Source: Xylographa opegraphella
Lineage: Eukaryota
Length of the DNA stretch: 64,000 bases
Direction: 5' to 3'
Assembly (NCBI GenBank): GCA_022813865.1
Contig: JALDZX010000008.1
Location: 62,001 to 126,000 of the forward strand
The notes beneath the pieces are model-generated. The model saw only the letters and a list, made by a program, of their open reading frames with translations, was not told the origin of the DNA and made no database searches. Of the stretch, positions 1 through 64,000 are shown one piece after another. The position numbers were made by a program, and so were the translations under genes. Numbering within the stretch: the first letter of the stretch is position 1; each line of letters opens with the position of its first letter.

Positions 1-1598
1 CACATTCCTTGAGTAGAGACTATAGCGCTGCAGTCACGACGATAGCAGTCTTCTCCCCGAAAATCGCTGGCCAAATCAGGAGAACTAAGCTTACTGTGGT
101 CTTTGACAAAGAGTCGAATGACAGTAGGAATGGAGAGGACGAAGAGACGTCACGATACAGCTTGCACGTGCTCCGTAATCTCGAGGTGTGAGATTGCCCT
201 CATAATCTGTACTCGACTTTGGGAGAAGATGCATCATGATCACTGCTATTGGAAGACCTGACGCAGATGTCTACAAAGCTGGATGACTGTAAAAGAGTGA
301 GAATCTGCATTCATTCATTCGATATACTTACAGCCAAGGCATGAATTGAAAATACAGTCTCGGGTACCTCACCGCTTCGACGTATGCAGTGAAGCCGGAT
401 GGAAACTGGTTGACGTCTGCATGAGCGTGCAAGAGTAGCTGGAAGAAGTAGGTCATGGAGCAGTAGTGGGTGTATTGCTCCGATATGGATGAGCGGTCGC
501 GTCCAGTCATCATACATGAGGGATTTTCGCTAGCTCGCATAGCCACGCTGAAGAAGCGTCGCAGGCCCGTCTGCAGTGAGAGAGCCCGAGTTCCGACCCT
601 TTTGTGCACTTGCTCCCTCGACAACTTCGCAAGCAAGCTCGGGCGGGTTACCTTAGGGTGATCATCGCATGCGCCCAGTCGCCCAGTGGCCGGGCAACAT
701 GGGCCGTTGGACTCTCGGTCGCATCAGGAATCGGGGCGGGTAGGATGGTCTGTATAGGCTGGTTCCAGCGACTGGAAAGGCAACAGTAGTGCTTCGAACA
801 CTCGAGCCATTGAGCAGCTGGTCTGACATAGTAGCATCTTATAATTCGCTCACCACAAAAAGTCCCATAACCGCATCGCGCAGTCCCGTGTCGCGGGAGT
901 ACCGTGATCGTCGTGGAGTAGATAACTAGGGAGAGTACGAAGTAGATCCGGAGCTGAACAGCGTCGACTGTGCTCCGTAGCCTGCTCGCATCTGTGTGCT
1001 CCGTACCTGCCAAGGACTGGCGGCAGAGGGCAGTGTGCAGTTCGCATGATGGTACAGTGTGGGATGAACGATGGACGATGACTGCGACAGAGTACGGTAA
1101 GGTAGTCTAGACACTTTAGTTGGCTGCTCCTCGAAGAGTGCCGTGGGTGAGCGGTGGTCGGCTGGCGGCCTTGGCCACTGTCCACGTTAAAATCCCACTC
1201 TCTCCGCCCGCATGTCCTTCTTAACTACTCCCCACTCGTCTTTCCTATCCAGCGGCGAAATACGGGCTATCAGTCACACGCCATTTTGGCCGTCCTTACC
1301 ACCAGTTGGTGTCTTGCTGGCACCAGTACGGTGTGAGGCTCGGCCCTTCCTGTACAGTCTGCTTCCAAGCATCGTCTCAGGCGTTCGGCGGACTTCTTCT
1401 CCTACACATTCTCCACGATTGGCGTTCTTCATTCAGTACAATACCCCACCACGCATCTTTCTACTGTATCTGCTATTTCCTTTTCTGATTTCGACTCCAT
1501 CTGCTTGATTCGAGTCTCAAAGCTGCTCTCGTTGCCCCGGTCACTTGACAAGGGGCACACCCATTGAGGCCCGACATCTGGACCTCTTGACCACAGTA

Positions 1599-3149
1599 AT
1601 GTTGATCGATGGCGAAAAATTTGCTTGTGATGCATGTGTGAGGGGTCATCGGGTCAGCAACTGTCAACACAGCGGTGGGTATCTGCATCGCCTTTCGTTA
1701 ACCGGCATGAGCCTCGACTAACGAAATCTCTCATCAATAGACCGACCGCTGATACATATTAACAAGAAGGGTCGTCCGGTGTCGCAATGTCCCCATTGTC
1801 GAGGCCTGCGCAAATCCCGTGCTTCACATGTGAAGTGCGATTGCGGGGAGAAACCTCATGGCAAGGAAGACTGCGTACATCTGGAGAAGGGCGACTCGAA
1901 AAGTGAGCATGGTGATGAGTGTGTCGATATAGTGTCTGATCTTAGCACAGTGGATCACCATATCTGCTGCTGCACCCATGGAGCTCGTTGCACATGCGCA
2001 CTGAAGAAAGACTATCTCGATCCAGTGCCCGAAACCGATGTGACCGCAACCACATCGTCGCCCTCAAGTACTGACTCTAGGAAACCTCGCCTTTCCACCG
2101 TCCAATCGGACGGCTCGCTTACCGTTTTCACCAATGGCCACCACAAGCCAGTCCACAAGAACAATCATGCAGCCCATGAATGTGGCTTACCGTACAAAAT
2201 CCCCCGACCACATAGCATTCATGGTCACCCTGTGCTTGCTCAAAAGTCGATGGATCATTTGCCAATGGCAAAGCCACTTGAGATCGCCTCAACGCAATTA
2301 CAGGACTCCATAATCAGTGCTCAGCAAGACGTGAGACTTGTCCGGTCCGAGCATGGCTCACCAGGACCAAGGTCTCTCTCCACTTTCGAGCAATCCATCG
2401 GGCAAGTGCCACAGCTGGATCTGTCGTATTCAACATTCAACAATTTCAACCCGGATTCTATGAATGAGTACAACAACCATGTGCCAAACCAATACGAATC
2501 GTATCTCGCTACACCCGAGGAGCAACCTCCATTCTCCGCCACTCTCAGCATACCTCCTGTGGACTGGTCCACATTCAATCTACCCGTCGACAATGGAACC
2601 GCTGATGCAACATACAGTCAGCCTCCTTCGTACGCAAGCTTTGAGCATAACACGATTGGACGACCTGAATTGACAACATCGTCCTCGTCCGAGGCAGAGG
2701 ACTTTACGTTCCACCGCCTTCCAAGCCCGGATGGGCCAGGTGCAAACGAATATCGTTATCCCACTCCAGAATCATTGGGTGTAGGTTTGTACCGTCAAAG
2801 CAGTGGTTCGTCATTTGTTGGAATTTCGCAACCATCATTCATGTCAAAGAACAACCGAGACGACCTGGGTTTTGATCCTTTCCTTCAAGGCGGGACCGCT
2901 TCGCCATCCGAGATTGAGGAATTCCCCAGCGGCTCACAGGCCGATCCTGAAGCGTTCACCCATCACGGGTTGACCGTCAAAGACGCACAGAAAATGGCCC
3001 ATTCTGGCGTCCCTACCGAAGCGATGGGCGATCTGACCTTGCCCGCGACCCGCGACGATAACGATCCGTTGTGGGCAGCAACGTTCGATGCGGACGAAAC
3101 TGATATCGACGGAATAGAAGCTATTCCCGAGAACGTCTGGAGGAGCTAA
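1599..3149 (+). CDS. Copper-fist (Ace1/AceA/Haa1-type) transcription factor
   Basis: Exon 1 (1599-1674) MLIDGEKFACDACVRGHRVSNCQHS; intron 1675-1740 (GT..ctaac..AG); then DRPLIHINKKGRPVSQCPHCR, the copper-fist motif. Cys cluster CCCTHGARCTC follows. A possible in-frame 48-nt intron lies at 1903-1950. Confidence 0.9.
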
Positions 3150-3550
3150 CATCGATGAAAGGCCAACTGGGCCACACGGAACGCCATGATTGACGATTAT
3201 ATTTTATGACATGGGAAACATAGCCAAAGTGCAATTCTAGTCCATAGGTTCTAGTATAGAAAGCGTGTATTCCAGTTTCTTGTCGCTGGACTTGGGTTTA
3301 CGCACTACGAGATTTTTATGTTCATAGACCACTTGCACATGAGGCTATCGAGAACAGAATGGCCAATATGCTCATTACCAATTGACGATCGTGCTCATAT
3401 CTTATCGCCCACTGACCCCGAAGAGGCCAACCAAACCAAAGGGTATCGAATCCCGCTGCCGTAACAATCCATTCAAATCCACTTCCACGCACCACTCCCC
3501 TCCCTTTCGTCTCTCGATCCACCATCCCAGGCCTATCGCAGGCGACTCCC

Positions 3551-3953
3551 CTAAGCCATCTTCTTCCCACTCACGCTCTTGCCCTGCCTCTGCTGATACA
3601 CGGTGTAGCCCACAAACGCAGCGACCAGCACGCCGATGATGACGATATTTCCTAACCACGCCACGGAATTAGCTCTAGCTCTCTCTCTCTCTCCCACTCC
3701 CCCTTCCCCAAACACAACAACCAACAACAACAGCGAAGCCAAAAAACATACCGAGCAAGAACCCCACCAGCCCGCTAACGAGATCGAAGGCGTCCTTGCC
3801 CAGCGTGCCGAACAGGCCGAAGACGGCCTCGATGCCCGAGACGACGGCGCCGAGCGCGCCCGTCACGATGCCGGCGGCGGTCTGGATGACGGAGACAAAG
3901 AGGTCGATGATGGAGGCGAGGAGGGCGCGGATGGAGGACAGGATGCTGGACAT
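3551..3953 (-). CDS. Small (~100 aa) hydrophobic/amphipathic membrane protein, unknown function
   Basis: ATG 3953 MSSILSSIRALLASII...GLVGFLL; intron 3751-3652 (GTATG..TTAG); joins in frame to GNIVIIGVLVAAFVGYTVYQQRQGK...KKMA*, a C-terminal TM helix with a basic tail. Confidence 0.75.
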
Positions 3954-5708
3954 GCTGGCTGTGTGGACGGGGGGAAGGAAGGGAGGGAGGGGGCGGACGC
4001 GCTTTGTAGGGTTTCGTGGGAGGATGGGGCGGGAGGGAAGGTATCCCCTTGTCGTCGTCGTGGAGTTCGCGATGGTAGAAGGGTATAGGTAGGGTCTTGA
4101 CAAGGTAGACTACCTTTGCGCAATTGCGACTGAAGGGTAGACCAGTCTGAGCGAGTTAATCGTGGATGAGAGCGCTGCGAAGAGAATAGGTAATGCGACA
4201 GGTAAAAACGATCTGTGGCGCGTTCAGCTCTAGGAAATGTTTGCGTGTGGCTGCTCCGCTCTTTAAGTAGGTACCCACTTGGCCCCCGCGCGCCGTTTCC
4301 CTGGCGCCCGAGTCCGTTGCCAGGCTTTTTTGGCGATGACGTCGTGGGGTCGGGGTTGCACAGGGCAGGATTGTGGGAGCCGGATGTGGAGCGGGCACGT
4401 CACGCGCGCGTTGGGAATGGGGAAGCGGGACGTCACTGCGCCGCGCGAGGTATCTACGGATTGGGGTGATTGGAGGTTCTGCCTACTGGGAGTGGACAAG
4501 TGCGTGGTAGCTACAGCGATATAGATGGCATTCTGATTCAGTGACGATTTGATAACGGGAGCATTTCGTTGATTCTTGGGATAGAATGCAGTTGTTCTGC
4601 ACGCTTTCCATTGCCAACTATCAAATCTCATATTCAAGTTCGGATTCCCTTTTGGTGTTGTGGCTTACTGGCAATGCCCAAGTCTCAGACCTGACAAGGC
4701 TTTTTTGTCCGTCCGGGCGGCCATTCGATACCCACACTCTGATCTATGCATGCAGCCTCAGGTTGGGGGCATCATCAGCTATCAGTACGCATAGCTCGTG
4801 CCAAAGCCGGCTCTATGGCCTCTACGGAAACCCTCATGTTTCGGGCCTCATGAGCTTGACCCATCGACAATGGCAGACGTCACATGTGGATGTTGAGTAG
4901 CACCAGAGCTTCGCCGTACACGCTCATGATACCCAGCCAACCGCGCCGCAGAGATTTATGTTGATGAGAACATGGCCATAGGGCTCGCACTCCCAGCGAG
5001 GTTCATGTAATCAATGTCTGGGACACAAAGTACACACTGGAGACAGGACTCGATATGCCGAAGCTCCTGGCCGTCTTGAGCACGCTCCTCTCCCCGTGAT
5101 GAAGGAGTTGGCGCTCAGAACAAGGCCCGTGGTGCTCGCAGCTTCGGCGGTAATTTGTGACCACTATTGATATTTGGCAATAGGGGACGGGAAAATCTTG
5201 CAGCAATTTCTCTACTGGCTATCATGCTGTCAGCGCCGTGATGATATTGTTAGTCCCAGCTTCCGCCGGAATCTTGCACATTTCCCTGGTCGATCGTTGA
5301 CTGAATCGTTGACTAAATCAATCTGCATCGAATTTCCAAGTCTCCATTGAACAAGGACCCAAAATTAGATATCCCAGAATGGTCCAAAAATCCCGAAATC
5401 GAACGAGGCTCTGGAAGGTATAGGAGTTCGTGACGTAGGTGAGTAAGACGGCTGGTATTGAACAAGGTTCACGGAACCATTTTCTAAGATGCTGGATCAA
5501 TGTCTCAGCCTAATTGCAAGTATAACGTCTCAACCAATACGTCAAGAGGCTGGAGTCGTGCAATCATGCTAAAATAAATGTTAGACCGAGAACCGAAATG
5601 AGTGACCATGCGCAGAAATACCCATTGTCAGCTTCAGAATTATTTGGAGCATTCGTCGTTTGTGACTGGTGGTTGGCGATTTCGAGTAGGCAAAGACGAA
5701 GAGATGCT

Positions 5709-7705
5709 TCACAGCCATTGCTGTTGGTATTGATTTGCTCTGCTGTGAAGAGGCAGTGGTGGCAAAGGTTTATCCAGGTTTCCACCTTGTGATCGAGACA
5801 GAGCTCGGGCACCAGCAAAGCTTGCGGCCAATTGAGCACGAGAGCCAGCAAAACTCGGGGTGTCGTCCAGGCCAACTGTCGTAGCTCTGGTTGATCCGGA
5901 GGCGAAGCTCGAGGCGCCATTCCGCTGTTCGGAAGGTTGCGTAGAATTGATTGGATGGTTTGAGGATTTTGGATCGCTCGAATATCGTTTGGCCGCGGCA
6001 GAAAGCGGTACCTGACGTGCTTGCGCGCTGGGCAGCAAGCTTGGTTCTAGAGAGGCTGCAGAACTCGGTCCCTGCCAAGGATTAATGTAGTCAGAAGGCG
6101 AAGGGATGCCGATGCCCAACTCCGCTATATACTCCTCGCTTGATCGCTCCTCGCTCGATCGTGCCGTTGGAGGGACCTTATTGTACATTACATCGTTCAC
6201 CGGCTGCTGTGGCGCAGGTCCGATAGCGTCCACGTCTCCGCGATTGTTGGTCGGCGATCGAGCCGGATTCGGCAAGCCCCAATGTTCACTTTGACCTTTG
6301 TGTGATTCTCCACTACCATAGCTGTCATGTTTGCTGTGCGCGGACTCTGCAGCTGCTTTTCCGGATTGGCCAGCCTCAAGATCCATCAACGGAATCAGGG
6401 TATCTCCATCACTCGTAATGGTTCCTTCGGTAACATTTGTTGTTTTCCCACTGCTGCCTCCAAGTTTTTTTGGACCGCTCCCAAATGTATAAGACTTTTT
6501 ATTTCCTGAACTTTTGCTTGGACGTGACTCGGGTTTCCTGCGGTTAAAGAGTTGTCGCAACGCCGGGGCGCAAGCAACCACAGTACCGAGATTCTGTTCC
6601 AAGCTGAAGTTACTATTAGCTACACGAGATATGTCCATGATGTTTGGCTATGCTTACAGCTGCCATTCCGCGGCTGGTACCAAATCCCCTATTTTCAGAG
6701 CATTAGTCAACATCCCGACTGATGCCCTCGAAAACAGACCACGTACAGGTGCTGTCCAGAGTCGAAAGATCCGCAGTTACAGCTTTTGCTATTGAGCACC
6801 CGGCCGTACTTGCGACAGTCAGTATGATTTGCCTGTTCACATGACACATATCTTCGGTGCTTACAAGAGCCCAAGTCCAACGAGGAACGATATGGAGACC
6901 TTGATTCGTCGTCTCATTTGAAGCTTTCGAACAACAAACACCGGACATGCGACGCAGGCGATATCAGTGGCTGCGCCAATCGCTGCCACGATGTTAGTTG
7001 TTAGCTCACACAGATGCTGGAGTGACCGACCGCCATATATTTTCACCATCAACGGTTGTACCCAGACCGGGAGACAGCGCCGATTGGGCCCGGTAAGATT
7101 CCAAATGTCGGAAAAAGGAATACACTCTACGGCAAGAGTAATCACACTGGCGATCAGGGCAATGGTGACGACTATCATCAATCCATAAAGCACTCGAACA
7201 AACACCTTGCCTTCCTGTGCGCCGGAGATCATTCTGAAGACGAAGAGACACACTGAGAGCTTGATAAAGTATGTGGCGAAGTAGGCTGACATCTCAGCCA
7301 AGATGGACCACTTGAGAGCTGTGGGCAGTTCGTTCAACGGGAGGTAGTAGAGGTGTCGTCCGAATCCATTTTGCACCGCCAGCGTGACCATCACGGAGCC
7401 AAAGATGCAGAGCGCCTTCAGCGGTCAGCATCGAAGCAAGGATGGGTGTAGGGTGCCTGCGCATGATGAGGGACGAGGCATACCAGAGCGACGAGGATCA
7501 TGTAGTCGCTATGATCTTGGTCAGGTATGGATGTCAGGCTTGGGTGGCGAACGACTTACTCCCATCCAATGTTCTTGTGGGTGATCCGGGTGTAGATGCG
7601 CAAGGCGACCATGATGATGGCCAGAGAGGAACTGGTCCATGCTGCTGCCAGAAGGTCCGGTCCACGAGACGTATCGGGCTGCAGGTCACCGAAAAGATCT
7701 GCCAT
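5709..7705 (-). CDS. PTH11-like / fungal rhodopsin-domain integral membrane protein (no CFEM domain seen)
   Basis: Spliced MADLFG..LRIYTR..IGWDDYMILVAL, GFGRH, IKLSVCLF, TDIAC..P, EQNLGTVVACAPALR motifs; long Ser/Pro-rich C-terminal tail; several short introns. Confidence 0.85.
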
Positions 7706-10700
7706 CAACCGTTTGACATTGAGAAGGCCGAAAAGAGAAGCTTAGAACCGACGACTAAGGCGAAAGCAAAGGGCAGGCAGGCAGTCCTAAAGACATGGGG
7801 AAAGACCGTGCTGACTAGTAGAGCGTTGAAGAGATGCGGCTACTGCAGACTTGTACCGACAATTGCTGTAGCTCGCTGCGGCGGGGGGATTTCGTGCAGG
7901 CATTATAAGAAAGCGATATTCATCTCACCAGAGCTCTCCCACCGCCGTCTTTGGTCGAAATGCACACCGCCCAATGGCGGGCGAGGTGCAAGGCTCATCA
8001 GCCGCCACGAGCGTGCCGTTAATATTATTGGGTAGCGGGCGAGGGGCGTATCGGTGTGGGGCCACTTGCCTTGACATGACTGTGGCACCAGGTGGATTAA
8101 TCTTAGTCCCTGCTTTGGTGTCATCTATAGTCATCTAGAGTTAGATGGAGCGCGAGACGGCTACTGGGCATCTGGAACGAGTCGGCGACTCGGCATCAGA
8201 ACGACGCGGGTCCGTGTGGCTGTACTCCGTACTGCGTGAAGATTAAGCATCATCTCGCGGGCGGCGGCCACCCAAAGATCTGAAGATGCGCGCTGACGGT
8301 GGGCCGAACACGTGGATCGCTGCCACGCTAAGGCCGTGGCTCCGCGCTAACCAGAGCAGAAGAGCGGAAATGGGGGGCGGCGCAGGTGGGAGGGTGTGAC
8401 GAGTTGGTGTAACTTCGTACGATGAGACCGGCTTCCTTTGAACTAATCATGTTGCTCACAGCCGCTCAATCTTTGTGTCGGTACGGAGTATCCAAAGCCC
8501 CCATTGTACAACGTCTCCGACCTGTGCTCGCGGTACTCAAACCGATATGCCTAGAGGATAGTGCACCCGATGTGCGGCGCTCCTCGAATCGAAGCGCTAA
8601 GGTACCTAGGTATCCAGTGATGCGTGCAATTTATAGAAATACACTTGACAGGCATGGCGCCATGGTGTTCGTCAGCCGGTTATTAATATTGTCGGACGTG
8701 CCACTCCTGCTTCTCCCGTAACGAAGCGCAACCGGGGCTGCTATGAATAAGCTGCTCCTCCTTCCAAATGCGACAATCAATCTGCAGGCTTGGCTGGCCA
8801 GTGCCACTAAGACTACTTTGGGTAGTGGGCACGACTCCGTGACACGATTCCATGTTGGAATGAGACGCGAGCTTACCCGAGCATGTCGTGACCCGTGAGG
8901 CGAAGTGGTGATAAAACACTGTTTACTACAGAGCAGGTCGTCAAGACGAAACATGAACCGTTGGTTCGCAATGAGTGACACTCGAATTCCGGCATATTCT
9001 TTTGAGCGGCCAGTGGATCCGCAAGATGTCCGAAGTGCTCTGTTCTTCAGCTGGAACTTTGCTACCCAAGAGACGGGGGCTGACACGATCATTGGCATTG
9101 TTGCATTGCGGTCGACCTGCCTATCTAGGACAGCTTGACGCGTACAGACAACCTCATTTGGCGTAGAGTAGGTCCTAGATTATCCCGGCAGATACTGATC
9201 TTCCGAGCCGAGAAATTACCCTAACGAAATCGCCAAGCGAGCCGAATTTGTGCCCACATTGCTGTGCTTTATCTATCTGCGCTCAACGCAGAGAACGACT
9301 CGTGGACTTTGGAGCCTGGCTGCTTAGTTTTCATGGTCTTCATAACCAATGTATCTTTATATTTGGCAGTAGCTTCCAACGATCTTTTCTTGGCTATTCG
9401 TGACTGGTGAGTGGATGAAGCAGAGCACGGCCAAGCTCAGCACTACATTGTCTCTCACAACCTCTGCGTTACAGAAACAAGATAGTGGACGAAGAATGGG
9501 TGCATCCGATTTGTACTGGTGCTAACTCGGCTTGTGGACTGGCCTATCTTCTGATCAATGACAATGGTCCTGTTTGGTCCCATTTTATGATCGGTCCAGC
9601 TATCGAGTGAATATGTCTTGTACACCAAGCCCGTTTTGGTATATCTGATATACACAAATCAGTGCCAGCATGAAGCGCACGAAGCTTGATTGTACCCAAG
9701 CATCACCAGTACTTATGAATCAGTGAGAAACTGTCTCTCGTCACTGAAGGTCTCGATGTCGAGTGACCTATGGAGTGCATTGTACGTAACAAAGCTACAG
9801 ACGAAAGATCACGGTTGGTCCAGGTTCACCGAAAATAGAGCTATACCTGCTTAAATTCAGCAGAGGTACCAGAGCGTATCTTTACCACTTATTCCCAGGC
9901 CTTCGAGCACCGCCTCTGCTCACTAACAGTACTGACTTTGAGAAGCTCGACGGGCGGGACACCACGGAGTATGATCAACAGGAAGTGATCTTGAGATCAA
10001 CGTTTCCGCCGAAGTCGCGCAGGCAGAAATGGCTGTCGTCGGTGATTGCGGACCAAACCCCAAACTACGAGTGCAATATCAATGTATTGCATCGCTGGCA
10101 GTATATACACTTATCAACGCCTGGTTCGGTATATAAGATTAGTGCGCATATCTTTACAGCCATTCCTGATGACCTCGTGGATAACCGGAACTCGGGCGAA
10201 TACGAACGGAGACTCGCTGACCACGAACTTGCGGATACCTCTCGTGCAAACAAGGAAAGATCTTCCTGACTATCAGGTTTCTCCAAAGTTCTCATTACAA
10301 GTACCCAATCATGGCATCTGGGGGGCTTCTTGAGGCTATAATATCATGACGTTGAACATATGAATCTAAACAACCTGTCGACCCAGACAAGTGTTGACCT
10401 GAACCGTGCCCTTCTTGAGCGGGTTGTCCTGACCGTGGAGAAATACACCGACAGTTTGATAAGAGGTTTGGGGAATTTAGGCGACTAAGAAATGATCGAT
10501 CGACCGGCAGCATCCAGTGCAATGGGATCGTCGCTTACCTTGGACACAGACCATCTGCATGACCATGATCGACCGACGCTATCCAAGTCCGAGTTGTAAG
10601 TTGTGGCACGTGGTCGGGGACTTCTTCCGGGAATGCATCGACTATTATCCAAATCTTGCTTTGGCCGCTACGATTCTTCCACATATCAAAATGCTTCCAG

Positions 10701-11036
10701 TGGCAGTTTCTCTCGCGGTACTCGTGCATAGGCACTGACCGTCCGGTAGGACAACGAACAGTTCTGGTTGCGAGCTTGGCTCAAGATCCCGACGAGCATT
10801 ATCCAGTGCGGGAAGCCATATGGTGCATCCATGTCTTGCATATGTTCCTACCTGCGACTCGTACGGAAGAGACCGAAGCAACGAGTAGCCAGCATGTGCG
10901 TCCGCATCTATCCTGGAATAGCAGCTCGAGATCACGACTAGCCATTCCAGCCACGGAATATGGTCATGATGTCCGTGTTACGCGTCTAGGCCGGTTTCCA
11001 CAGAGGCTGGCGTGGGGAAGGAACGAACCCGAGAAT

Positions 11037-11585
11037 GCGGGGAGACACTAGCGCAAAGCTTCCCCGGATTTTGGCACACTGCCGCGCGTGTATCCCATGC
11101 TCGATTCCCCTTTCTAGCCTAAATCGTCCTGGAAGGTGCTGATTCGAATGGTGGTCTGGACAAGCAATCTCGCCGCCGGACCCTGTAAAATAAAACGGAT
11201 GCGGGGAATGGCTAGCGGAAAGGTCCAGACTTTACTAGTAGTGCTCCCAAACGCATGGTTGGCTCCCTGATGTCTTGCTTCTCCGGATACGCTTCCAGCT
11301 CTAGCCCCAACCGAGGACACGAGTACCAATCCTAGCCACAACACTGTCGACTCTGATTGGCGAATGTTACACGCGTGACTGCCGTTTACAGTATATGCGG
11401 ACTAGGTCCTCCAGTCTAACCTCTTGAGCGCGACCCAGAGTTCCTAGGGTGCGGGGAATTATGTGGCCAGGAAATTGACACTTGCGAGTTTTGTGTGTAT
11501 GGAATAACTCTTAGCTTGGAGACCTGCTAAATTCAACAGCTAGGATATTGACGGGAGTCCTTTGTGATAGCGGTCCGGCGGACCG
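11037..11585 (+). promoter_or_regulatory. Putative carbon-regulation sites upstream of the sugar transporter
   Basis: GCGGGG (CreA SYGGRG consensus) at 11037, 11201, 11451; GGCTAG (XlnR-like) at 11210 and reverse at 11114; palindrome CGGTCCG-G-CGGACCG at 11571-11585. Confidence 0.4.
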
Positions 11586-11764
11586 GACTGCCTGCTCAGG
11601 CCTTGAAGTTCAGCATGTTGTGTGAGATAGGATAACAGATATGGTATCTATAAATCCCCTTGTGTTTCCCCCATTCAAGTTGCCCAGACCACACTTCCCA
11701 CGATCCTGCTCTCAGCATCAGCTCTTCTTATTTTGTTGCCGCTTCGACAATCTCCCAAGAAGAG

Positions 11765-13396
11765 ATGTCAGAGAAGTCCTTTACCGAGAAGGGGGTACAG
11801 CACCATGTCGAGAACGTCAATGATGTTCACCCTGTGGGTGGCGTCCATGAGGTGGTTTTCCAAGGATCCGAAACACTGAAAGCTGCCCTTGAGAAAGAAC
11901 CACCCCAGCCACGATCCAGACGCATGTTGCAGCTGTACTTGATCGTTTCTGTCGCCTACCTTTGCTCCAGTCTTAATGGATACGATGGCCAACTGATGGG
12001 AAACATGCTTGTTCTTCCCGCATTCGACTCGGAATTCGGCGCTTCTATCGTCGGTATCAAAGCTGGTTATATTTCAGCCATGTACACAATTGGCGGTGTC
12101 TGCTCTCTTCCCTTTGTTGGGCCGGCTGTTGATACATGGGGTCGCCGTCCTGGTATGTTTATCGGTTGCTTCTCCGTTGTTCTCGGAACCATCATCGAGG
12201 GTACCTCTGGAATGACGGGCAGTCTTGGTCAATTTCTTGGGGGGCGGTTCTTACTCGGGTTCGGTGTCAGTATCGCCGCCTCAGCAGCGCCAATCTATGT
12301 ATGCGAGATCTCTCATCCTGCCTACCGAGGTATCATGACAGGACTATACAACACTATTTACAACGTCGGCGCGATTGCAGCTGCCGGTACCCTCCGCGGT
12401 GGAGAAAACTACCCAGGCAACGCTTCCTGGCTGATCCCCACCTGGATTCAAATGGTCTGCTCTGGTATCGTCTGCTTATTTTGCTTCTTCCTGCCAGAAT
12501 CACCTCGATGGCTGTACACGAACGGAAAACAAGAACAAGCTGCTGCTGTCATCACCAGGTACCATGGTCTTGACAACCCAGAGAGCGTCTACCTGAAAAT
12601 GCAGATGCAAGAATTTGGCGATGAATTGAACTTGGACGGTGCCGATAAGCGCTGGTGGGACTATAGAGCTTTGTTCAAGGATCGGGCTTCCCGCTATCGC
12701 TTGATGTGCAACTTGGTTTTGACTGTGTGGGGCCAATGGTCTGGTAACGGACTCACATCCTACTTCATGCCCGCCTTCCTCGCAACCGCCGGTGTGACAG
12801 ATCCAACCACTGTTCTCGACATCAACCTAGGTACCTCCTTCGCCGGCCTTTTTGTCTCCATAACCGGCGCTACCTTCGTGGAGAAAATTGGACGTCGCAA
12901 ACTCTTCTACAGAATTCTGCTCGTCATCTCATTCTGGTGGGTTCTAATCACAATCACCGCTGGTGTTTTCAACAACACAGGAGCAAAGGGCGCTGGTGAT
13001 GCTGCCATTCTGTTTGTCAATCTTTTTGGAATCACATACTCCTTCGGTATCACACCTCTGCAGGCACTGTACCCAGTCGAATGTCTGTCGTACGAACAAC
13101 GCGCCAAGGGTATGGCTTTCTCGTCTCTTGTTGTCAATGCCGCCCTCATGGTCAACCAATTCGGATTGCCCGTGGCCATCCAGAACATCGGATGGAAGCT
13201 CTACATTGTCTTCGTCGGTTGGACACTCGTCGAATCAGCAGTGGTCTACTTCTTCCTCGTTGAGACCAAGGGCCGTACTCTGGAGGAGCTTGATGAGATA
13301 TTCAACGCACCCAACCCACGGAAGGCATCTCTTGCGGTCAAGAAGGTTACTCTCGACGCGGAAGCTCATGTGCTCAACGTCGAGAAAATCAAATAG
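11765..13396 (+). CDS. MFS sugar porter, lactose permease / cellodextrin transporter-like
   Basis: NGYDG, DTWGRR, PIYVCEISHPAYRG, PESPRWL, QWSGN, EKIGRR and ETKGRTLEEL sugar-porter motifs; intronless. Confidence 0.92.
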   Translation: MSEKSFTEKGVQHHVENVNDVHPVGGVHEVVFQGSETLKAALEKEPPQPRSRRMLQLYLIVSVAYLCSSLNGYDGQLMGNMLVLPAFDSEFGASIVGIKAGYISAMYTIGGVCSLPFVGPAVDTWGRRPGMFIGCFSVVLGTIIEGTSGMTGSLGQFLGGRFLLGFGVSIAASAAPIYVCEISHPAYRGIMTGLYNTIYNVGAIAAAGTLRGGENYPGNASWLIPTWIQMVCSGIVCLFCFFLPESPRWLYTNGKQEQAAAVITRYHGLDNPESVYLKMQMQEFGDELNLDGADKRWWDYRALFKDRASRYRLMCNLVLTVWGQWSGNGLTSYFMPAFLATAGVTDPTTVLDINLGTSFAGLFVSITGATFVEKIGRRKLFYRILLVISFWWVLITITAGVFNNTGAKGAGDAAILFVNLFGITYSFGITPLQALYPVECLSYEQRAKGMAFSSLVVNAALMVNQFGLPVAIQNIGWKLYIVFVGWTLVESAVVYFFLVETKGRTLEELDEIFNAPNPRKASLAVKKVTLDAEAHVLNVEKIK

Positions 13397-15467
13397 AAAG
13401 GCGTGGATCGTCTGAGCATTGTTGAGCTGGAATGGTTTAGATATCATGCGGTTGATGGGTGGCTTGACTGGGAGAACTTACTATCGTATATACCTCATGG
13501 GGAGATGAAGAGCAAGCGGGGGCCTTGCAATGCATCGAATGCGTAGCATTAGATGGCCTATTGTTAGTCTTAATACGATCCTTCACTTTCTCCTGCTCGC
13601 ACGTCTCGCAAGCCATATCAGCTCCGCTTAATCTTAAGAGCGATCACGATCGAGAATTGGTTCGTGTGTCTGAAACAGCGTGCTTGGTATCGTACATGGA
13701 TGTCCCTGGGCTACAATACCGAATTGGAATGCCTCTATGCAGAACGTGGAGCGACTTATCAGCCGCTTGGGTAATTCCTACCCATTGGTATCAAGATCCT
13801 GAACCCAGGTACTGCTGTGCGATGCCAGCTCAATCCAGGGTAGGATGAACTCTTGAATCATCGAATTTTACCATATTGAATCGCACGAAGAGGTAAGGGA
13901 CATCTGAGGCCTGTTCACAAGAAAGATCATTATATGCTTCCTTTTCCCATACGACTACTCGGCCAGCCGAGAACACATTCTATCGGGGCCATGCTGTCAA
14001 AGAATGCTGACACCTGATGCTCTCAATAATGCTATCGAGCAGAAATAATCCGAAACGTCCCATACGGTTCAGGATACAGACCGGTACTTGGAGGTACTGA
14101 GGGTAATCTCAGTGGACAGCAAGGGAGCTTTCGATATCGCTCGGGTTTACATACCGATAGCTGGGGGGGTGTCGGTTTTCTGAATACACCGGAAGCGCGT
14201 GCGCACTGAAGATTATATTGAATTAAATTGCTAGTAGGGCTCGCATCCAGGAAGGCGATCCTCTGTCCAACCTATTCCCACTAAGGATCAAACATCTGAA
14301 ATCTTCACCGCCTCAATCAAGCCGCCGATCACCAGGAACGTGGGGTATATCGCAAGTCGCATGTTTGTGTATTTAGTAACCGGTCTCACAGCTATGGCAT
14401 GTACGAGCCTACGAAGGTTCAAAGAACAACTACGCTGGTTGATAGCCTAAGATCTGCACTTTCTTGGGAATCGAAAATGGCCTGAACATACGTAGCAAAG
14501 ACAGACCAGAAGTGTTATAGTCAAGGACCACAGTTGGGTCGATGCTCCTGCGCATTTGACAGCGTCATCAATGTAAAAGGAAACTTGAAATAACCAACGT
14601 TTCCCTAAATAATAGGGTATTCTTAGGCAGCACGATTACAGTGCTATCTGGAGAAATGAAGATTAAGATTTCTTGGGGGGGTTCGGCATTTTAATCCTGA
14701 AGCAGGCAATTAGTATTGACTTGTACTTTCTTGGCTTTTGGGATTGACCTAATAGGTCTTGTCTTGGAAAAAGGAGTGTCATGCAACAGCGGAAGTGCTT
14801 GCAGCGGGCTCTTGATGGTACGGAAAGACTTCGAGCACGAGGCGATCATACGAGGTTGCTGGCCCGCGGTTACGTTGCGGGAATCAGCAGATGGAACTAG
14901 ATACTTTCCATCTGCAAGCATACATACTTGATCCAAACACATGTCAAATCTCCTGACGATATCGTAGCCAAGCATTTAATCAAAGTCAACAAATGTAGGT
15001 CGGAATAGATATACTTGAAGCGTTGCAGAACATTGCATCCATATGTCCTGCCATTATTCCCGCAGTGCTTGCTGTAATCAGAAGTTCAGGACGGAAATGC
15101 TAACAGACACAAGTTCTTGCCTAATATAAAGGGTTGAAAGACTCGACGGTGTTTGCACTCTTTGCACTTCCCCACAATCCACTAGGCTAGTGCCAGACTA
15201 GTGCTTTCGTACTAGTGCATCACGGAGCTTGTTGACACCACGCATTCCTTCCAAGCTTCCCACTTACCTCACTCGTCTTGATAAACCTCAACTCTTCACC
15301 TTACCTACAGAACTATTGTCAGTTGCAACTACAAAGCTCATCAAACCTACCGATTCTATCCATCAAACCCGTCTAACGACCAGCTCAACCTCTCTTCCAC
15401 TTATCAGTAAGTCCTCTCATCCACATCTTATAAACCCCAAAGCTAATTTTGTTCTTTCATTACAGCC

Positions 15468-15644
15468 ATGGGTAACGATATGTCTGCCGCGCGTAATGCT
15501 CGCGTTGAGAAAGCCAAGACCAAGGCCGCAAAAGCCACCAAGATGCGCGCTGTTGCTGCAAAGGCTCGCGCTGGCAGAGGCGGCGGAGCCGTCGGCACGG
15601 CCACCAAGACCAAAACACCTGCCAAGACTACCGCGGAGAAGTGA
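15468..15644 (+). CDS. 58-aa Lys/Ala/Arg-rich micro-protein with an MGxxxS N-terminus
   Basis: MGNDMSAARNARVEKAKTKAAKATKMRAVAAKARAGRGGGAVGTATKTKTPAKTTAEK*. Canonical 5'-UTR intron 15407-15465 (GTAAGT..GCTAAT..CAG) immediately before CCATGG; TATAAA near 15125; C/G-ending codon bias. Confidence 0.65.
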   Translation: MGNDMSAARNARVEKAKTKAAKATKMRAVAAKARAGRGGGAVGTATKTKTPAKTTAEK

Positions 15645-16130
15645 GCAAAAGGAGTCGAGAGTGGGTTGATGAGAGATTCGAGTTTCGGATTCGACTGAGA
15701 TAAGATTCTCAGGCATTCGGAAGGTTGTTCTGGGCATGAGAAGACCAATTTATGGAAGGGGTTGGTGCTTAGGAAAGTTGGGTTTAGGTGCAAGTGCGCT
15801 TGATATGGTGCTTGCTTTAAATGTTACCTTTTACTACGTGGAATATCTCAAACAATGATCGTGCGTGATGCCTATGGTCTGACCAGTCTACGCCTCTGTG
15901 GACATGTGATCCTTGTGATTGTTTCATAGAAGCTCCCCCGTTTACTCCGACAACGATCTCAATCTTACGCACTACCTCGTTTCTTCTCACTCAATAAACA
16001 TGCATGCCTAATGTCTTGCCAAATAATAACAGACTGGGAATTTCCTATGTGATTTCTTGAAGATGACCCCTAATTTTATGTTTTGAGGGCTAATTCAGGA
16101 TGGGTATATAACCCTAATAAGAACTAGTAC

Positions 16131-16316
16131 ATTCATCTAGCAACGAGTTAGCTCAAATGGTAAAGCGTGGCTGCTTCCAGCACCACGACAAATGATCCGA
16201 GGTTCGAATCCCGGTGATGAATTGTAGAAACGACCATCACCTCGAGTGAACTGGTAGCAAAATCACTTATAGTACAGTCGATTTTCATAAGATACCCTCG
16301 GGTATCTGAGCTTTTT
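16131..16316 (+). ncRNA. Pol III-type tRNA-derived element (degenerate tRNA-Gly(TCC)-like head plus a structured 3' extension)
   Basis: TATATAA 16105; A-box TAGCTCAAATGG 16149; B-box GGTTCGAATCC 16201; CTTCCAG loop closed by TGG(C)TG/CACCA; terminal hairpin 16290-16307; T5 run 16312-16316. Not a canonical cloverleaf. Confidence 0.6.
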
Positions 16317-16426
16317 GCTCTTTTGAAGTTCTATTCATCTGAGAAAGAAAACCAAGGTATATATAACACCTTCCCCATGTTAACTGATTCATAACCTAAC
16401 GCTAGAAACCCTTTCAATATACACCA

Positions 16427-17628
16427 TCACTCAGAATCGTAATCAACCAATGGCGGCTTCAAGACATCGACAACCGGAGCTGGGTCCTGCTGTTGCCTTT
16501 TCTCTTCTTCGGCTTCTGTCCGTTTCCTTTTGATGCCAGGCATTGCACCTGTAGAAACGAAGGCTGCTTGGTCGACAAGAAACGGGTCCATGACCGCTCT
16601 TGTATTCTGTTGGAGTTCAAATCGAAGGGCTTCCCGCTGTCGTTCGGCTACTTGCTCGGCCTTCAGCTTCTTTGATTTCTTCCCAGAGCTTACTCTGTCT
16701 TCCACACAGATGGATTCTGTGGGAAACAAAGGCTTCGCTCGAGCTTTGACAATTGCAACCTCACTACCAGCCGCTCCTAGACCCCCGAACTCTACAAAGC
16801 CGGCTCTTCTCCGATCCTCCTCGGTCTCGGGCAATAGTTCTATGCCAAGGCTCATTCTGTCCTTGAGCCCTTCGGTCAGAGCCAGGTTCTTTTCCCTGAC
16901 TTTCCTCTCCACTCTAAAACTCTTACGAAGCCTCCTACTCGCAGCGTACGGGTCATCCCAATCTCTGTCTCCTGCCTCCAGGAGTTCTTCAATCCTCCCC
17001 TTATCCGTCGCCGCCTGCTTCTTGTCTCCAACCTTCACCTCCAGCGCCGCAAAGGCATCATTCTGCAGCCTCTCCCTCTCCTCGTCTGTTCTAAGCACGA
17101 TCTCACCCTCATGCACCTTATCGTCCCCAGTGTCCCTCTTCTTCGCGCCCTCCATCACCACGTACGCAGTATTCTTGGGGTCCGTGCGTATCTCTATCCA
17201 ACCTCCGCAAGCGGTGTGCTTCATACGGAAACTGAATATAGGAGTGCTGTAATAGTTGCCAACCTTCTTCTTCTCCGCATTGAAGCGCACGCCTTGACCG
17301 ATGATGGTAGGTTTAGGGCAGGTCGTGCACCAGATCGGATAAGGCATCTCGAAGCGCACCGTAAGAATGCCTTGGCCGGCTTTACGGGCGCGATTGCCAA
17401 GGGCATGTCTGATCGGTATGAGAATGTGGAATGTACAAGGAGGGGAGCAACTCACTTGCCCGCCAGCTTGTTGGCTGATATGGTGCCTTCATGATCTGGT
17501 GGGACATAACTGTTCCGGCATTAGCTACGCAAGTCGGTGTGAAGTCGGTAGCAAATACCGTCCCATATCTGAGAGAAGTCAGTATATAGTGGACACAGAA
17601 GATGCAACGACATACTGAAACCCTGCAT
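16427..17628 (-). CDS. Saf4/Yju2 (CWC16, CCDC130-like) splicing factor
   Basis: Spliced MQGFNMGRYVPPD start, including a 10-nt micro-exon at 17559-17568; VRFEMPYPIWCTTC, GVRFNAEKK and IRTDPKNTAY motifs. Confidence 0.9.
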
Positions 17629-19087
17629 CTTGCAATGGAGAGCGCCTTTGGCGCAGGATTAGATGTTTCAAGGCGGCCGAACAACACTGCTGACCATCTT
17701 CCTGATAATCGCCGAGCCTACGCTTGATTTACGGGCGAGATCAATGGGTCGAAACCTGGAGGTTATGGGAATGAATGAGTGCGGAGTTAAGGATCAAAAC
17801 TCCATGCCGATTTCGCTAGCGCCATCCCTTTCTAGATGAGATTAGCCCCTTCTGAAATCTTCTGCTTTATGAGAATATCTCTCGAGCTACGGAGCACCGT
17901 CATCCTGTCTCGATAGAACTCTCAAAAGATGACTGCAGAAGTCATAATTCTATTGTCGGAGTGACTACAATCGAGGACACTATACTGTCTCTGACCGTGA
18001 CATAGTCTATTCACTACCGTACATTAGGAGTTGTCCGGCCTTTAGAATTTCCCTAGAATTCCTTTTCGCATTCTCCCCTTCTCTTCCTTTATTCAATGTT
18101 CGAAACTTTTAAGCCTCGAAGAATAGCTTCTTATGTTTACCACCAAATCTTTCTATTAGACAACAAACCGACTTTTTCCTTTCTAACGGTGGCTTTCATA
18201 TGTCCTAACAAGCTGGTCCACTAACTTGAGTAGGAGAAAATCCAGGGAAGGGTTTGTCTCCCGCTATAGAAACGTCTGGTCTCATAGATGCGCGGTATTT
18301 CCAGCTGTACGTGTGTTAGGTCGCCAAGTCCCCCCAGCTCAAGTGCAAGTTCGCGAGATTCGCATTACACGTCGTCAGGAGAATTTCCAGAGATATTTCG
18401 AACCGAGGATGACGATGCTTTAATGAAGAACGGGGTTTGGACATGAAATGCTCTTCGATCAGCTACAGATGCGTGGTAGCTGGGCTAGACTTTTCAGAGC
18501 TTGAGCCGGACGAGGAGATGAATAGACGAAGACCAGTCGGTTAGTATCAGAATATTCGTGTTGCTGTCGGCGGTGTAAATACAATGTTGTCTTGCTTGTC
18601 GGAGCCCCCAGCAGCACGGATACTGTTCCAGTCATCATATTTGCCCCTGTATTGGGTTTGATAAGGCATTCCAGCCTCTGCCAACGGGAACGCAAGTAAT
18701 ACCAACAACCTATGCCGTCTCGGTAACCACGACAAGGCGCTTGAGCTATTGCTTCAACAAAGAGGTTGAGCCATGCCCGAAGTGGCATGTGATAATTACT
18801 GCCAAGCTTGCGTAGCGCTGTATCCTATGTATTAATCATTTCTGATAAGACTTATGTTATCAGGCACCACTACGTAACAATGCTTTGCATTACGAGCAAA
18901 GGGCAATCAATCCGGCAAAAGTATGAGCACGGATAGCTGGCACAATTTAAATCCTTGAGATCTTCAGGGCAAGATGGAGGTTTTCCAGACTACGTGGCGC
19001 AATCTTTCTCGCCTTTCACGAAAAGCACGAACACAACTCTGAACACTTTTCTGATCCTTCAAAAGTCTCTTCCAACGTCCTTCCAGT

Positions 19088-20188
19088 ATGGCCAGGACGA
19101 TCAAAGTAGCTGCAGCCCAGGTCGGCGCCGTTCACGTCGACTCCGATCGCTCAGATACTCTCAAGCGTATGATCAAGCTCTTGGATGAAGCAGCTGGACA
19201 AGGAGCCCAATTGGTCCTCTTTCCGGAGTTGGCTTTCACAACGTTCTTCCCACGGCACCTTTTCAAAGACGATAGCAAACTAGAGGAGTTCTTCGAGCAG
19301 GGCGAAGACATATCAAAATCGGAACATGTGAAACCGCTCTTCGACCAGGCGGACAAGCTGCAAGTGGACATCTCCGTTGGCTTTGCTGAGCGAACCTCAC
19401 GTGGGACTGGTTACAACTCGTGCCTATACTACAGTGCCAAGCGAGGTGAGGTCCTAGCAAGGTACCGCAAGGTGCATCTCCCAGGGACAAAGGAGCCATT
19501 CGAGAATCCGGATGCCGTCCAGCAGCTCGAGAAGAGATATTTCGAGCCGGGCGATTTGGGGTTTAAGTCTTTCCGTGTTCCAGAGCTTATACCGGGAGCA
19601 CTGAAAGGTGACAGCTCCAACATCGACACCGTTGGGAAAGGAGATCCTATTGTTGGCATGATGATATGTAATGACCGCCGTTGGCCGGAAGCCTGGCGCT
19701 GCCATGGTCTACAAGGTGCTGAACTCGTGCTGTGTGGCTACAATACTGCAGGCTGGGCTCCCGACTTGTGGGGAACTAGGAAACCTATGACGAAAGAGCA
19801 GGCGCAGGAGGAAGCTTTGTTTCATCATCGATTGGTAATGCAATCGAACAGTTATATGAACGGATGCTTCTCGATCAGTGCCGCAAGAGCTGGACTTGAC
19901 GACGGCAAATTTGACTTAATAGGGGGAAGTTCTATTGTGAGCCCGGAAGGACATATACTGGTTGAGGCTAAGAGCAAGGACGACGAAGTCATCGTGGCGG
20001 AGATAGACCTCGAGGAGTGTAGGCAAGGGAAGGAGAAGGTTCGTTCCGTTGTCTTCATATTTCTAATGAACCGAAAGTCACTAACAGCTTTCAAGACATT
20101 CGACTTCGGTCGACACCGACGTACAGAAGCGTACAGTCTGATCACCTCACAAACAGGCGTAGTCGAGCCTCCGCTACTCGCGCATTAA
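19088..20188 (+). CDS. N-carbamoyl-D-amino-acid amidohydrolase (D-carbamoylase, nitrilase superfamily)
   Basis: Catalytic triad in FPELAFTTFFPR (E), YRKVHLPG (K) and ICNDRRWPE (C), plus LEKRYFEPGDLGF; these match the D-carbamoylase signature. In-frame 57-nt intron 20039-20095. Confidence 0.9.
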   Translation: MARTIKVAAAQVGAVHVDSDRSDTLKRMIKLLDEAAGQGAQLVLFPELAFTTFFPRHLFKDDSKLEEFFEQGEDISKSEHVKPLFDQADKLQVDISVGFAERTSRGTGYNSCLYYSAKRGEVLARYRKVHLPGTKEPFENPDAVQQLEKRYFEPGDLGFKSFRVPELIPGALKGDSSNIDTVGKGDPIVGMMICNDRRWPEAWRCHGLQGAELVLCGYNTAGWAPDLWGTRKPMTKEQAQEEALFHHRLVMQSNSYMNGCFSISAARAGLDDGKFDLIGGSSIVSPEGHILVEAKSKDDEVIVAEIDLEECRQGKEKVRSVVFIFLMNRKSLTAFKTFDFGRHRRTEAYSLITSQTGVVEPPLLAH

Positions 20189-20239
20189 GCGCAATACACA
20201 ATTTCCAAATTATCTCCAAACCATTACTCGTCCTTCTCA

Positions 20240-21106
20240 TCATACCCAACTCTGCCCTCTTCTCCGCCTTCCCTCTCCCGCACTCGCATACACTCCGCCC
20301 TTCCCCGTCCTCAACCCTTCCCTCACCAACCCAACCAAAAACTGCACCCCAACACCCACACCCTCCACAACCTGCACCCCGTCTCCGACCCTCTTCCCCA
20401 CCTTTTCCCGCAAGCCTACCATCCCCGCACATCCCAAACAAACACAATCCGCCCCACGCCCCACCAACCTCTCCCCGGCATCGCACATTCGCCTCGCCAC
20501 CTCCTCCGACTCTAGCGTCTCCAGCTCCAGTACCCCCATCCCCGTCCCCTCCGCACCTACACTGGACCCGGCCAGGCCGTACCCGCGGATCGCATCCTCG
20601 TGCATCACCACGCTGCGCGCCGCCGTCGCTACGATTCCCAACCGTCCGCCGAGCATGCGCGATGCGTACAGCGCCGCTTCCATGATGCCCACCACCGGCC
20701 CGGAAACCTCTTCCCGCAGCGCGGCGATGAGCGGATGCGCCGAGAAGCACGCGACCAGGAAGGCGTCAAATTTCGGCTTGCCGGTATTGGTACCGGACGC
20801 GCCAGCGGAGAGCTTCGAGCTCTCGGCCTCGTCGTGTAGATATGGTAGCAGAGCGCGGATACATTCCGCGGCGGAGAGCACGCCATCCAGGTGCCCTTCG
20901 ATGGCGGAAGGGGCGGGCGCTGGGGCGGTGAAGCCCGTGACGGTTACGCCCTGGGGGATGGTCGGCGCGAGGGAGGTGAGGCACGCGGTTGTCATGTGGG
21001 GGGTGGAGTTGGGGTTGATGAGCAGGATGGAGATTGGGGGGCGGGAGTCGCCGGTTATGCTAGGGAGGGCGGGGCTGGAGTTTAGGGTGGAGGCGGAGGT
21101 GGACAT
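20240..21106 (-). CDS. Hydantoin racemase (Asp/Glu/hydantoin racemase family, DCG1-like)
   Basis: ILLINPNST..MT, VACFSAHP and LGCAGM (two catalytic Cys), PVVGIMEAA. Confidence 0.9.
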   Translation of the reverse strand: MSTSASTLNSSPALPSITGDSRPPISILLINPNSTPHMTTACLTSLAPTIPQGVTVTGFTAPAPAPSAIEGHLDGVLSAAECIRALLPYLHDEAESSKLSAGASGTNTGKPKFDAFLVACFSAHPLIAALREEVSGPVVGIMEAALYASRMLGGRLGIVATAARSVVMHEDAIRGYGLAGSSVGAEGTGMGVLELETLESEEVARRMCDAGERLVGRGADCVCLGCAGMVGLREKVGKRVGDGVQVVEGVGVGVQFLVGLVREGLRTGKGGVYASAGEGRRRRGQSWV

Positions 21107-21891
21107 GTTGACGTGAGAATTGGGGTCGGTGGGTGAGTGCGCTGTCGGCTTGGTGGGTTGTGGTATGGACTTTGTGAAGAGGGCGGTTGTTGTTGCTTGT
21201 TCGCGCAGCGGAAAACGTTCAGGAGAGTCGTAGATAGGGCATGGTGATCATTACTTCGCATCTTACCCCATCCTTTATCGTGCAGCAGCTAAGGTAGGTG
21301 ATCTTTGCAGCGCTCGTGGGACTATTGCCTGCTACGTACGTGGCCGTTGATCCGGTCTCGTTCTGGAAACTCGTTGCGTGCTGGGCAGTCGGGCTATGAT
21401 ATCATAAGCCTTATCATAAAATACAGCTAGGATACGAGCCTACGGCTTCTCTCAAGAGCGGTTTCACCGGAGGAACCAAGTCCTTCGCTTAATTATGTCG
21501 AGGTGGTTTCTCCGGTCAAACCGGGTATGAATTATGTGTCAAAAAGGGGGTTTTGTGGCCCAGGAATAGGGGCACTATGTGAATATTTTTTTAAAGACGC
21601 CAAGATTTCAATAGAGAGTACCAAGGACAATTGAGAATATGCCCTGATCAGAGAACCATGCTATGCTGCAGAAATCCCAATCCGGGACGCCGGGGATATC
21701 GACCGCGTCAGCAACTTTCGCTGTATACGTCGTCCTACGTCAGAGAGTCCGTTCTTCAGAGCATAAGGGAGATTTCCTCACTGCAGTCACGCTTTCGGAG
21801 AGTACACAATTGGTGCGGCCTGAGGGCCTTCGACGCAGTTAACCAGGGGTCCAGAACAAATTTTCGGGCACCAGGAAAGTAGCAGCTCGTG

Positions 21892-23274
21892 CTATGAATC
21901 GCGCTCTTTGTTGTTACCAGACCTCGTTGTATCCTCGCCAAGGATCCTGTCGAGGAAAGAACTCCCTCTATTGAGGATTCTCACAAGACCCTGAAGTACT
22001 ACCAGACGAATTCTGCTGTACAATCTTTTGGGATGGTATGATGGAAGCAGAGGTTCCAGCCATGAGTGACGAAGTAGTTCTTTTGCTGTAGGTCACTGCT
22101 CGGGGTCAACGTTCAAGATAGTCTCGACAAACTTCCAATCGTATTCGCGGCGGCCATAAAGCTCCTTCAACAGAGAACTCGTAACTATTCTACCATCAGG
22201 TAGACGAGGGGGAACCTTCGAAAATGCTTCCAATTTGAGTTGCATTGCTTTCGGGGCCCGTTCAAGTAACGGCTCGGGAAACGGAAACAGTGCATTCACA
22301 GAACGAAGCCAATTATCCTGACGTTCTTCTTCCGATTCTGTGAGACCGTTGAGTGGTCGAAATAGGATACCCCGAGGACCAAGAAGAAGCGATCCAATCT
22401 GTAGCCCAGTTGAGCGTTATTGAGTAGAAGAAAGAGTGACACAGATGGAAGCACAACATACAATAGCCCCAATAGCCCAGACTTCGACCGCCGTCGTTAG
22501 GGGCATCCCGATCCATGATTCAGAACTTCGCCAAGACAGGTTGTCCTTTTGATCACTCCAGTCATTACCCACGTCAGACGTTGATCCGCTATATAAGTAT
22601 GGACGACTATTATATGTATGGTGTTTCGGCACTTACCAGTTCCGACGTCCGTCAGCTTGACCTCGAGGTCAGGGTTAAATCCATCCGGCAGACGCGTAAA
22701 AACAATATTTTGAGGCTTTATATCTTTAAACTTTAAGCGACATGTTCGGCTTTGTAGTACACGGAGCTCACCTGTGTGTACTATACCACGTTCATGCATG
22801 GAAGCTAGTGCTTGAAGAAGCTGCCGAGCGATAGATTTGACCTGGTTGGATGTAAGAGGACGTTTTGCAACGAAATGCACGTCATCCAGAGACATTTCGC
22901 CATACTCTAGTACAGCTGCATCTATTTGTTCGGGATTTTCTACAAGTCTGATCCGATCAACAAGCTGTCGGATCCCAGGTTGCCCTTTGAATGGGCCGCA
23001 GAGGAGGATAATCTCTTGTTTAAGCTCATGCCTGGTATAGTCCTCGAGTTGTGGGTCGTTTCGTAGCGGAGACTTGATAACCACTTTTTGATCGTCGCTG
23101 GTATATAGTCAGTACAGCCCAAGCAGCTGGAGTAACGAGTTATTGAGTGATGAATTACTTTAGTGACTTTGCAAACCATACATGCGGAGCGGTCTGAACC
23201 TGCTCTATCAATCGGTAACGGCGGCGGGAGACACCGGTCAGTATCGCTGAGGGACGAAATCGGACCAAGGACAT
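21892..23274 (-). pseudogene. Ser/Thr protein kinase, probably disabled
   Basis: Exons give VVIK, HTDIKPQNIV, LTDVG, WRSSES, VEVWAIG, DPEQ*PTAKELLRHSWL. An in-frame TGA at 22093-22095 replaces the conserved subdomain XI Arg. The splice phase after DVG does not fit the WRSSE frame, implying a 1-nt lesion. Confidence 0.7.
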
Positions 23275-23570
23275 GACTCAAATATAGGCTTGTACAGTGG
23301 GCATGTCTTGCTATATAGATTTACGTTCACGGTAAAGCGGTGTCACGGGATTGAGAATGATCAACTGGCCTTATAAGCTAATCTAATATTAAATCCCTAA
23401 AGACATCACAGATGCAGTATTTGGGTAGAAGTATGGATTTTCAATTGGGAGCTCTTCTAAATCCGCCCGAAAGGATGTCTGACATCAGAGCGAGAGTGAC
23501 CCCACAACACACTGTGACAAGGAACTGCTTCCGGAGGGCGCCAGCGTGAGGGATGCGGAAGCAAACGAAA

Positions 23571-26500
23571 TCAACAAGGAAGCCAATTTGGCGCCAGGCT
23601 CGGACAATTTGAGAGCGAAGGCGAAATAAGGCAAGTCTTTTCCGTGAGGAAAACCCTTTTCGTATCATCTTGGAGGGCCATTTCCTCGAAGAAGCTGATA
23701 AGTTTCAGACCAACAACCTCATGATCCATATCTGATCGAGTTCGAAGCCTTTCGACCCATAATGGCATAGCGACCTCCTCAAGTCTATCTCCAGTCACTT
23801 TCATTTGAGTATCCTGTACCATCTGTACTAGATTGCACCAAGGAGCTGGGTGAGGGTGGACAACTTGGTACACACTGGTAGCTCCCCCAACTTGCTTCTC
23901 TCGTGTGAGAATATCCTTTATGGTCTCAGCTGCACAATCAACAGGCAACCAATCCACTTGTCGCTCTGTGAAAATCGGAATGACCTTCATCTGGACAGAA
24001 GTCGCAAGCATAATGGGATACATATCTTCCTTACTCCATAAGCCGTACTTACTATGTCCACACAGCTGTCCAACGCGCAACAGCACGCAACCTGTACCTA
24101 ATTGTTTACTTGCGGCCTCGGTAACTCGTTCGGCTGACTTTCTATTAGTCTCTATGTGGATATTGGCAGGGAGGAAATGGTTACCAATAAACTTGCTCTG
24201 AGCATAACCCGTCTCCAAAGCCACCGTGGGATCATCTCCGAGTGATTGTTCTGGGACTTCGTCGCCCTTGAAACCTTTGCCCATACATGCACTGACACTA
24301 CTGGTAAAAGCAAATACCTTTCGTCTGCCGGTGTGACAGAAGCGAATAAGTGCCACGGTACCTACAGCGTATCAGAAGTGCCACGAGAAATGACCTTGAG
24401 ATTGACGGACCTCTAATACAATCGTCCTCGAACTCCTCCACCGTCTGATTGAAATTGACCTTCCATGCACAGTGTATCACAGTCGTCACTTCATTAGAGA
24501 TTCGATGGTAATTGTCAATGTCTAATCCTAACAGTGGGTCTCTCATGCTGTAATTAAGGAGTTCTAGCTTTCCACTGTTGAGAACCCTGCTTGCATCCAT
24601 ACCACGGTCTTCAAGTGACTTTCGCAAGCTAGCATATCTATCTAGTCCCCTGACCAAGGCAAAGATCTTAGATACCTCGGAAGAACTCGATAGGATCTTT
24701 AGTAGTGCTGAACCCAAGGACCCAGAAGCACCCGTGAGAAGCACAGCATTCATACCGGCACATTTATCGGCAGTGGTGGGTAAAATAGGCCATGAAGCGA
24801 AGTCTGCGGTACATCTGGCGATGGATTTATTGATGAAGATTATGTGCTTATCTTCCTTTGTTCTTGTCTTTTCTCCCGAGAAATATTCTGTTAGCTGACT
24901 GATTGAAGGGTGCTCGAAAATTGTTGATAGTGAGACCGTCCCCATCAGCTTAGAGAGGGATGATCGGAGTTGTAGAGCCGAAAGAGAGTCCATGCCGATA
25001 TCATAGAAGCTTGTCGTATCTTCAATATTCATCACGGGAATGTCGAAGGCTACTGATACATGATCTCGTAACAATCTTGGAAGCGAGCCTCGATCGTATA
25101 ACATTTCACGGTCGAGCTCACCATCAACACCTAAAAGCTTGTCGTACATTCCATTGATGATGTCCTCGAAAACAGCCAAAGATTCGTTTCGTTTAACATT
25201 GCCTTTGGGCGTCACTGGTAAGACGACACCCGGTGGAAGGATGTATATCATAGAGCGCAGGACCTGAGAGTGCCTTGGATGATTTTTGTTTATCTTCTGT
25301 ATTCCAAACCAAAGATTGTCGATTATCTCGTCGTGATCCATTCCCATGTTGGCTTTGAGCTCCACGAGAATACCGACACAGGGTCTTGAATGGCCCACAG
25401 CCAATACATTCTTGACCATAGGACTCGCATCTTGGATATCTAGCTGGAGGGAACCGGCGCTGGTGTTGTTGCCATCTGAGTGGACAAGAAAATCGTCTCG
25501 TCGGCCCTGAAGCACAAAGTTTCCGCTTTCTGGGGGGTCTTGCTTGAACATATCGTTCGTGCCGTAAGGCTTATCATTCCCATTGACCCAGAGTTCTGCC
25601 GCTAAGTCAAAGCCTTTGTGAACAATACATTCATACAGTCCGCCTCCAACATCTTGCATCTCAAAATTGCCGTTATCTGGATACAAACTTCGCAAACTGT
25701 AGCAATTGGGATTTTCCCGGCTATGCGGAATGGAACGCATGGGAGGACCTATCTCTGTGGATCCATACGTTGTCTTGATATTGACATCAAGGGATGCGAG
25801 TCTCGTAACGAGCGCGTCTGAAAGTTTGGCTCCTCCTGGTTGCAGAACTTTTAGGGAGGTAAGCATTGAGAAGTCATCATTGTTCTTAGTGATATACTCA
25901 TAAAGGCTTTCAATGATAGACGGGGCACAGTGAATACAGTCAACGGGATAATATGACAGCGCCAGAGTCTCGCAAGCTTGAAGTATGGAAGATGCCGAAG
26001 GCGGCCAGGAGAGAGGAGGTAGAGACGTTGTCAAGCCATTGGGCAGACCTGAGAGCATTATGGAAATGCCGGCGATATGATACCTTTAGTGCGGTCAGGA
26101 AATGCATGTTATGCCGGATATACACGTGAAAGGTTCTCACATACAATGGAAACAGGAGAAACCAATTTTCGATGTGAAAATCGGGAAAAAGTCGATACAT
26201 GCGGGCAATTAACATCATACTGCGGTTCGTATGTACAATTGCCTTTGGCGGTCCTGTGGAACCGCTAGAATGGAGAATAAAAGAGTGGCGCTCCCATGGA
26301 TCACAGTTGTCCTCAAACCGGAGGAAATCAACTTCACTTTGAGGTACCACGACATCGAGCCGACATTGCAGCTCAATCATCGGAATGCTCCGCATAATGG
26401 ATGACGCTCCTTCAGCATTCCGTCGATCATGAACGATGGCAAGGGCCTGGCATTCAACGAGCATGGTTTGGATCACATCACTAGGGCTCTTGTCGGCCAA

Positions 26501-26932
26501 GAGAAGTACACGAAAATTGAGCTTTTGAAAGGCGATCTGGGTGCAGAAATAATCTAAAGTTGTCCCCCCTCCGAGAAGAGCAACAGTAGGCTGTTTGAGG
26601 TCTTTGAGAGCTGCTATAATTTCGTTATGGAAGAGGTGGCCATATTCCATAGCAAGGCAATCGGTGACTTGGTGGAACTGGTCCCAAGTGATCGACAGAT
26701 ACGACGTATTGGATCTGTTCGTGGCGGGATACATGAAAGCAACCAGATCATGGAAAATCTCGGCATTGTGCTTGACGAGAGCTCCCAGATTGTCCAGCCT
26801 GGAATTAGAGTATCTCACGGAATGTGGATGGCCATGAAGCCACCAAAGCTCCTTAGTCTTTTCAGGAGCATGAGCGGAGACCACAACAGACGGATCGGAG
26901 CATGATGATACAGGTTCAAGACTTCTGGTCAT
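23571..26932 (-). CDS. NRPS-like enzyme (adenylation-thiolation-reductase; carboxylic acid reductase type)
   Basis: A domain LHSSGSTGPPKAI, YGSTEIG, GRRDD, TPKGNVKR; T domain FYDIGMDSL; R domain LLTGASGSLG, HCAWKVNF, GYAQSK. Three introns (26144-26084, ~24410-24362, ~24184-24134). Confidence 0.88.
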
Positions 26933-28497
26933 GGCAGCGAGGTGTTTTGCCAAAAAACCAAACACGACGGACGATAGATAGTGTGTTACGGAGGACCTTG
27001 ACGATGGTTTTCGTCGGAATTTGAAATGAGGTACGGACGGTAAAGTAGTCTGTTATGTAATGTCGACATGATGTTCTGTTGGTCGAGATTGTACGAGAAA
27101 ATGCGCGATAACTTCAAGGTTCATGTGCTAAGAGTTATCGGGAAGGTTCAGTCTGTATATGCGCTAGTAACAATGGTGCGGAATAGCTGTTTTAAATCCA
27201 TCTCCCCATCGGCGTCATTGATAAGAAGGTGCTGAACTATAGCTTAGCCAATAGATTGATTCGGCTTATTAGAAGTTATTCACCTTCGAAGGCCGCCTTT
27301 GCCATTGATTTCCAACACAATAAGGGTTCAAATTAATACTCCGACTCCCAAGATATAGCGAACATAATCCTACAGACAGCGCGGCTACTATCAAGACTCC
27401 AGTAGACATATAAGGGCAGACCACTACATCTGTTTCCAAGTATTCATCGCTTTCTCCACATTGCACCGCAGGCTATCAACCGTTATCCAACTTCTGGAAT
27501 GTCGGACCGTCTGATTGTGAAGCATTTGGGAAGATCTTCACAAGATCATCAGAGAGCCGTACGCCGAATCCTGTTACACTGGCCCAGTATTTGAACAAAT
27601 GCAAACAAGAAGCCCGCGCAAAACCTGGCGGACCAGTTGCTTCACAGTGTAGCGATGATTAAAGCATTTGAAAGCCCAGGTCCACATGCTACTGGTGCCG
27701 ATGCAGCCACCATGTAGCCAATGGTTTCGTCCATGTGAAATAGCAGTATGATGTAGGAAACACAAAAGACCTCGGATTTCTAGCATAACAAGGCTATCTC
27801 TGCTTGATAGCAAGAGCAGCGTCGCTGAATACCTCGGCAGTGATATGTTGCCTTCAGGCGGCCTTCTGACTTCACCGACTCATGGTATGCCAACATGGTC
27901 CAACACTCATTTCTTCCACGAGTCTGGTATGAGGTCTAGGTCTGCCTTGCTGGTCGTCCGGACCGAGTCGCCGTTGTGAAAGAGTCTCAATTTGGTTGAA
28001 AATACAGGGTTGGCACTCGTCCTATGCTTGCAATTTGGAAAAAAGTCAATCAATAACGAAATGTCAAGTGGAGTACTCCGTATATATCCTTGCAGAAAAT
28101 GTATGTACATGCAAGTGCCTTAGAATCCAGTTCCTCAACCGGCAGAATTAACTCATTTCTGTCCAGTTTCGGGACTTCAGGAATCAGGTACGCAATAGTG
28201 CTATAGAAATTTCCATACATCACCACTACCCGATCCTATTTAGCACCATGGAGCAATGAAGAACATTCAATCTAAATTCGCGAGAGAGCGCAAGATGACG
28301 AACGTCGGTCCAAGCACGACAGGCTAAGTCCTCCTTATCGCGCCCCCCTCGAACCAAGCCCCAAGTGAGGATGGAAGTGCCGTTGTGGGCTAGGGCATTG
28401 TGATAGAGTTCGACGGCAATGTCAGGAAATCGTCTCGAGAATCAATCAGACGTAGGAGACGTCTACTCAGAAAGAAGTGTTCTACACACGTGCGATC

Positions 28498-30061
28498 ATG
28501 GAGTTTGACCTGATAGTGAAGAATGGAATCATCGTGAGTCGTCCTCAGCCTTTTGCGCCCCTGGACTCGTTTCCTGAGACCTAAGCGAGACGGCTAATCT
28601 ACTCTGGGCGGCCTCCAGGCATCTGCATGCGATGTCATCGCTGGACAGGACATCGGTATCAAAGATGGAAAGATCATTGCTCTTGGTACCGCCCTCGAAG
28701 CGACATCATCTTCGACCACAACCATAGACGCCCAAGGCGGCTATATCACCCCCGGCGGTGTAGATAGCCATGTTCATCTCGAGCAGCCCAACTGCCCGAT
28801 GGGCGATACCTGGGAGACCGGCTCCAGAAGCGCTGTGTGTGGTGGTACGACAACCGTAATAGCATTCGTATCTCAAGCTCGTCAACATGATAGCCTACTT
28901 CCTCTCGTAGAAGAGTACAGTGCCCGAGCGGAAGCTAACTCGTATTGCGATTACGGCCTCCATCTCATTCTCACGAATCCTACGATGAAGATCCTGACCG
29001 AGGAAATACCGACACTTGCCAGAGAACATGGAATCACCAGCGTCAAGCTGTATATGACTTACGATCCGATGATACTTCGAGACCGGGAAATACTGAACAT
29101 TATGATGGCATCCAGGAAGTTAGGCATGACTACAATGATTCATGCGGAGAACCATGATATGATTGATCTCATAATTGAAACACTTGAAGCAGAGGGTAAG
29201 ACTGAACCCTATTACCACTCTGTCTCTCGGCCGAAGATTGCAGAAGCGGAAGCAACATATCGAGCAATCTCTTTGGCCGAACTCATGGATGCACCGATCC
29301 TGCTGGTCCATGTGTCTTCTCAAACTGCAGCGCAGCACATAAGAGATGCGCAGACTAGGTTGCTGCCTATATACGGCGAGACATGCCCTCAGTATCTATG
29401 GCTCTTGGCTGAGCGGCTTAAGGGAACTGAAAAAGACCATTTTCACGGCGCTCAGGCTGTTTGCTCTCCACCTTTGCGTGAGACTTCAGCAGAAACGGAT
29501 GCTATGTGGAGAGGTATCGCAAACGGTACTTTTACGACATTTTCATCAGATCATGCGGCATCCAAGTACCATGTGGAGGGTGGGAAAAAGCTGGGTCTTG
29601 TTGATGGAAAGCCATTCTTCAGGAAAATTCCAAACGGTCTTCCTGGTCTGGAAACGCGATTACCTCTTCTCTTCAAGGGAGTTCTCGAAGGCCGCATATC
29701 AATTCATGACTTCGTAAGAGTTGCATGCAGTTCTCCTGCCAAACTCTATGGTCTTCCAAGCAAAGGAGCGATACTACCAGGAAAGGATGCAGATCTGTGC
29801 ATATGGTACCCCCATGGAAAGATGAAGTCGTTCAGCCTGAGAAATGATATGTTACACCATGACATTGACTATACACCTTACGAGGATCTAGAATTTGCTA
29901 ATTGGCCACGATATACGATCCTCCGTGGTAAGGTTGTTTGGGACCGGGATGGAGAAGGGTTGACAGGCAAAATGGGGTACGGCCAATATATCAAACGAGG
30001 GGCAAGTTTACTCCCCGGGCCTCGAAATGTTTTTGTCAATGAATGGAGGCCGCCCATGTGA
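28498..30061 (+). CDS. Hydantoinase / dihydropyrimidinase (cyclic amidohydrolase)
   Basis: Exon 1 MEFDLIVKNGII; intron 28534-28618; metal ligands in PGGVDSHVHL, SVKLYMTY (carbamylated Lys), IHAEN, VHVS, SSDHA; also PNGLPGLETR and DYTPYE. Confidence 0.93.
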
Positions 30062-30198
30062 AGACTTGTTTATGGACTCTAGATGAGCAGCAAAGAAAAA
30101 ACACCTCAATACAAAAACCGTTCCATCTACCTATTTAATCAGCATAATTGGGTATATAGCATAGACTAATCCCGTCCATAAATATCCAAATCCTCTCG

Positions 30199-31038
30199 TC
30201 ATGAATCAAGATCCTCCTTTAGAACTTCCCACATTCTCTCTTCATCTTCCAATTCCCTGTCCCATTCTTCATCATCACCTCCCCTACTATCCTGTCGTAA
30301 TTCAGTTTCATTCACTCTGCTCTCCTTCACTTCCCGCTCAGCCAGTCCTTTGCCCAAGCCTTCTAATATTTTATCTATCCTGGTCCTTAATTCTTCGATC
30401 CCTTCTTTTTCTCTCCTTCCTCTCTCGACTTGCGCTTCCATCATCAATATCAGTGCTTCCCTTGCCTGGTGCGGTCGATACTCGTTCACAGCTTGGTGTG
30501 CATTACGAAAGAGGTCGCGTAGATCATCCCATTTGGGGCCGTACTCAGTTGATGAAGGATTGGTAGCAAGAATATGAACAAGTTCGAGGAAGTTTAGTAG
30601 GATGGATCGGGTCAGTTGGATAAGACTGGCAGGGGTTGGCGGAGAGGTGTACAAAGTAGATGTTTCGTCAGGCAGTGGTATTATAGGGGCGGCGAGCTAC
30701 AAGAAAAGGTCAGTGCCTTGTTTGCGTTTCCATCGGGCACAAGACAGGAGTAAATTGTGCATATATCCAGAACAAACACTTACTGAACGGTCTTCACCGA
30801 AAGAGCGATACCGGCCATTGGGCGGTGGCGGAGGCGGTTGGAGGTATCGAAGCTCTGAAGGAAGATCAAGCAACGAATTCAATGGGCTTCGGTTATTTCT
30901 GTTATCTTCAAGATCTGTGTTCGAGTCTGCCTGTAATTCGGCGAAGCGGGCAAGATTCGTCTCTGTGAAGTGCTTATAAAAGGGTGGTGGAGCAGGGAAA
31001 GCGGCAGTAATGCTGGAACTCGTCTGTGGTTCTGCCAT
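30199..31038 (-). CDS. MED7: Mediator subunit 7
   Basis: AAFPAPPPFYKHFT, YLQPPPPP..YRSFG; intron 30783-30697; SILLNFLEL, NEYRPHQARE. Confidence 0.92.
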
Positions 31039-31861
31039 TGTGCCATGCAGTGTGGTCTTGTTTAAGCGACTTTGGTGGCATCGCGCACCAAATACTAACA
31101 CTTCATGAGCTACCGGCGAAGTACTCGTTAAGTTTTTGTAGAATGTTCCTCCAGTCAACCAACGCACTTGATAGGGCTGAGTGGTCCTCGGAGTTTAGAG
31201 TTATAGCCGATCCCATGAACAGGACATACTTGACCGCAAGCTAGATATATGACCCAACATTCGTCTTTGAACCATAATGTCGCTGCATAACGATTGGGTT
31301 ACCTATGTATCTCGCGTAAAATTATGTCTTTCACGAGAGTTTTGCTTATTTAAGGTGACAAGACACTAAATAGAGATTTCTATGAGCTTGAGTTTTTACG
31401 ATAGTTTGAATCACGGTAGTGAATCTCAACCACTTAATACGCTTTTACACCAGCTCTTACCACCAAGTATTGAAAGCATCATCTATTCGACATCTTATTA
31501 CGAAGTATTCAACTTACGTGCCAGATCCTCGTGCTGACTTTGGTCATCGCGGGCAACCAGATCCTAGCGCCTTGGCTTAATCTTCGCGCTAAGAAGCATC
31601 ATCAACAAATACATTCGACCTCAGCTCTCTGTATATTACTCAACCCACCCGCAGTTATAGAACAACTTTACCAGCCCCACACTCCTCTGTCGAGGCAATC
31701 ACCACGCTCATGGTGGCTAAGGACAGCTTCCGTACCAAAATGATTTTTTCAATATAGATTTATCAATCCACAATCGCCCTCGGAGCACGGCGCGTGCAGG
31801 CCTCCACCACTACCCCTCCACGCATCCTTCAGATTCCTGAGGGTGCAATAGAATTCTACGT

Positions 31862-34098
31862 ATGGCATTAGTATCAATACCTCCTTCACCACATACGATT
31901 GGTTCAATGGCCAATCGAAGAGTCCCTTTGTCCAGTGTACCCAACGCAGGGAATTCGCCCTTCCGAGCCGTGGCTCTTGCTGCTAAAAGATCTCGATTAC
32001 AGGGTATCTATGCAGAGGAAAAGAGATACGATGACCCACCAGCTGCCAAGAAGCAAATCGTGGAGATCAATCCGACTGTGCCTCGAACTCCTCCTACGCG
32101 AAACCAGCCTCAAAGTGTAGAGGGCCGAGTATTCAGTAAGAGGCCTCAAGATTCGCAGCTGACAGCTTTTGATCGTAAGCTGTTAGCCGTTAAGGATCGG
32201 GCAGTTGACGCCAAAGTAGTCAAGAATGAAAGAGTGTTGGACGAACCAATGGATACTCTAAGGCAATGGCAAAATCATTACAAGAAGGCCTTCCCTACCT
32301 TCGTCTTCTACTTCGAGAGCGTACCAGAAGACTCTAGGAGGCAATACTCCAAACAACTTCACATTTTTGGAGCAGTGAGTTTGATATTTTTCCTCCGCGC
32401 TACCATTTGGTCTTTGACTAATACGCCGTCCATAGAGGGAAGAGAAGTTCTTTTCCAAAGAGGTCACTCACATTGTCACTACTCGGTCTCCCCCTATCGA
32501 AAGCACTGCTGCGATATCTGCCGACAAACCACAAACGTCTTCTCTATCGGCAGCATCGCAAGAAAGCACACAACTACGCACAATCAATCCATCTTTGCTC
32601 GAAAAGTCTATTGAATTTTCCAATGCAACAAATGGCAACTCTCTCAAGAGTAATAAGCTCACGTTTGGCGTTGCTAATGCCAAGACGTCTCGACTTGCCG
32701 ACTGTCAAGATGTGGACACACGACGAAATCACGCTGGGAGCATTGATATCCTACACAGGGCTCAAGATATGGGGATTAAAATATGGCAACTGGAAAAGTT
32801 TGGCCGAATTTTGCATGTCATGTCAGATGACTTGAAGGGAGAGACGCAAGCCCATCATCCGCATAATACTCGAAGTAATATCTCCAACGCAACAAAGACC
32901 GGGAAGGAGGCTGATTTATCACGACTGATACGTAACGAACGACTTAATGGGTCTACTGATAGAGAGGCCATCCTAGCCACGAACGATGTTGTCAAATTCA
33001 ATGGCCCTTACATCTACATCCGGGATATGAACGAAAAGTGCAAGCCAATCATGGTCCGAGAATATCCAAAAGTGCAACATCGTAAAGAAGGAGCCTGGCC
33101 GCAGTTTCGCAGTGCACCGATCGGAAAATGTCCATTCCTTGAAGAGGTCGTATATGTTAGGCGAGACGGGAAAGCGGCAGCGAAGGACGACAAAGAGGAA
33201 AGTAAGGATGAAGAGGATGAAATTCCTCAAAGGGGCAAAGAATCTGCACCTGTGGCGACTAAAGAAGTTACCAACACTAAATCCACTACAATGCGACCTC
33301 CAGTTCAAGCCGGGCGTAAAAGGCCCTTGTCCGAGATGCAGCAGGAAGATAATTTGACTTCGCGGCGAATACAACAGCTTCCTGCTGCCCTCAGTCGGGA
33401 CGAGCCAATAGAGGCAGCTCAAGAATTTCATAAGCCGCAGAGACACCAACTACTTGGCAGTCGCCCAAATTTTCATGGTGGAGAGCCGATGGCTTCTGGT
33501 ATGCAAGCCTCAAACATCACATCCGCCATACGATCTCAGATGGTATCGTCCACTGCCGCGGCACCAGGAGCAAAGGCTGGCACCAGCAGAGAAGTACACG
33601 GACTTCAAAGAAAGGTGCTTGAGCGGAATGCTGGGCCATCACTCAACGCTACAGGAACAGTCCAGCAATTGCGCGATATTACTGGTAATACCAGATCCGT
33701 TCGCAACATAGCGGCACCCCGTGCAGCGAAACAGAAGGCACAGGAAAAACTTGGTCAAAATAGACTCATCCACATCAATGAAGAGATGTCGTTGTCGGAA
33801 CAAGAAGAAGTGGATGGGAAAGCAGCCTTGAGGCGGAGCAATACAATAAAAGCTTTGAGAGGCGAAAAGCGGGAGCCAAAGCCTGGCTATTGCGAGAACT
33901 GCCGCGAGAAATTCGATGACTTTGAAGAGGTTAGTTTTGTTTATGTTTTTAAACACAACGGACAACTGACCTTTCCAATAGCATACGCTTGGACGAAAGC
34001 ATCGCAAATTTGCCAGTACCAAGGAAAACTGGAAGGATTTGGATGATTTGTTGAAAGAGCTTGTTCGGACACCTCGAGACCAAGATGGGTTTCGATAA
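31862..34098 (+). CDS. DBF4: Cdc7 kinase regulatory subunit Dbf4/Dfp1/nimO
   Basis: Motif N (FVFYFES..EKFFSKEVTHIVTTR after intron 32375-32435), motif M (GPYIYIRD..PIMVREY), motif C Zn finger (PGYCENCREKFDDFEEH..KHRKFA). Confidence 0.92.
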
Positions 34099-35042
34099 CC
34101 TGGATTGGTGTCACTTTTCCTTACCTTCATTTGATCTTCGGCGACATATTCGCCATGACACAGCTCCTCAGCCATGATCTCTTATGTTTGCGTCCTGCAG
34201 GAAGTTTGCGAAATTTGCACGCTTCATACTCAGGTCCCCTTTCGCTTCTTGCATCGCGGTGTCTATGACAGTACCAGGGCAATAGGACCCTTCACTGCAT
34301 TTTCTTGGAGCGCAGCGGCATTTACTGGGCGCCTTTGGTATCTTTGATCCGCTGTAGATACGCTTCTTTTCCGTGTTGCTCAATACAAGGGCAAGGCTTT
34401 GTTGTTAAATAGGCGGTTACAGGATTTGTAGCTGTGGTAGCAGGGCTTAAATTTGATTTGCTCCTTCGTGTTCTGCAGACCCTATGTAGGACATTGGTCA
34501 GTTCTATGGCTTCCGAGTGCCTTGAACCGATTTATTAAGGCGAGCTATGAACGGGTGAATATAGATAGCCATACTACGAATGAAAGACCATTCTGATGAC
34601 CAGTTTCGGGACTTTCCCAAGCCTTTCCACTCATGATGTGCCGAACTTGCCTGATTTCAAGCAAGTACCTGAGGAAATTGGTTGCTCGTTCATTTGACTT
34701 CATGACAAGTTTAACAGCAGTGTTTGTCTGGACTACTGATTCTGGTACTTTAGATTGAGTCTGACGTTGGCATTTATGTCACTGGTGCTGTACGAGATTT
34801 GTTCAAGTGATAGAAATAGCTGTATTATTGAGCTATGATATTTCCTGCTAGGGACAGCTAATAGCTGTGTCTAGTGTTGTGGCTGGTGGTTAAATAATGA
34901 TATCAATGATACCAATGACCTTCTATGAATACTAAGTCCGCAAGGCTCGAATCTATAGATAAAGCAACATTGGATATATAGCATCAGGCAAATCTTCAAC
35001 ATGGTCCGTACGCTGCTCTTACGACATGGCTCAGCACCACAC

Positions 35043-37001
35043 CTATCCGCCCTTCCGCATTCCCTCCAGCACTTTCTCCACGTCCTCGCACAGCGCAACA
35101 AAGTTCTCGTCCATGATGCTGGTAAGTATGGCATCAGTTAACCCGGCTTTACGCTCCTCCCAAGGGGTGTTTGCATATACTTGAAGGCCGCATGTTGCTA
35201 GTGAACGATTCGCAAGAACCAGAGCGGAATTTGATACATGATCAGGACCCGAACGGCATCCAGCTTCTCGGATATGTTTGTCGACTCGATCCACCCATTC
35301 TTGAGAAAGCTCTGGACGTGGTGCAGCATTCGCATCACCAGACACGGGCATTAGGAGGTGGGGAATATCAACAACAGTGGTCTGACTAATGGCATCCTTG
35401 GGTGCCGACCGAGGAACTGCAAACTTAGCGCCGTCTGGAGAAACTATACCATGATCCTGGAAAGGAGGGTTTGCAGACTGAGAGAAGGTCTTTTGAGATG
35501 CACGGGCTTTGCTTGATGACCTCGTAAACCTGGCCGATACATGCTGCACTGATTTTGCTGCGGTGATCACTGCACAATTTGGTATTGGCGGCTCCGGTAA
35601 TGCTCGCTTAGATGTCACATCTCTTGGCAGGACTTGCTCTGGAGTAACTTCTTTCAAATCCGCTTCTTGTGTAGCCACTTCCTTAGAGGCACTTTTCTGA
35701 GCTAGGGGGGCTGTTCGACGCGTAGTTCTGGCTGCAATTCTCTTCGGCCTTGCTCGCTGCGTTGGGGCTTGCTTCGGTGCGGCTTTCACCGAATCCTTCT
35801 TCATCTCAAGGACAACCTTAAGTGACGATGTAGACTCGCCAACAGTTGAGCTGCTGTCTGCGTCTGGTCGAAGGCGCTTCGCTGGTACAACTGCGAATGG
35901 GAGGTCTCGTTTCGGAGGGAGAATTTGGCTCAACATGTCAATTGACATGTTGGTTAAAGCCACTGGGGCCGAAGATGGACGAAAATGCTCCGGTCCTTCC
36001 ACACTGATGAACTCTTGATTCACTGAACCGATGGCCGAAAATTGAGGATGTCGAGTAGGCTCTGGTTGTACTTGGTATGGACGAGATACACGGTCGGATT
36101 CGGATCTCTTCTCTAGGCGCCCGGCCGAGCTCTGAATCCGAGGATACGAAGCCAAGATCGTAGGAATATCGCCATAGCTGTTTGTTGTCGATGGTCCCGC
36201 TGACAGTGAGCCATGCAAATCACATGTGGTATTGCTTCTAGCTTCGGCGTTTTCCGTGATCGTAGCAGATGGAAGGTGCTGTGACAGATTTGAGGTTTGA
36301 GTTCCTGAATTATGAGATATAGCAGTTGTTTGCGACAAAAGCGAAGACTCGATTTGCACATTTTGGTCTTTTATGGGTAAGGTTGTCGCTAGGAGTGCCT
36401 TCACTGTGTGTTCGTATCCAGATTCTGCTGTGAAATTGAGTTGCAACCGGCGGGTCTATTGGGCAGATAAGCTTCGGATCTCTAAAACTGTTATGTTCAG
36501 TACCTCTCCGTTTGGAAGTCTGAAACGAAAGGAAACCAGTGGTTTCCGAATGATGATGAGTATGTTGCGGCTCGCATCCGATGCTTGCGATCCTCCGAGT
36601 CTGGCTTCATCAATGCGTGCCTGTTGGAGTAGATTATTGAGGCAGATGACCTCCTGCAAACGATCAGACCAAAGAAATTAGGATCATCACAATTGCAGAG
36701 AGGTTAATCAGCTTCGAGGTAGCAACTTTCCCAGAGAACGTACTAGTATATCTCCATCTTGGAGGATGCTGATGGTTGGTCTCCTTTCAATCAGTCCCCC
36801 ACAAGTCATAGAGGAAACATGTTCGAGCACAGCAAAGAGATTCTCCTTTTTCAAATGGGACCACGCAGCCGTTCTACGGCCAACAAGAATCGTAGAGTAC
36901 GAAAATTTATGTAAGGAAAATCTTAGAGTGGGAAGGTCATCACTTGCGACTTCAGAATGTAAGAAAATGTCTTGAGAAGAGAAAACCATATTCGATACCA
37001 T
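35043..37001 (-). CDS. REC114: Probable meiotic recombination protein Rec114/Rec7
   Basis: Spliced N-terminal PH-like region (KFSYS, WSHL, ILQDGDILE, TRRLQLNF), disordered middle, and C-terminal ILTSIMDENFVALCEDVEKVL resembling the REC114 terminal signature. Start codon uncertain. Confidence 0.65.
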
Positions 37002-37445
37002 ATGGATGCTAATGCTTGATATGAATGTTAGACTGTTAGTAAAATCACTGGGAGTTATCCGATACCAGTCATTGTATCCTACATAATACTGATATCCTGC
37101 GTAAAATATGAGCTCTTCGGTATGGACCTTATAATGCAGTCATCAAGGCAGCAGATTCGAGGTACGCTCGTACGGTAACTATCTACCTTAAGGTATCTAA
37201 TAAGGTACGATACTAACCTACTTTAGATTGGTACCGGCAAGGCTGAGCTAGCAGCTTGATTCGGGCATCAGCCAACCAAGAACATCGCTAAAGCTCCTCG
37301 AAAACACTACGGAGTAAGGTAGGTAGGTACCGCATGCTTGCCGATTCTGCGCTTTTGGATAGTTTCATCGTTGTCGCGTCTCAGCTGCGGTCTATCAAAC
37401 CGCCAGCTACGGCTGTTACAGCTGTAAGCTCCAGTAGCGATCATC

Positions 37446-40400
37446 ATGGCTCCTGCTAGAGCTATGGACGATTCAATGGAGGGAGTCATCGGCTCACCCC
37501 TAGATCAGCGCGACTTTTATGAAGACCTTAAATCGTACCACGCAGAACGAGGGTAAGTGCGTTATTCAACGCGCTGGACAAACTATCTGCTCATTCACTA
37601 CTTCGCTTTAGGACAAATCTTGAAATGAATGCACGTGTCAATGGTAAACATATTGACCTCTACACCTTGTTCGGACTCGTAAACAAGAAAGGTGGCTACG
37701 ACATGGTCAGTGCGGAGAAGCTTGCTTGGAGGAAAGTTGGTCAAGACTTTCACTTAGGTCAAACGAATACTGCGGCATATGCTTTTGCATTGAAGACCGT
37801 GTACTACAAAAACTTGGCGTGAGGTTCCTAAAATCGGATCTGCCAGTTCTGGCTAACAGTATTTAGAGCTTACGAGATCAAGAGAATCCATAATCAAGAG
37901 CCCCCACCCAAAGAGATTCTTGAAGATATCAGTGCCAAAGGTGGAGATCTGTTATCCAGGACACTGGAGAACTTCAGACCACCCCAGAGTCGCGATTATG
38001 CGGGTAATGGCAACGACAGTGATGGATCTGGAGACGAGGATCGCAGAACACCGAAAGAAGAAAAGATGGACATAGATGAGCCTGGAAGTGGAGGACGTGT
38101 GACAAGAGGTACAGCCGACTGATTGTATCGAGACCACTACAAAGATGACAAAAATAACTTATTCTACTACTAGGACTACGACAAGCCCCCCCACAGCGCC
38201 AACTATTTCAGCCAGATATCTCTTCGTCACGCCAAATACGACATACATCTGGCAACGTGCACTCCCCACAACCACTTGTTCAGTCAAGCAATAATGCATA
38301 CAACTACAATCCGTCTTCAAATCCTAATAGCAGCTCCTTCAGCATCGCCAACTACGAGCCTAGGATCCAGGTTCCACTTACTCTTCGTCCTGTTCTGACA
38401 CCGGGCAACAACCCAGCCATGTTCCGGGAGAAACTCAAGAAGATAAAAGAAGCGCAGGCTGCTAAGCTAGGGAAAGTACCGCCAAGCTACAAAGGAATGA
38501 TGCTTCCCGGCAGTAAGTTCTAAGCATTATACGTGCAAGCATGACGATATCTTACTATCTGCTTAGCTGGATTTGACGGTCCTAATATCTACGTACGAAC
38601 CCTGCTTGCCTTGCGTTCCAGTATTCCTGGAGAACAAGATTATGCTCTACATCATCTAGTCAAGATATCTCATGAACGAGGCGACAAGTATAAATTCGAG
38701 GCATTTCCTGGCCTCGCGGAAGGCCTGATTGAGAAAGCACTCGAAGTCAGCTCGCTCTTTTATGATGTTAAATGGGTGATATCTTACTCTGATGATCTGT
38801 CAACTTGTGACGTCAATGTACTGGATGGTATGAACGGTACGCATGATCTATTAAAGCGAATTAGCGAACTTCGACAGATAAGTTCTCAAGACGAAGTCGA
38901 GACAGAGGAGCACAATCGAAAGCTTTCGAAAGTCAACGAAGCAGGCCTGGTGATTCGCAACATGTCAATGCTCGAAGACAATGCCAAATATCTATCTGAT
39001 CAATATCCGCTACGGGATTTTCTTACGATAGCGCTGAAATTACCACGCCATGTTGCTCTGGTTGAGCTGAAGCACTACGCCCTCGATATTGCCGAGCAAT
39101 TAACCAAATACTGGTCTCTTGATGCCTCCGATCCCTTGTATCTGTCACTCCTGGAATACCTAAATGATGGAATGGACCGAGGCGCCACTCTTACCACGCT
39201 ACGAGCTATCAGTCGCATTTCTATGAATCTTGAGGAGTCGAACCGCCTCCAAGGGATACCACTTTCCGCCATTAGACAACTATGTGAATGGACACTTTTA
39301 GATGACGAGGAACTTGTTGCAGCATGCCTGGACTTCTTCTATCAGTTCACAGCCATGTCCGAGAACGTAGCATTCTTACTCACTTGCACCGCTGCAGGGA
39401 ACTTTTCATTCCATCCCCTCATATCGCAGCTCGTGCGTCTCCTTCTTCACAATTCACAAGAATCCTCTTCCAAACGTATCGTTTCTCCAGCAATGCCAAT
39501 CAAGCCAGCCACGGAGATTCCTATTTTACCTAATGATCTCATTGAACAGATAATGAAATACAATGAGCCGGATCGGTCATCTCATTGGCTACGTGCGTGT
39601 TTTGAGGAAGACCCCGAGAGCGACATAACTCAGATCGCACTCTGGCAGGCTTATCAGGGTCGCTTTACAAGATTGAGCACCGTTCAGAATCCTCTTCTGG
39701 CAGCCGCAGAATTCATCAAGAACGTCAGCACCACATTTCCCACTGCCAATGCTCAAGTTATCAGCGGTGTGAATCCTAGATTCATCATCAAGGGTATTCG
39801 ACCACGACACGCACCCATGGATACAAAAGGCCGTGTGCATTCCCGATGTCTTTGGAGAAGGCCCGAGGATGGCAGGACGTGTGGAGACTTTTATCTGAAA
39901 GCGGGAGAGATGTGGGAGCATTTGATCACGCTCCATGTTGGGCTTTCAAAAAATGAGGAGAGCCGGTGGAATTTCGTAGAGATGAAAACTGCGGCTGCTC
40001 TGAATGGCCAGAAATTCAATTGTCATTGGGCCAGCTGCCAGCATTTCTCTGCAAATGGCGGAAGCGATGATCCGTACGAGGTTGGAATGCATATCAAGAT
40101 GCACTTACCTGATATCAGTGCCATGGCTGGACATCGCGCCAAGTTCAACAAGCCTGGGCTTCCAGACAGGGCGTCTATCAGTCTTGGAAGCGACACGAGC
40201 ATTTCCTCCGAGTGTGTCAATCTCCACGGTCGTCCCGCTGTTTACGAGTACTTTCCATGGTACAACACTGCTGTTGACGAGCGCGGTGACGCTGTTGGTC
40301 TTCCCTTGACCAGCGTTCTCGTCTTGAAAAACCTTTCCCGTAATATACCCAAGGCACTAGATATACTGGAAGACTCGTCGGACAGGTTTACAGGCACTGC

Positions 40401-40536
40401 GAGCAAGAAAGAATGGATGGAGCGACTTCTAGGGCCTATCAGACCCAGACTGGCATTCGTGCTTGCGCATAACCGCCCACTTGCAGGATACGTGTCTGAT
40501 CTGATCACTGCTATCAAGAACAATCTAGAAGGTTGA
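37446..40536 (+). CDS. RSC9: RSC chromatin-remodelling subunit Rsc9 (ARID, ARM-like and RFX-type winged helix)
   Basis: ARID (IDLYTLFGLVNKKGGYD..W..V..LKTVYYKNLAAYE), ITQIALWQAYQ..FIKNVS..FIIKGIRPR, C-terminal Zn-finger-like motifs; four introns near the 5' end. Confidence 0.88.
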
Positions 40537-41738
40537 GGTCATTGTGGGGACTCGGGATTGTACAACAGGAGCAAAAGGTTCATTATTTGCAGCTAGAGAT
40601 ACCCGGGACTTGCGTTCCAACGAGCTTACGTGCAACGATGGGTGGGAGAACTTGGGCGCTGAGGATAAAATCTGCTGGGTCTTCATGCGTTTATGGTGCA
40701 CTTGTCCCTCCAAGAGTTCATTACGTAGGATTGGCAATAGGTGGAGCATCTCCAATGCATTACAAACACCAGGCTTGTCTGCATGCGCCCCATACCTCTC
40801 TGTGGTTTCTTCCATATGAAAGGCCACGAGGAAGTCTTCGTCAGTGATGTTTGTATGCACTTCTCGGGGATATGCTGTAGACTGCAGGTCACCTTAGGTA
40901 GGCAGAGTACTTCGGAAGCGTGAGAGAAGTTCATTCTTATTGGGTGCTAAGAACGGGCCGTTCGAACCCAACTTTGGACAGCTAGCGTGCTCAGATGTGC
41001 TCGCCCGTCCTACTCTCTCCGATGTTGCAGCTCAAAGCTTCGAAAGCAGGCCCAACAAAACCTCTCTGAACATCTCCCGGCCCTTGATCATTATTATTAT
41101 TCTATCCCTTTCTAAATCATCTCATCCTGTTCTCCGACTATCCTGCAGGTGCTCCTTCGTTCCAGAGCATTATCGATCAGCATGTGTCGATGCTAGCCAG
41201 GCGTGTGACTCGTAGCGCCATTCTTTCACAGTCATCCGTCCTCGCTCCAGACATCTGACATCCTGGTCGACCATTATGCCTTACTCCACCATCTTACCTT
41301 TCTGTGAGTTCGTCTTTTGATCTTCATGATGCTCAGGTCCCGTCAAGGTGTGAAGGCTGATGGGATGCCTCTATCTGAATGATCAGAGTGTCAGGCACCA
41401 CTGCCGGGGCCCGTAAATCGATGCCTGCAGGCACTTCTGCATACGCTTCTTAGCCGATTATGGATAGTTAAAGGCTCTACCATCTAACTATCGAGGACTT
41501 CCATGTAGGCAGAACTACCCTCGTCCACAACACTCCGCTTTTTCGCTGTGGTGAACAATCTCGGATTCTGTCCTGAATCATGGAATTCAGGCCGACACGC
41601 AGTCATTAAAAATACTGTCCGACCCGCCCTCAGACCTTCGTTTCTACCCTAGCTCATAGGTTGTGACTGACCTATTTTGGAGCACTGCAGGGGTAAAGTT
41701 ACAAATCTCCGAGTTCCCGACTCATTTCCAACATCGAG

Positions 41739-44700
41739 ATGCATCAGCACCTAAGACTGCCGCCGGTAACGGCGTCTCCTGCCAATTCTCCGAGGACAAA
41801 TCCGACAAGAACAAACAACCCGAGAGATCAGGAAGCTGGATCTACAAGATCAGATATAGAGAGAGGCTTGCCTGGTGAGCCAGGCCCGGGGGAAGCCACT
41901 GTTACTCCAGGGCGGGCTTATGATGCACCTGTGGAGGGGAGAGATAACATGGCGAAGCTTAGTCAGGTTGTCCAGGTACGTTCCTGAGTTGGTGCGAAGA
42001 TTTACACTAGGAGAGCATTGTCGACCGATGCTGATTTAATGTACTCAGAACTATCACACCAAAGCAGCTTTAATAATCCTGCAGTCGAGAGTTCCATTGG
42101 CTCCTGCATATACAAAAGGAACCAACGTTAGGCGAGTCAACAAATGGGTGAGTAGTAGCATTCTCGAGGCACACCTTGGTGCACAGCAGGAAATAGCATG
42201 TTTGGGGCTAATATTGTGTCTAAACAATAGTTCAACGTCGAACTTGATGAGACAGATGCTCTTCGAGAAGACATTCGTATTTGGAGGAATTGTGATGTTA
42301 TCAGTCACCGTCCTCCACCAATGATCATCGAAGTCTACCTTGATACTGAAGAATTGACCAACAATCAAAGCCTCGTGATTGTGGATGACCATGGGAAGCG
42401 ATGGGATGTCGAAGAATCATTGAGGGACTCCGTCGAAACCACCGGCCATGTACAAAAACCACGAGTGGTTCTTGAGCGATGGCGGATAGAACTTGGGGAC
42501 TGCACAAGAGACATCCCAAAAGACCTTGGCGCTATCCTCCCTCGAATCTATAAGAACAGTATAGTCTTGTTTCGGTCTCTCTACACATTTGCGAAGCTTC
42601 TACCTGCATGGAAGCTGAAGAAAATGTCCAAACCAAGGACACCACATGCGTTGCCAAAAATAAAATTCCGAATCTGCGAGGATGAACAACATAACTCGAG
42701 TCCTGGAGTTGATGAACTTACAGTGCCCCTATACGAGTCTCGAAGTCGAGTGAGTGAAGATTACTCGTTCGGCTCTATCGATTCGCCTGCCGGCGAGTTT
42801 ACCATAAAAGTCTCATATCGTGCGAATTGCGACTTCCGAATCGATAATTCAGAAGCTTTACTCAGTTCACACTTTATGGGTATGGACGAAGACCTTTTTG
42901 TGCCTTCTCTTGGCCGTCATACACCAATTCGAGGTGTACCCAAAGATCCGGAAGGCAATATCCGGCGGACTGATGTTGGGTCTTTGCCCCAGACACGGAG
43001 GGATGTTGGGGGACTGGCAGATCAAGGACAGGCTTATGGCAGTTTATCGACTTTTCATAACATCGGAGCGCAAGTGAGCTCGAGTCCTATCTCTGCTCTC
43101 CGTGCTGCACGTGATATGACTCAACAATCCCCATCAGACTCACCACCTCTGAAAGCGCCCCCGGATCATCGTTCTGTTCAAGGCTCGCGAAGCTCGCTCC
43201 GGTCAGCTGAAGGGGCCCCGCCAATGGGAAGGAGAACATCCGTGTCCTTTATGCCCTTCAAATCTCCGTCTTTGTCAGCCTCGCCCTTACAAACAGAAGC
43301 AGTTGTCACAGCGTCACCTCGAGGCTCAGTAGGTAGAACCTCAGCACTCAGTGCGCTAGCAGAAGCTAGAAACCCCTTCTCGTTGACTCCCAGTACCGCC
43401 GTATCTGCAAGAGGCTCGCCTGTGCTGACGGAAGTGCCTGCTACCTCGTCAGCATCCAGTTCCCCAAGACCAGGCCCGACAACTAGATATAGTAGCAGCT
43501 TTGGTCATCGACGTGCAAGGTTGTCTGTTGGCGGAGGGAGCAGAACCGACGATGATAACAACAGTAGCGGCAAAGCCAGTGTGTCATCATCAACCGCCCA
43601 TCCTGGTTCTGGTATTTTGCCTGAGGGTGGTGGTGCCAGTTCTGATTCGATACATACAGATGACGATAACATTTCCGACTTCTTAAAGCTACTGGATCAG
43701 AAGAAAGACCTAAAAAGCTTCAGGGCTTCTGTCGGTACGGCCACAACTGATGCATCCACGAGGCGAACAACGGCCGCCCTGAACAAGTTTCAACGCATGA
43801 GGGACTCCAACGCTGCGCTGTCTGACTCGATGTCTTCTTCGCTTCTCCTGTACAGGTCTTCAAGTTCGTCGAGTCGTCAACTCTCCAGCGTTCCTCCAAT
43901 GGTAGCTGGAACGTCAATGTCAATTTCTTCGTCGCCTGGTAAGCCCATCTCGCCCCATACTCCTCATACACCAGCCATTCCGTCTCGTTTGAGTGCGAAT
44001 AGCATCATCGAGTACAACCATCGTGAAAGAAGTGCAGGTCGTCATCGACTTTCGCATGATGAAGATCTCCATGTCACAGGGAGTGTGGACGACGATACTG
44101 CTGGTGATGGAGGCACAGGGGCTATAGATATACCGACGTCGCCAAGGCCATTCCACCCCAGCTATCGAAGGTCGAGCTCGGTTGCGCAGCAACACAGGCC
44201 TCTTCCTTTGGAGTACGAGATTGGAGACGTACTTCCGTTCGGAATGCGAAGCGCGAGTCTCGGCGATGGCGACCAGGAGCGACAGCCTCTAAGCCTGAGC
44301 GCTCTCCTCGGTTTGCAAGATGGTTCCGATGTAGCTGTCCCCGCGGTTCCTCGTCATGAGCGATCCTTCGTACCGAGTCAAGCTGCGGATGAGACAAGCA
44401 TCAACATGGCACGACAACGGTCGTCCTCACAAGAGGGCCGCGACGACGAGCGTCCCACATCTGCTCGAGGCACTTTGTATCGGCCCAGAATAGGTAGAGG
44501 CAGCGGCCGAGGTCTGACTCCTCCACAAGGATCCTCGTCGAGTTTAGTCGGTGACCGAGGCTCGGGCAGTGGAAGTTCCGATCAGCGTGGAGCGCGGTAC
44601 AGCTTCACTCGACCCATGAGAGACTACGACGACGAAGAGCCTCTCCTGTTCGCCATGAGTGACTTCGGAGCCCATCATCAATCCAGAAGAAGTATTGAGG

Positions 44701-44801
44701 AAGGCCGAGGTGGGCCGAACATGCTGCCCAGCGAGCGAGGTGGAGAGTCCGGAGCTTCGTCACGAAGAGGAAGCAAACGAGGCGGACATACGTGGGCGTG
44801 A
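41739..44801 (+). CDS. ATG13: Autophagy protein Atg13
   Basis: Spliced HORMA domain KLSQVVQ/NYHTKAALIILQSR..NKW/FNVELDE, VLERWRIEL, LFRSLYT..LLPAWK, VSYRANCDF; Ser-rich disordered tail with DDDNISDFLKLLD. Confidence 0.92.
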
Positions 44802-45379
44802 AGACATGGGGGGCACAGCTACCGGGTCTGAACAGACACATTCACCTTTTGCACATCTATAAACGACATCATATGGAGGCTTATTTATTTGTTAGAGCAC
44901 GAGGGAGTAGGATACCTGTCGGTGGAGAGCTGCATCCTTAATGAACTTGCATGGCTAGCTGGGAAATAGGGCGTGGAAGTTTCCCCCGTCCGGCGCTGGA
45001 CAAAGGCGCATTGGCTTGGTGCTCGACGAGCCGAGATTGGATACCATATTCTTTTTTTTGTTTGTGGTTTTTTTTCCCCCTACTTTGCTTGTGGCTATAC
45101 CAACCGATACTATAACACATTCATACCATACCGATTGAAATAAATGTTATCATCGTACTGAGCCAGCCAGCCAGCCAGCCAGTCATTCATTCATTCACTG
45201 ATTCCCTCTGGGCACTTTAGTCTATCTTCTTCTGCGTAGCACAATCTCGTGGGGAATGGCCATGCGTGTGGAATGCGTGTTCTACCGACTTTCTGCAATG
45301 CCCTTTGCAGCAGCCAGTGTAGGTAGGTCATCAAGTCTAGTCTATCTAAAGCGACACAACCTTTCCCTTCTCCCGGGCT

Positions 45380-46929
45380 CTAGAAGTAATCCGGGAACAA
45401 CCAGCGCAGCTTCCGCACCGTCTCCTCCGGCCTCGCCCCTCTCGCCGTCATGGCGCCCGCCCCCTTCGTCTGGCCCTCCCACCCCTTGCCATGCACCACA
45501 TCCCTCACCGACGCGGCTCCACTTCCACTTCCACCCCCACTTCCACTCCCACTTCCACTTCCACTTCCACTTCCACTTCCACTTCCACTCCCACCCTCAC
45601 TCCCATCCACCACACCCTCCTCCTCCCCTAGCCGATCCAGCACGGCGCCCACGACGCGCCTCGCGTTCGCCGCGTTGGCAGCCATGTGGCCCATGACCAT
45701 GTCGACGGAGACGGACTCGTGCACCCCGTGCCAGCTGTCGTAGTCGGTCGACATGCAGACCATGGCGTAGGCGAGCTCGGCCTCGCGCGCGAGCTTGGCC
45801 TCGGGCAGGCAGGACATGTTGATGCACGAGCCGGCCCAGGAGCGGTACAGCATGGATTCGGCGCGCGTGGAGAATTGGGGGCCTTCTGTTTGCCGGGGGG
45901 GGGGGAGGGTTAGTTTGGATTGGAGTGCGAGAAAGGGGGATTGGGGGTGTTGGGAGAGGGGATTGTGGGGGTGGTGAGGGTGGAGAGATCAGGGAAAGGC
46001 ATTGACGAGGTGTGATGGCTGTGATTGGGAGAGTGGTCCGGGGAGAGGGGAAAAAGTGACGAACCCATGCAGATCAGAGTCCCCGTCTCGTGGAGCTTGA
46101 TATCCTCGCCTTCGAGCACGCCCTTGCCTTGCACGGCGTCGATGATGATGGCGCGGAGGGCGTTGTCGAACGGGTCCGCGAAGCCGATGTGGCCCACCAC
46201 GCCGCCCTCGAAGTACGTCCACGGCCGTACCTGATCGGAGCTCAACGTCAGCGAATCGTTTCTGGTAGTCGGAGGATTTGCAGTGAGTCTGTCCCTCGCG
46301 CTGCCTGACTGATCCAGCGCCTTTTTGAAATCCCGCCTGTTTTGATCCTCGATCGCCCGCAAAGACACATGAGACGAGAGAAGACGAAAGAGAAGCCCAA
46401 CCCACCCCCTTCGTCCGATCAACAACCTGATCCGGCACCAAAAAATCCCGCGGCCTCACCTCCTCGCGCAGACTGCCCACGGCACTAAACGCCAGCACGC
46501 AGCGGACGCCCAGCTTCCGCAGCGCGGCGATGTTGGCCCGCGACGGCACCTCGTGCGGCGCGAGCTCGTGGTGCAGGCCGTGCCGCGACAGGAAGGCGAC
46601 GTTGAGCGGCGCCCGCCCGCGGCGCGGGTGGGAGAGGATGGTGATGGGCGACGAGGGCGCGCCCCATGGCGTGAGGAGAGAGGGGTGCGAGAGCGGGAGG
46701 TGCGCCGCGGGCGTGAAGGCGGGGAGGTGCGAGAGGCCGGTGCCGCCGATGATGGCGATTTGGACGGCGCCTGGGAGGGGAGAATGGTTAGCTGGCGCTT
46801 TTTTGGGGCCGGGGGGGGCTTCGATGTTGGGGGACTTGATGGGGCAGGGGGTGGAATTAAGGGTAGGGTGGTTGGACGGGTGGTAGGCTGCTGCGGCGTA
46901 CCGTCGAAGTGGTCAGGCAGCTCGGCCAT
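45380..46929 (-). CDS. MEU1: S-methyl-5'-thioadenosine phosphorylase
   Basis: IAIIGGTG, FLSRHG, RANIAALRKLG, SAVGSLRE, DRTKG, EGPQFSTRAES, INMS..PEAKLAREAE, STDYDSW; three introns. Confidence 0.92.
45519..45596 (-). repeat. (GGAAGT)n hexamer microsatellite encoding a Gly-Ser run within MTAP
   Basis: ccactt repeated about 12 times on the + strand, imperfect. Confidence 0.9.
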
Positions 46930-47280
46930 CTTGCGCTGTCTGAAGTTTGAAAGCGCTCGTAGCTTGGGATGGTGGAAGGTGCGCAGGACTTTTGGAGGGA
47001 GCATGAGCTTTTGTTACGAGCTAATGATGGGAACCCTAATGACTAGGCTCTAAGCGATGGACTACTCGGTAATGTCGTCGCCGTATATTTTCGAAGTCAA
47101 TGGCCGACACTCTAAAGTTGTCTCAATTTGACAACAGTTTTCACATACAACTGCCGTTTTGATATCGTCATTTATGAATATATTATGGTCTCTGTCCGCT
47201 ATATTCGTACGTCATCCTTCACCTATGTTCGTATATGGACCATGTTCAAATATAAAATGTCTCGCCATTTCCACAAATGT

Positions 47281-49052
47281 CTAAACTTCCTTCACGTAGC
47301 CTGGCTCAAGGCCATTCTCGTGCAGCCTTGTATCTACGGTGGAGCTGCTTTGCATTTGGTACTCCTTGGTACCCATGGCGCTGGTATCGTAACCGTGGGC
47401 TTCAAGGTATGCCCTGAATCTCACGTCTTCATCGGTGATGGTGTCTTGTCCGATGTGAGGGAGGAAAAAGAATGCCAAGAACGCGCTGAAGATACAGAGG
47501 GCAGACGAAACGAAGAAGGGGTCTTGCCCGGCACGGTTCCCACTGGGTCCTCCAGGCGCATTGTCGATGATGAACGGGAAGATGTAAGTACCGACAAAGG
47601 CCCCGATTTTTCCACTGGCCGCAGCAATGGCATAGTATTGACCTCGAATGGCAGTGGCAGAAGTCTTTGACGCGACAAGTCCGATGTTGTCGCCAGGACC
47701 TAGTTCTCCCAAAGATAAGAAGATTCTGCACACGATTAGTCGCGATACAATACCTCCGGCAATTTGACGTACCCGTAGATAACCACAAAGCCGGCAACGT
47801 TCTTAGGCGTATTCAGAATAGGGTACAGGCCAGACATTATGAATCCAACAATGCCTTGGGCGAGAACGCCGAATGCCAGAGTATATCGAGGCCCTATCCA
47901 GTCACTGACAAAAGCGCCCAGCAGAGCGCCAGGGATGTAGAACAGATTGATTACAGTATTCCAACCGAAGCTGACCCACAGCGGGTACGAGGATCCGAGG
48001 ATGATCAGAAGCCAGGAAGACGAATAAATGCCGAACGAGTAGGAAGAAAAATCGTAGATGAACCAAATGAGCGAGACGACGATAAGGCGGAACCAGTAAA
48101 ACCTGTACTCGTTAGCATTTTTCGGTGTGATACTAGAAGGAAGGCTGTCTACTTGATAACCAGCCACCATGGCGTGCGAGTGTCACGCATGGTCTCACGC
48201 TTGAACTCTTCAGGTTCCTTGAGCTTGATTCGGAGGTACAAAAGACTCAGCGGAGGAATGACGCCGAGTCCCAGACAGACACGCCACGCGGTTCCCAAGT
48301 GATTCTCGGTAGTAATTAGAACCACGATCATGGGGACGATGGCGGCAACGACGAAACCGAAGTCGATCTGAACGTTGGTGAACATGACGAACCATCGATT
48401 TCGGTGACCCCTCTTGAGTTCGCCAGTTGACTCGGCGCACGCCACACTTCCAGCTGGGTATTCACCGCTGCAACGAGGTTAGTATTCGTCACCCTTCGCG
48501 TCCTGCTATTCATGCGGCCTGGACACTTACCCAATTCCAATCCCGAGGAGGAAACGCCAGGCGGTCAGCGCTGAAAAGAGGCCATAGACGCTGCCCCCGG
48601 CTCCATACGAAGCAGTGGCCAGGATGGAGAAGAGGATCAGGAGAAGGGTGGAGATCAAAAGAGCGTTCTTGCGCGAGTAGTGATCGCTGAACCAGCCAAA
48701 GAAGAGCTGGCCAACGACGGTCCCGGCGAAGGTGATGGAGGAGACATTGGACCTGGCCGGAGAATTCTTGTATTCGACCGGATACAGCAGACCGAGCATG
48801 GTGCTGACCGACCCAATGACTCTGCCGACGGCTCATGTCAGTAAGTCGAGGTCGAGAGCCGAGGACACGAACGTACCCATTGAGGTAACCATCCGAGAAC
48901 AAACCTGCACCACAGGCAATGGTGGGCCAGCTCCGCTCCCAGCGCCCTTTCGGAAGAGCGTCTAGTTGCTGAGCAGCCATGGACTCTCGACGGCCGACGA
49001 CCGGATCGTTCTGCACCTGCTTCTCATCTCGATTCCTCCGCAGGAAGTTCAT
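47281..49052 (-). CDS. GIT1: MFS glycerophosphodiester (glycerophosphoinositol) permease, GIT1-like
   Basis: ACGAGLFSDGYLN, GQLFFGWFSDHYSRK, RFLLGIGIGGEYPAGSVACAE, WFIYDFSSY, GELGPGDNIGLVASK, GKIGAFVG; four introns. Confidence 0.85.
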
Positions 49053-51587
49053 CGCGAGCACGCGCTTCTCAATGGACGATGGGGAGAGCGGGGGAGTGAG
49101 GGTCAACGAGGTCGGACTGCCTTCGCACAGTCAAGCGCAATGGATACACACGACTACAGACGGGAGGGGAGAACAATGGGGAGAGAGGACGAGGTCAGAC
49201 ACTCAACAGCGAAGGAAAAAACGAGAAAGGGAACAGCTTTGCAGCAGCACTTTATCTACCTTTTTCCCTTAGAGGCCGAACTGGATCCACGCCTTCCATG
49301 TTGCAGCACTAGACGAAGGTCAAGCACTACTAGCCTCGAGCTTAGTGGCTAAGCGATTGAGATTTTGGCCGGTGACCTTTTGCGGCGAAGGCCACTAGGC
49401 CGATAGAAGATGGTCGAAGCATTGGGCTCTTGGCCGTATATAGTTAGCATCGGCCCGTCTGGCAAGCCCATCACCGTGCTAGCTGTTATATCATACATGG
49501 GACGGAGAATAAAGTACCTAAAAAGCATTATTTGGGCGGCGCAGAGTGGGGACAGCGGCAAGGCGCTAGCTACTCCGTACTGTAAACTTAGAGAGTACTG
49601 TACGCCGATACACAATACATGGTGGGGGGACTGGTTGGTCCGTGCAGCGGAGTTGATGCCGCACGTGTCTCGGTCCGCTGGCTGTCAGATTCCACTCCAT
49701 CATCGAGATAGCGATAAGGGGCAGTCGAGAAGGAGTGCTGATGGGGAGTGCGCCCTTGGACAGAAGACCGAGGTTCGTCAACCGTACAAGCTTCGTACTG
49801 AAAGACACCCCGGTAATTAATTACGTGACTGGGTTTCATTCGACGATACCACTCTGTCCTTACTTCAGTATAAGTACCTAGGTAGGATACTGGACCGAGG
49901 CCCATGTTCCCAGGCTTCGGGTCGTCCGAAGCAGACGGCCACTGGAGTCTTGAACTGCGCTCCTTCCTCGTCGCCAGTGTCCAATCACGAGTCTCGAGCA
50001 ATGCATGTTCGATCATCACGTAAGGTATCTGCCAACCCGCATCTCGCGCCAAAGCAACCAAGCCTCTCGATCGGTGCATTTGTTGGTGCTGGAGCGGGCC
50101 CCCAGTGCTTGATGGCCACATGGGTGCTTTGATAGGCTAGAATTCTTTCCAGAACCTGCTGGCGCTGTTGGCATCGCGGCTGTGCGGGGTCTGCCTGCTC
50201 ACTTGAGTCGAACCCATGTCCCGATCTGGACCCTGGACGACGACACCGTCACTCGACCCCATTAGTTGTCGCCATTGTTACTGCTCCATCGAAAGCGCCA
50301 TCAGTGAGCATGGCTTCCATTACCACCAAGCTGATCATCACGCTTGTCACTTGTTCTCTTTCCTATTCCATTTGCTGTCGTCTCTCTTCGAGCAGATAAC
50401 GATTGTAGTACGCTCACGTGGGCAGTCGCCACACAGAGATGGAAATATTTTCTGTATATGAGGGCTATCTGTTGATGCCTCATTGTCGCGCTGTTGCGAT
50501 CGTAGCCATGTCATGGCACAGTATTGACACTCTCGTACAGTTATCTACCTTGCATCATGTCGGTGACTTTGACTATCGACGGCGTTGGATGACTGATGCT
50601 GTCGCGGGATATATGTCGAGTGCAGTCAAGAGCCTTTCTCTCTTATTATTTTGCTATGATCGATGAGTTGCTGTCCTGTGTATGACTGACGAGTGGCACG
50701 TTTGGCATTGCCAGTCAGGTACCAAACAGTCCATGTCAACGTGAGCAAGTACCGCACTCGAAGGACAAACTCGTGTTTGATCAATGTTGTGCACAATGCT
50801 CATAAGTCCCCAAGGCGCTCAACCCACCTGATTCTCTCTGAGAAGCATCTCGCAGTCCCAGCTATCCGTTGAAGTCTGAGTTCTCTCATATATGTCAGGC
50901 TGATGGTGGAATGTTCGTCATTGACGAAAGGCTCGAACCCAGCGTTGCTGTCAGGCGCCATCCTACTCGACTTTTCAATATCTTGCTATGTGCTTGGACG
51001 TCAAGCCTGCTCATACGTGCTAACCACGATGTCATACACGTGAAAGACAGTTCATGAAAAAGATATTTATGACTCTACAGAAGCTTCCTGGTGAGAGACT
51101 TGTAGTTGTGCAGATGGTCGAGACATGCCACTCAATACTGCTCGATGACAGATGATAATTTCCTGTCGTTTGCTTTTATGACCAGTTCGTGCGTTGGCCA
51201 CCAAACCAGTGGTCTTGACCTCTGACCATTTGGTATTAATATGCACATGGAACCTAGCTTCGTGTTCTTCTACTTTGTCTTCCTTACTCTGCTTTTTTGA
51301 CTATTCGCACTTGATATATAGCTTAGCCGACTCATCTTATATATATAGTCAGCATACACCACGATCATGTATCAGCTGTCTATCATGAGTCGCAACGTAC
51401 CTACGATGAGTACATCACTCCAGGCTCGCGGCCATAGAACCTCGAACCCGACAGCTTTCTCTTCTCTTTCTCCCTCTACTACCCATCTTTCACACTCTAC
51501 TACCCATCTTCCACAAGTTTTCCAAATCCACAACTCCCATTTACCACGACATCTGAATTTCTTCTTACACTAACAACTGATCTCACC

Positions 51588-52316
51588 ATGCAGCCAATCT
51601 TGCATTCCGAGCCGCGAGGCGGCCCGCTCTGCAAGATCTGGCGCACTCACGGCCCCGGAGCCAGCCGACGACGCGCCGAAATGAACGAGCTCCTCGAGTC
51701 GAGCAACGTCCGCTACCGCGGCGACCCAGCGATCCTCTACAACCGCAAAGCGGACGTCGAAGAGGCCCTCGACGCCTACGACAACAGGGTCTCAGCCCGC
51801 CACCACGCCGCACACGCACGCCGCGAACGACGCCTGCGCGAGCTCGAAGACCGCGAGCGCGAGGAGGAGCTCATGGCCGAGCAAGACGCCTACGACCGCG
51901 AACTCGACCACTACCACCAGCAGTACAGCGCCTACCAGAGCGGTTTCGCGCACGGCGGCTATGGCGCCTACTCCGACGGCTACGGCCGCGGCCGCTTGGA
52001 CGGCTACGACGACGGCTACGGCGTCGGCTACAGCGACAGTTATAATGATTACTACGACGGCTACGACGATGGCTGGGACGCCCGCTCCGATGATGGCTAT
52101 GGCCGCGAGGAGGATGCCTACTGGGGCGGCTGGAAGGATCGCGCGACGCACCGCGGACGGCGGGCGGGTCGGCGAGCGAAGCGCTCCGGGGCCAAGGCGG
52201 GGAGAGCGTCCAGTGTGCCGTCGGGCTGGGGGCGGATTACGTGGGATTATGAGAGGAGGGGGGTGCCGAATGGGTGGGTGGGCGGGTTTGCGGAGACGAT
52301 TTACGATGGGGATTAG
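51588..52316 (+). CDS. Hypothetical protein with coiled-coil and Gly/Tyr/Asp-rich repeats
   Basis: 242-aa GC-rich ORF with CACCATG context, pyrimidine-rich leader and strong C/G third-position bias. Confidence 0.65.
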   Translation: MQPILHSEPRGGPLCKIWRTHGPGASRRRAEMNELLESSNVRYRGDPAILYNRKADVEEALDAYDNRVSARHHAAHARRERRLRELEDREREEELMAEQDAYDRELDHYHQQYSAYQSGFAHGGYGAYSDGYGRGRLDGYDDGYGVGYSDSYNDYYDGYDDGWDARSDDGYGREEDAYWGGWKDRATHRGRRAGRRAKRSGAKAGRASSVPSGWGRITWDYERRGVPNGWVGGFAETIYDGD

Positions 52317-52607
52317 TTGTATGTGGTCTTGGCGTGGTTTGGTTCAAGGTCTTTGGTGGGTTTTGCGTCAGGGTCTGGCATTGCTCGGACGCGAAGTTCT
52401 CAGGAGCGGGAAAGAGAGCTTGGCGCTGAGATGGAGTACCTTTGCTAGCTTGCCTTTTGTATTGTAGAGCGAATACTACGTAGGTAGGGTAGTATGCTAG
52501 ATTTAGGAAGCGAATACTACTACTACTACTACTGCTCCGTACCTTATGCGAGATCGCACAGCACACAAGTCCCCCCACCCCAACCAACCAAGATCCCACG
52601 GCAAAGC

Positions 52608-54293
52608 TCACACCTTATAAAAGCAAAACGCATGATAAAAGCCCACGGCCTCGAGCTCCTCATCCGACAAGCGCAGCGGCCCCTCGGCGGCAGCTTGGAC
52701 CTGCATGCGCACGCTCAGCGGGCCGAGGACGGAATGGCGGCGCTCCTCGGCCCAGACGTCGGCGAAGGGCCGGCGGTACTGCAGCTCGAGGTTGTAGTCC
52801 TCCGCCAGCGCGCGGAAGGCCTCCCACGGCACCACGTACTCAGGCACCTCCTCCACCGCCTCCGCCATGAAGTAGCTGTACTTCCACCCGAACGGCGGCC
52901 GGAAGACGCCGTCCGCCGGCGTCGCGCCCGGGAAGCGCACGCGGTAGATGCTGTTGCCCCATTCGGGCACGGGCGCGTCGGGCGTGGTGGCGGCAGGGGC
53001 GCTGTCCTTGGGGTTGGGGGGCGCTTCGTCTGTGTGCTCGCGAGTCGCCGCCTCCTTTGTCGTGGTGGTGGTGGTGGCAGCGGCGGCCTGCGCCTGGTGA
53101 AAGGCCTCGACCTTGGCGCGCAGCACGTCCGAGTTCGGGATCACGCCGATGAGGCGGCCGCCCTTCTTCAGCGCGCCCGCCACGTTGCGCAGCATGCCGC
53201 GCGCCTTGGCCTCGCTCTCGAACGCGTAGTGCATGCAGAACATCATCGTGACAACGTCGAAGCCGCCGCCGCCCCACCGCACGCTGCCCCCGCCGCCGGG
53301 GCCCACGCTGCCGTCGATACCGACCTCCCGCACCAGCGGGATGTCTCCGATCCACTGGCCGTAGCCGTCCGCGGCGTAGAACTCGCCCTGGAAGATCCTC
53401 GTGTTCCCGCCGGCCCGGCCGCGCATCTCGGCGTATCGGTTCCGCGCCTGCTCGATCGACACCTCCGCCGGGTCGATCCCCACGTACAGCTCGACTCTTT
53501 GCGGCGCTTTCGCCCATTTGCCGAGATCGCCCCCTTTCCCGCATCCGATGTCTAGCACCAATATGCCCTTCCCTGGGTCCCTCCCTCCGGGAACGAACCC
53601 CTCGTTCGGTGAAAACTTCTGTATCAGAGTGCTCTTGACCCAATTGTTGTAGTTTCTTAACCCCTTGATGCGGCTTCCTGTCTGGCGCCAGTCGCGGCCT
53701 CGCTGGGGGACAGCATTGTAGTGCTGCCGGACGACATCGTGCACGCCACGTGTAGCGGCAACTGCCTGTGCGGTGGAGATCTGGTCTGCTTCTCGTTCGA
53801 TCTGCCGGTGGCGGAGGGCTTCCTTTTCGGCGGCAGCGATGCGGGAGGCTGCGCCGGGGCGTTTGCGCTCGCGAGGCGGAGATCGAGGCGGAGGGGTGGG
53901 CGATCTACGGCTGGGAGGCGGTGATTTTCGGAGCTTGGTTGGCGTTCGATCCTTCGAGTGTGGGGAGCGCTGGCGCTGGCGGGGGGGTGGAGGTGAGCGG
54001 CGGGCAGGGGCTAGCTTGATGCGTTTGTGAGAGCTTCCTGATGGGGAGGCCGCGCGTTTTCGGGATGTAGGAGGTGATGATGCATGGTCAGCTCGTTCGG
54101 GCTGAGTCGGAGGTGGAATTTCAGAAGGAGAGGCCGCTCGTTTGCGCGACTGTCGTTGAGATGACTCGTCCTTTGGAGCGGCGGTGGTGGGCTTGGCTTC
54201 CGTTGAGACATCGGTTAGTTGTGCTGGGTTCTCTTCTTCTGGTGCTGGTGCTTCGGCTGACGCGGTGAAGGTGTCACGAGCAGGATCGTACAT
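52608..54293 (-). CDS. ABD1: mRNA cap guanine-N7 methyltransferase
   Basis: VRQHYN, LRNYNNWVKSTLI, VLDIGCGKGGDLGKW, MFCMHYAFESE, VPEYVVPW, FYHAFCFYKV. Confidence 0.95.
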   Translation of the reverse strand: MYDPARDTFTASAEAPAPEEENPAQLTDVSTEAKPTTAAPKDESSQRQSRKRAASPSEIPPPTQPERADHASSPPTSRKRAASPSGSSHKRIKLAPARRSPPPPRQRQRSPHSKDRTPTKLRKSPPPSRRSPTPPPRSPPRERKRPGAASRIAAAEKEALRHRQIEREADQISTAQAVAATRGVHDVVRQHYNAVPQRGRDWRQTGSRIKGLRNYNNWVKSTLIQKFSPNEGFVPGGRDPGKGILVLDIGCGKGGDLGKWAKAPQRVELYVGIDPAEVSIEQARNRYAEMRGRAGGNTRIFQGEFYAADGYGQWIGDIPLVREVGIDGSVGPGGGGSVRWGGGGFDVVTMMFCMHYAFESEAKARGMLRNVAGALKKGGRLIGVIPNSDVLRAKVEAFHQAQAAAATTTTTTKEAATREHTDEAPPNPKDSAPAATTPDAPVPEWGNSIYRVRFPGATPADGVFRPPFGWKYSYFMAEAVEEVPEYVVPWEAFRALAEDYNLELQYRRPFADVWAEERRHSVLGPLSVRMQVQAAAEGPLRLSDEELEAVGFYHAFCFYKV

Positions 54294-55323
54294 GATACTG
54301 CCGAGTGGAGGTTACTGGAATTGAAGGTGAAATATATTGTCAAAGAGACATGGTTCACTTCGACCGACTTTTTGATCTCGAATAAAGCTTACTAGTCTAC
54401 TGTTTTGGTTCTAGCGCGGTGGACGTTGTGATTGGCTGAATTGGATATGGATGGCTTGGCTGTCTGACTTCAATGTGAACATTATTAAACAGTGGAGCTG
54501 GGTGACTGATCACACGAGCGACATTGTACTTGTTGTCTTTAGTGTTGCAGACCGTGATACTTGGTATCGTGTGAGCTAATGCTCGAAAGCTTCTCAATAG
54601 AATGCGATCTACTGCAGGGTATATAAATCGAGTGACGGCAAATGCCATTTACCGATTCACATCTGGATGCTCGTAGGAGAACGCCACCTATAGTGAAGTT
54701 CAGGGGCTTTATTACATTTCATATATTTCTTTGCTGTTTGGAAGAAAGACAAGCCAATTATCGGTTATACTCTAGAACTATGATAAGTCTGGTTCTATTA
54801 CAAATCCCTTACTACAACCTGTCATGAATAACCTACCTTTAAGTATCTGGCTAGAGTTGGTGATATGGTGGGTATATTTTAGGCTTATGTATATATACGT
54901 ACTACTGAATGTAGAAGATGCCTAGGTAGTTGAGGGGTTGGGGAATACGAAGCTCTACGCTTGTATATTCTACTGGTCTATACGTAAACAATCGTGACTG
55001 ATGTTGGATCACGGTACGGAGCATGGAATAACGCAAATCCCGGGCATCAACGTCGTACAATCATAGAGAATGTCGATCTTCCTGAATTTCGTCTGTTTCA
55101 TAGATCACTCCAACAATCTTGACAACGAGGAAGTCAGACGACTAGCTAACATATTTTGGAACAATTGCAAGCGAGTCATAAATCATGTAGTCGTCAATAC
55201 AGGCATGTTTCCTTATTTCCGTTTAATGATATTCACTCTGATTTGGTGGCAACAGCCATGAATCCCAAACCGATCGTGATTTCTGGCATGGCAAACAAAA
55301 CATCAAAACCCCCAAACAGTCGT

Positions 55324-56292
55324 TCAGTAGAACCCACCGCCACCCATACCCATGCCGCCCATGCCCATTCCGCCCATACCCATACCCATACCTCCGTATC
55401 CGAGCCCACCCCCCATCATGTCTCCCAACAGTAGACCTCCCATGAGTCCTCCCGCCAGAGGCAGTCCATATCCACCGCCATAGCCGCGGCCATATGGTCT
55501 CGAGTAGCCATAGTTGGGCCTTACGAAAGTAGCATTATGGTTGGCGTATGGACCTTGGGTATAGGGATTGTAGCCTCGTGCACCTTGTGGCATTTCCACT
55601 CCGTTAGGAGGTTCGATGTAGACCTCCTTTCCATTCTTGTCCTTCCCAATCAGCTGAGGCTGACCGGTCTCGGCAGCCTTCTGCATTGCTCGACGGATCA
55701 TTTGATGGCGTTCGTAGGTCTCCCGTTCTTGCTTCTCACGTTCACGTCGCTGTGCTTCTCGCTGCTCGTGAGTCGTACCTGTGAGCTTGTCCTTCATCTT
55801 TCGGCCGAACTTCGAGGCGCCAGTGTCTGGGCGCGGGCTTCTTGGTGGTAGCTCTTGATTGACGCGCCCGCCACTTGCGGGTCCAGCAGTATTTTTACCA
55901 TGGTGGCTGGCGAAAGCGCCTTCGTCGTCGCTACTCTCCGCGGCAACGTCGGCATCAGAAGGCATTGGGTGATGGAGATTCTGAATTCTCTCTCGTTCTT
56001 TGGGGTCCAATGTATTGAGGTATTGTTCATCGTCATAAGGATGGTGCCAGATCGACTTTGGGGGCTTTGCGTTTGTGTCCACGAAGAATTGGTGGGACGT
56101 TTTAGGGTCAAACTGTCTCACCCACCCTTGTGGCAGCGGACGACCTTCATCCTCCATACTGCGACGGCTCATGGGAGGTATGCCATTTCGAGCCCTGAAT
56201 TGGGGAGCACTCCCTGAGGGATCCCCGGAGTTGTTAGACCTACTGGTAGAGCTGGAAGCTACGGCCTCGTCGTAGGCTGGTGGGGGATCCAT
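55324..56292 (-). CDS. WW-domain protein (Wwm1-like) with a Gly/Met-rich tail
   Basis: PLPQGWVRQFD..FFVDT...SIWHHP WW domain; N-terminal PPPAY; C-terminal GGLMGGLLLGDMMGG and GMG repeats. Confidence 0.85.
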   Translation of the reverse strand: MDPPPAYDEAVASSSTSRSNNSGDPSGSAPQFRARNGIPPMSRRSMEDEGRPLPQGWVRQFDPKTSHQFFVDTNAKPPKSIWHHPYDDEQYLNTLDPKERERIQNLHHPMPSDADVAAESSDDEGAFASHHGKNTAGPASGGRVNQELPPRSPRPDTGASKFGRKMKDKLTGTTHEQREAQRREREKQERETYERHQMIRRAMQKAAETGQPQLIGKDKNGKEVYIEPPNGVEMPQGARGYNPYTQGPYANHNATFVRPNYGYSRPYGRGYGGGYGLPLAGGLMGGLLLGDMMGGGLGYGGMGMGMGGMGMGGMGMGGGGFY

Positions 56293-57423
56293 TGCGAGAG
56301 ACTCAGATAGTGGGGGTGTTTGTCTGCTGTTTGCTGTTGTTGGGCGATAGTAGTAGAGTGTGGTTGAAGGAGGAGAGATGTGAGTGAAACCTAGATAGTC
56401 TTACTCGCAAATACGATCTCGAATTCGGTGATAGCTGCAGGAGTTGAAGATGCAAGCCAAGGAAGTGAAGGTGAGAGTTGCTTGGCGTCTGCGATGCTCG
56501 TCGATTCGCCTTCAGGCGAGCAACCTTGACGTCATCAATGCAATCAGGCGTCTCCAGGTCGAGGCTGCACGGCAAGCTCATAGTAGCGTTGTAAACCAGG
56601 CTTAAAGTACCTAGGTAAGCTATCGGTAGCAATAAAGGAAGCTTGAGGAGATCCTGCTCTTGGTCGACATGAGCTGTGTAGAGGTGTAATTCGGGCCGTC
56701 ACAGGCGGCCACGATGATGAAGTCAAGGCCCACGCACTATAAGCAAGAATATTTTTATTTTACTCTAATGGATTCCTACCACTCCGTATCTACTCAGTCT
56801 CAAGCGGATGAATTCTGATACATAAAACACCAATCATCAGACTGTATATGAGCCTCGGTTCCTGTATGTCAGATATCCCCACATCGTGACGGGGGGAAAC
56901 CTGGAGTGGATCTACAGTAGATATAGTGCGGCCGCTTGTGCCTTCGTCATGGCAAGCATGCTTGCGCCATAGCAGCTTTGATTGGCTGGAATGTAGCACA
57001 TACAACTCTACTTCCATATCATCCTCGAATGTCTCGACTTTATCACTATCCTCCCTCGGATCCACGGTTATGTGATCACTGAATTCATCTTCACAGCTCC
57101 TCGTCCAGATCATATCGAGAATCGCAAGTCATCCGCTTATCAAAGCATCTACTACAACAGTCTTGCTCGGATTTCGCCACTTTCAGAGAGCACAGTCACG
57201 TCGCAGAGCATTTCAGAAGCCAATTCAGCTGTCTACAGACTCTGTAAAGTAAAGTGATAGCGAGTTTCCGACACCTATCAGAGCTTCCATCCCCAGTCCC
57301 TTGTCGCTCAGTCGACCCTTCCCTCCATCAAGCACCTTTAAAAACGCCGCAGCCCTTCGAGGTTACAGCGAGGTGCGCTTCTTGGAGTGACGGGGAGACT
57401 TCCTGTTGCTCCTTGTTCGTCTT

Positions 57424-60400
57424 ATGAGTACTTACCTCTGGAAATATTATCTCGAAGATGACATCGACAACTTTCGACAGTTGCTGGCAGGTGCCAACTA
57501 CAGCGCGGCGACGCATACAAGAGGACACGGAGCTGGGGGAATCGTTATCGGAAGTCCTGGCAAAACACTGGCGACATCCCCAACTTTGCGCAATAAACCC
57601 ACAAAGACCAACAAGGCTTCTACAAGTGTGACCCTCACAAGGGCGGACATCAATGCGAGAGATGCTCATGGCGTTACTCTACTGCATCATATTGCCTCGT
57701 CTTCTGTGGAGGACGTTTCTTGCTTCGCACTTGCTTTCGTTGGATTACCGTTACTCGATCTTTACGTACAGGATGCAGAAAGTGGCTGGACTGCGCTTCA
57801 TCGCGCGTTGTACTTTGGCAATGTTACAATTGCGCGTGCACTGATGGATCGTGATCGTCGAGATGCTACAGATTTTAGCAAAATCAATGGCAGTCACAAC
57901 GTGGGTGGCTTGATAAAGATCAAGGATAGAGAGGGAAATAGTCCCTTTGACGTCTTTGGTGCTTCTATTACAAACAGGATACTGCGTCATAGCGGCAATC
58001 AAACTACTTTAGGGGGCGATAATGTTGTTGAAGACGATGATGGACCACAAGATGATGGAGGCGATATAGAAGACAGGAATCGCAATCGGCTTATCACACC
58101 ACGAGTTTCCGTCGATGGTGACGAGCTTTTCATGTTTGGAAGTAACAAGAACTTGACACTTGGTTTTGGTGATGGGGACGATCGTCAATTCCCGGAGCGT
58201 ATTGTACTCAAGAGGCCCGAGCATCTTTTGCACCGACTCTCTACCGAGCATCGCCAGTCTCGTGGGCACTCTCGCAGTCCTGGGTCACCTCAGCAGGAAG
58301 AACTGGCAACTATAGGAAAAGACCATATTCCAGCTCTTGTGAAATTCCGACCTATCAACATCTTGGATATTCAGCTAGCGAAGCTTCACACCGCGGTTCT
58401 CACTACAGATCCTGAGGCCAACCTTTTCGTTTGTGGCTTTGGCCCTGGCGGTCGACTTGGCACAGGCGATGAATCGACTAGATTCAACTTTACCTGTATC
58501 TATGGTGGCTCTCTTTTGAACAAGAAGATTATCAACATCGGACTCGGACAGAATCATACGATTGCTGTCTCCAGCCATGGTGAAGTCTTCACCTGGGGCA
58601 ATAATGGGTTCGGGCAACTGGGATATACCCTTCCAACTTCGAACCTCAAGGATGAAGACCCAATTCAACTTCTGCCAAGACAAATATTTGGGCCGCTCAA
58701 GCGCGAAGTAATTCTCGGAGCTGCTGCTTCTCGCATACACTCAGTAGTTTATTCCAGCAATTCGCTGTATACATTTGGGAAGAATGATGGTCAGCTTGGG
58801 CTGGTTGATTCAGATGCAAGGTCCCTTGAAATACAAACCATACCACGAAAAGTTGCCGCTTCGCTGTTCTCATCCTCGATTTGTATGGTATCTGCTATTG
58901 ACAAAGCCACTGTGTGTCTACTAGAAAATCGTGATGTATGGGTTTTTGCGAATTATGGTTGGAAGAAAGTGATATTCCCATTAGACGGATTCTCCAATTA
59001 CTTCTTGAAGAATAGCTACTCTAGCACAAAGTATGATGGAGCGCCGAATCATATCACAAAGATAAGTTCCGGTGGCGACACAATATGCGCAATGGCAAAG
59101 TCAGGCGATGTCTTTACAATGACCGTCAGTCATAGCATTGACTCGTCTCTAGCCACAAGCTCAACAACGAATCCGGCTAAGATTCGTGGTGCATTGTCCA
59201 CGCCACAGCGCATCTGGTCGCTCCGCAAAAGCCACATGGCAGTAAGAGACGTCGATGTGGGTCAAGACGGCTCGGTCATTATCTGTACGGAGTCGGGTTC
59301 TGTTTGGAAGCGTGTAAAAAGAGCCAAAATCAAGGAGGCTGTGACTGCTCTTGGAACCACAGATTACAAACCCAAAGACTACAAGTTCTCTAGAATACCA
59401 GGCTTGACTAGGATTACCGCTGTGAGAAGCAATACATTTGGTGCCTTTGCTGCTGCACGACGAGATACCGATGTCTTGAGGACTCAAGTTGAAGTTGCCA
59501 GCAATACTCTGTGGAAAGACCTCTTCCCGCTGTTGCCTTTTCATATATTATCTAGCCAAGAGGATTCCGACACTGAAGAGCCAGCGCCACGGTTCTGGAC
59601 GCCGCGATTGAAATCAAATGACCCCGCGTCAATACGCCGTGCTATATTAACATCGAAGAATTTGGAAGAGGATATCAGTGCCATTATTGACAATCATGAG
59701 TATCATGAAAGTGCCGCTTACGACGTAAAGATAGGCACAACGAGTTGCGACATCCGGATCCCTTGCCATGAGTTTATCCTAGCAGGCCGTAGCAAGACTC
59801 TGCGAAGATTACTGCAAAGCTTTCGTCGCTTGTATTACTCCACCATATCAGACGTGCTTACGATCGAGTATGATAAAGACGGCAATATCTTGATTCTCTT
59901 TCACGACCTTAACTTGCTCACCATCCTGAACTATGTCTTCTATGCCTATACGGATTCAGTGATCGACGTATGGCACCATACGCGCCATGTGCCACAGCTA
60001 GCATCTATATATAGGCAGGTACGTACAGAACTTATGAAGATGGCCGGTCACCTGGATATGCGGCGTCTGGAACAAGCTGCAAGGACGATGGTGGCTCCAG
60101 CAATGACTCTAAACCAAGACATGGAACTCGCTATCTGTGAGCCTGCTTACTTCGAGTTTGGTGACGTTGAAGTTGAGTTGCAAGGTACGAGTATAAAGGC
60201 ACACAGTGCTCTCATATGCCAGAGATGTCCATTTTTCGAAGGGTTGTTCCATGGTCGAGCTGGTGGCGGCTGGCTCTTCTCCCGGCGCGAGAATTTGCAG
60301 GAACCGCAAGAAGCAATTAAAGTTGACCTGAAGCACGTTGAGCTCAACATCTTCGAAATAGTGCTCAGACACATATATGCGGATACTGGAGAAGAGCTTT

Positions 60401-62421
60401 TCGACGATGTGGTGACTACCGACTTGAATACATTTCTTGATCTCATCATGGAAGTAATGGCAGTGGCGAACGAGCTTATGCTGGACCGACTTGCACAAAT
60501 ATGTCAGAAGTTACTTGGCCGCTTCGGTAAGTTGAGGATGACCCTCTGTATGAGAACACCTGGCTAATTTATATAGTCAATACACGAAACGTATGTCAAC
60601 TACTCAACGCTGTAGCACCATGTTCCGTGCCAGAATTCAAGGATGCAGCTTTGGAATATATTTGTCTCAACTTGGAAGGAATGCTTGAAAATCAGTACGC
60701 CAGTTCCGATTTGGGTACCCTCTTAGGTACGCTAACAAACTTCTAGCCTTATCGATGAACTCGATGATGATCTTATGCTTGAGTTGGACGCGGTCGTTCG
60801 ACAAAATCAACTTGCTTGCCTACCTTTCGCTAAAAGTGGAAGAGCAGAGTCTGATCTTCTCGAGCGTCACCCTGAACTTATTGAGCTGCTGCAGAGGGGC
60901 AAGCAAGTGAAGATCGATTCAATGGCTATTAAATCTCGACTGCATGAAGACGAGTTAAAGTTTTCAACCGCGGGCAGGATGAAAATCAGATTGGGTGGAG
61001 ATACGACACCATCGGCAAGCGATCTACTATTAGTGCTTGATTCGAGCAAGAGCAACTCAACAGACGGTCGGGGTCCCATGCTCAAATCCCGAACCTCTAC
61101 AACAGAACTGATGTTTGACATGGATGACGATCCTGAAACAGACGTTAAAGACCCAATGTCCCGAAACAGATTGCTGAGCACTACAGTCAACAGGGACAGA
61201 GACGATTACGACAACCAGTATCCACACACGCCCTCTTCAAGCTTACCCAACGAGAAGATGTGGTTTGACTCTAGGGGTAAGGCGCTTTCACCACCTGCGC
61301 AGGGCTTAACTCCTGGTTCTGTTACAGGTCTTGAGAGTTCCAGCCCGCTCGGCTATGGTAAAGAGAGTTTACGAATGTCAAGGATAAACGATGATAACAA
61401 GCCTCGAGAGGCTGAATTTTCAAATGATAATGGGCCTTGGAGAGGGGCGAGTTTCTCGTCCACTAAGCTCGACATGAAGGACATAATGGCTCAAACATCA
61501 GAAAACACGCAATCCCAATTGTCGTCCGCCCTATCTGGCCGACGCATTTCGGATGAAATGTTCAAGACAGGCGTAAGTACGAAGCTTTCACAGAAAGAGC
61601 GTAAGAAGCAGCTTCAACAGCAGCAATTACAAAACAAACTCACCCCTTCTTCCTCGGATTCCTTAATTCCGAGTTCATTGACTATGCAAGAGAAACCGAG
61701 CTCCCCGTGGCGAACAGCATCAACAGGGACCAAGGTCTCATTGAAAGACGTGCTCGAAAACGATAGGGAGAAGCGAAGTGAATCGCCCAGTAATATGGGA
61801 CGAACTGCGTCTAATCCATCGCTTACTCTTCGGCAAACGATCCCCGGGAGCGCACTTGCAGCAACCAAGCCTTCGGTCAAACAACCACACCGCCAAGCCT
61901 CTTTAGCTCAGCGGAGCATATCCTCACCCCCAGTGGTCACCGCAAAGCAAACGTCGACGTCATCCGAGCCGTTAGGACATTCCTCTCCCCGAGCTCTTCA
62001 GGCTCACACTCCCACTCCCGCAGGGCCTTCATCTGGTTCGATCATAGTCACTAAGTCGATCAGACACAACCCCGTACCGGTTGAACCATCGCTACAATTA
62101 TCCATGGCAGACATCCTGTCTCAACAACAAACCGAGAAGGACATCATCAAAGAAGCGGCGGCAAAACGTAGCCTGCAGGAAATTCAAGAGGAGCAAGCAT
62201 TCCAAGAATGGTGGAACCAAGAAGAAGCGGCCACTAAAGCGCGTTTGATCGAGGAGGAAGCCGCTGCAAAGACTACAGTGGGAAGTAACAGCAGGGGCGG
62301 CAAGTCCGGAAGAGCAGGCCGGGGTCGTGGTAGGGGAGGATCGACCCGAGGAAGGGGCCGAGGCGGCCGCGGAGGGCGCGAAGGACACGACAGTGCTGCT
62401 GGTTCAGCAACCGTTAGGTGA
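57424..62421 (+). CDS. Ankyrin + RCC1 + BTB/POZ protein (S. pombe Btb1 / IBTK-like Cul3 adaptor)
   Basis: ANK (DAHGVTLLH, ESGWTALHRALYFGN), RCC1 repeats (FGSNKNLTLG, GGRLGTGDE, WGNNGFGQLG), two BTB domains (CHEFILAGRS, AHSALICQRCPFF), LSQKERKK, SLQEIQEEQAFQEWW, RGG tail; introns ~60527-60576 and ~60695-60746. Confidence 0.9.
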
Positions 62422-62730
62422 ATAGAGTTGAAGTGGGCATTCCTCTTAGTGGTGGACTCATATACGTTGATTATAATACAGAGATATAGACTCCTTTTAC
62501 ATCTGGTCTCTTAACAACCATGTCAGTTTTTCGGCTCGCCCATGCTTCCTCGCTACTCTTCCATGCCCGCTTTGAGAATTCATGGTGCCCGCCAGACTCC
62601 GTTCAAGCGTTTCTCAGCAAGACGGCTTTCGTCGCTAGCTGCTATCCATCCGGGGCGTGCATAATACCGAGCATTCAACGTCCACTGCTCGACAGTCCTT
62701 TGCAAAGCTTCCACCTTCTCCAGTGTTTCA

Positions 62731-62806
62731 AGTAGTCTGTGGCAAGACCAGTAGTCTGTGGCAAGACCAGTAGTCTGTGGCAAGACCAGTAGTCTGTGGC
62801 AAGACC
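62731..62806. repeat. Perfect 19-bp minisatellite, 4 copies (AGTAGTCTGTGGCAAGACC)
   Basis: Four head-to-tail identical copies with no spacers. Confidence 0.95.
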
Positions 62807-62904
62807 CCCGACTAAAAATCTACAACGTGATACACTCCCAAATTTAGTAATAATGAGTCCTCCATTGTATATAAATAATCAATATAAACTACAGCTCTGC
62901 GCGA

Positions 62905-62989
62905 CACGGCTCCCTCGCGCCCCAGCATCCATCATGTGCTCGATATTGACCTTCGGCCCCTTGAACCATTTGTGCGCATCGATGGCGAA
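62905..62989 (-). pseudogene. Isolated C-terminal fragment of a GABA/amino-acid (APC) permease
   Basis: FAIDAHKWFKGPKVNIEHM followed, after a 4-bp duplication (CATCCATC, 62926-62933), by MLGREGAV in a shifted frame; no upstream TM domains visible. Confidence 0.55.
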
Positions 62990-64000
62990 TGAGAGGAGGT
63001 CGAAGCCCCTTGATAGTGAAATGCTCATCAGCCTGTCGCGCAACAAGGCTTCTGCATTGGCGGTAGTGGAGGCTATTTTATAAAGCCCAAACGCGCCAGT
63101 GATCTGCCTCAGTGTATGCAAACGTAGCTCCTGACCCCCGACAGCATCCCTTAACGACAGGCTGCGGGCCGATGTAGGATCTGAGCCGTGGGTGGAGGGC
63201 CCGAGAAGCCTGGAGTGTTCGCCAGCGCCGCTCGCTGGAATAATATAAGTGTGGTATATGCAGAAAGGCGATAGCAAGAGCGCCAAAAGACGCACGTGAG
63301 CCCAGCCAAATGATGACCCTATCACCCATATCAACACCACTCTGGCGAGAGGGACCCTGCCGTGTTAGGTCTGTTGCCGTCTCTCTGGAGATCATCGTTA
63401 CGAAGGCTATAGCTGCCTTGGCCGCTGTCCTGTGTATCTGCGTTGTGGAGTACTCCTCCCAGGGGGGATATAATAAGAGCTTCCGGTATTTTGTGTTCGG
63501 AAAGATATAAATTGCAAATTTGCTGGTCGGATCTATTTAGCTTCATGCACCATCGCCATTCTACGATGTGGCTGAGTTGGAACATGTATATTGATAAGCA
63601 GCGCTCTTCTTCCGTGCGGTCTTCTTCCGCGCTGGCTGGCGCTGCGACGCCCGGCTGCTGGAATGCGTTCCTAGTTGATTTTTTATATTGGGTGCTGTTG
63701 AGGCAATAATGTGAGATAGAGGCCGCGTTTCTGTGCAAAGACTGCTCTTCCTGAAACGGTGCTTACGAGACCTTCCTGTGAGAGGGATGTTCATATCCTA
63801 ATGGAAGAATGCAAGAGGATCTGTAAATCGGATCAAGGTAGCCGCAGTCCATAGCGGTTCCAATATTCGCAGAACAATTCAATGCAGTTTTGTCCTCTCA
63901 CGAACCGAGTGGTTCGATCCTGTCGTTCTCGACTGCAATACCTCCATTGTGGCACGGGGACTAGGCATAATGCCGTCCACGTAACAGCGAGCACAGATGA

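What the first reader, a model, noticed from the sequence alone, without database searches (positions are those of the whole stretch)
16102..16340. Pol III tRNA-headed RNA carrying box C/D motifs: tRNA-snoRNA dicistron, SINE or novel ncRNA
Seen: TATA box, intact A and B boxes and a T5 terminator, but a broken cloverleaf (11 extra nt after a possible acceptor strand ATTCATC 16131 pairing with GATGAAT 16216, and bulges in the anticodon and T stems). Right after the B box is a box C match GTGATGA (16214); a box D match CTGA (16306) lies just before the T run, spanning about 96 nt. Hairpins: GGTGATG/CATCACC and AGATACC-CTCG-GGTATCT. ATTCATCT also flanks the unit as an 8-bp direct repeat (16131 and 16333), like a target-site duplication. 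Established: plant tRNA-Gly-snoR43 dicistrons, Pol III-transcribed yeast snR52 and tRNA-derived SINEs all have related layouts. Which applies here is unresolved.
Basis: partly seen in the sequence, partly recalled or inferred. Interest (0 to 1): 0.7.

Follow-up and report, generated by a model that had tools for sequence, protein, structure and literature searches.

The report
Dispersed tRNA-derived small RNA gene family
The element is not a snoRNA but one of at least 18 scattered, diverged copies of a tRNA-derived small-RNA gene in a lichen-forming fungus; the copies keep their promoters, terminators and folded shape, as working genes would, although no transcript has been seen.

Summary
The motifs are at the stated places, but the C/D and target-site readings fail. 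The unit is one of at least 18 dispersed copies in this genome (a Xylographa-like lichen fungus): 12 share its tRNA-like head (family A), 6 have another head (family B), and all 18 end in the same two-hairpin module, GAAC and a T-run. Box C occurs in 1 of 18 copies; the 'box D' is a stem arm that reads CCGA or TTGA in 5. Copies keep what a Pol III transcript cannot carry: TATA at about -30 (13 of 18, background 1-2%) and a second T-run (13 of 18 against 4 of 47). Stem changes keep pairing (73 of 121, 35 expected). No common target-site duplication, A-tail, tail-only copy or LINE partner was found. Best reading (0.6): a selected multigene family of Pol III small RNAs spread by DNA-level duplication, akin to Yarrowia RUF70 or rodent 4.5SI; main rival an old SINE (0.22). 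Expression and conservation in other species are untested.

The parts
16105..16111 (+). TATA box, 30 nt upstream of the predicted start
   Evidence: Strict TATA at -28 to -31 in 13 of 18 copies; 12 of 540 and 31 of 2939 flank windows; 22 of 30 tRNA genes have one
16117..16122 (+). ATAAGA upstream element (about -18 to -13), outside the transcript
   Evidence: [ATG]GA at this place in 18 of 18 copies against 6 of 24 tRNA genes; in family A the motif was used as an anchor, so only the 6 of 6 in family B is free of that
16135..16315 (+). Predicted Pol III transcript, about 181 nt (start inferred, may lie 2-5 nt further up)
   Evidence: C|A at TATA+30 as in the other copies; fold z -3.39; no reads seen
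16133..16137 (+). 5' strand of an acceptor-like 5-bp helix, pairing with 16213-16217
16135..16163 (+). P1 region holding the A box (16149-16160); a two-part hairpin in the family, eroded in this copy
   Evidence: 89.7% of cells paired, 4 of 9 pairs with changes on both sides, 12 copies
16166..16187 (+). P2, the former anticodon arm: 9 bp with a one-base bulge, loop not an anticodon loop
   Evidence: 97.2% of cells paired in 12 copies
16197..16214 (+). T-arm with B box (16201-16211)
   Evidence: Sequence; only part that Rfam tRNA/tmRNA models pick up, below threshold
16213..16241 (+). Variable hairpin; holds the chance box C match GTGATGA (16214-16220)
   Evidence: Length and sequence differ in every copy; box C in this copy only
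16257..16286 (+). 3' module, hairpin 1 (G-C, bulge, 9 bp, loop TATAGTAC)
   Evidence: 90% of cells paired, 3 of 10 pairs with changes on both sides
16290..16307 (+). 3' module, hairpin 2; its 3' arm supplies the CT of the supposed box D
   Evidence: 94.8% of cells paired; A-T to G-C in L128, L133 (A) and L127 (B), C-G to T-A in L126
16312..16324 (+). Terminator T5 (16312-16316) and second T4 (16321-16324)
   Evidence: T5-6 in 18 of 18; second T4 within 14 nt in 13 of 18 against 4 of 47 other T5 runs; 18 of 30 tRNA genes
16333..16340 (+). Second ATTCATCT; not a target-site duplication
16427..17488 (-). Neighbouring Saf4/Yju2 gene; the unit lies between the 3' ends of two convergent reading frames (the other ends at 15645)
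   Evidence: PF04502 E 1e-69; closest named homologs Xylographa spp., 85-91% identity

Best explanation
A member of a lineage-restricted multigene family of tRNA-derived small RNAs made by RNA polymerase III. Shown: at least 18 dispersed intergenic copies of two head types on one 3' module, each with tRNA-gene-like promoter and terminator, and stems that keep pairing through substitutions. Inferred from known Pol III biology: TFIIIC binds the A and B boxes, TFIIIB the TATA at -30, Pol III starts near 16135 and stops in the T5, giving a 156-273 nt RNA (181 nt here) with an oligo-U end. Inferred, weaker: the decayed tRNA head serves as promoter and folding scaffold, and the working part is the shared module of two hairpins plus GAAC-UUUU, a protein-binding platform; it may be released by RNase Z behind the acceptor-like helix, as RUF70 is behind tRNA-Trp (about 1 in 3). 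The copies multiply as DNA, with promoter and terminator, and are gained and lost like dispersed tRNA genes; the window's copy keeps promoter, P2 and tail but has eroded P1 and lost P3.
For: 18 of 18 tail matches carry a head, none is cut at the 5' side. TATA 13 of 18 against 12 of 540 (Fisher p 6e-16) and second T-run 13 of 18 against 4 of 47 (p 8e-7). Identity between copies is 0.50-0.51 over -34..-1 (shuffled 0.28-0.29) and at background beyond -35 and beyond +20; promoter identity 0.50-0.53 within families against 0.39 among tRNA genes, and 4 of 81 within-family pairs align 22-39 nt further upstream (scores 16-20; control 99th percentile 10, maximum 16). Tail 92.1% and head 89.1% of cells paired, 0 and 1 of 500 shuffles as high, slid controls 19-49%. 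Of 121 changed stem cells 73 still pair, 34.6 +/- 4.7 expected at the observed transition share, 0 of 5000; 20 of 26 double changes pair. Flanks are ordinary DNA of 43-57% GC while 20 of 21 RT matches lie in 18-32% GC degraded stretches.
Against: No transcript and no ortholog in another species was seen. The family A tree is nearly a star (1 of 9 inner branches supported), which also fits a burst from a master copy. Changed cells are not independent events, and at a transition share of 0.9 the excess of kept pairs vanishes (1006 of 5000); double-change cells in the head are weak alone (27 of 500). Family B does not fold better than shuffles (z -1.7 to +1.8). 5 of 18 copies have only a degenerate TATA. 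Promoter identity does not track body identity (rho -0.12 in A), and A-versus-B promoter identity (0.42) is barely above the tRNA level. Repeats of 6 nt or more flank 3 of 18 copies against 3.9% in mismatched pairs (p 0.03). Two heads on one stem-loop tail is the usual build of SINE families (PMC3747384).
Confidence: 0.6

Rival explanations
1. Two old tRNA-type SINE families with a shared LINE-derived stem-loop tail, ending in T. Structure was kept while master copies were active; the partner LINE has since been erased by repeat-induced mutation.
For: Head plus shared 3' stem-loop tail is the stringent SINE/LINE plan (PMC3747384, passages); star-like tree; copies are short enough to escape repeat-induced mutation (recalled threshold of about 400 bp); 3 of 18 copies with 6-7 nt flanking repeats; other agents filed similar fungal units as SINEs (unchecked notes).
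Against: A Pol III transcript cannot copy -34..-1, yet the copies share it at fixed spacing; 0 of 18 with an A-tail; 0 tail-only copies among 18 tail matches; the 20 non-telomerase RT matches read as Ty3/Gypsy-type, none as LINE (by eye); no tail in 119,538 bases around them with a mutation-tolerant pattern or with model R1 (best E 0.11).
Confidence: 0.22
2. Solo LTRs or other remnants of a mobile unit that regenerates its own upstream promoter (Helenus-type TRIM, or a non-autonomous DNA element).
For: Would explain inherited upstream sequence; Ty3/Gypsy-type remnants are present; Helenus LTRs hold tRNA-like promoters (PMC10886601, parts 1-3).
Against: No fixed TG terminus (at most 4 of 18 at one position), one 8-nt primer-site-like word in 18 copies; no excess of flanking repeats around the promoter-inclusive unit (mean 4.50 against 4.55); no shared terminal inverted repeat; a T5 plus T4 stop would end transcription inside the LTR; Helenus keeps only promoter boxes, whereas here stems outside the boxes are kept.
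Confidence: 0.08
3. The copies matter as DNA: TFIIIC/TFIIIB-bound sites acting as chromatin barriers between genes, the RNA being a by-product.
For: Promoter and terminator are kept in most copies, and the copies are intergenic (14 of 18 overlap no stop-free frame of 120 codons).
Against: Does not explain kept pairing in P1, P2 and the tail or the near-invariant 55-nt head of family B.
Confidence: 0.06
4. tRNA-snoRNA dicistron releasing a 96-nt box C/D guide.
For: GTGATGA and CTGA are present in this copy, behind a T-arm and an acceptor-like helix.
Against: Box C in 1 of 18 copies, CTGA in 13 of 18; box D lies in a stem and changes with its partner; the leader is not a tRNA; no Rfam snoRNA above 17 bits.
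Confidence: 0.02

Closest known systems
tRNA-Trp-RUF70 dicistronic genes of Yarrowia lipolytica (PMC2566860; passages and passages of supplement 1; PMC5014426 passages)
   Same: Fungal, 13 dispersed copies, tRNA-type promoter in front, about 70-nt structured 3' RNA with compensatory changes among paralogs, T-run end, function unknown, no homolog found elsewhere
   Different: There the leader is the intact, essential tRNA-Trp and the processed RNA was seen on northerns; here the head is a non-functional tRNA derivative with its own refolded stems, two heads share the tail, and nothing is shown to be made. RUF70's alignment is in a figure that I could not see, so homology is untested
SINE-derived Pol III RNA genes of narrow range: 4.5SI, 4.5SH, BC1, snaR (PMC3440375, passages)
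   Same: A/B-box promoter helped by 5' flank, built-in T terminator, few to many gene copies, restricted lineage, unclear function
   Different: Mammalian; each traces to a known, abundant SINE. Here no parent SINE or promoterless copy was found
Fungal tRNA-type SINEs (AfuSINE2, Mg-SINE, SINE2-1_BG; PMC5063351 parts 2-3 of 6, PMC3747384 passages)
   Same: tRNA-related head, 140-490 nt, low copy number in A. fumigatus
   Different: Those have target-site duplications, degenerate boxes and, in the clear cases, a Tad1 LINE tail; none of these was found here, and no likeness to the listed AfuSINE sequences was apparent by eye (not aligned)
Plant tRNA-Gly-snoR43 dicistrons and yeast snR52 (as described in PMC2566860; the original papers not read)
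   Same: Pol III promoter in a tRNA-like leader, structured RNA behind it
   Different: No conserved C/D boxes; leader is not a functional tRNA
Neurospora milR-4 and gammaherpesvirus tRNA-miRNA genes (PMC3547838, passages)
   Same: Pol III, tRNA-like part followed by hairpins, possible RNase Z step
   Different: Tail stems here are 8-10 bp, too short for a Dicer substrate (recalled requirement)
Helenus TRIMs (PMC10886601, parts 1-3 of 6)
   Same: tRNA-like promoter in a dispersed fungal repeat
   Different: No LTR termini, primer site or 5-bp duplication; described from rusts and Agaricomycetes in the parts read

Membership tests
Box C/D snoRNA (tRNA-snoRNA dicistron, snR52 type) | Conserved box C RUGAUGA near the 5' end | tested here: not met
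   1 of 18 copies
Box C/D snoRNA (tRNA-snoRNA dicistron, snR52 type) | Conserved box D CUGA free to form a kink-turn | tested here: not met
   13 of 18; its first bases lie in hairpin 2 and change with the partner
Box C/D snoRNA (tRNA-snoRNA dicistron, snR52 type) | 10-21 nt guide complementary to rRNA or snRNA | not tested
   rRNA was not fetched; against U6 and 30 tRNAs the longest complement was 8-11 nt, shuffles 8-10
Box C/D snoRNA (tRNA-snoRNA dicistron, snR52 type) | Intact tRNA leader (plant type) | tested here: not met
   No ARAGORN call; Rfam tRNA 14 bits against 29
tRNA-type SINE (SINE2) | tRNA-derived head with A and B boxes | tested here: met
   (parent tRNA not identified among 30 genes)
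tRNA-type SINE (SINE2) | Dispersed copies | tested here: met
   18 copies on 12 contigs
tRNA-type SINE (SINE2) | Target-site duplications | tested here: not met
   1 of 18 with 8 nt, 3 of 18 with 6 nt or more at unlike positions; old copies could have lost them
tRNA-type SINE (SINE2) | Homology confined to the transcript | tested here: not met
   Shared -34..-1 and second T-run; 4 of 81 pairs align further up
tRNA-type SINE (SINE2) | 3' tail shared with a LINE; A-rich or repeat tail | tested here: inconclusive
   No LINE-type RT among 21 matches, no tail near them, no A-tail; the assembly may lack repeats and the search gives lower bounds
tRNA-type SINE (SINE2) | Insertion polymorphism between strains or species | not testable with these tools
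   No related fungal genome is held
Helenus TRIM | LTR termini, primer-binding site, 5-bp duplication | tested here: not met
Y RNA / stem-bulge RNA | Ro60 (TROVE) partner in the genome | tested here: not met
   0 matches to PF05731, control rang in 2 of 14 genomes; genome may be incomplete
RUF70-type tRNA-led RNA | Intact tRNA leader | tested here: not met
RUF70-type tRNA-led RNA | Paralogous 3' RNA with compensatory changes and T-run end | tested here: met
RUF70-type tRNA-led RNA | Processed stable RNA in vivo | not testable with these tools
   No run was listed
Any Rfam 15 family | Score at the gathering threshold | tested here: not met
   Window and 8 loci holding 4 A and 4 B copies

The most novel reading that the evidence does not exclude
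An unrecognised class of modular Pol III RNAs in filamentous ascomycetes: one conserved 3' two-hairpin module that assembles a ribonucleoprotein, joined to exchangeable 5' domains that give different specificities, kept as a multigene family of a size within the range of this genome's tRNA gene set (18 against at least 32 tRNA genes). The many low-copy tRNA-headed units noted by this scan in other fungi and filed as SINEs would then be further members or parallels.
Probability: 0.22. Interest if true: 0.85.

Novelty: new variant of a known kind. Interest (0 to 1): 0.62.

Why it matters
The Pol III gene set of filamentous fungi is usually given as tRNA, 5S, U6, SRP RNA, RNase P RNA, snR52 and a few milRNA loci (recalled; partly in PMC3547838 and PMC5014426). 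A family of 18 promoter-complete, structurally constrained genes in a 24.7-Mb lichen fungus would be a sizeable unlisted part of that set. It also offers a sequence-only way to tell working Pol III genes from dead SINE copies in fungi (shared TATA at -30, second T-run, kept pairing), and invariant probe sites in both families make the first test a single northern blot.

Tried and rejected
RNA runs: none was listed for window 15400-16500, which is no evidence either way; no reads were laid. Relatives: one exact tail pattern in JGI metagenomes gave 1 match, a chance hit in bacterial-looking coding DNA without head or hairpin 2; a tail pattern gave 0 in viral contigs and 0 in prokaryote genomes; look-ups of earlier scan findings by sequence and place found 0 look-alikes. 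These collections hold few or no related fungi, so range is unknown. The RNA model could not be run over the whole genome, so the copy count rests on blastn and patterns and is a lower bound. Model R2 and the pair count used a misregistered structure and were dropped; one search is the corrected count. The mutation-tolerant tail pattern failed its own check (0 of 18) and was redone (18 of 18). Dropped as chance: 3 of 15 head-pattern matches (L099, L105, L106; control 3), 2 of 17 tail matches (L116, L122), and 28 of 34 family B head matches (control 18; 24 of the 28 were fetched and screened for a B-box word, 3 had one and none looked like a member by eye). Parent tRNA: not identified; family A scores alike against all 30 tRNA genes fetched (best Ala 43, next 40), family B is nearest the initiator-Met-like gene L023 (30.5, next 24.8, z 2.7), inconclusive. 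Y RNA likeness of helix P3: no TROVE gene and P3 is not in family B. H/ACA: hairpins too short, no terminal ACA (by eye). Likeness to U2 and U6 words: short, by eye, not pursued. Ten literature searches showed no description of this family; the library lacks most subscription papers, and Repbase, Dfam and SINEBase could not be searched. RUF70's sequence is in a figure and supplement file 2 was not searchable, so a direct comparison was not made.

Full report
Setting. The window is G000:C220:62001-126000 of a 24.7-Mb fungal genome in 241 contigs. The neighbouring Saf4/Yju2 protein has its closest named homologs in Xylographa species, 85-91% identical, so the host is a lichen-forming fungus in or near that genus. 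The unit lies between the 3' ends of two convergent reading frames.

The observation. It is not a tRNA and reaches no Rfam threshold. The predicted 181-nt RNA folds better than all 200 shuffles.

It is one of a family. Blastn found 9 matches at 71-100% identity; a second query and patterns raised this to 12 copies with the same head (family A). A pattern for the 3' end found 18 places, against 1 in the reversed control: the 12 A copies and 6 copies with a different head (family B). All 18 tails carry a head, and the 6 best matches to the B head carry a tail. Body identity is 0.65-0.89 among 11 of the 12 A copies (one tandem partner left out) and 0.69-0.90 among the 6 B copies. The count is a lower bound. 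Flanks are ordinary DNA of 43-57% GC.

The snoRNA reading fails. RTGATGA occurs in 1 of 18 copies, the window's, inside a hairpin whose length and sequence differ in every copy. CTGA is present in 13 of 18; its first bases belong to the 3' arm of the last hairpin and change with the partner base (A-U 6, G-C 3, G-U 2, unpaired 1 among 12 A copies). I did not test rRNA targets.

The target-site reading fails. The first ATTCATCT overlaps the family's 5' end, downstream of a promoter that the copies share. It is the only repeat of 8 nt among 18 copies (0 of 306 mismatched flank pairs reach 8 in that test, so it is unusual, but it stands alone). Repeats of 6 nt or more flank 3 of 18 copies against 3.9% of mismatched pairs (p 0.03), which tells slightly for a SINE, but they sit at unlike distances from the T-run. 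No copy has an A-tail.

The copies look like working Pol III genes. A strict TATA lies 28-31 nt before a C|A step in 13 of 18 copies, against 12 of 540 nearby and 31 of 2939 wider flank windows; 22 of 30 tRNA genes fetched have one, so this fungus uses upstream TATA boxes at Pol III genes. The other five copies have degenerate versions at the same place. I chose the C|A by motif, so its invariance is by construction, and the true start may lie a few bases further up. A second element at about -15 is in 18 of 18 copies against 6 of 24 tRNA genes; it was an anchor in family A, not in B. A second run of four T follows the terminator within 14 nt in 13 of 18 copies, 4 of 47 other T5 runs and 18 of 30 tRNA genes. 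Identity between copies is about 0.5 over -34..-1 and falls to background beyond -35 and beyond +20. Within families the promoter is more alike (0.50-0.53) than among tRNA genes (0.39), and 4 of 81 within-family pairs align for a further 22-39 nt upstream, 2 of 81 for 20-22 nt downstream (control 99th percentile 10, maximum 16; observed 16-22). A Pol III transcript cannot carry such sequence, so the copying was most likely at DNA level (inference). Against: promoter identity does not track body identity, and A against B (0.42) is barely above the tRNA level.

The RNA structure is constrained. In 12 A copies the tail hairpins are paired in 92.1% of cells with 12 double changes (0 of 500 shuffles; slid controls 19-49%) and the head helices in 89.1% with 8 double changes (1 of 500 for pairing, 27 of 500 for double changes). 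Stem positions change about as often as unpaired ones (0.146 against 0.164), yet 73 of 121 changed cells still pair, where 34.6 +/- 4.7 are expected at the observed transition share of 0.43 and 51.6 at 0.7 (0 of 5000 each); only at 0.9 does the excess go. Cells are not independent events, but the same A-T to G-C change in hairpin 2 appears in both families. In 10 A copies an acceptor-like 5-bp helix pairs in 43 of 50 cells, and a competing 7-bp helix P3 pairs 6-7 of 7 in 6 copies and 3 of 7 in the window's. Family B has a near-invariant head of about 55 nt that forms one long hairpin, then a fast-changing C-rich middle with a B box; whole B transcripts do not fold better than shuffles, while A transcripts do (z -1.5 to -4.1). 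The window's copy keeps promoter, P2, T-arm and tail, with P1 eroded and P3 lost.

No mobiliser was found. RVT_1 gave 21 matches from 25 candidates. One is an open frame that I read as telomerase (recalled motifs); the other 20 lie in 18-32% GC stretches with stops and read by eye as Ty3/Gypsy-type, none as LINE (recalled motifs). The tail was not found in 119,538 bases around them (overlapping loci) with a mutation-tolerant pattern or with model R1 (best E 0.11). LTR termini and primer sites are absent. The assembly may lack repeats, so an extinct LINE partner is not excluded, and the star-like tree of family A (1 of 9 inner branches supported) fits a burst as well as short, saturated sequences.

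How it most likely works. Shown: layout, copy number, shared flanks, kept pairing. Inferred: transcription by Pol III from about 16135 to the T5; an oligo-U end; the head as promoter and scaffold; the 3' module, the only part common to all 18, as the protein-binding working part; possible release by RNase Z behind the acceptor-like helix (about 1 in 3); gain and loss of copies as in dispersed tRNA genes. The partner protein is unknown; Ro60 was not found.

Comparison. The nearest fungal parallel is RUF70 of Yarrowia lipolytica: 13 dispersed copies behind tRNA-Trp, compensatory changes among paralogs, processed and stable, function unknown (PMC2566860, passages and passages of supplement 1; PMC5014426, passages). 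It differs in having an intact tRNA leader. SINE-derived Pol III RNA genes such as 4.5SI and BC1 are the functional parallel (PMC3440375, passages). Fungal SINEs (PMC5063351, parts 2-3 of 6; PMC3747384, passages), Helenus (PMC10886601, parts 1-3 of 6) and milR-4 (PMC3547838, passages) each fail a defining test. The survey of structured fungal RNAs (PMC5640933, passages only) showed nothing alike in the passages read. Ten searches found no description of the family; Repbase and Dfam could not be checked. Earlier notes of this scan list similar low-copy units in other fungi, mostly filed as SINEs; they are unchecked leads, and none matched this sequence.

Verdict. A real feature, larger than the finding: a two-subfamily, promoter-complete, structurally constrained family of tRNA-derived Pol III genes, probably functional (0.6), possibly old SINEs (0.22), not a C/D snoRNA. 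New variant of a known kind; interest 0.62, limited by the lack of expression data and of a second species.

Noticed in passing
G000 C1:625264, C2:146585, C13:171204, C57:129569, C172:24592, C178:182784 (L126, L127, L130, L132, L137, L138): Family B: same tail and promoter layout, different head of about 55 nearly invariant nt folding as one long hairpin, C-rich middle with B box and short internal duplications; weak, inconclusive likeness of the head to the initiator-Met-like tRNA gene L023.
   Followed up: partly
G000:C13:122958-123718 (L004): Two family A copies in tandem about 550 bp apart, 69% identical, sharing 37 nt of downstream flank; the second has an altered B box and tail and may be decaying.
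   Followed up: partly
L070:1501-1660 (G000:C198:307326): The U6 gene has TATA upstream and an intron-like insert near its 3' end that holds a B-box word; recalled to resemble fission yeast U6.
   Followed up: no
L071-L091: 20 of 21 reverse-transcriptase matches are degraded, AT-rich Ty3/Gypsy-type remnants, pointing to strong repeat-induced mutation; no LINE-type RT was seen; L080 is an open telomerase-like frame.
   Followed up: partly
L020-L049: The tRNA search gave only 32 matches (lower bound), and the 30 fetched all differ in sequence, most with an upstream TATA; the new family is thus large beside the tRNA set.
   Followed up: no
window 15400-15645 +: Short Lys/Ala/Thr-rich reading frame ending just upstream of the unit; no Pfam match.
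   Followed up: partly
window 19055-21247: Convergent frames that look by eye like a carbon-nitrogen hydrolase (19055-20188 +) and a hydantoin racemase (20240-21247 -) (names recalled, not scanned).
   Followed up: no
window 52001-54000: GC rises to 65% against about 50% around it.
   Followed up: no
window 16354-16368: A second TATATA word with GG before and AAC after lies 40 nt behind the terminator and resembles the upstream TATA context; unexplained.
   Followed up: no

Follow-up and report, generated by a model that had tools for sequence, protein, structure and literature searches.

The classical hyu (hydantoin-utilisation) clusters of Agrobacterium, Arthrobacter and Pseudomonas encode a racemase, a hydantoinase and a carbamoylase, the trio with which bacteria convert cyclic ureides such as hydantoins and dihydropyrimidines to amino acids, releasing ammonia and CO2. 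A linked NCS1-type hydantoin permease, hyuP, is a further feature of hyu-type gene clusters. In yeasts, Pyd3 is a beta-alanine synthase of the M20 peptidase type, and we take the solved dihydropyrimidinase 2fty to be an enzyme of the Pyd2/Pyd3 pathway from Lachancea kluyveri. Fungal members of the racemase family are also described elsewhere: DCG1 of the S. cerevisiae DAL cluster is a probable allantoin racemase (PMC13751858 and PMC3646786), while OpaE, a subfamily member from oxepinamide biosynthesis in Aspergillus ustus, acts on a non-ribosomal peptide product (PMC12661438). No characterised fungal equivalent of the trio turned up in full-text literature searches, and the original prediction for this locus had known of none.

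The window, a 64-kb stretch of DNA from the lichen fungus Xylographa, was read with Pfam and NCBIfam scans and matches to solved structures. It harbored intact carbamoylase, racemase and amidohydrolase genes (Table 1). These spanned 10,974 bp, in line with the original prediction of such a trio within 11 kb, and its further details, namely two genes placed tail-to-tail with 51 bp between their stops and two genes that contain an intron, were borne out as well. The hydantoinase was parted from the other two by two genes and 7.4 kb. The introns and the fungal housekeeping neighbours establish the trio as resident in the fungus, as had been proposed. The sole transporter met in Pfam scans of the window's long ORFs was an MFS sugar transporter.

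Table 1. Features of the window, in window coordinates.
Feature	Position	Strand	Evidence
MFS sugar transporter	11654-13396		Pfam scans
Saf4/Yju2 splicing-factor gene (left flank, housekeeping, block edge)	16427-17488	-	Pfam Saf4_Yju2 1.2e-69
D-carbamoylase-type nitrilase gene, 347 aa	19088-20188	+	Pfam CN_hydrolase 1.9e-47; spliced translation checked
Carbamoylase exon 1 (ATG at 19088)	19088-20038	+
Carbamoylase intron, 57 nt	20039-20095	+	splice sites read from sequence
Carbamoylase exon 2	20096-20188	+
Carbamoylase ICNDRRWPE, residues 193-201	19664-19690	+	alignment
Spacer between converging carbamoylase and racemase stops, 51 bp	20189-20239		sequence read
Hydantoin/allantoin-racemase-family gene, 288 aa, no intron	21106-20240	-	Pfam Asp_Glu_race 1.6e-49
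Protein-kinase-like gene, approximate limits, at least 1 intron	about 22093-23108	-	Pfam Pkinase 1.9e-08, partial stretch
NRPS-like adenylation-thiolation-reductase (A-T-R) gene, three ORF pieces joined by introns	about 26932-23571	-	Pfam AMP-binding, AMP-binding_C_3, PP-binding, NAD_binding_4
Dihydropyrimidinase/D-hydantoinase gene, 492 aa	28498-30061	+	NCBIfam TIGR02033, PRK13404
Hydantoinase exon 1 (ATG at 28498)	28498-28533	+
Hydantoinase intron, 85 nt	28534-28618	+	splice sites read
Hydantoinase exon 2	28619-30061	+
Mediator subunit Med7 gene (right flank, housekeeping, block edge), two ORF pieces	30199-31194	-	Pfam Med7 1.3e-27 and 1e-18

The carbamoylase intron (GTTCGT...CTAAC...AG) was in frame. 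The catalytic residues of the encoded enzyme were Glu47, Lys128, Glu148 and Cys194, of which Glu47, Lys128 and Cys194 aligned with the triad of 1erz and were invariant in 22 fungal sequences; in bacterial numbering the D-carbamoylase triad is Cys172, Glu47 and Lys127 (PMC11503299). The ICNDRRWPE signature on which the original prediction was built was identical to that of the bacterial enzyme, and the FPE, YRKxHLPG, LEKRYFEPG and CNDRRWPE motifs all aligned with D-carbamoylases. Equivalents of Asn173 and Arg176, which hydrogen-bond the substrate of the Pseudomonas D-carbamoylase in the docking and molecular dynamics reported in PMC11503299, were also present. The position of the bacterial His144 was occupied by Gln146 in the window and by Gln in 22/22 fungal sequences. 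Eleven D-carbamoylase chains were the top solved matches (about 5e-60 to 1e-58), the next-best chain being 3ivz, deposited as nitrilase/beta-ureidopropionase (2.5e-16). Membership in the N-carbamoyl-D-amino-acid amidohydrolase branch is supported by the triad, the shared motifs and the structure matches, and D-specific hydrolysis is predicted.

The second enzyme had been called a two-Cys hydantoin racemase, and this family assignment held: Cys120 (ACFS) and Cys226 (LGCAGM) were invariant across 24 aligned fungal and bacterial sequences and aligned with cysteine positions of 3qvj and 5lfd. It displayed an NPN motif at residues 31-33. The substrate contacts of hydantoin/allantoin racemases are given as Asn12, Met17, Thr/Ser118 and Thr119 in K. 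pneumoniae numbering (PMC12661438); three of the four positions were kept (Asn33, Met38 and Thr161), the Thr/Ser118 position being Ala160.

Linkage was gauged by locus tags in named genomes and on five fungal metagenome contigs with several kb of flank. Carbamoylase and racemase tags were consecutive in seven of the ten named genomes compared, one tag apart in two and on different contigs in one, X. bjoerkii, where the racemase lay on a separate, short contig. Carbamoylase and hydantoinase tags were consecutive in five of eight, four tags apart in one and elsewhere in two (Coleophoma and Scytalidium, whose listed hydantoinase was located elsewhere in the genome). Such linkage was encountered in five classes of Pezizomycotina, namely Lecanoromycetes, Candelariomycetes, Coniocybomycetes, Dothideomycetes and Leotiomycetes. 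Three of the five long contigs (L001, L002 and L003) carried the whole trio, while L006 displayed a carbamoylase and a hydantoinase with no racemase within 10 kb, and L060 a carbamoylase and a racemase. The original prediction had hinged on the genes staying together in related genomes, and linked is how they were found.

An orthologous Zn2Cys6 factor adjoined the cluster in L001, L002, L003 and L060, with 69-77% identity between L060, L002 and L001; a distant homologue (37-38% identity) adjoined a partial carbamoylase in L073. Carbamoylase promoters of relatives displayed an exact 15-nt near-palindrome, TTGCCCGACGGCCAA, as a candidate site. For L001, L003 and L060, the promoter of the carbamoylase gene contained a single exact copy of TTGSCCGNCGGSCAA, and the remaining 154 loci had no copy. 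In relatives, the shared regulator and promoter site are an indirect sign that the genes may be co-expressed. Neither the regulator ortholog nor its candidate promoter site was found when both were looked for in the 64-kb window. A chance neighbourhood of three unrelated genes could be suspected from the two unrelated-looking genes parting the hydantoinase from its partners and from the unusual composition of the racemase gene, which is GC-rich with a GC3 of 0.78. This is hardly credible given the synteny: the genes are linked in each of five classes, their order differs between loci, and the same regulator accompanies them. The linkage of the trio is not due to chance.

The third enzyme, originally predicted as a cyclic amidohydrolase, scored 419.3 bits against the TIGR02033 D-hydantoinase/dihydropyrimidinase equivalog (cut-off 393.25) and 527 bits against PRK13404. 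The binuclear metal site of cyclic amidohydrolases is liganded by HxH, a carboxylated Lys, two His and Asp, and the metal-site motifs HVH, VKLYM, IHAENH, LVHVSS and SSDHAA all aligned with 2fty, the best solved relative (8e-120). The score against the dihydroorotase model lay under its cut-off.

These matches bear on a reading of the locus as the end part of reductive pyrimidine catabolism, in which a dihydropyrimidinase would open dihydrouracil or dihydrothymine, the nitrilase would stand in for the M20-type Pyd3 as the beta-ureidopropionase, and the racemase would be accessory (serving, for example, dihydrothymine or an unrelated ureide). The closest solved structure and the NCBIfam family name, dihydropyrimidinase, agree with it, as do the hydantoinase/carbamoylase pair being the tightest and divergently transcribed one in L001, L002, L003 and L006, and the lack of a nearby racemase in L006. 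Since the best solved relative is a dihydropyrimidinase, dihydrouracil or dihydrothymine may be the real substrates. As a whole, however, this reading seems rather unlikely: the nitrilase is much nearer to D-carbamoylases than to 3ivz and keeps CNDRRWPE; a hydantoin-type racemase is mostly consecutive with the carbamoylase, and the achiral dihydrouracil route needs none; and the cluster-linked hydantoinases fall in only two fungal subclades, a hint of a specialised paralogue. Compared with Pyd2/Pyd3, the fungal cluster has a D-carbamoylase-type nitrilase where the yeast pathway has an M20-type enzyme, and it comes with a racemase as well as, in relatives, its own regulator.

An alternative allantoin/purine branch would instead feature a Dcg1-like racemase, an amidohydrolase opening allantoin (a 5-ureidohydantoin) and a nitrilase decarbamoylating allantoate. 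The nearest solved racemases are indeed allantoin racemases (5lfd, 3e-19; 3qvj, 4e-17), and DCG1 is likewise, at family level, a fungal Asp/Glu/hydantoin racemase encoded in a nitrogen-catabolic cluster (PMC13751858 and PMC3646786). This branch is nevertheless very unlikely, because the amidohydrolase stays below the cut-off of the allantoinase model TIGR03178 (203 bits, with 358 required), yet passes the D-hydantoinase model, and because neither the window nor the fungal loci showed any further gene of purine catabolism. The DAL partners of DCG1 are allantoinase, allantoicase and related genes, with no D-carbamoylase.

The intervening kinase-like gene gave no tblastn match in loci L001-L079. 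The A-T-R gene, whose inferred start at 26932 lies ~1.5 kb from that of the divergent hydantoinase, had homologues (49-62% identity) adjoining the cluster in L002 and L060, and its Atlas neighbours were ascomycete A-T-R clusters. Neither gene figured in the original prediction, nor did the wide spread of the cluster in Pezizomycotina, by which it is not special to Xylographa. The position of the A-T-R gene inside the block, or beside the cluster in those two loci, could indicate a secondary-metabolite cluster in which the racemase is an OpaE-like epimerase of a peptide-derived product and the hydrolases are tailoring enzymes; OpaE belongs to the same racemase subfamily. Such a role appears highly improbable. 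The trio-type loci L001, L003 and L006 lacked an A-T-R gene in the sequence examined, the same trio occurs in bacterial relatives in catabolic-looking contexts, and the window racemase displayed the polar, allantoin-hydantoin-type Asn and Met in contrast to the hydrophobic pocket residues of OpaE-like enzymes (PMC12661438).

Fungal carbamoylases formed one clade on its own long branch (SH-aLRT 100) with two family-specific insertions. Their nearest relatives were alphaproteobacterial enzymes of 45-50% identity, many of which adjoin a racemase and/or hydantoinase. Within 6 kb of the 78 closest bacterial carbamoylase loci, a racemase-family gene was found in 26, a hydantoinase (at least 35% identity) in 21 and both in 12; alphaproteobacterial hyu-type loci found here include L076, L124, L132, L136 and L156. 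Fungal hydantoinases formed a clade apart from bacterial ones, and the fungal racemase shared only about 30% identity with its counterparts neighbouring bacterial carbamoylases. The fungal locus resembles bacterial hyu clusters in having the same three enzyme families side by side and a carbamoylase with an identical catalytic motif and 40-50% identity to the bacterial enzymes, but differs in its introns, in the Zn2Cys6 regulator of fungal relatives and in that no NCS1-type hydantoin permease was found in Pfam scans of 27 long ORFs outside the block and eight ORF pieces inside it, from which short or intron-rich genes could escape.

The trio is genuine and conserved; it represents a eukaryotic form of the bacterial hyu module that had not been characterised. 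That it is a conserved catabolic module of Pezizomycotina working like the bacterial set is given about even odds (probability roughly 0.5). For this speak the family memberships, the intact catalytic residues, the linkage across five classes and, in relatives, the adjoining regulator and promoter site. Against it speak the two genes and 7.4 kb that part the hydantoinase from its partners here, the regulator and candidate site missing from the window, the Gln at the His144 position and the Ala at the Thr/Ser118 position, the dihydropyrimidinase as best solved match of the amidohydrolase, the lack of an NCS1-type permease among the long ORFs scanned, and the unlinked genes of X. bjoerkii, Coleophoma and Scytalidium. 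In such a module, the two-metal amidohydrolase would carry out the ring opening of a cyclic ureide, most likely a chiral 5-monosubstituted hydantoin, with dihydropyrimidines as the obvious alternative. The Cys-Glu-Lys nitrilase would then strip the carbamoyl group from the N-carbamoyl acid to give an amino acid, NH3 and CO2, while the two-Cys racemase would interconvert the ring enantiomers so that both could pass the stereoselective enzymes. This substrate and the D-selectivity, like the sequence of steps in vivo and a part in nitrogen scavenging, are our inference. Many other filamentous fungi have the same trio, and it is therefore probably an undescribed fungal nitrogen-scavenging pathway for cyclic ureides.

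Gene models were established from a stop-to-stop ORF listing and by direct reading of the sequence, and the three genes encoding carbamoylase, racemase and hydantoinase were all found intact in the window. The carbamoylase intron was in frame and displayed the signals GTTCGT...CTAAC...AG; the C-terminus of the spliced protein agreed with the consensus of its fungal relatives. Carbamoylase and racemase were arranged tail to tail, as claimed beforehand, with a stop-to-stop distance read as 51 bp. The interval between racemase and hydantoinase held two more minus-strand genes, absent from the original prediction: a protein-kinase-like gene and an NRPS-like adenylation-thiolation-reductase (A-T-R) gene. 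The former, which displayed HTDIKPQN and DVG instead of the canonical HRD and DFG, may encode a divergent kinase or a pseudokinase and had no counterpart at any other cluster locus. Housekeeping genes flanked the block, Saf4/Yju2 to its left and Med7, then Dbf4, to its right. These fungal neighbours and the introns confirmed that the genes are resident in the fungus. The nearest proteins, those of Xylographa species, shared 91 % identity with the carbamoylase, 85-90 % with the racemase and 95 % with the hydantoinase; the genus Xylographa is lichen-forming and belongs to the Lecanoromycetes.

Coordinates of the features in the window and at other loci (L numbers) retrieved through the carbamoylase
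Feature	Sequence	Coordinates	Strand	Remarks
Carbamoylase (nitrilase)	window	start 19088, stop 20188		one intron, 347 aa spliced
Carbamoylase intron	window	20039-20095		57 nt
Racemase	window	21106-20240	-	uninterrupted ORF, 288 aa
Protein-kinase-like gene	window	22093-23108	-	small
NRPS-like A-T-R gene	window	23571-26932	-	AMP-binding, PP-binding, NAD_binding_4 domains
Hydantoinase	window	start 28498, end 30061		12-codon exon 1, intron, exon 2
Hydantoinase intron	window	28534-28618		85 nt
Phosphorylase-superfamily ORF	window	45989-46912		GC3 0.66
mRNA cap methyltransferase gene	window	52608-54311		GC3 0.76
A-T-R homologue	L002	3-1334		49-62 % identity, beside cluster
A-T-R homologue	L060	497-3799		45-50 % identity, beside cluster
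Zn2Cys6 regulator	L001	5574-6730
Zn2Cys6 regulator	L002	6594-8760
Zn2Cys6 regulator	L003	20293-20992		gene start only
Zn2Cys6 regulator	L060	10940-13452
Distant regulator homologue	L073	384-2267		37-38 % identity, beside partial carbamoylase
TTGCCCGACGGCCAA in carbamoylase/hydantoinase promoter	L001	2822-2836
TTGCCCGACGGCCAA in carbamoylase/hydantoinase promoter	L003	9292-9306
TTGCCCGACGGCCAA in carbamoylase/hydantoinase promoter	L060	7797-7811
Cluster genes	L001			hydantoinase, carbamoylase, racemase inside 5 kb
Cluster genes	L002			A-T-R, hydantoinase, carbamoylase, regulator, racemase
Cluster genes	L003			hydantoinase, carbamoylase, racemase inside 13 kb
Cluster genes	L006			hydantoinase, carbamoylase; no racemase in 10 kb downstream
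Cluster genes	L060			A-T-R, carbamoylase, racemase, regulator; without hydantoinase
Double-carbamoylase loci	L080, L086, L087, L097-L099, L112, L113, L115, L127, L129, L130

The family assignments made from the sequence alone all stood. For the nitrilase, eleven D-carbamoylase chains matched at E values of 5e-60 to 1e-58, followed at 2.5e-16 by a chain deposited as nitrilase/beta-ureidopropionase. It kept the catalytic residues Glu47, Lys128 and Cys194, the second Glu148 and the complete motif CNDRRWPE. Within this motif lie the Asn and Arg reported by a docking and molecular dynamics study of a Pseudomonas carbamoylase to hydrogen-bond the substrate (PMC11503299). In contrast to bacterial D-carbamoylases, all 22 aligned fungal sequences displayed Gln in place of His144. 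The fungal enzymes also carried two insertions relative to the bacterial ones (window residues about 165-188 and 224-240), the first of which lies just upstream of the strand of the catalytic Cys and displayed invariant K173, G183, G185 and D186 in the 22 fungal sequences.

The NPN motif and the two cysteines of the two-Cys racemase did not vary across 20 fungal and four bacterial aligned sequences. Three of the four pocket residues given in the 2025 OpaE paper for allantoin-hydantoin racemases (Asn12, Met17, Thr/Ser118 and Thr119; PMC12661438) were kept in the window enzyme, the Thr/Ser118 position being Ala. A low-complexity insertion of ~25 residues (YLHDEAESSK...GKPK, residues about 89-113, window about 20768-20842) was common to the window racemase and the X. 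vitiligo protein P0122, the sole Xylographa orthologue aligned, and missing from most of the remaining aligned fungal racemases. An N-terminal LPS[VI]TG extension was conserved among fungal racemases and lay outside the span of the four partial bacterial stretches aligned.

The cyclic amidohydrolase scored above the cut-off of the NCBIfam D-hydantoinase/dihydropyrimidinase equivalog (419 versus 393 bits). The best reading of these sequences is a three-step route like that of the bacterial hydantoin-utilisation (hyu) genes. A binuclear-metal amidohydrolase would open the ring, a Cys-Glu-Lys nitrilase would strip the carbamoyl group to give NH3 and CO2, and a two-Cys racemase would interconvert the substrate enantiomers. 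Pyrimidine catabolism is a live alternative given the affinity of the first enzyme to dihydropyrimidinase: its best solved relative was dihydropyrimidinase 2fty (8e-120), with which its metal-site motifs align, and bacterial D-hydantoinases followed at 4.5e-96 and weaker. That the trio serves the allantoin branch is less likely; the solved relatives of the racemase were allantoin racemases (5lfd and 3qvj), and the hydantoinase failed both the allantoinase and the dihydroorotase NCBIfam models. Chiral substrates of the 5-substituted hydantoin type are favoured over achiral dihydrouracil, because the racemase partner is conserved and the D-carbamoylase substrate-contact motif is intact.

The original prediction had named absence of linkage in related genomes among its refuting observations, and the genes were found linked, both by locus tags in the source names from protein searches and on metagenome contigs. 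The tags covered Lecanoromycetes, Candelariomycetes, Coniocybomycetes, Dothideomycetes and Leotiomycetes, and the counts refer only to genomes whose proteins ranked among the best 120 in each of the two lists. Within these best 120, carbamoylase and racemase tags were consecutive in seven of ten comparable genomes (X. parallela, X. trunciseda, Lambiella, Pycnora, Cirrosporium, Claussenomyces and Coleophoma), one tag apart in two (Rhynchosporium and Scytalidium) and on separate contigs in X. bjoerkii, where the racemase contig measured 6 kb. Within the same limit, carbamoylase and hydantoinase tags were consecutive in five of eight (Pycnora, Sclerophora, Bogoriella, Bathelium and Teratosphaeriaceae sp.), four tags apart in X. 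parallela, as in the layout of the window, and the hydantoinase lay elsewhere in Coleophoma and Scytalidium. Pycnora displayed three consecutive tags for the three genes.

Searching metagenomes with 22 aligned fungal carbamoylases yielded 79 loci. Nine, at 52-69 % identity and in part with introns, were called fungal-like; the others looked bacterial (40-50 %). Five of the nine had several kb of flank (L001, L002, L003, L006 and L060). Their gene order and orientation varied, so the association was kept through rearrangements.

The nearest bacterial carbamoylases (45-50 % identity) belonged to Acetobacteraceae/Roseomonas, Bradyrhizobium, Roseiarcus and Methylobacterium. Among the 78 nearest bacterial loci, a racemase-family gene occurred within 6 kb of the carbamoylase in 26, a hydantoinase of at least 35 % identity in 21, both in 12, and only a distant amidohydrolase in 21. 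Twelve of the 78, from Roseomonas and other Acetobacteraceae, paired the carbamoylase with a further, diverged carbamoylase (41-43 %) and also carried an amidohydrolase only distantly related to the fungal hydantoinase (26-29 % identity), a different and apparently undescribed arrangement.

A quick maximum-likelihood tree built from 127 carbamoylase rows (27 fungal, 100 bacterial) united the fungal rows in one clade (SH-aLRT 100, stem length 0.83). As a midpoint-rooted tree, it shows a single fungal origin and gives neither direction nor date of a transfer. The hydantoinases of fungi, too, formed one clade (SH-aLRT 100) versus nine bacterial ones adjoining carbamoylases. All ten linked fungal hydantoinases examined fell in two subclades, and two unlinked ones (Coleophoma and Scytalidium) in a third; this separation, in a tree without the yeast enzyme, hints that the linked hydantoinase is a specialised paralogue. 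The basidiomycete Tricholoma matsutake contributed two dihydropyrimidinases (P0247, 71 %, and P0260, 68 % identity) that nested in the ascomycete subclade holding the window enzyme, which suggests fungus-to-fungus transfer. The fungal racemase was only ~30 % identical to bacterial racemases adjoining carbamoylases, so the three fungal genes may differ in their history.

The racemase was GC-rich, with 0.64-0.66 in two 400-bp bins inside the gene versus 0.43-0.53 in other bins (gene GC 0.66, GC3 0.78; neighbours GC3 0.46-0.57). This composition was rejected as evidence of a recent transfer, since two unrelated ORFs of the window, a cap methyltransferase and a phosphorylase-superfamily ORF, were similarly GC-rich and racemase orthologues at other fungal loci were not (GC3 0.45-0.61). 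As these two ORFs indicate, GC3 is patchy in the Xylographa genome.

A gene for a Zn2Cys6 "fungal-specific transcription factor" adjoined the racemase in L001, L002, L003 and L060. Identity of the L060 copy was 69-75 % with the L002 gene and 77 % with the sequenced part in L001; the L003 fragment displayed 51-61 % identity. Comparison of k-mers from intergenic regions uncovered a 15-nt near-palindrome, TTGCCCGACGGCCAA (pattern TTGSCCGNCGGSCAA). It occurred exactly once in each of the carbamoylase promoters of the diverged loci L001, L003 and L060, between unconserved flanks, and in none of the other 154 loci; ~0.003 exact matches were expected in the ~85 kb of fungal-like loci. Its core is an everted CCG-N-CGG, as is typical of Zn2Cys6 sites, and half-site variants were carried by the racemase-regulator spacers. 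TTGCCCGACGGCCAA is a candidate binding site of the adjacent regulator. A generic scan of CGG-Nx-CCG spacings found none common to six or more promoters. For the regulator, tblastn at 1e-5 gave no match in the 64-kb window, and no TTGCCCGACGGCCAA lay near its cluster; the best match (two mismatches, at 33454) was far away and within chance expectation (0.56 expected). The regulatory evidence therefore concerns the relatives and not Xylographa.

A-T-R homologues stood beside the cluster at L002 and L060, in differing gene orders. In the carbamoylase tree both loci grouped with sequences named after Phlyctema, Mollisia, Phialocephala and similar genera, which we take to be Leotiomycetes, so the association extends beyond Xylographa. 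In the A-T-R protein the A4 motif reads FPLY-H and lacks the Asp to which a free alpha-amino group binds; amino-acid-activating adenylation domains display FDxS. This difference suggests that the substrate has no free alpha-amino group and is a carboxylic acid, not an amino acid. A secondary-metabolite role centred on this enzyme is less likely than the hyu-like route. In its fullest form, which seems rather improbable, the module would go beyond salvage: an A-T-R enzyme recruited in several fungal lineages would activate an N-carbamoyl or D-amino acid derived from a cyclic ureide and reduce it to an aldehyde, leading to a new specialised metabolite, and the Zn2Cys6 protein would be a dedicated regulator that recognises TTGCCCGACGGCCAA.

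The original prediction knew of no characterised fungal equivalent, and none appeared in a full-text literature search that covered subscription journals thinly; an earlier description is possible. The nearest literature comprised the OpaE work, a survey that describes Asp/Glu/hydantoin racemases as often horizontally transferred into fungi (PMC5169069), and reviews that present yeast DCG1 as a probable allantoin racemase (PMC13751858, PMC3646786). PMC13534542 was set aside as irrelevant, its dihydropyrimidinase being a minimal-medium fitness phenotype read by its authors as pyrimidine biosynthesis, as were PMC4782317, PMC3977361 and PMC9505000, which held single mentions only. The single genes are already named in databases ("N-carbamoyl-D-amino acid hydrolase", "hydantoin racemase" and "dihydropyrimidinase"), and the trio represents a known type of system in a eukaryotic form. 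The new elements are the conserved cluster, the regulator with its candidate site, and an A-T-R partner that recurs.

Industry makes heavy use of hydantoinase, carbamoylase and hydantoin racemase, and it is still disputed, even for bacteria, on which natural substrates they act and what physiological role they play. In genetically tractable relatives, the conserved eukaryotic set, accompanied by a dedicated transcription factor and a candidate binding site, would offer a direct route to the natural role of these enzymes. The intron-bearing, eukaryote-adapted D-carbamoylases and racemases may be a source for biocatalysis, and fungal metabolism would gain a widespread, undescribed nitrogen-catabolic gene cluster.
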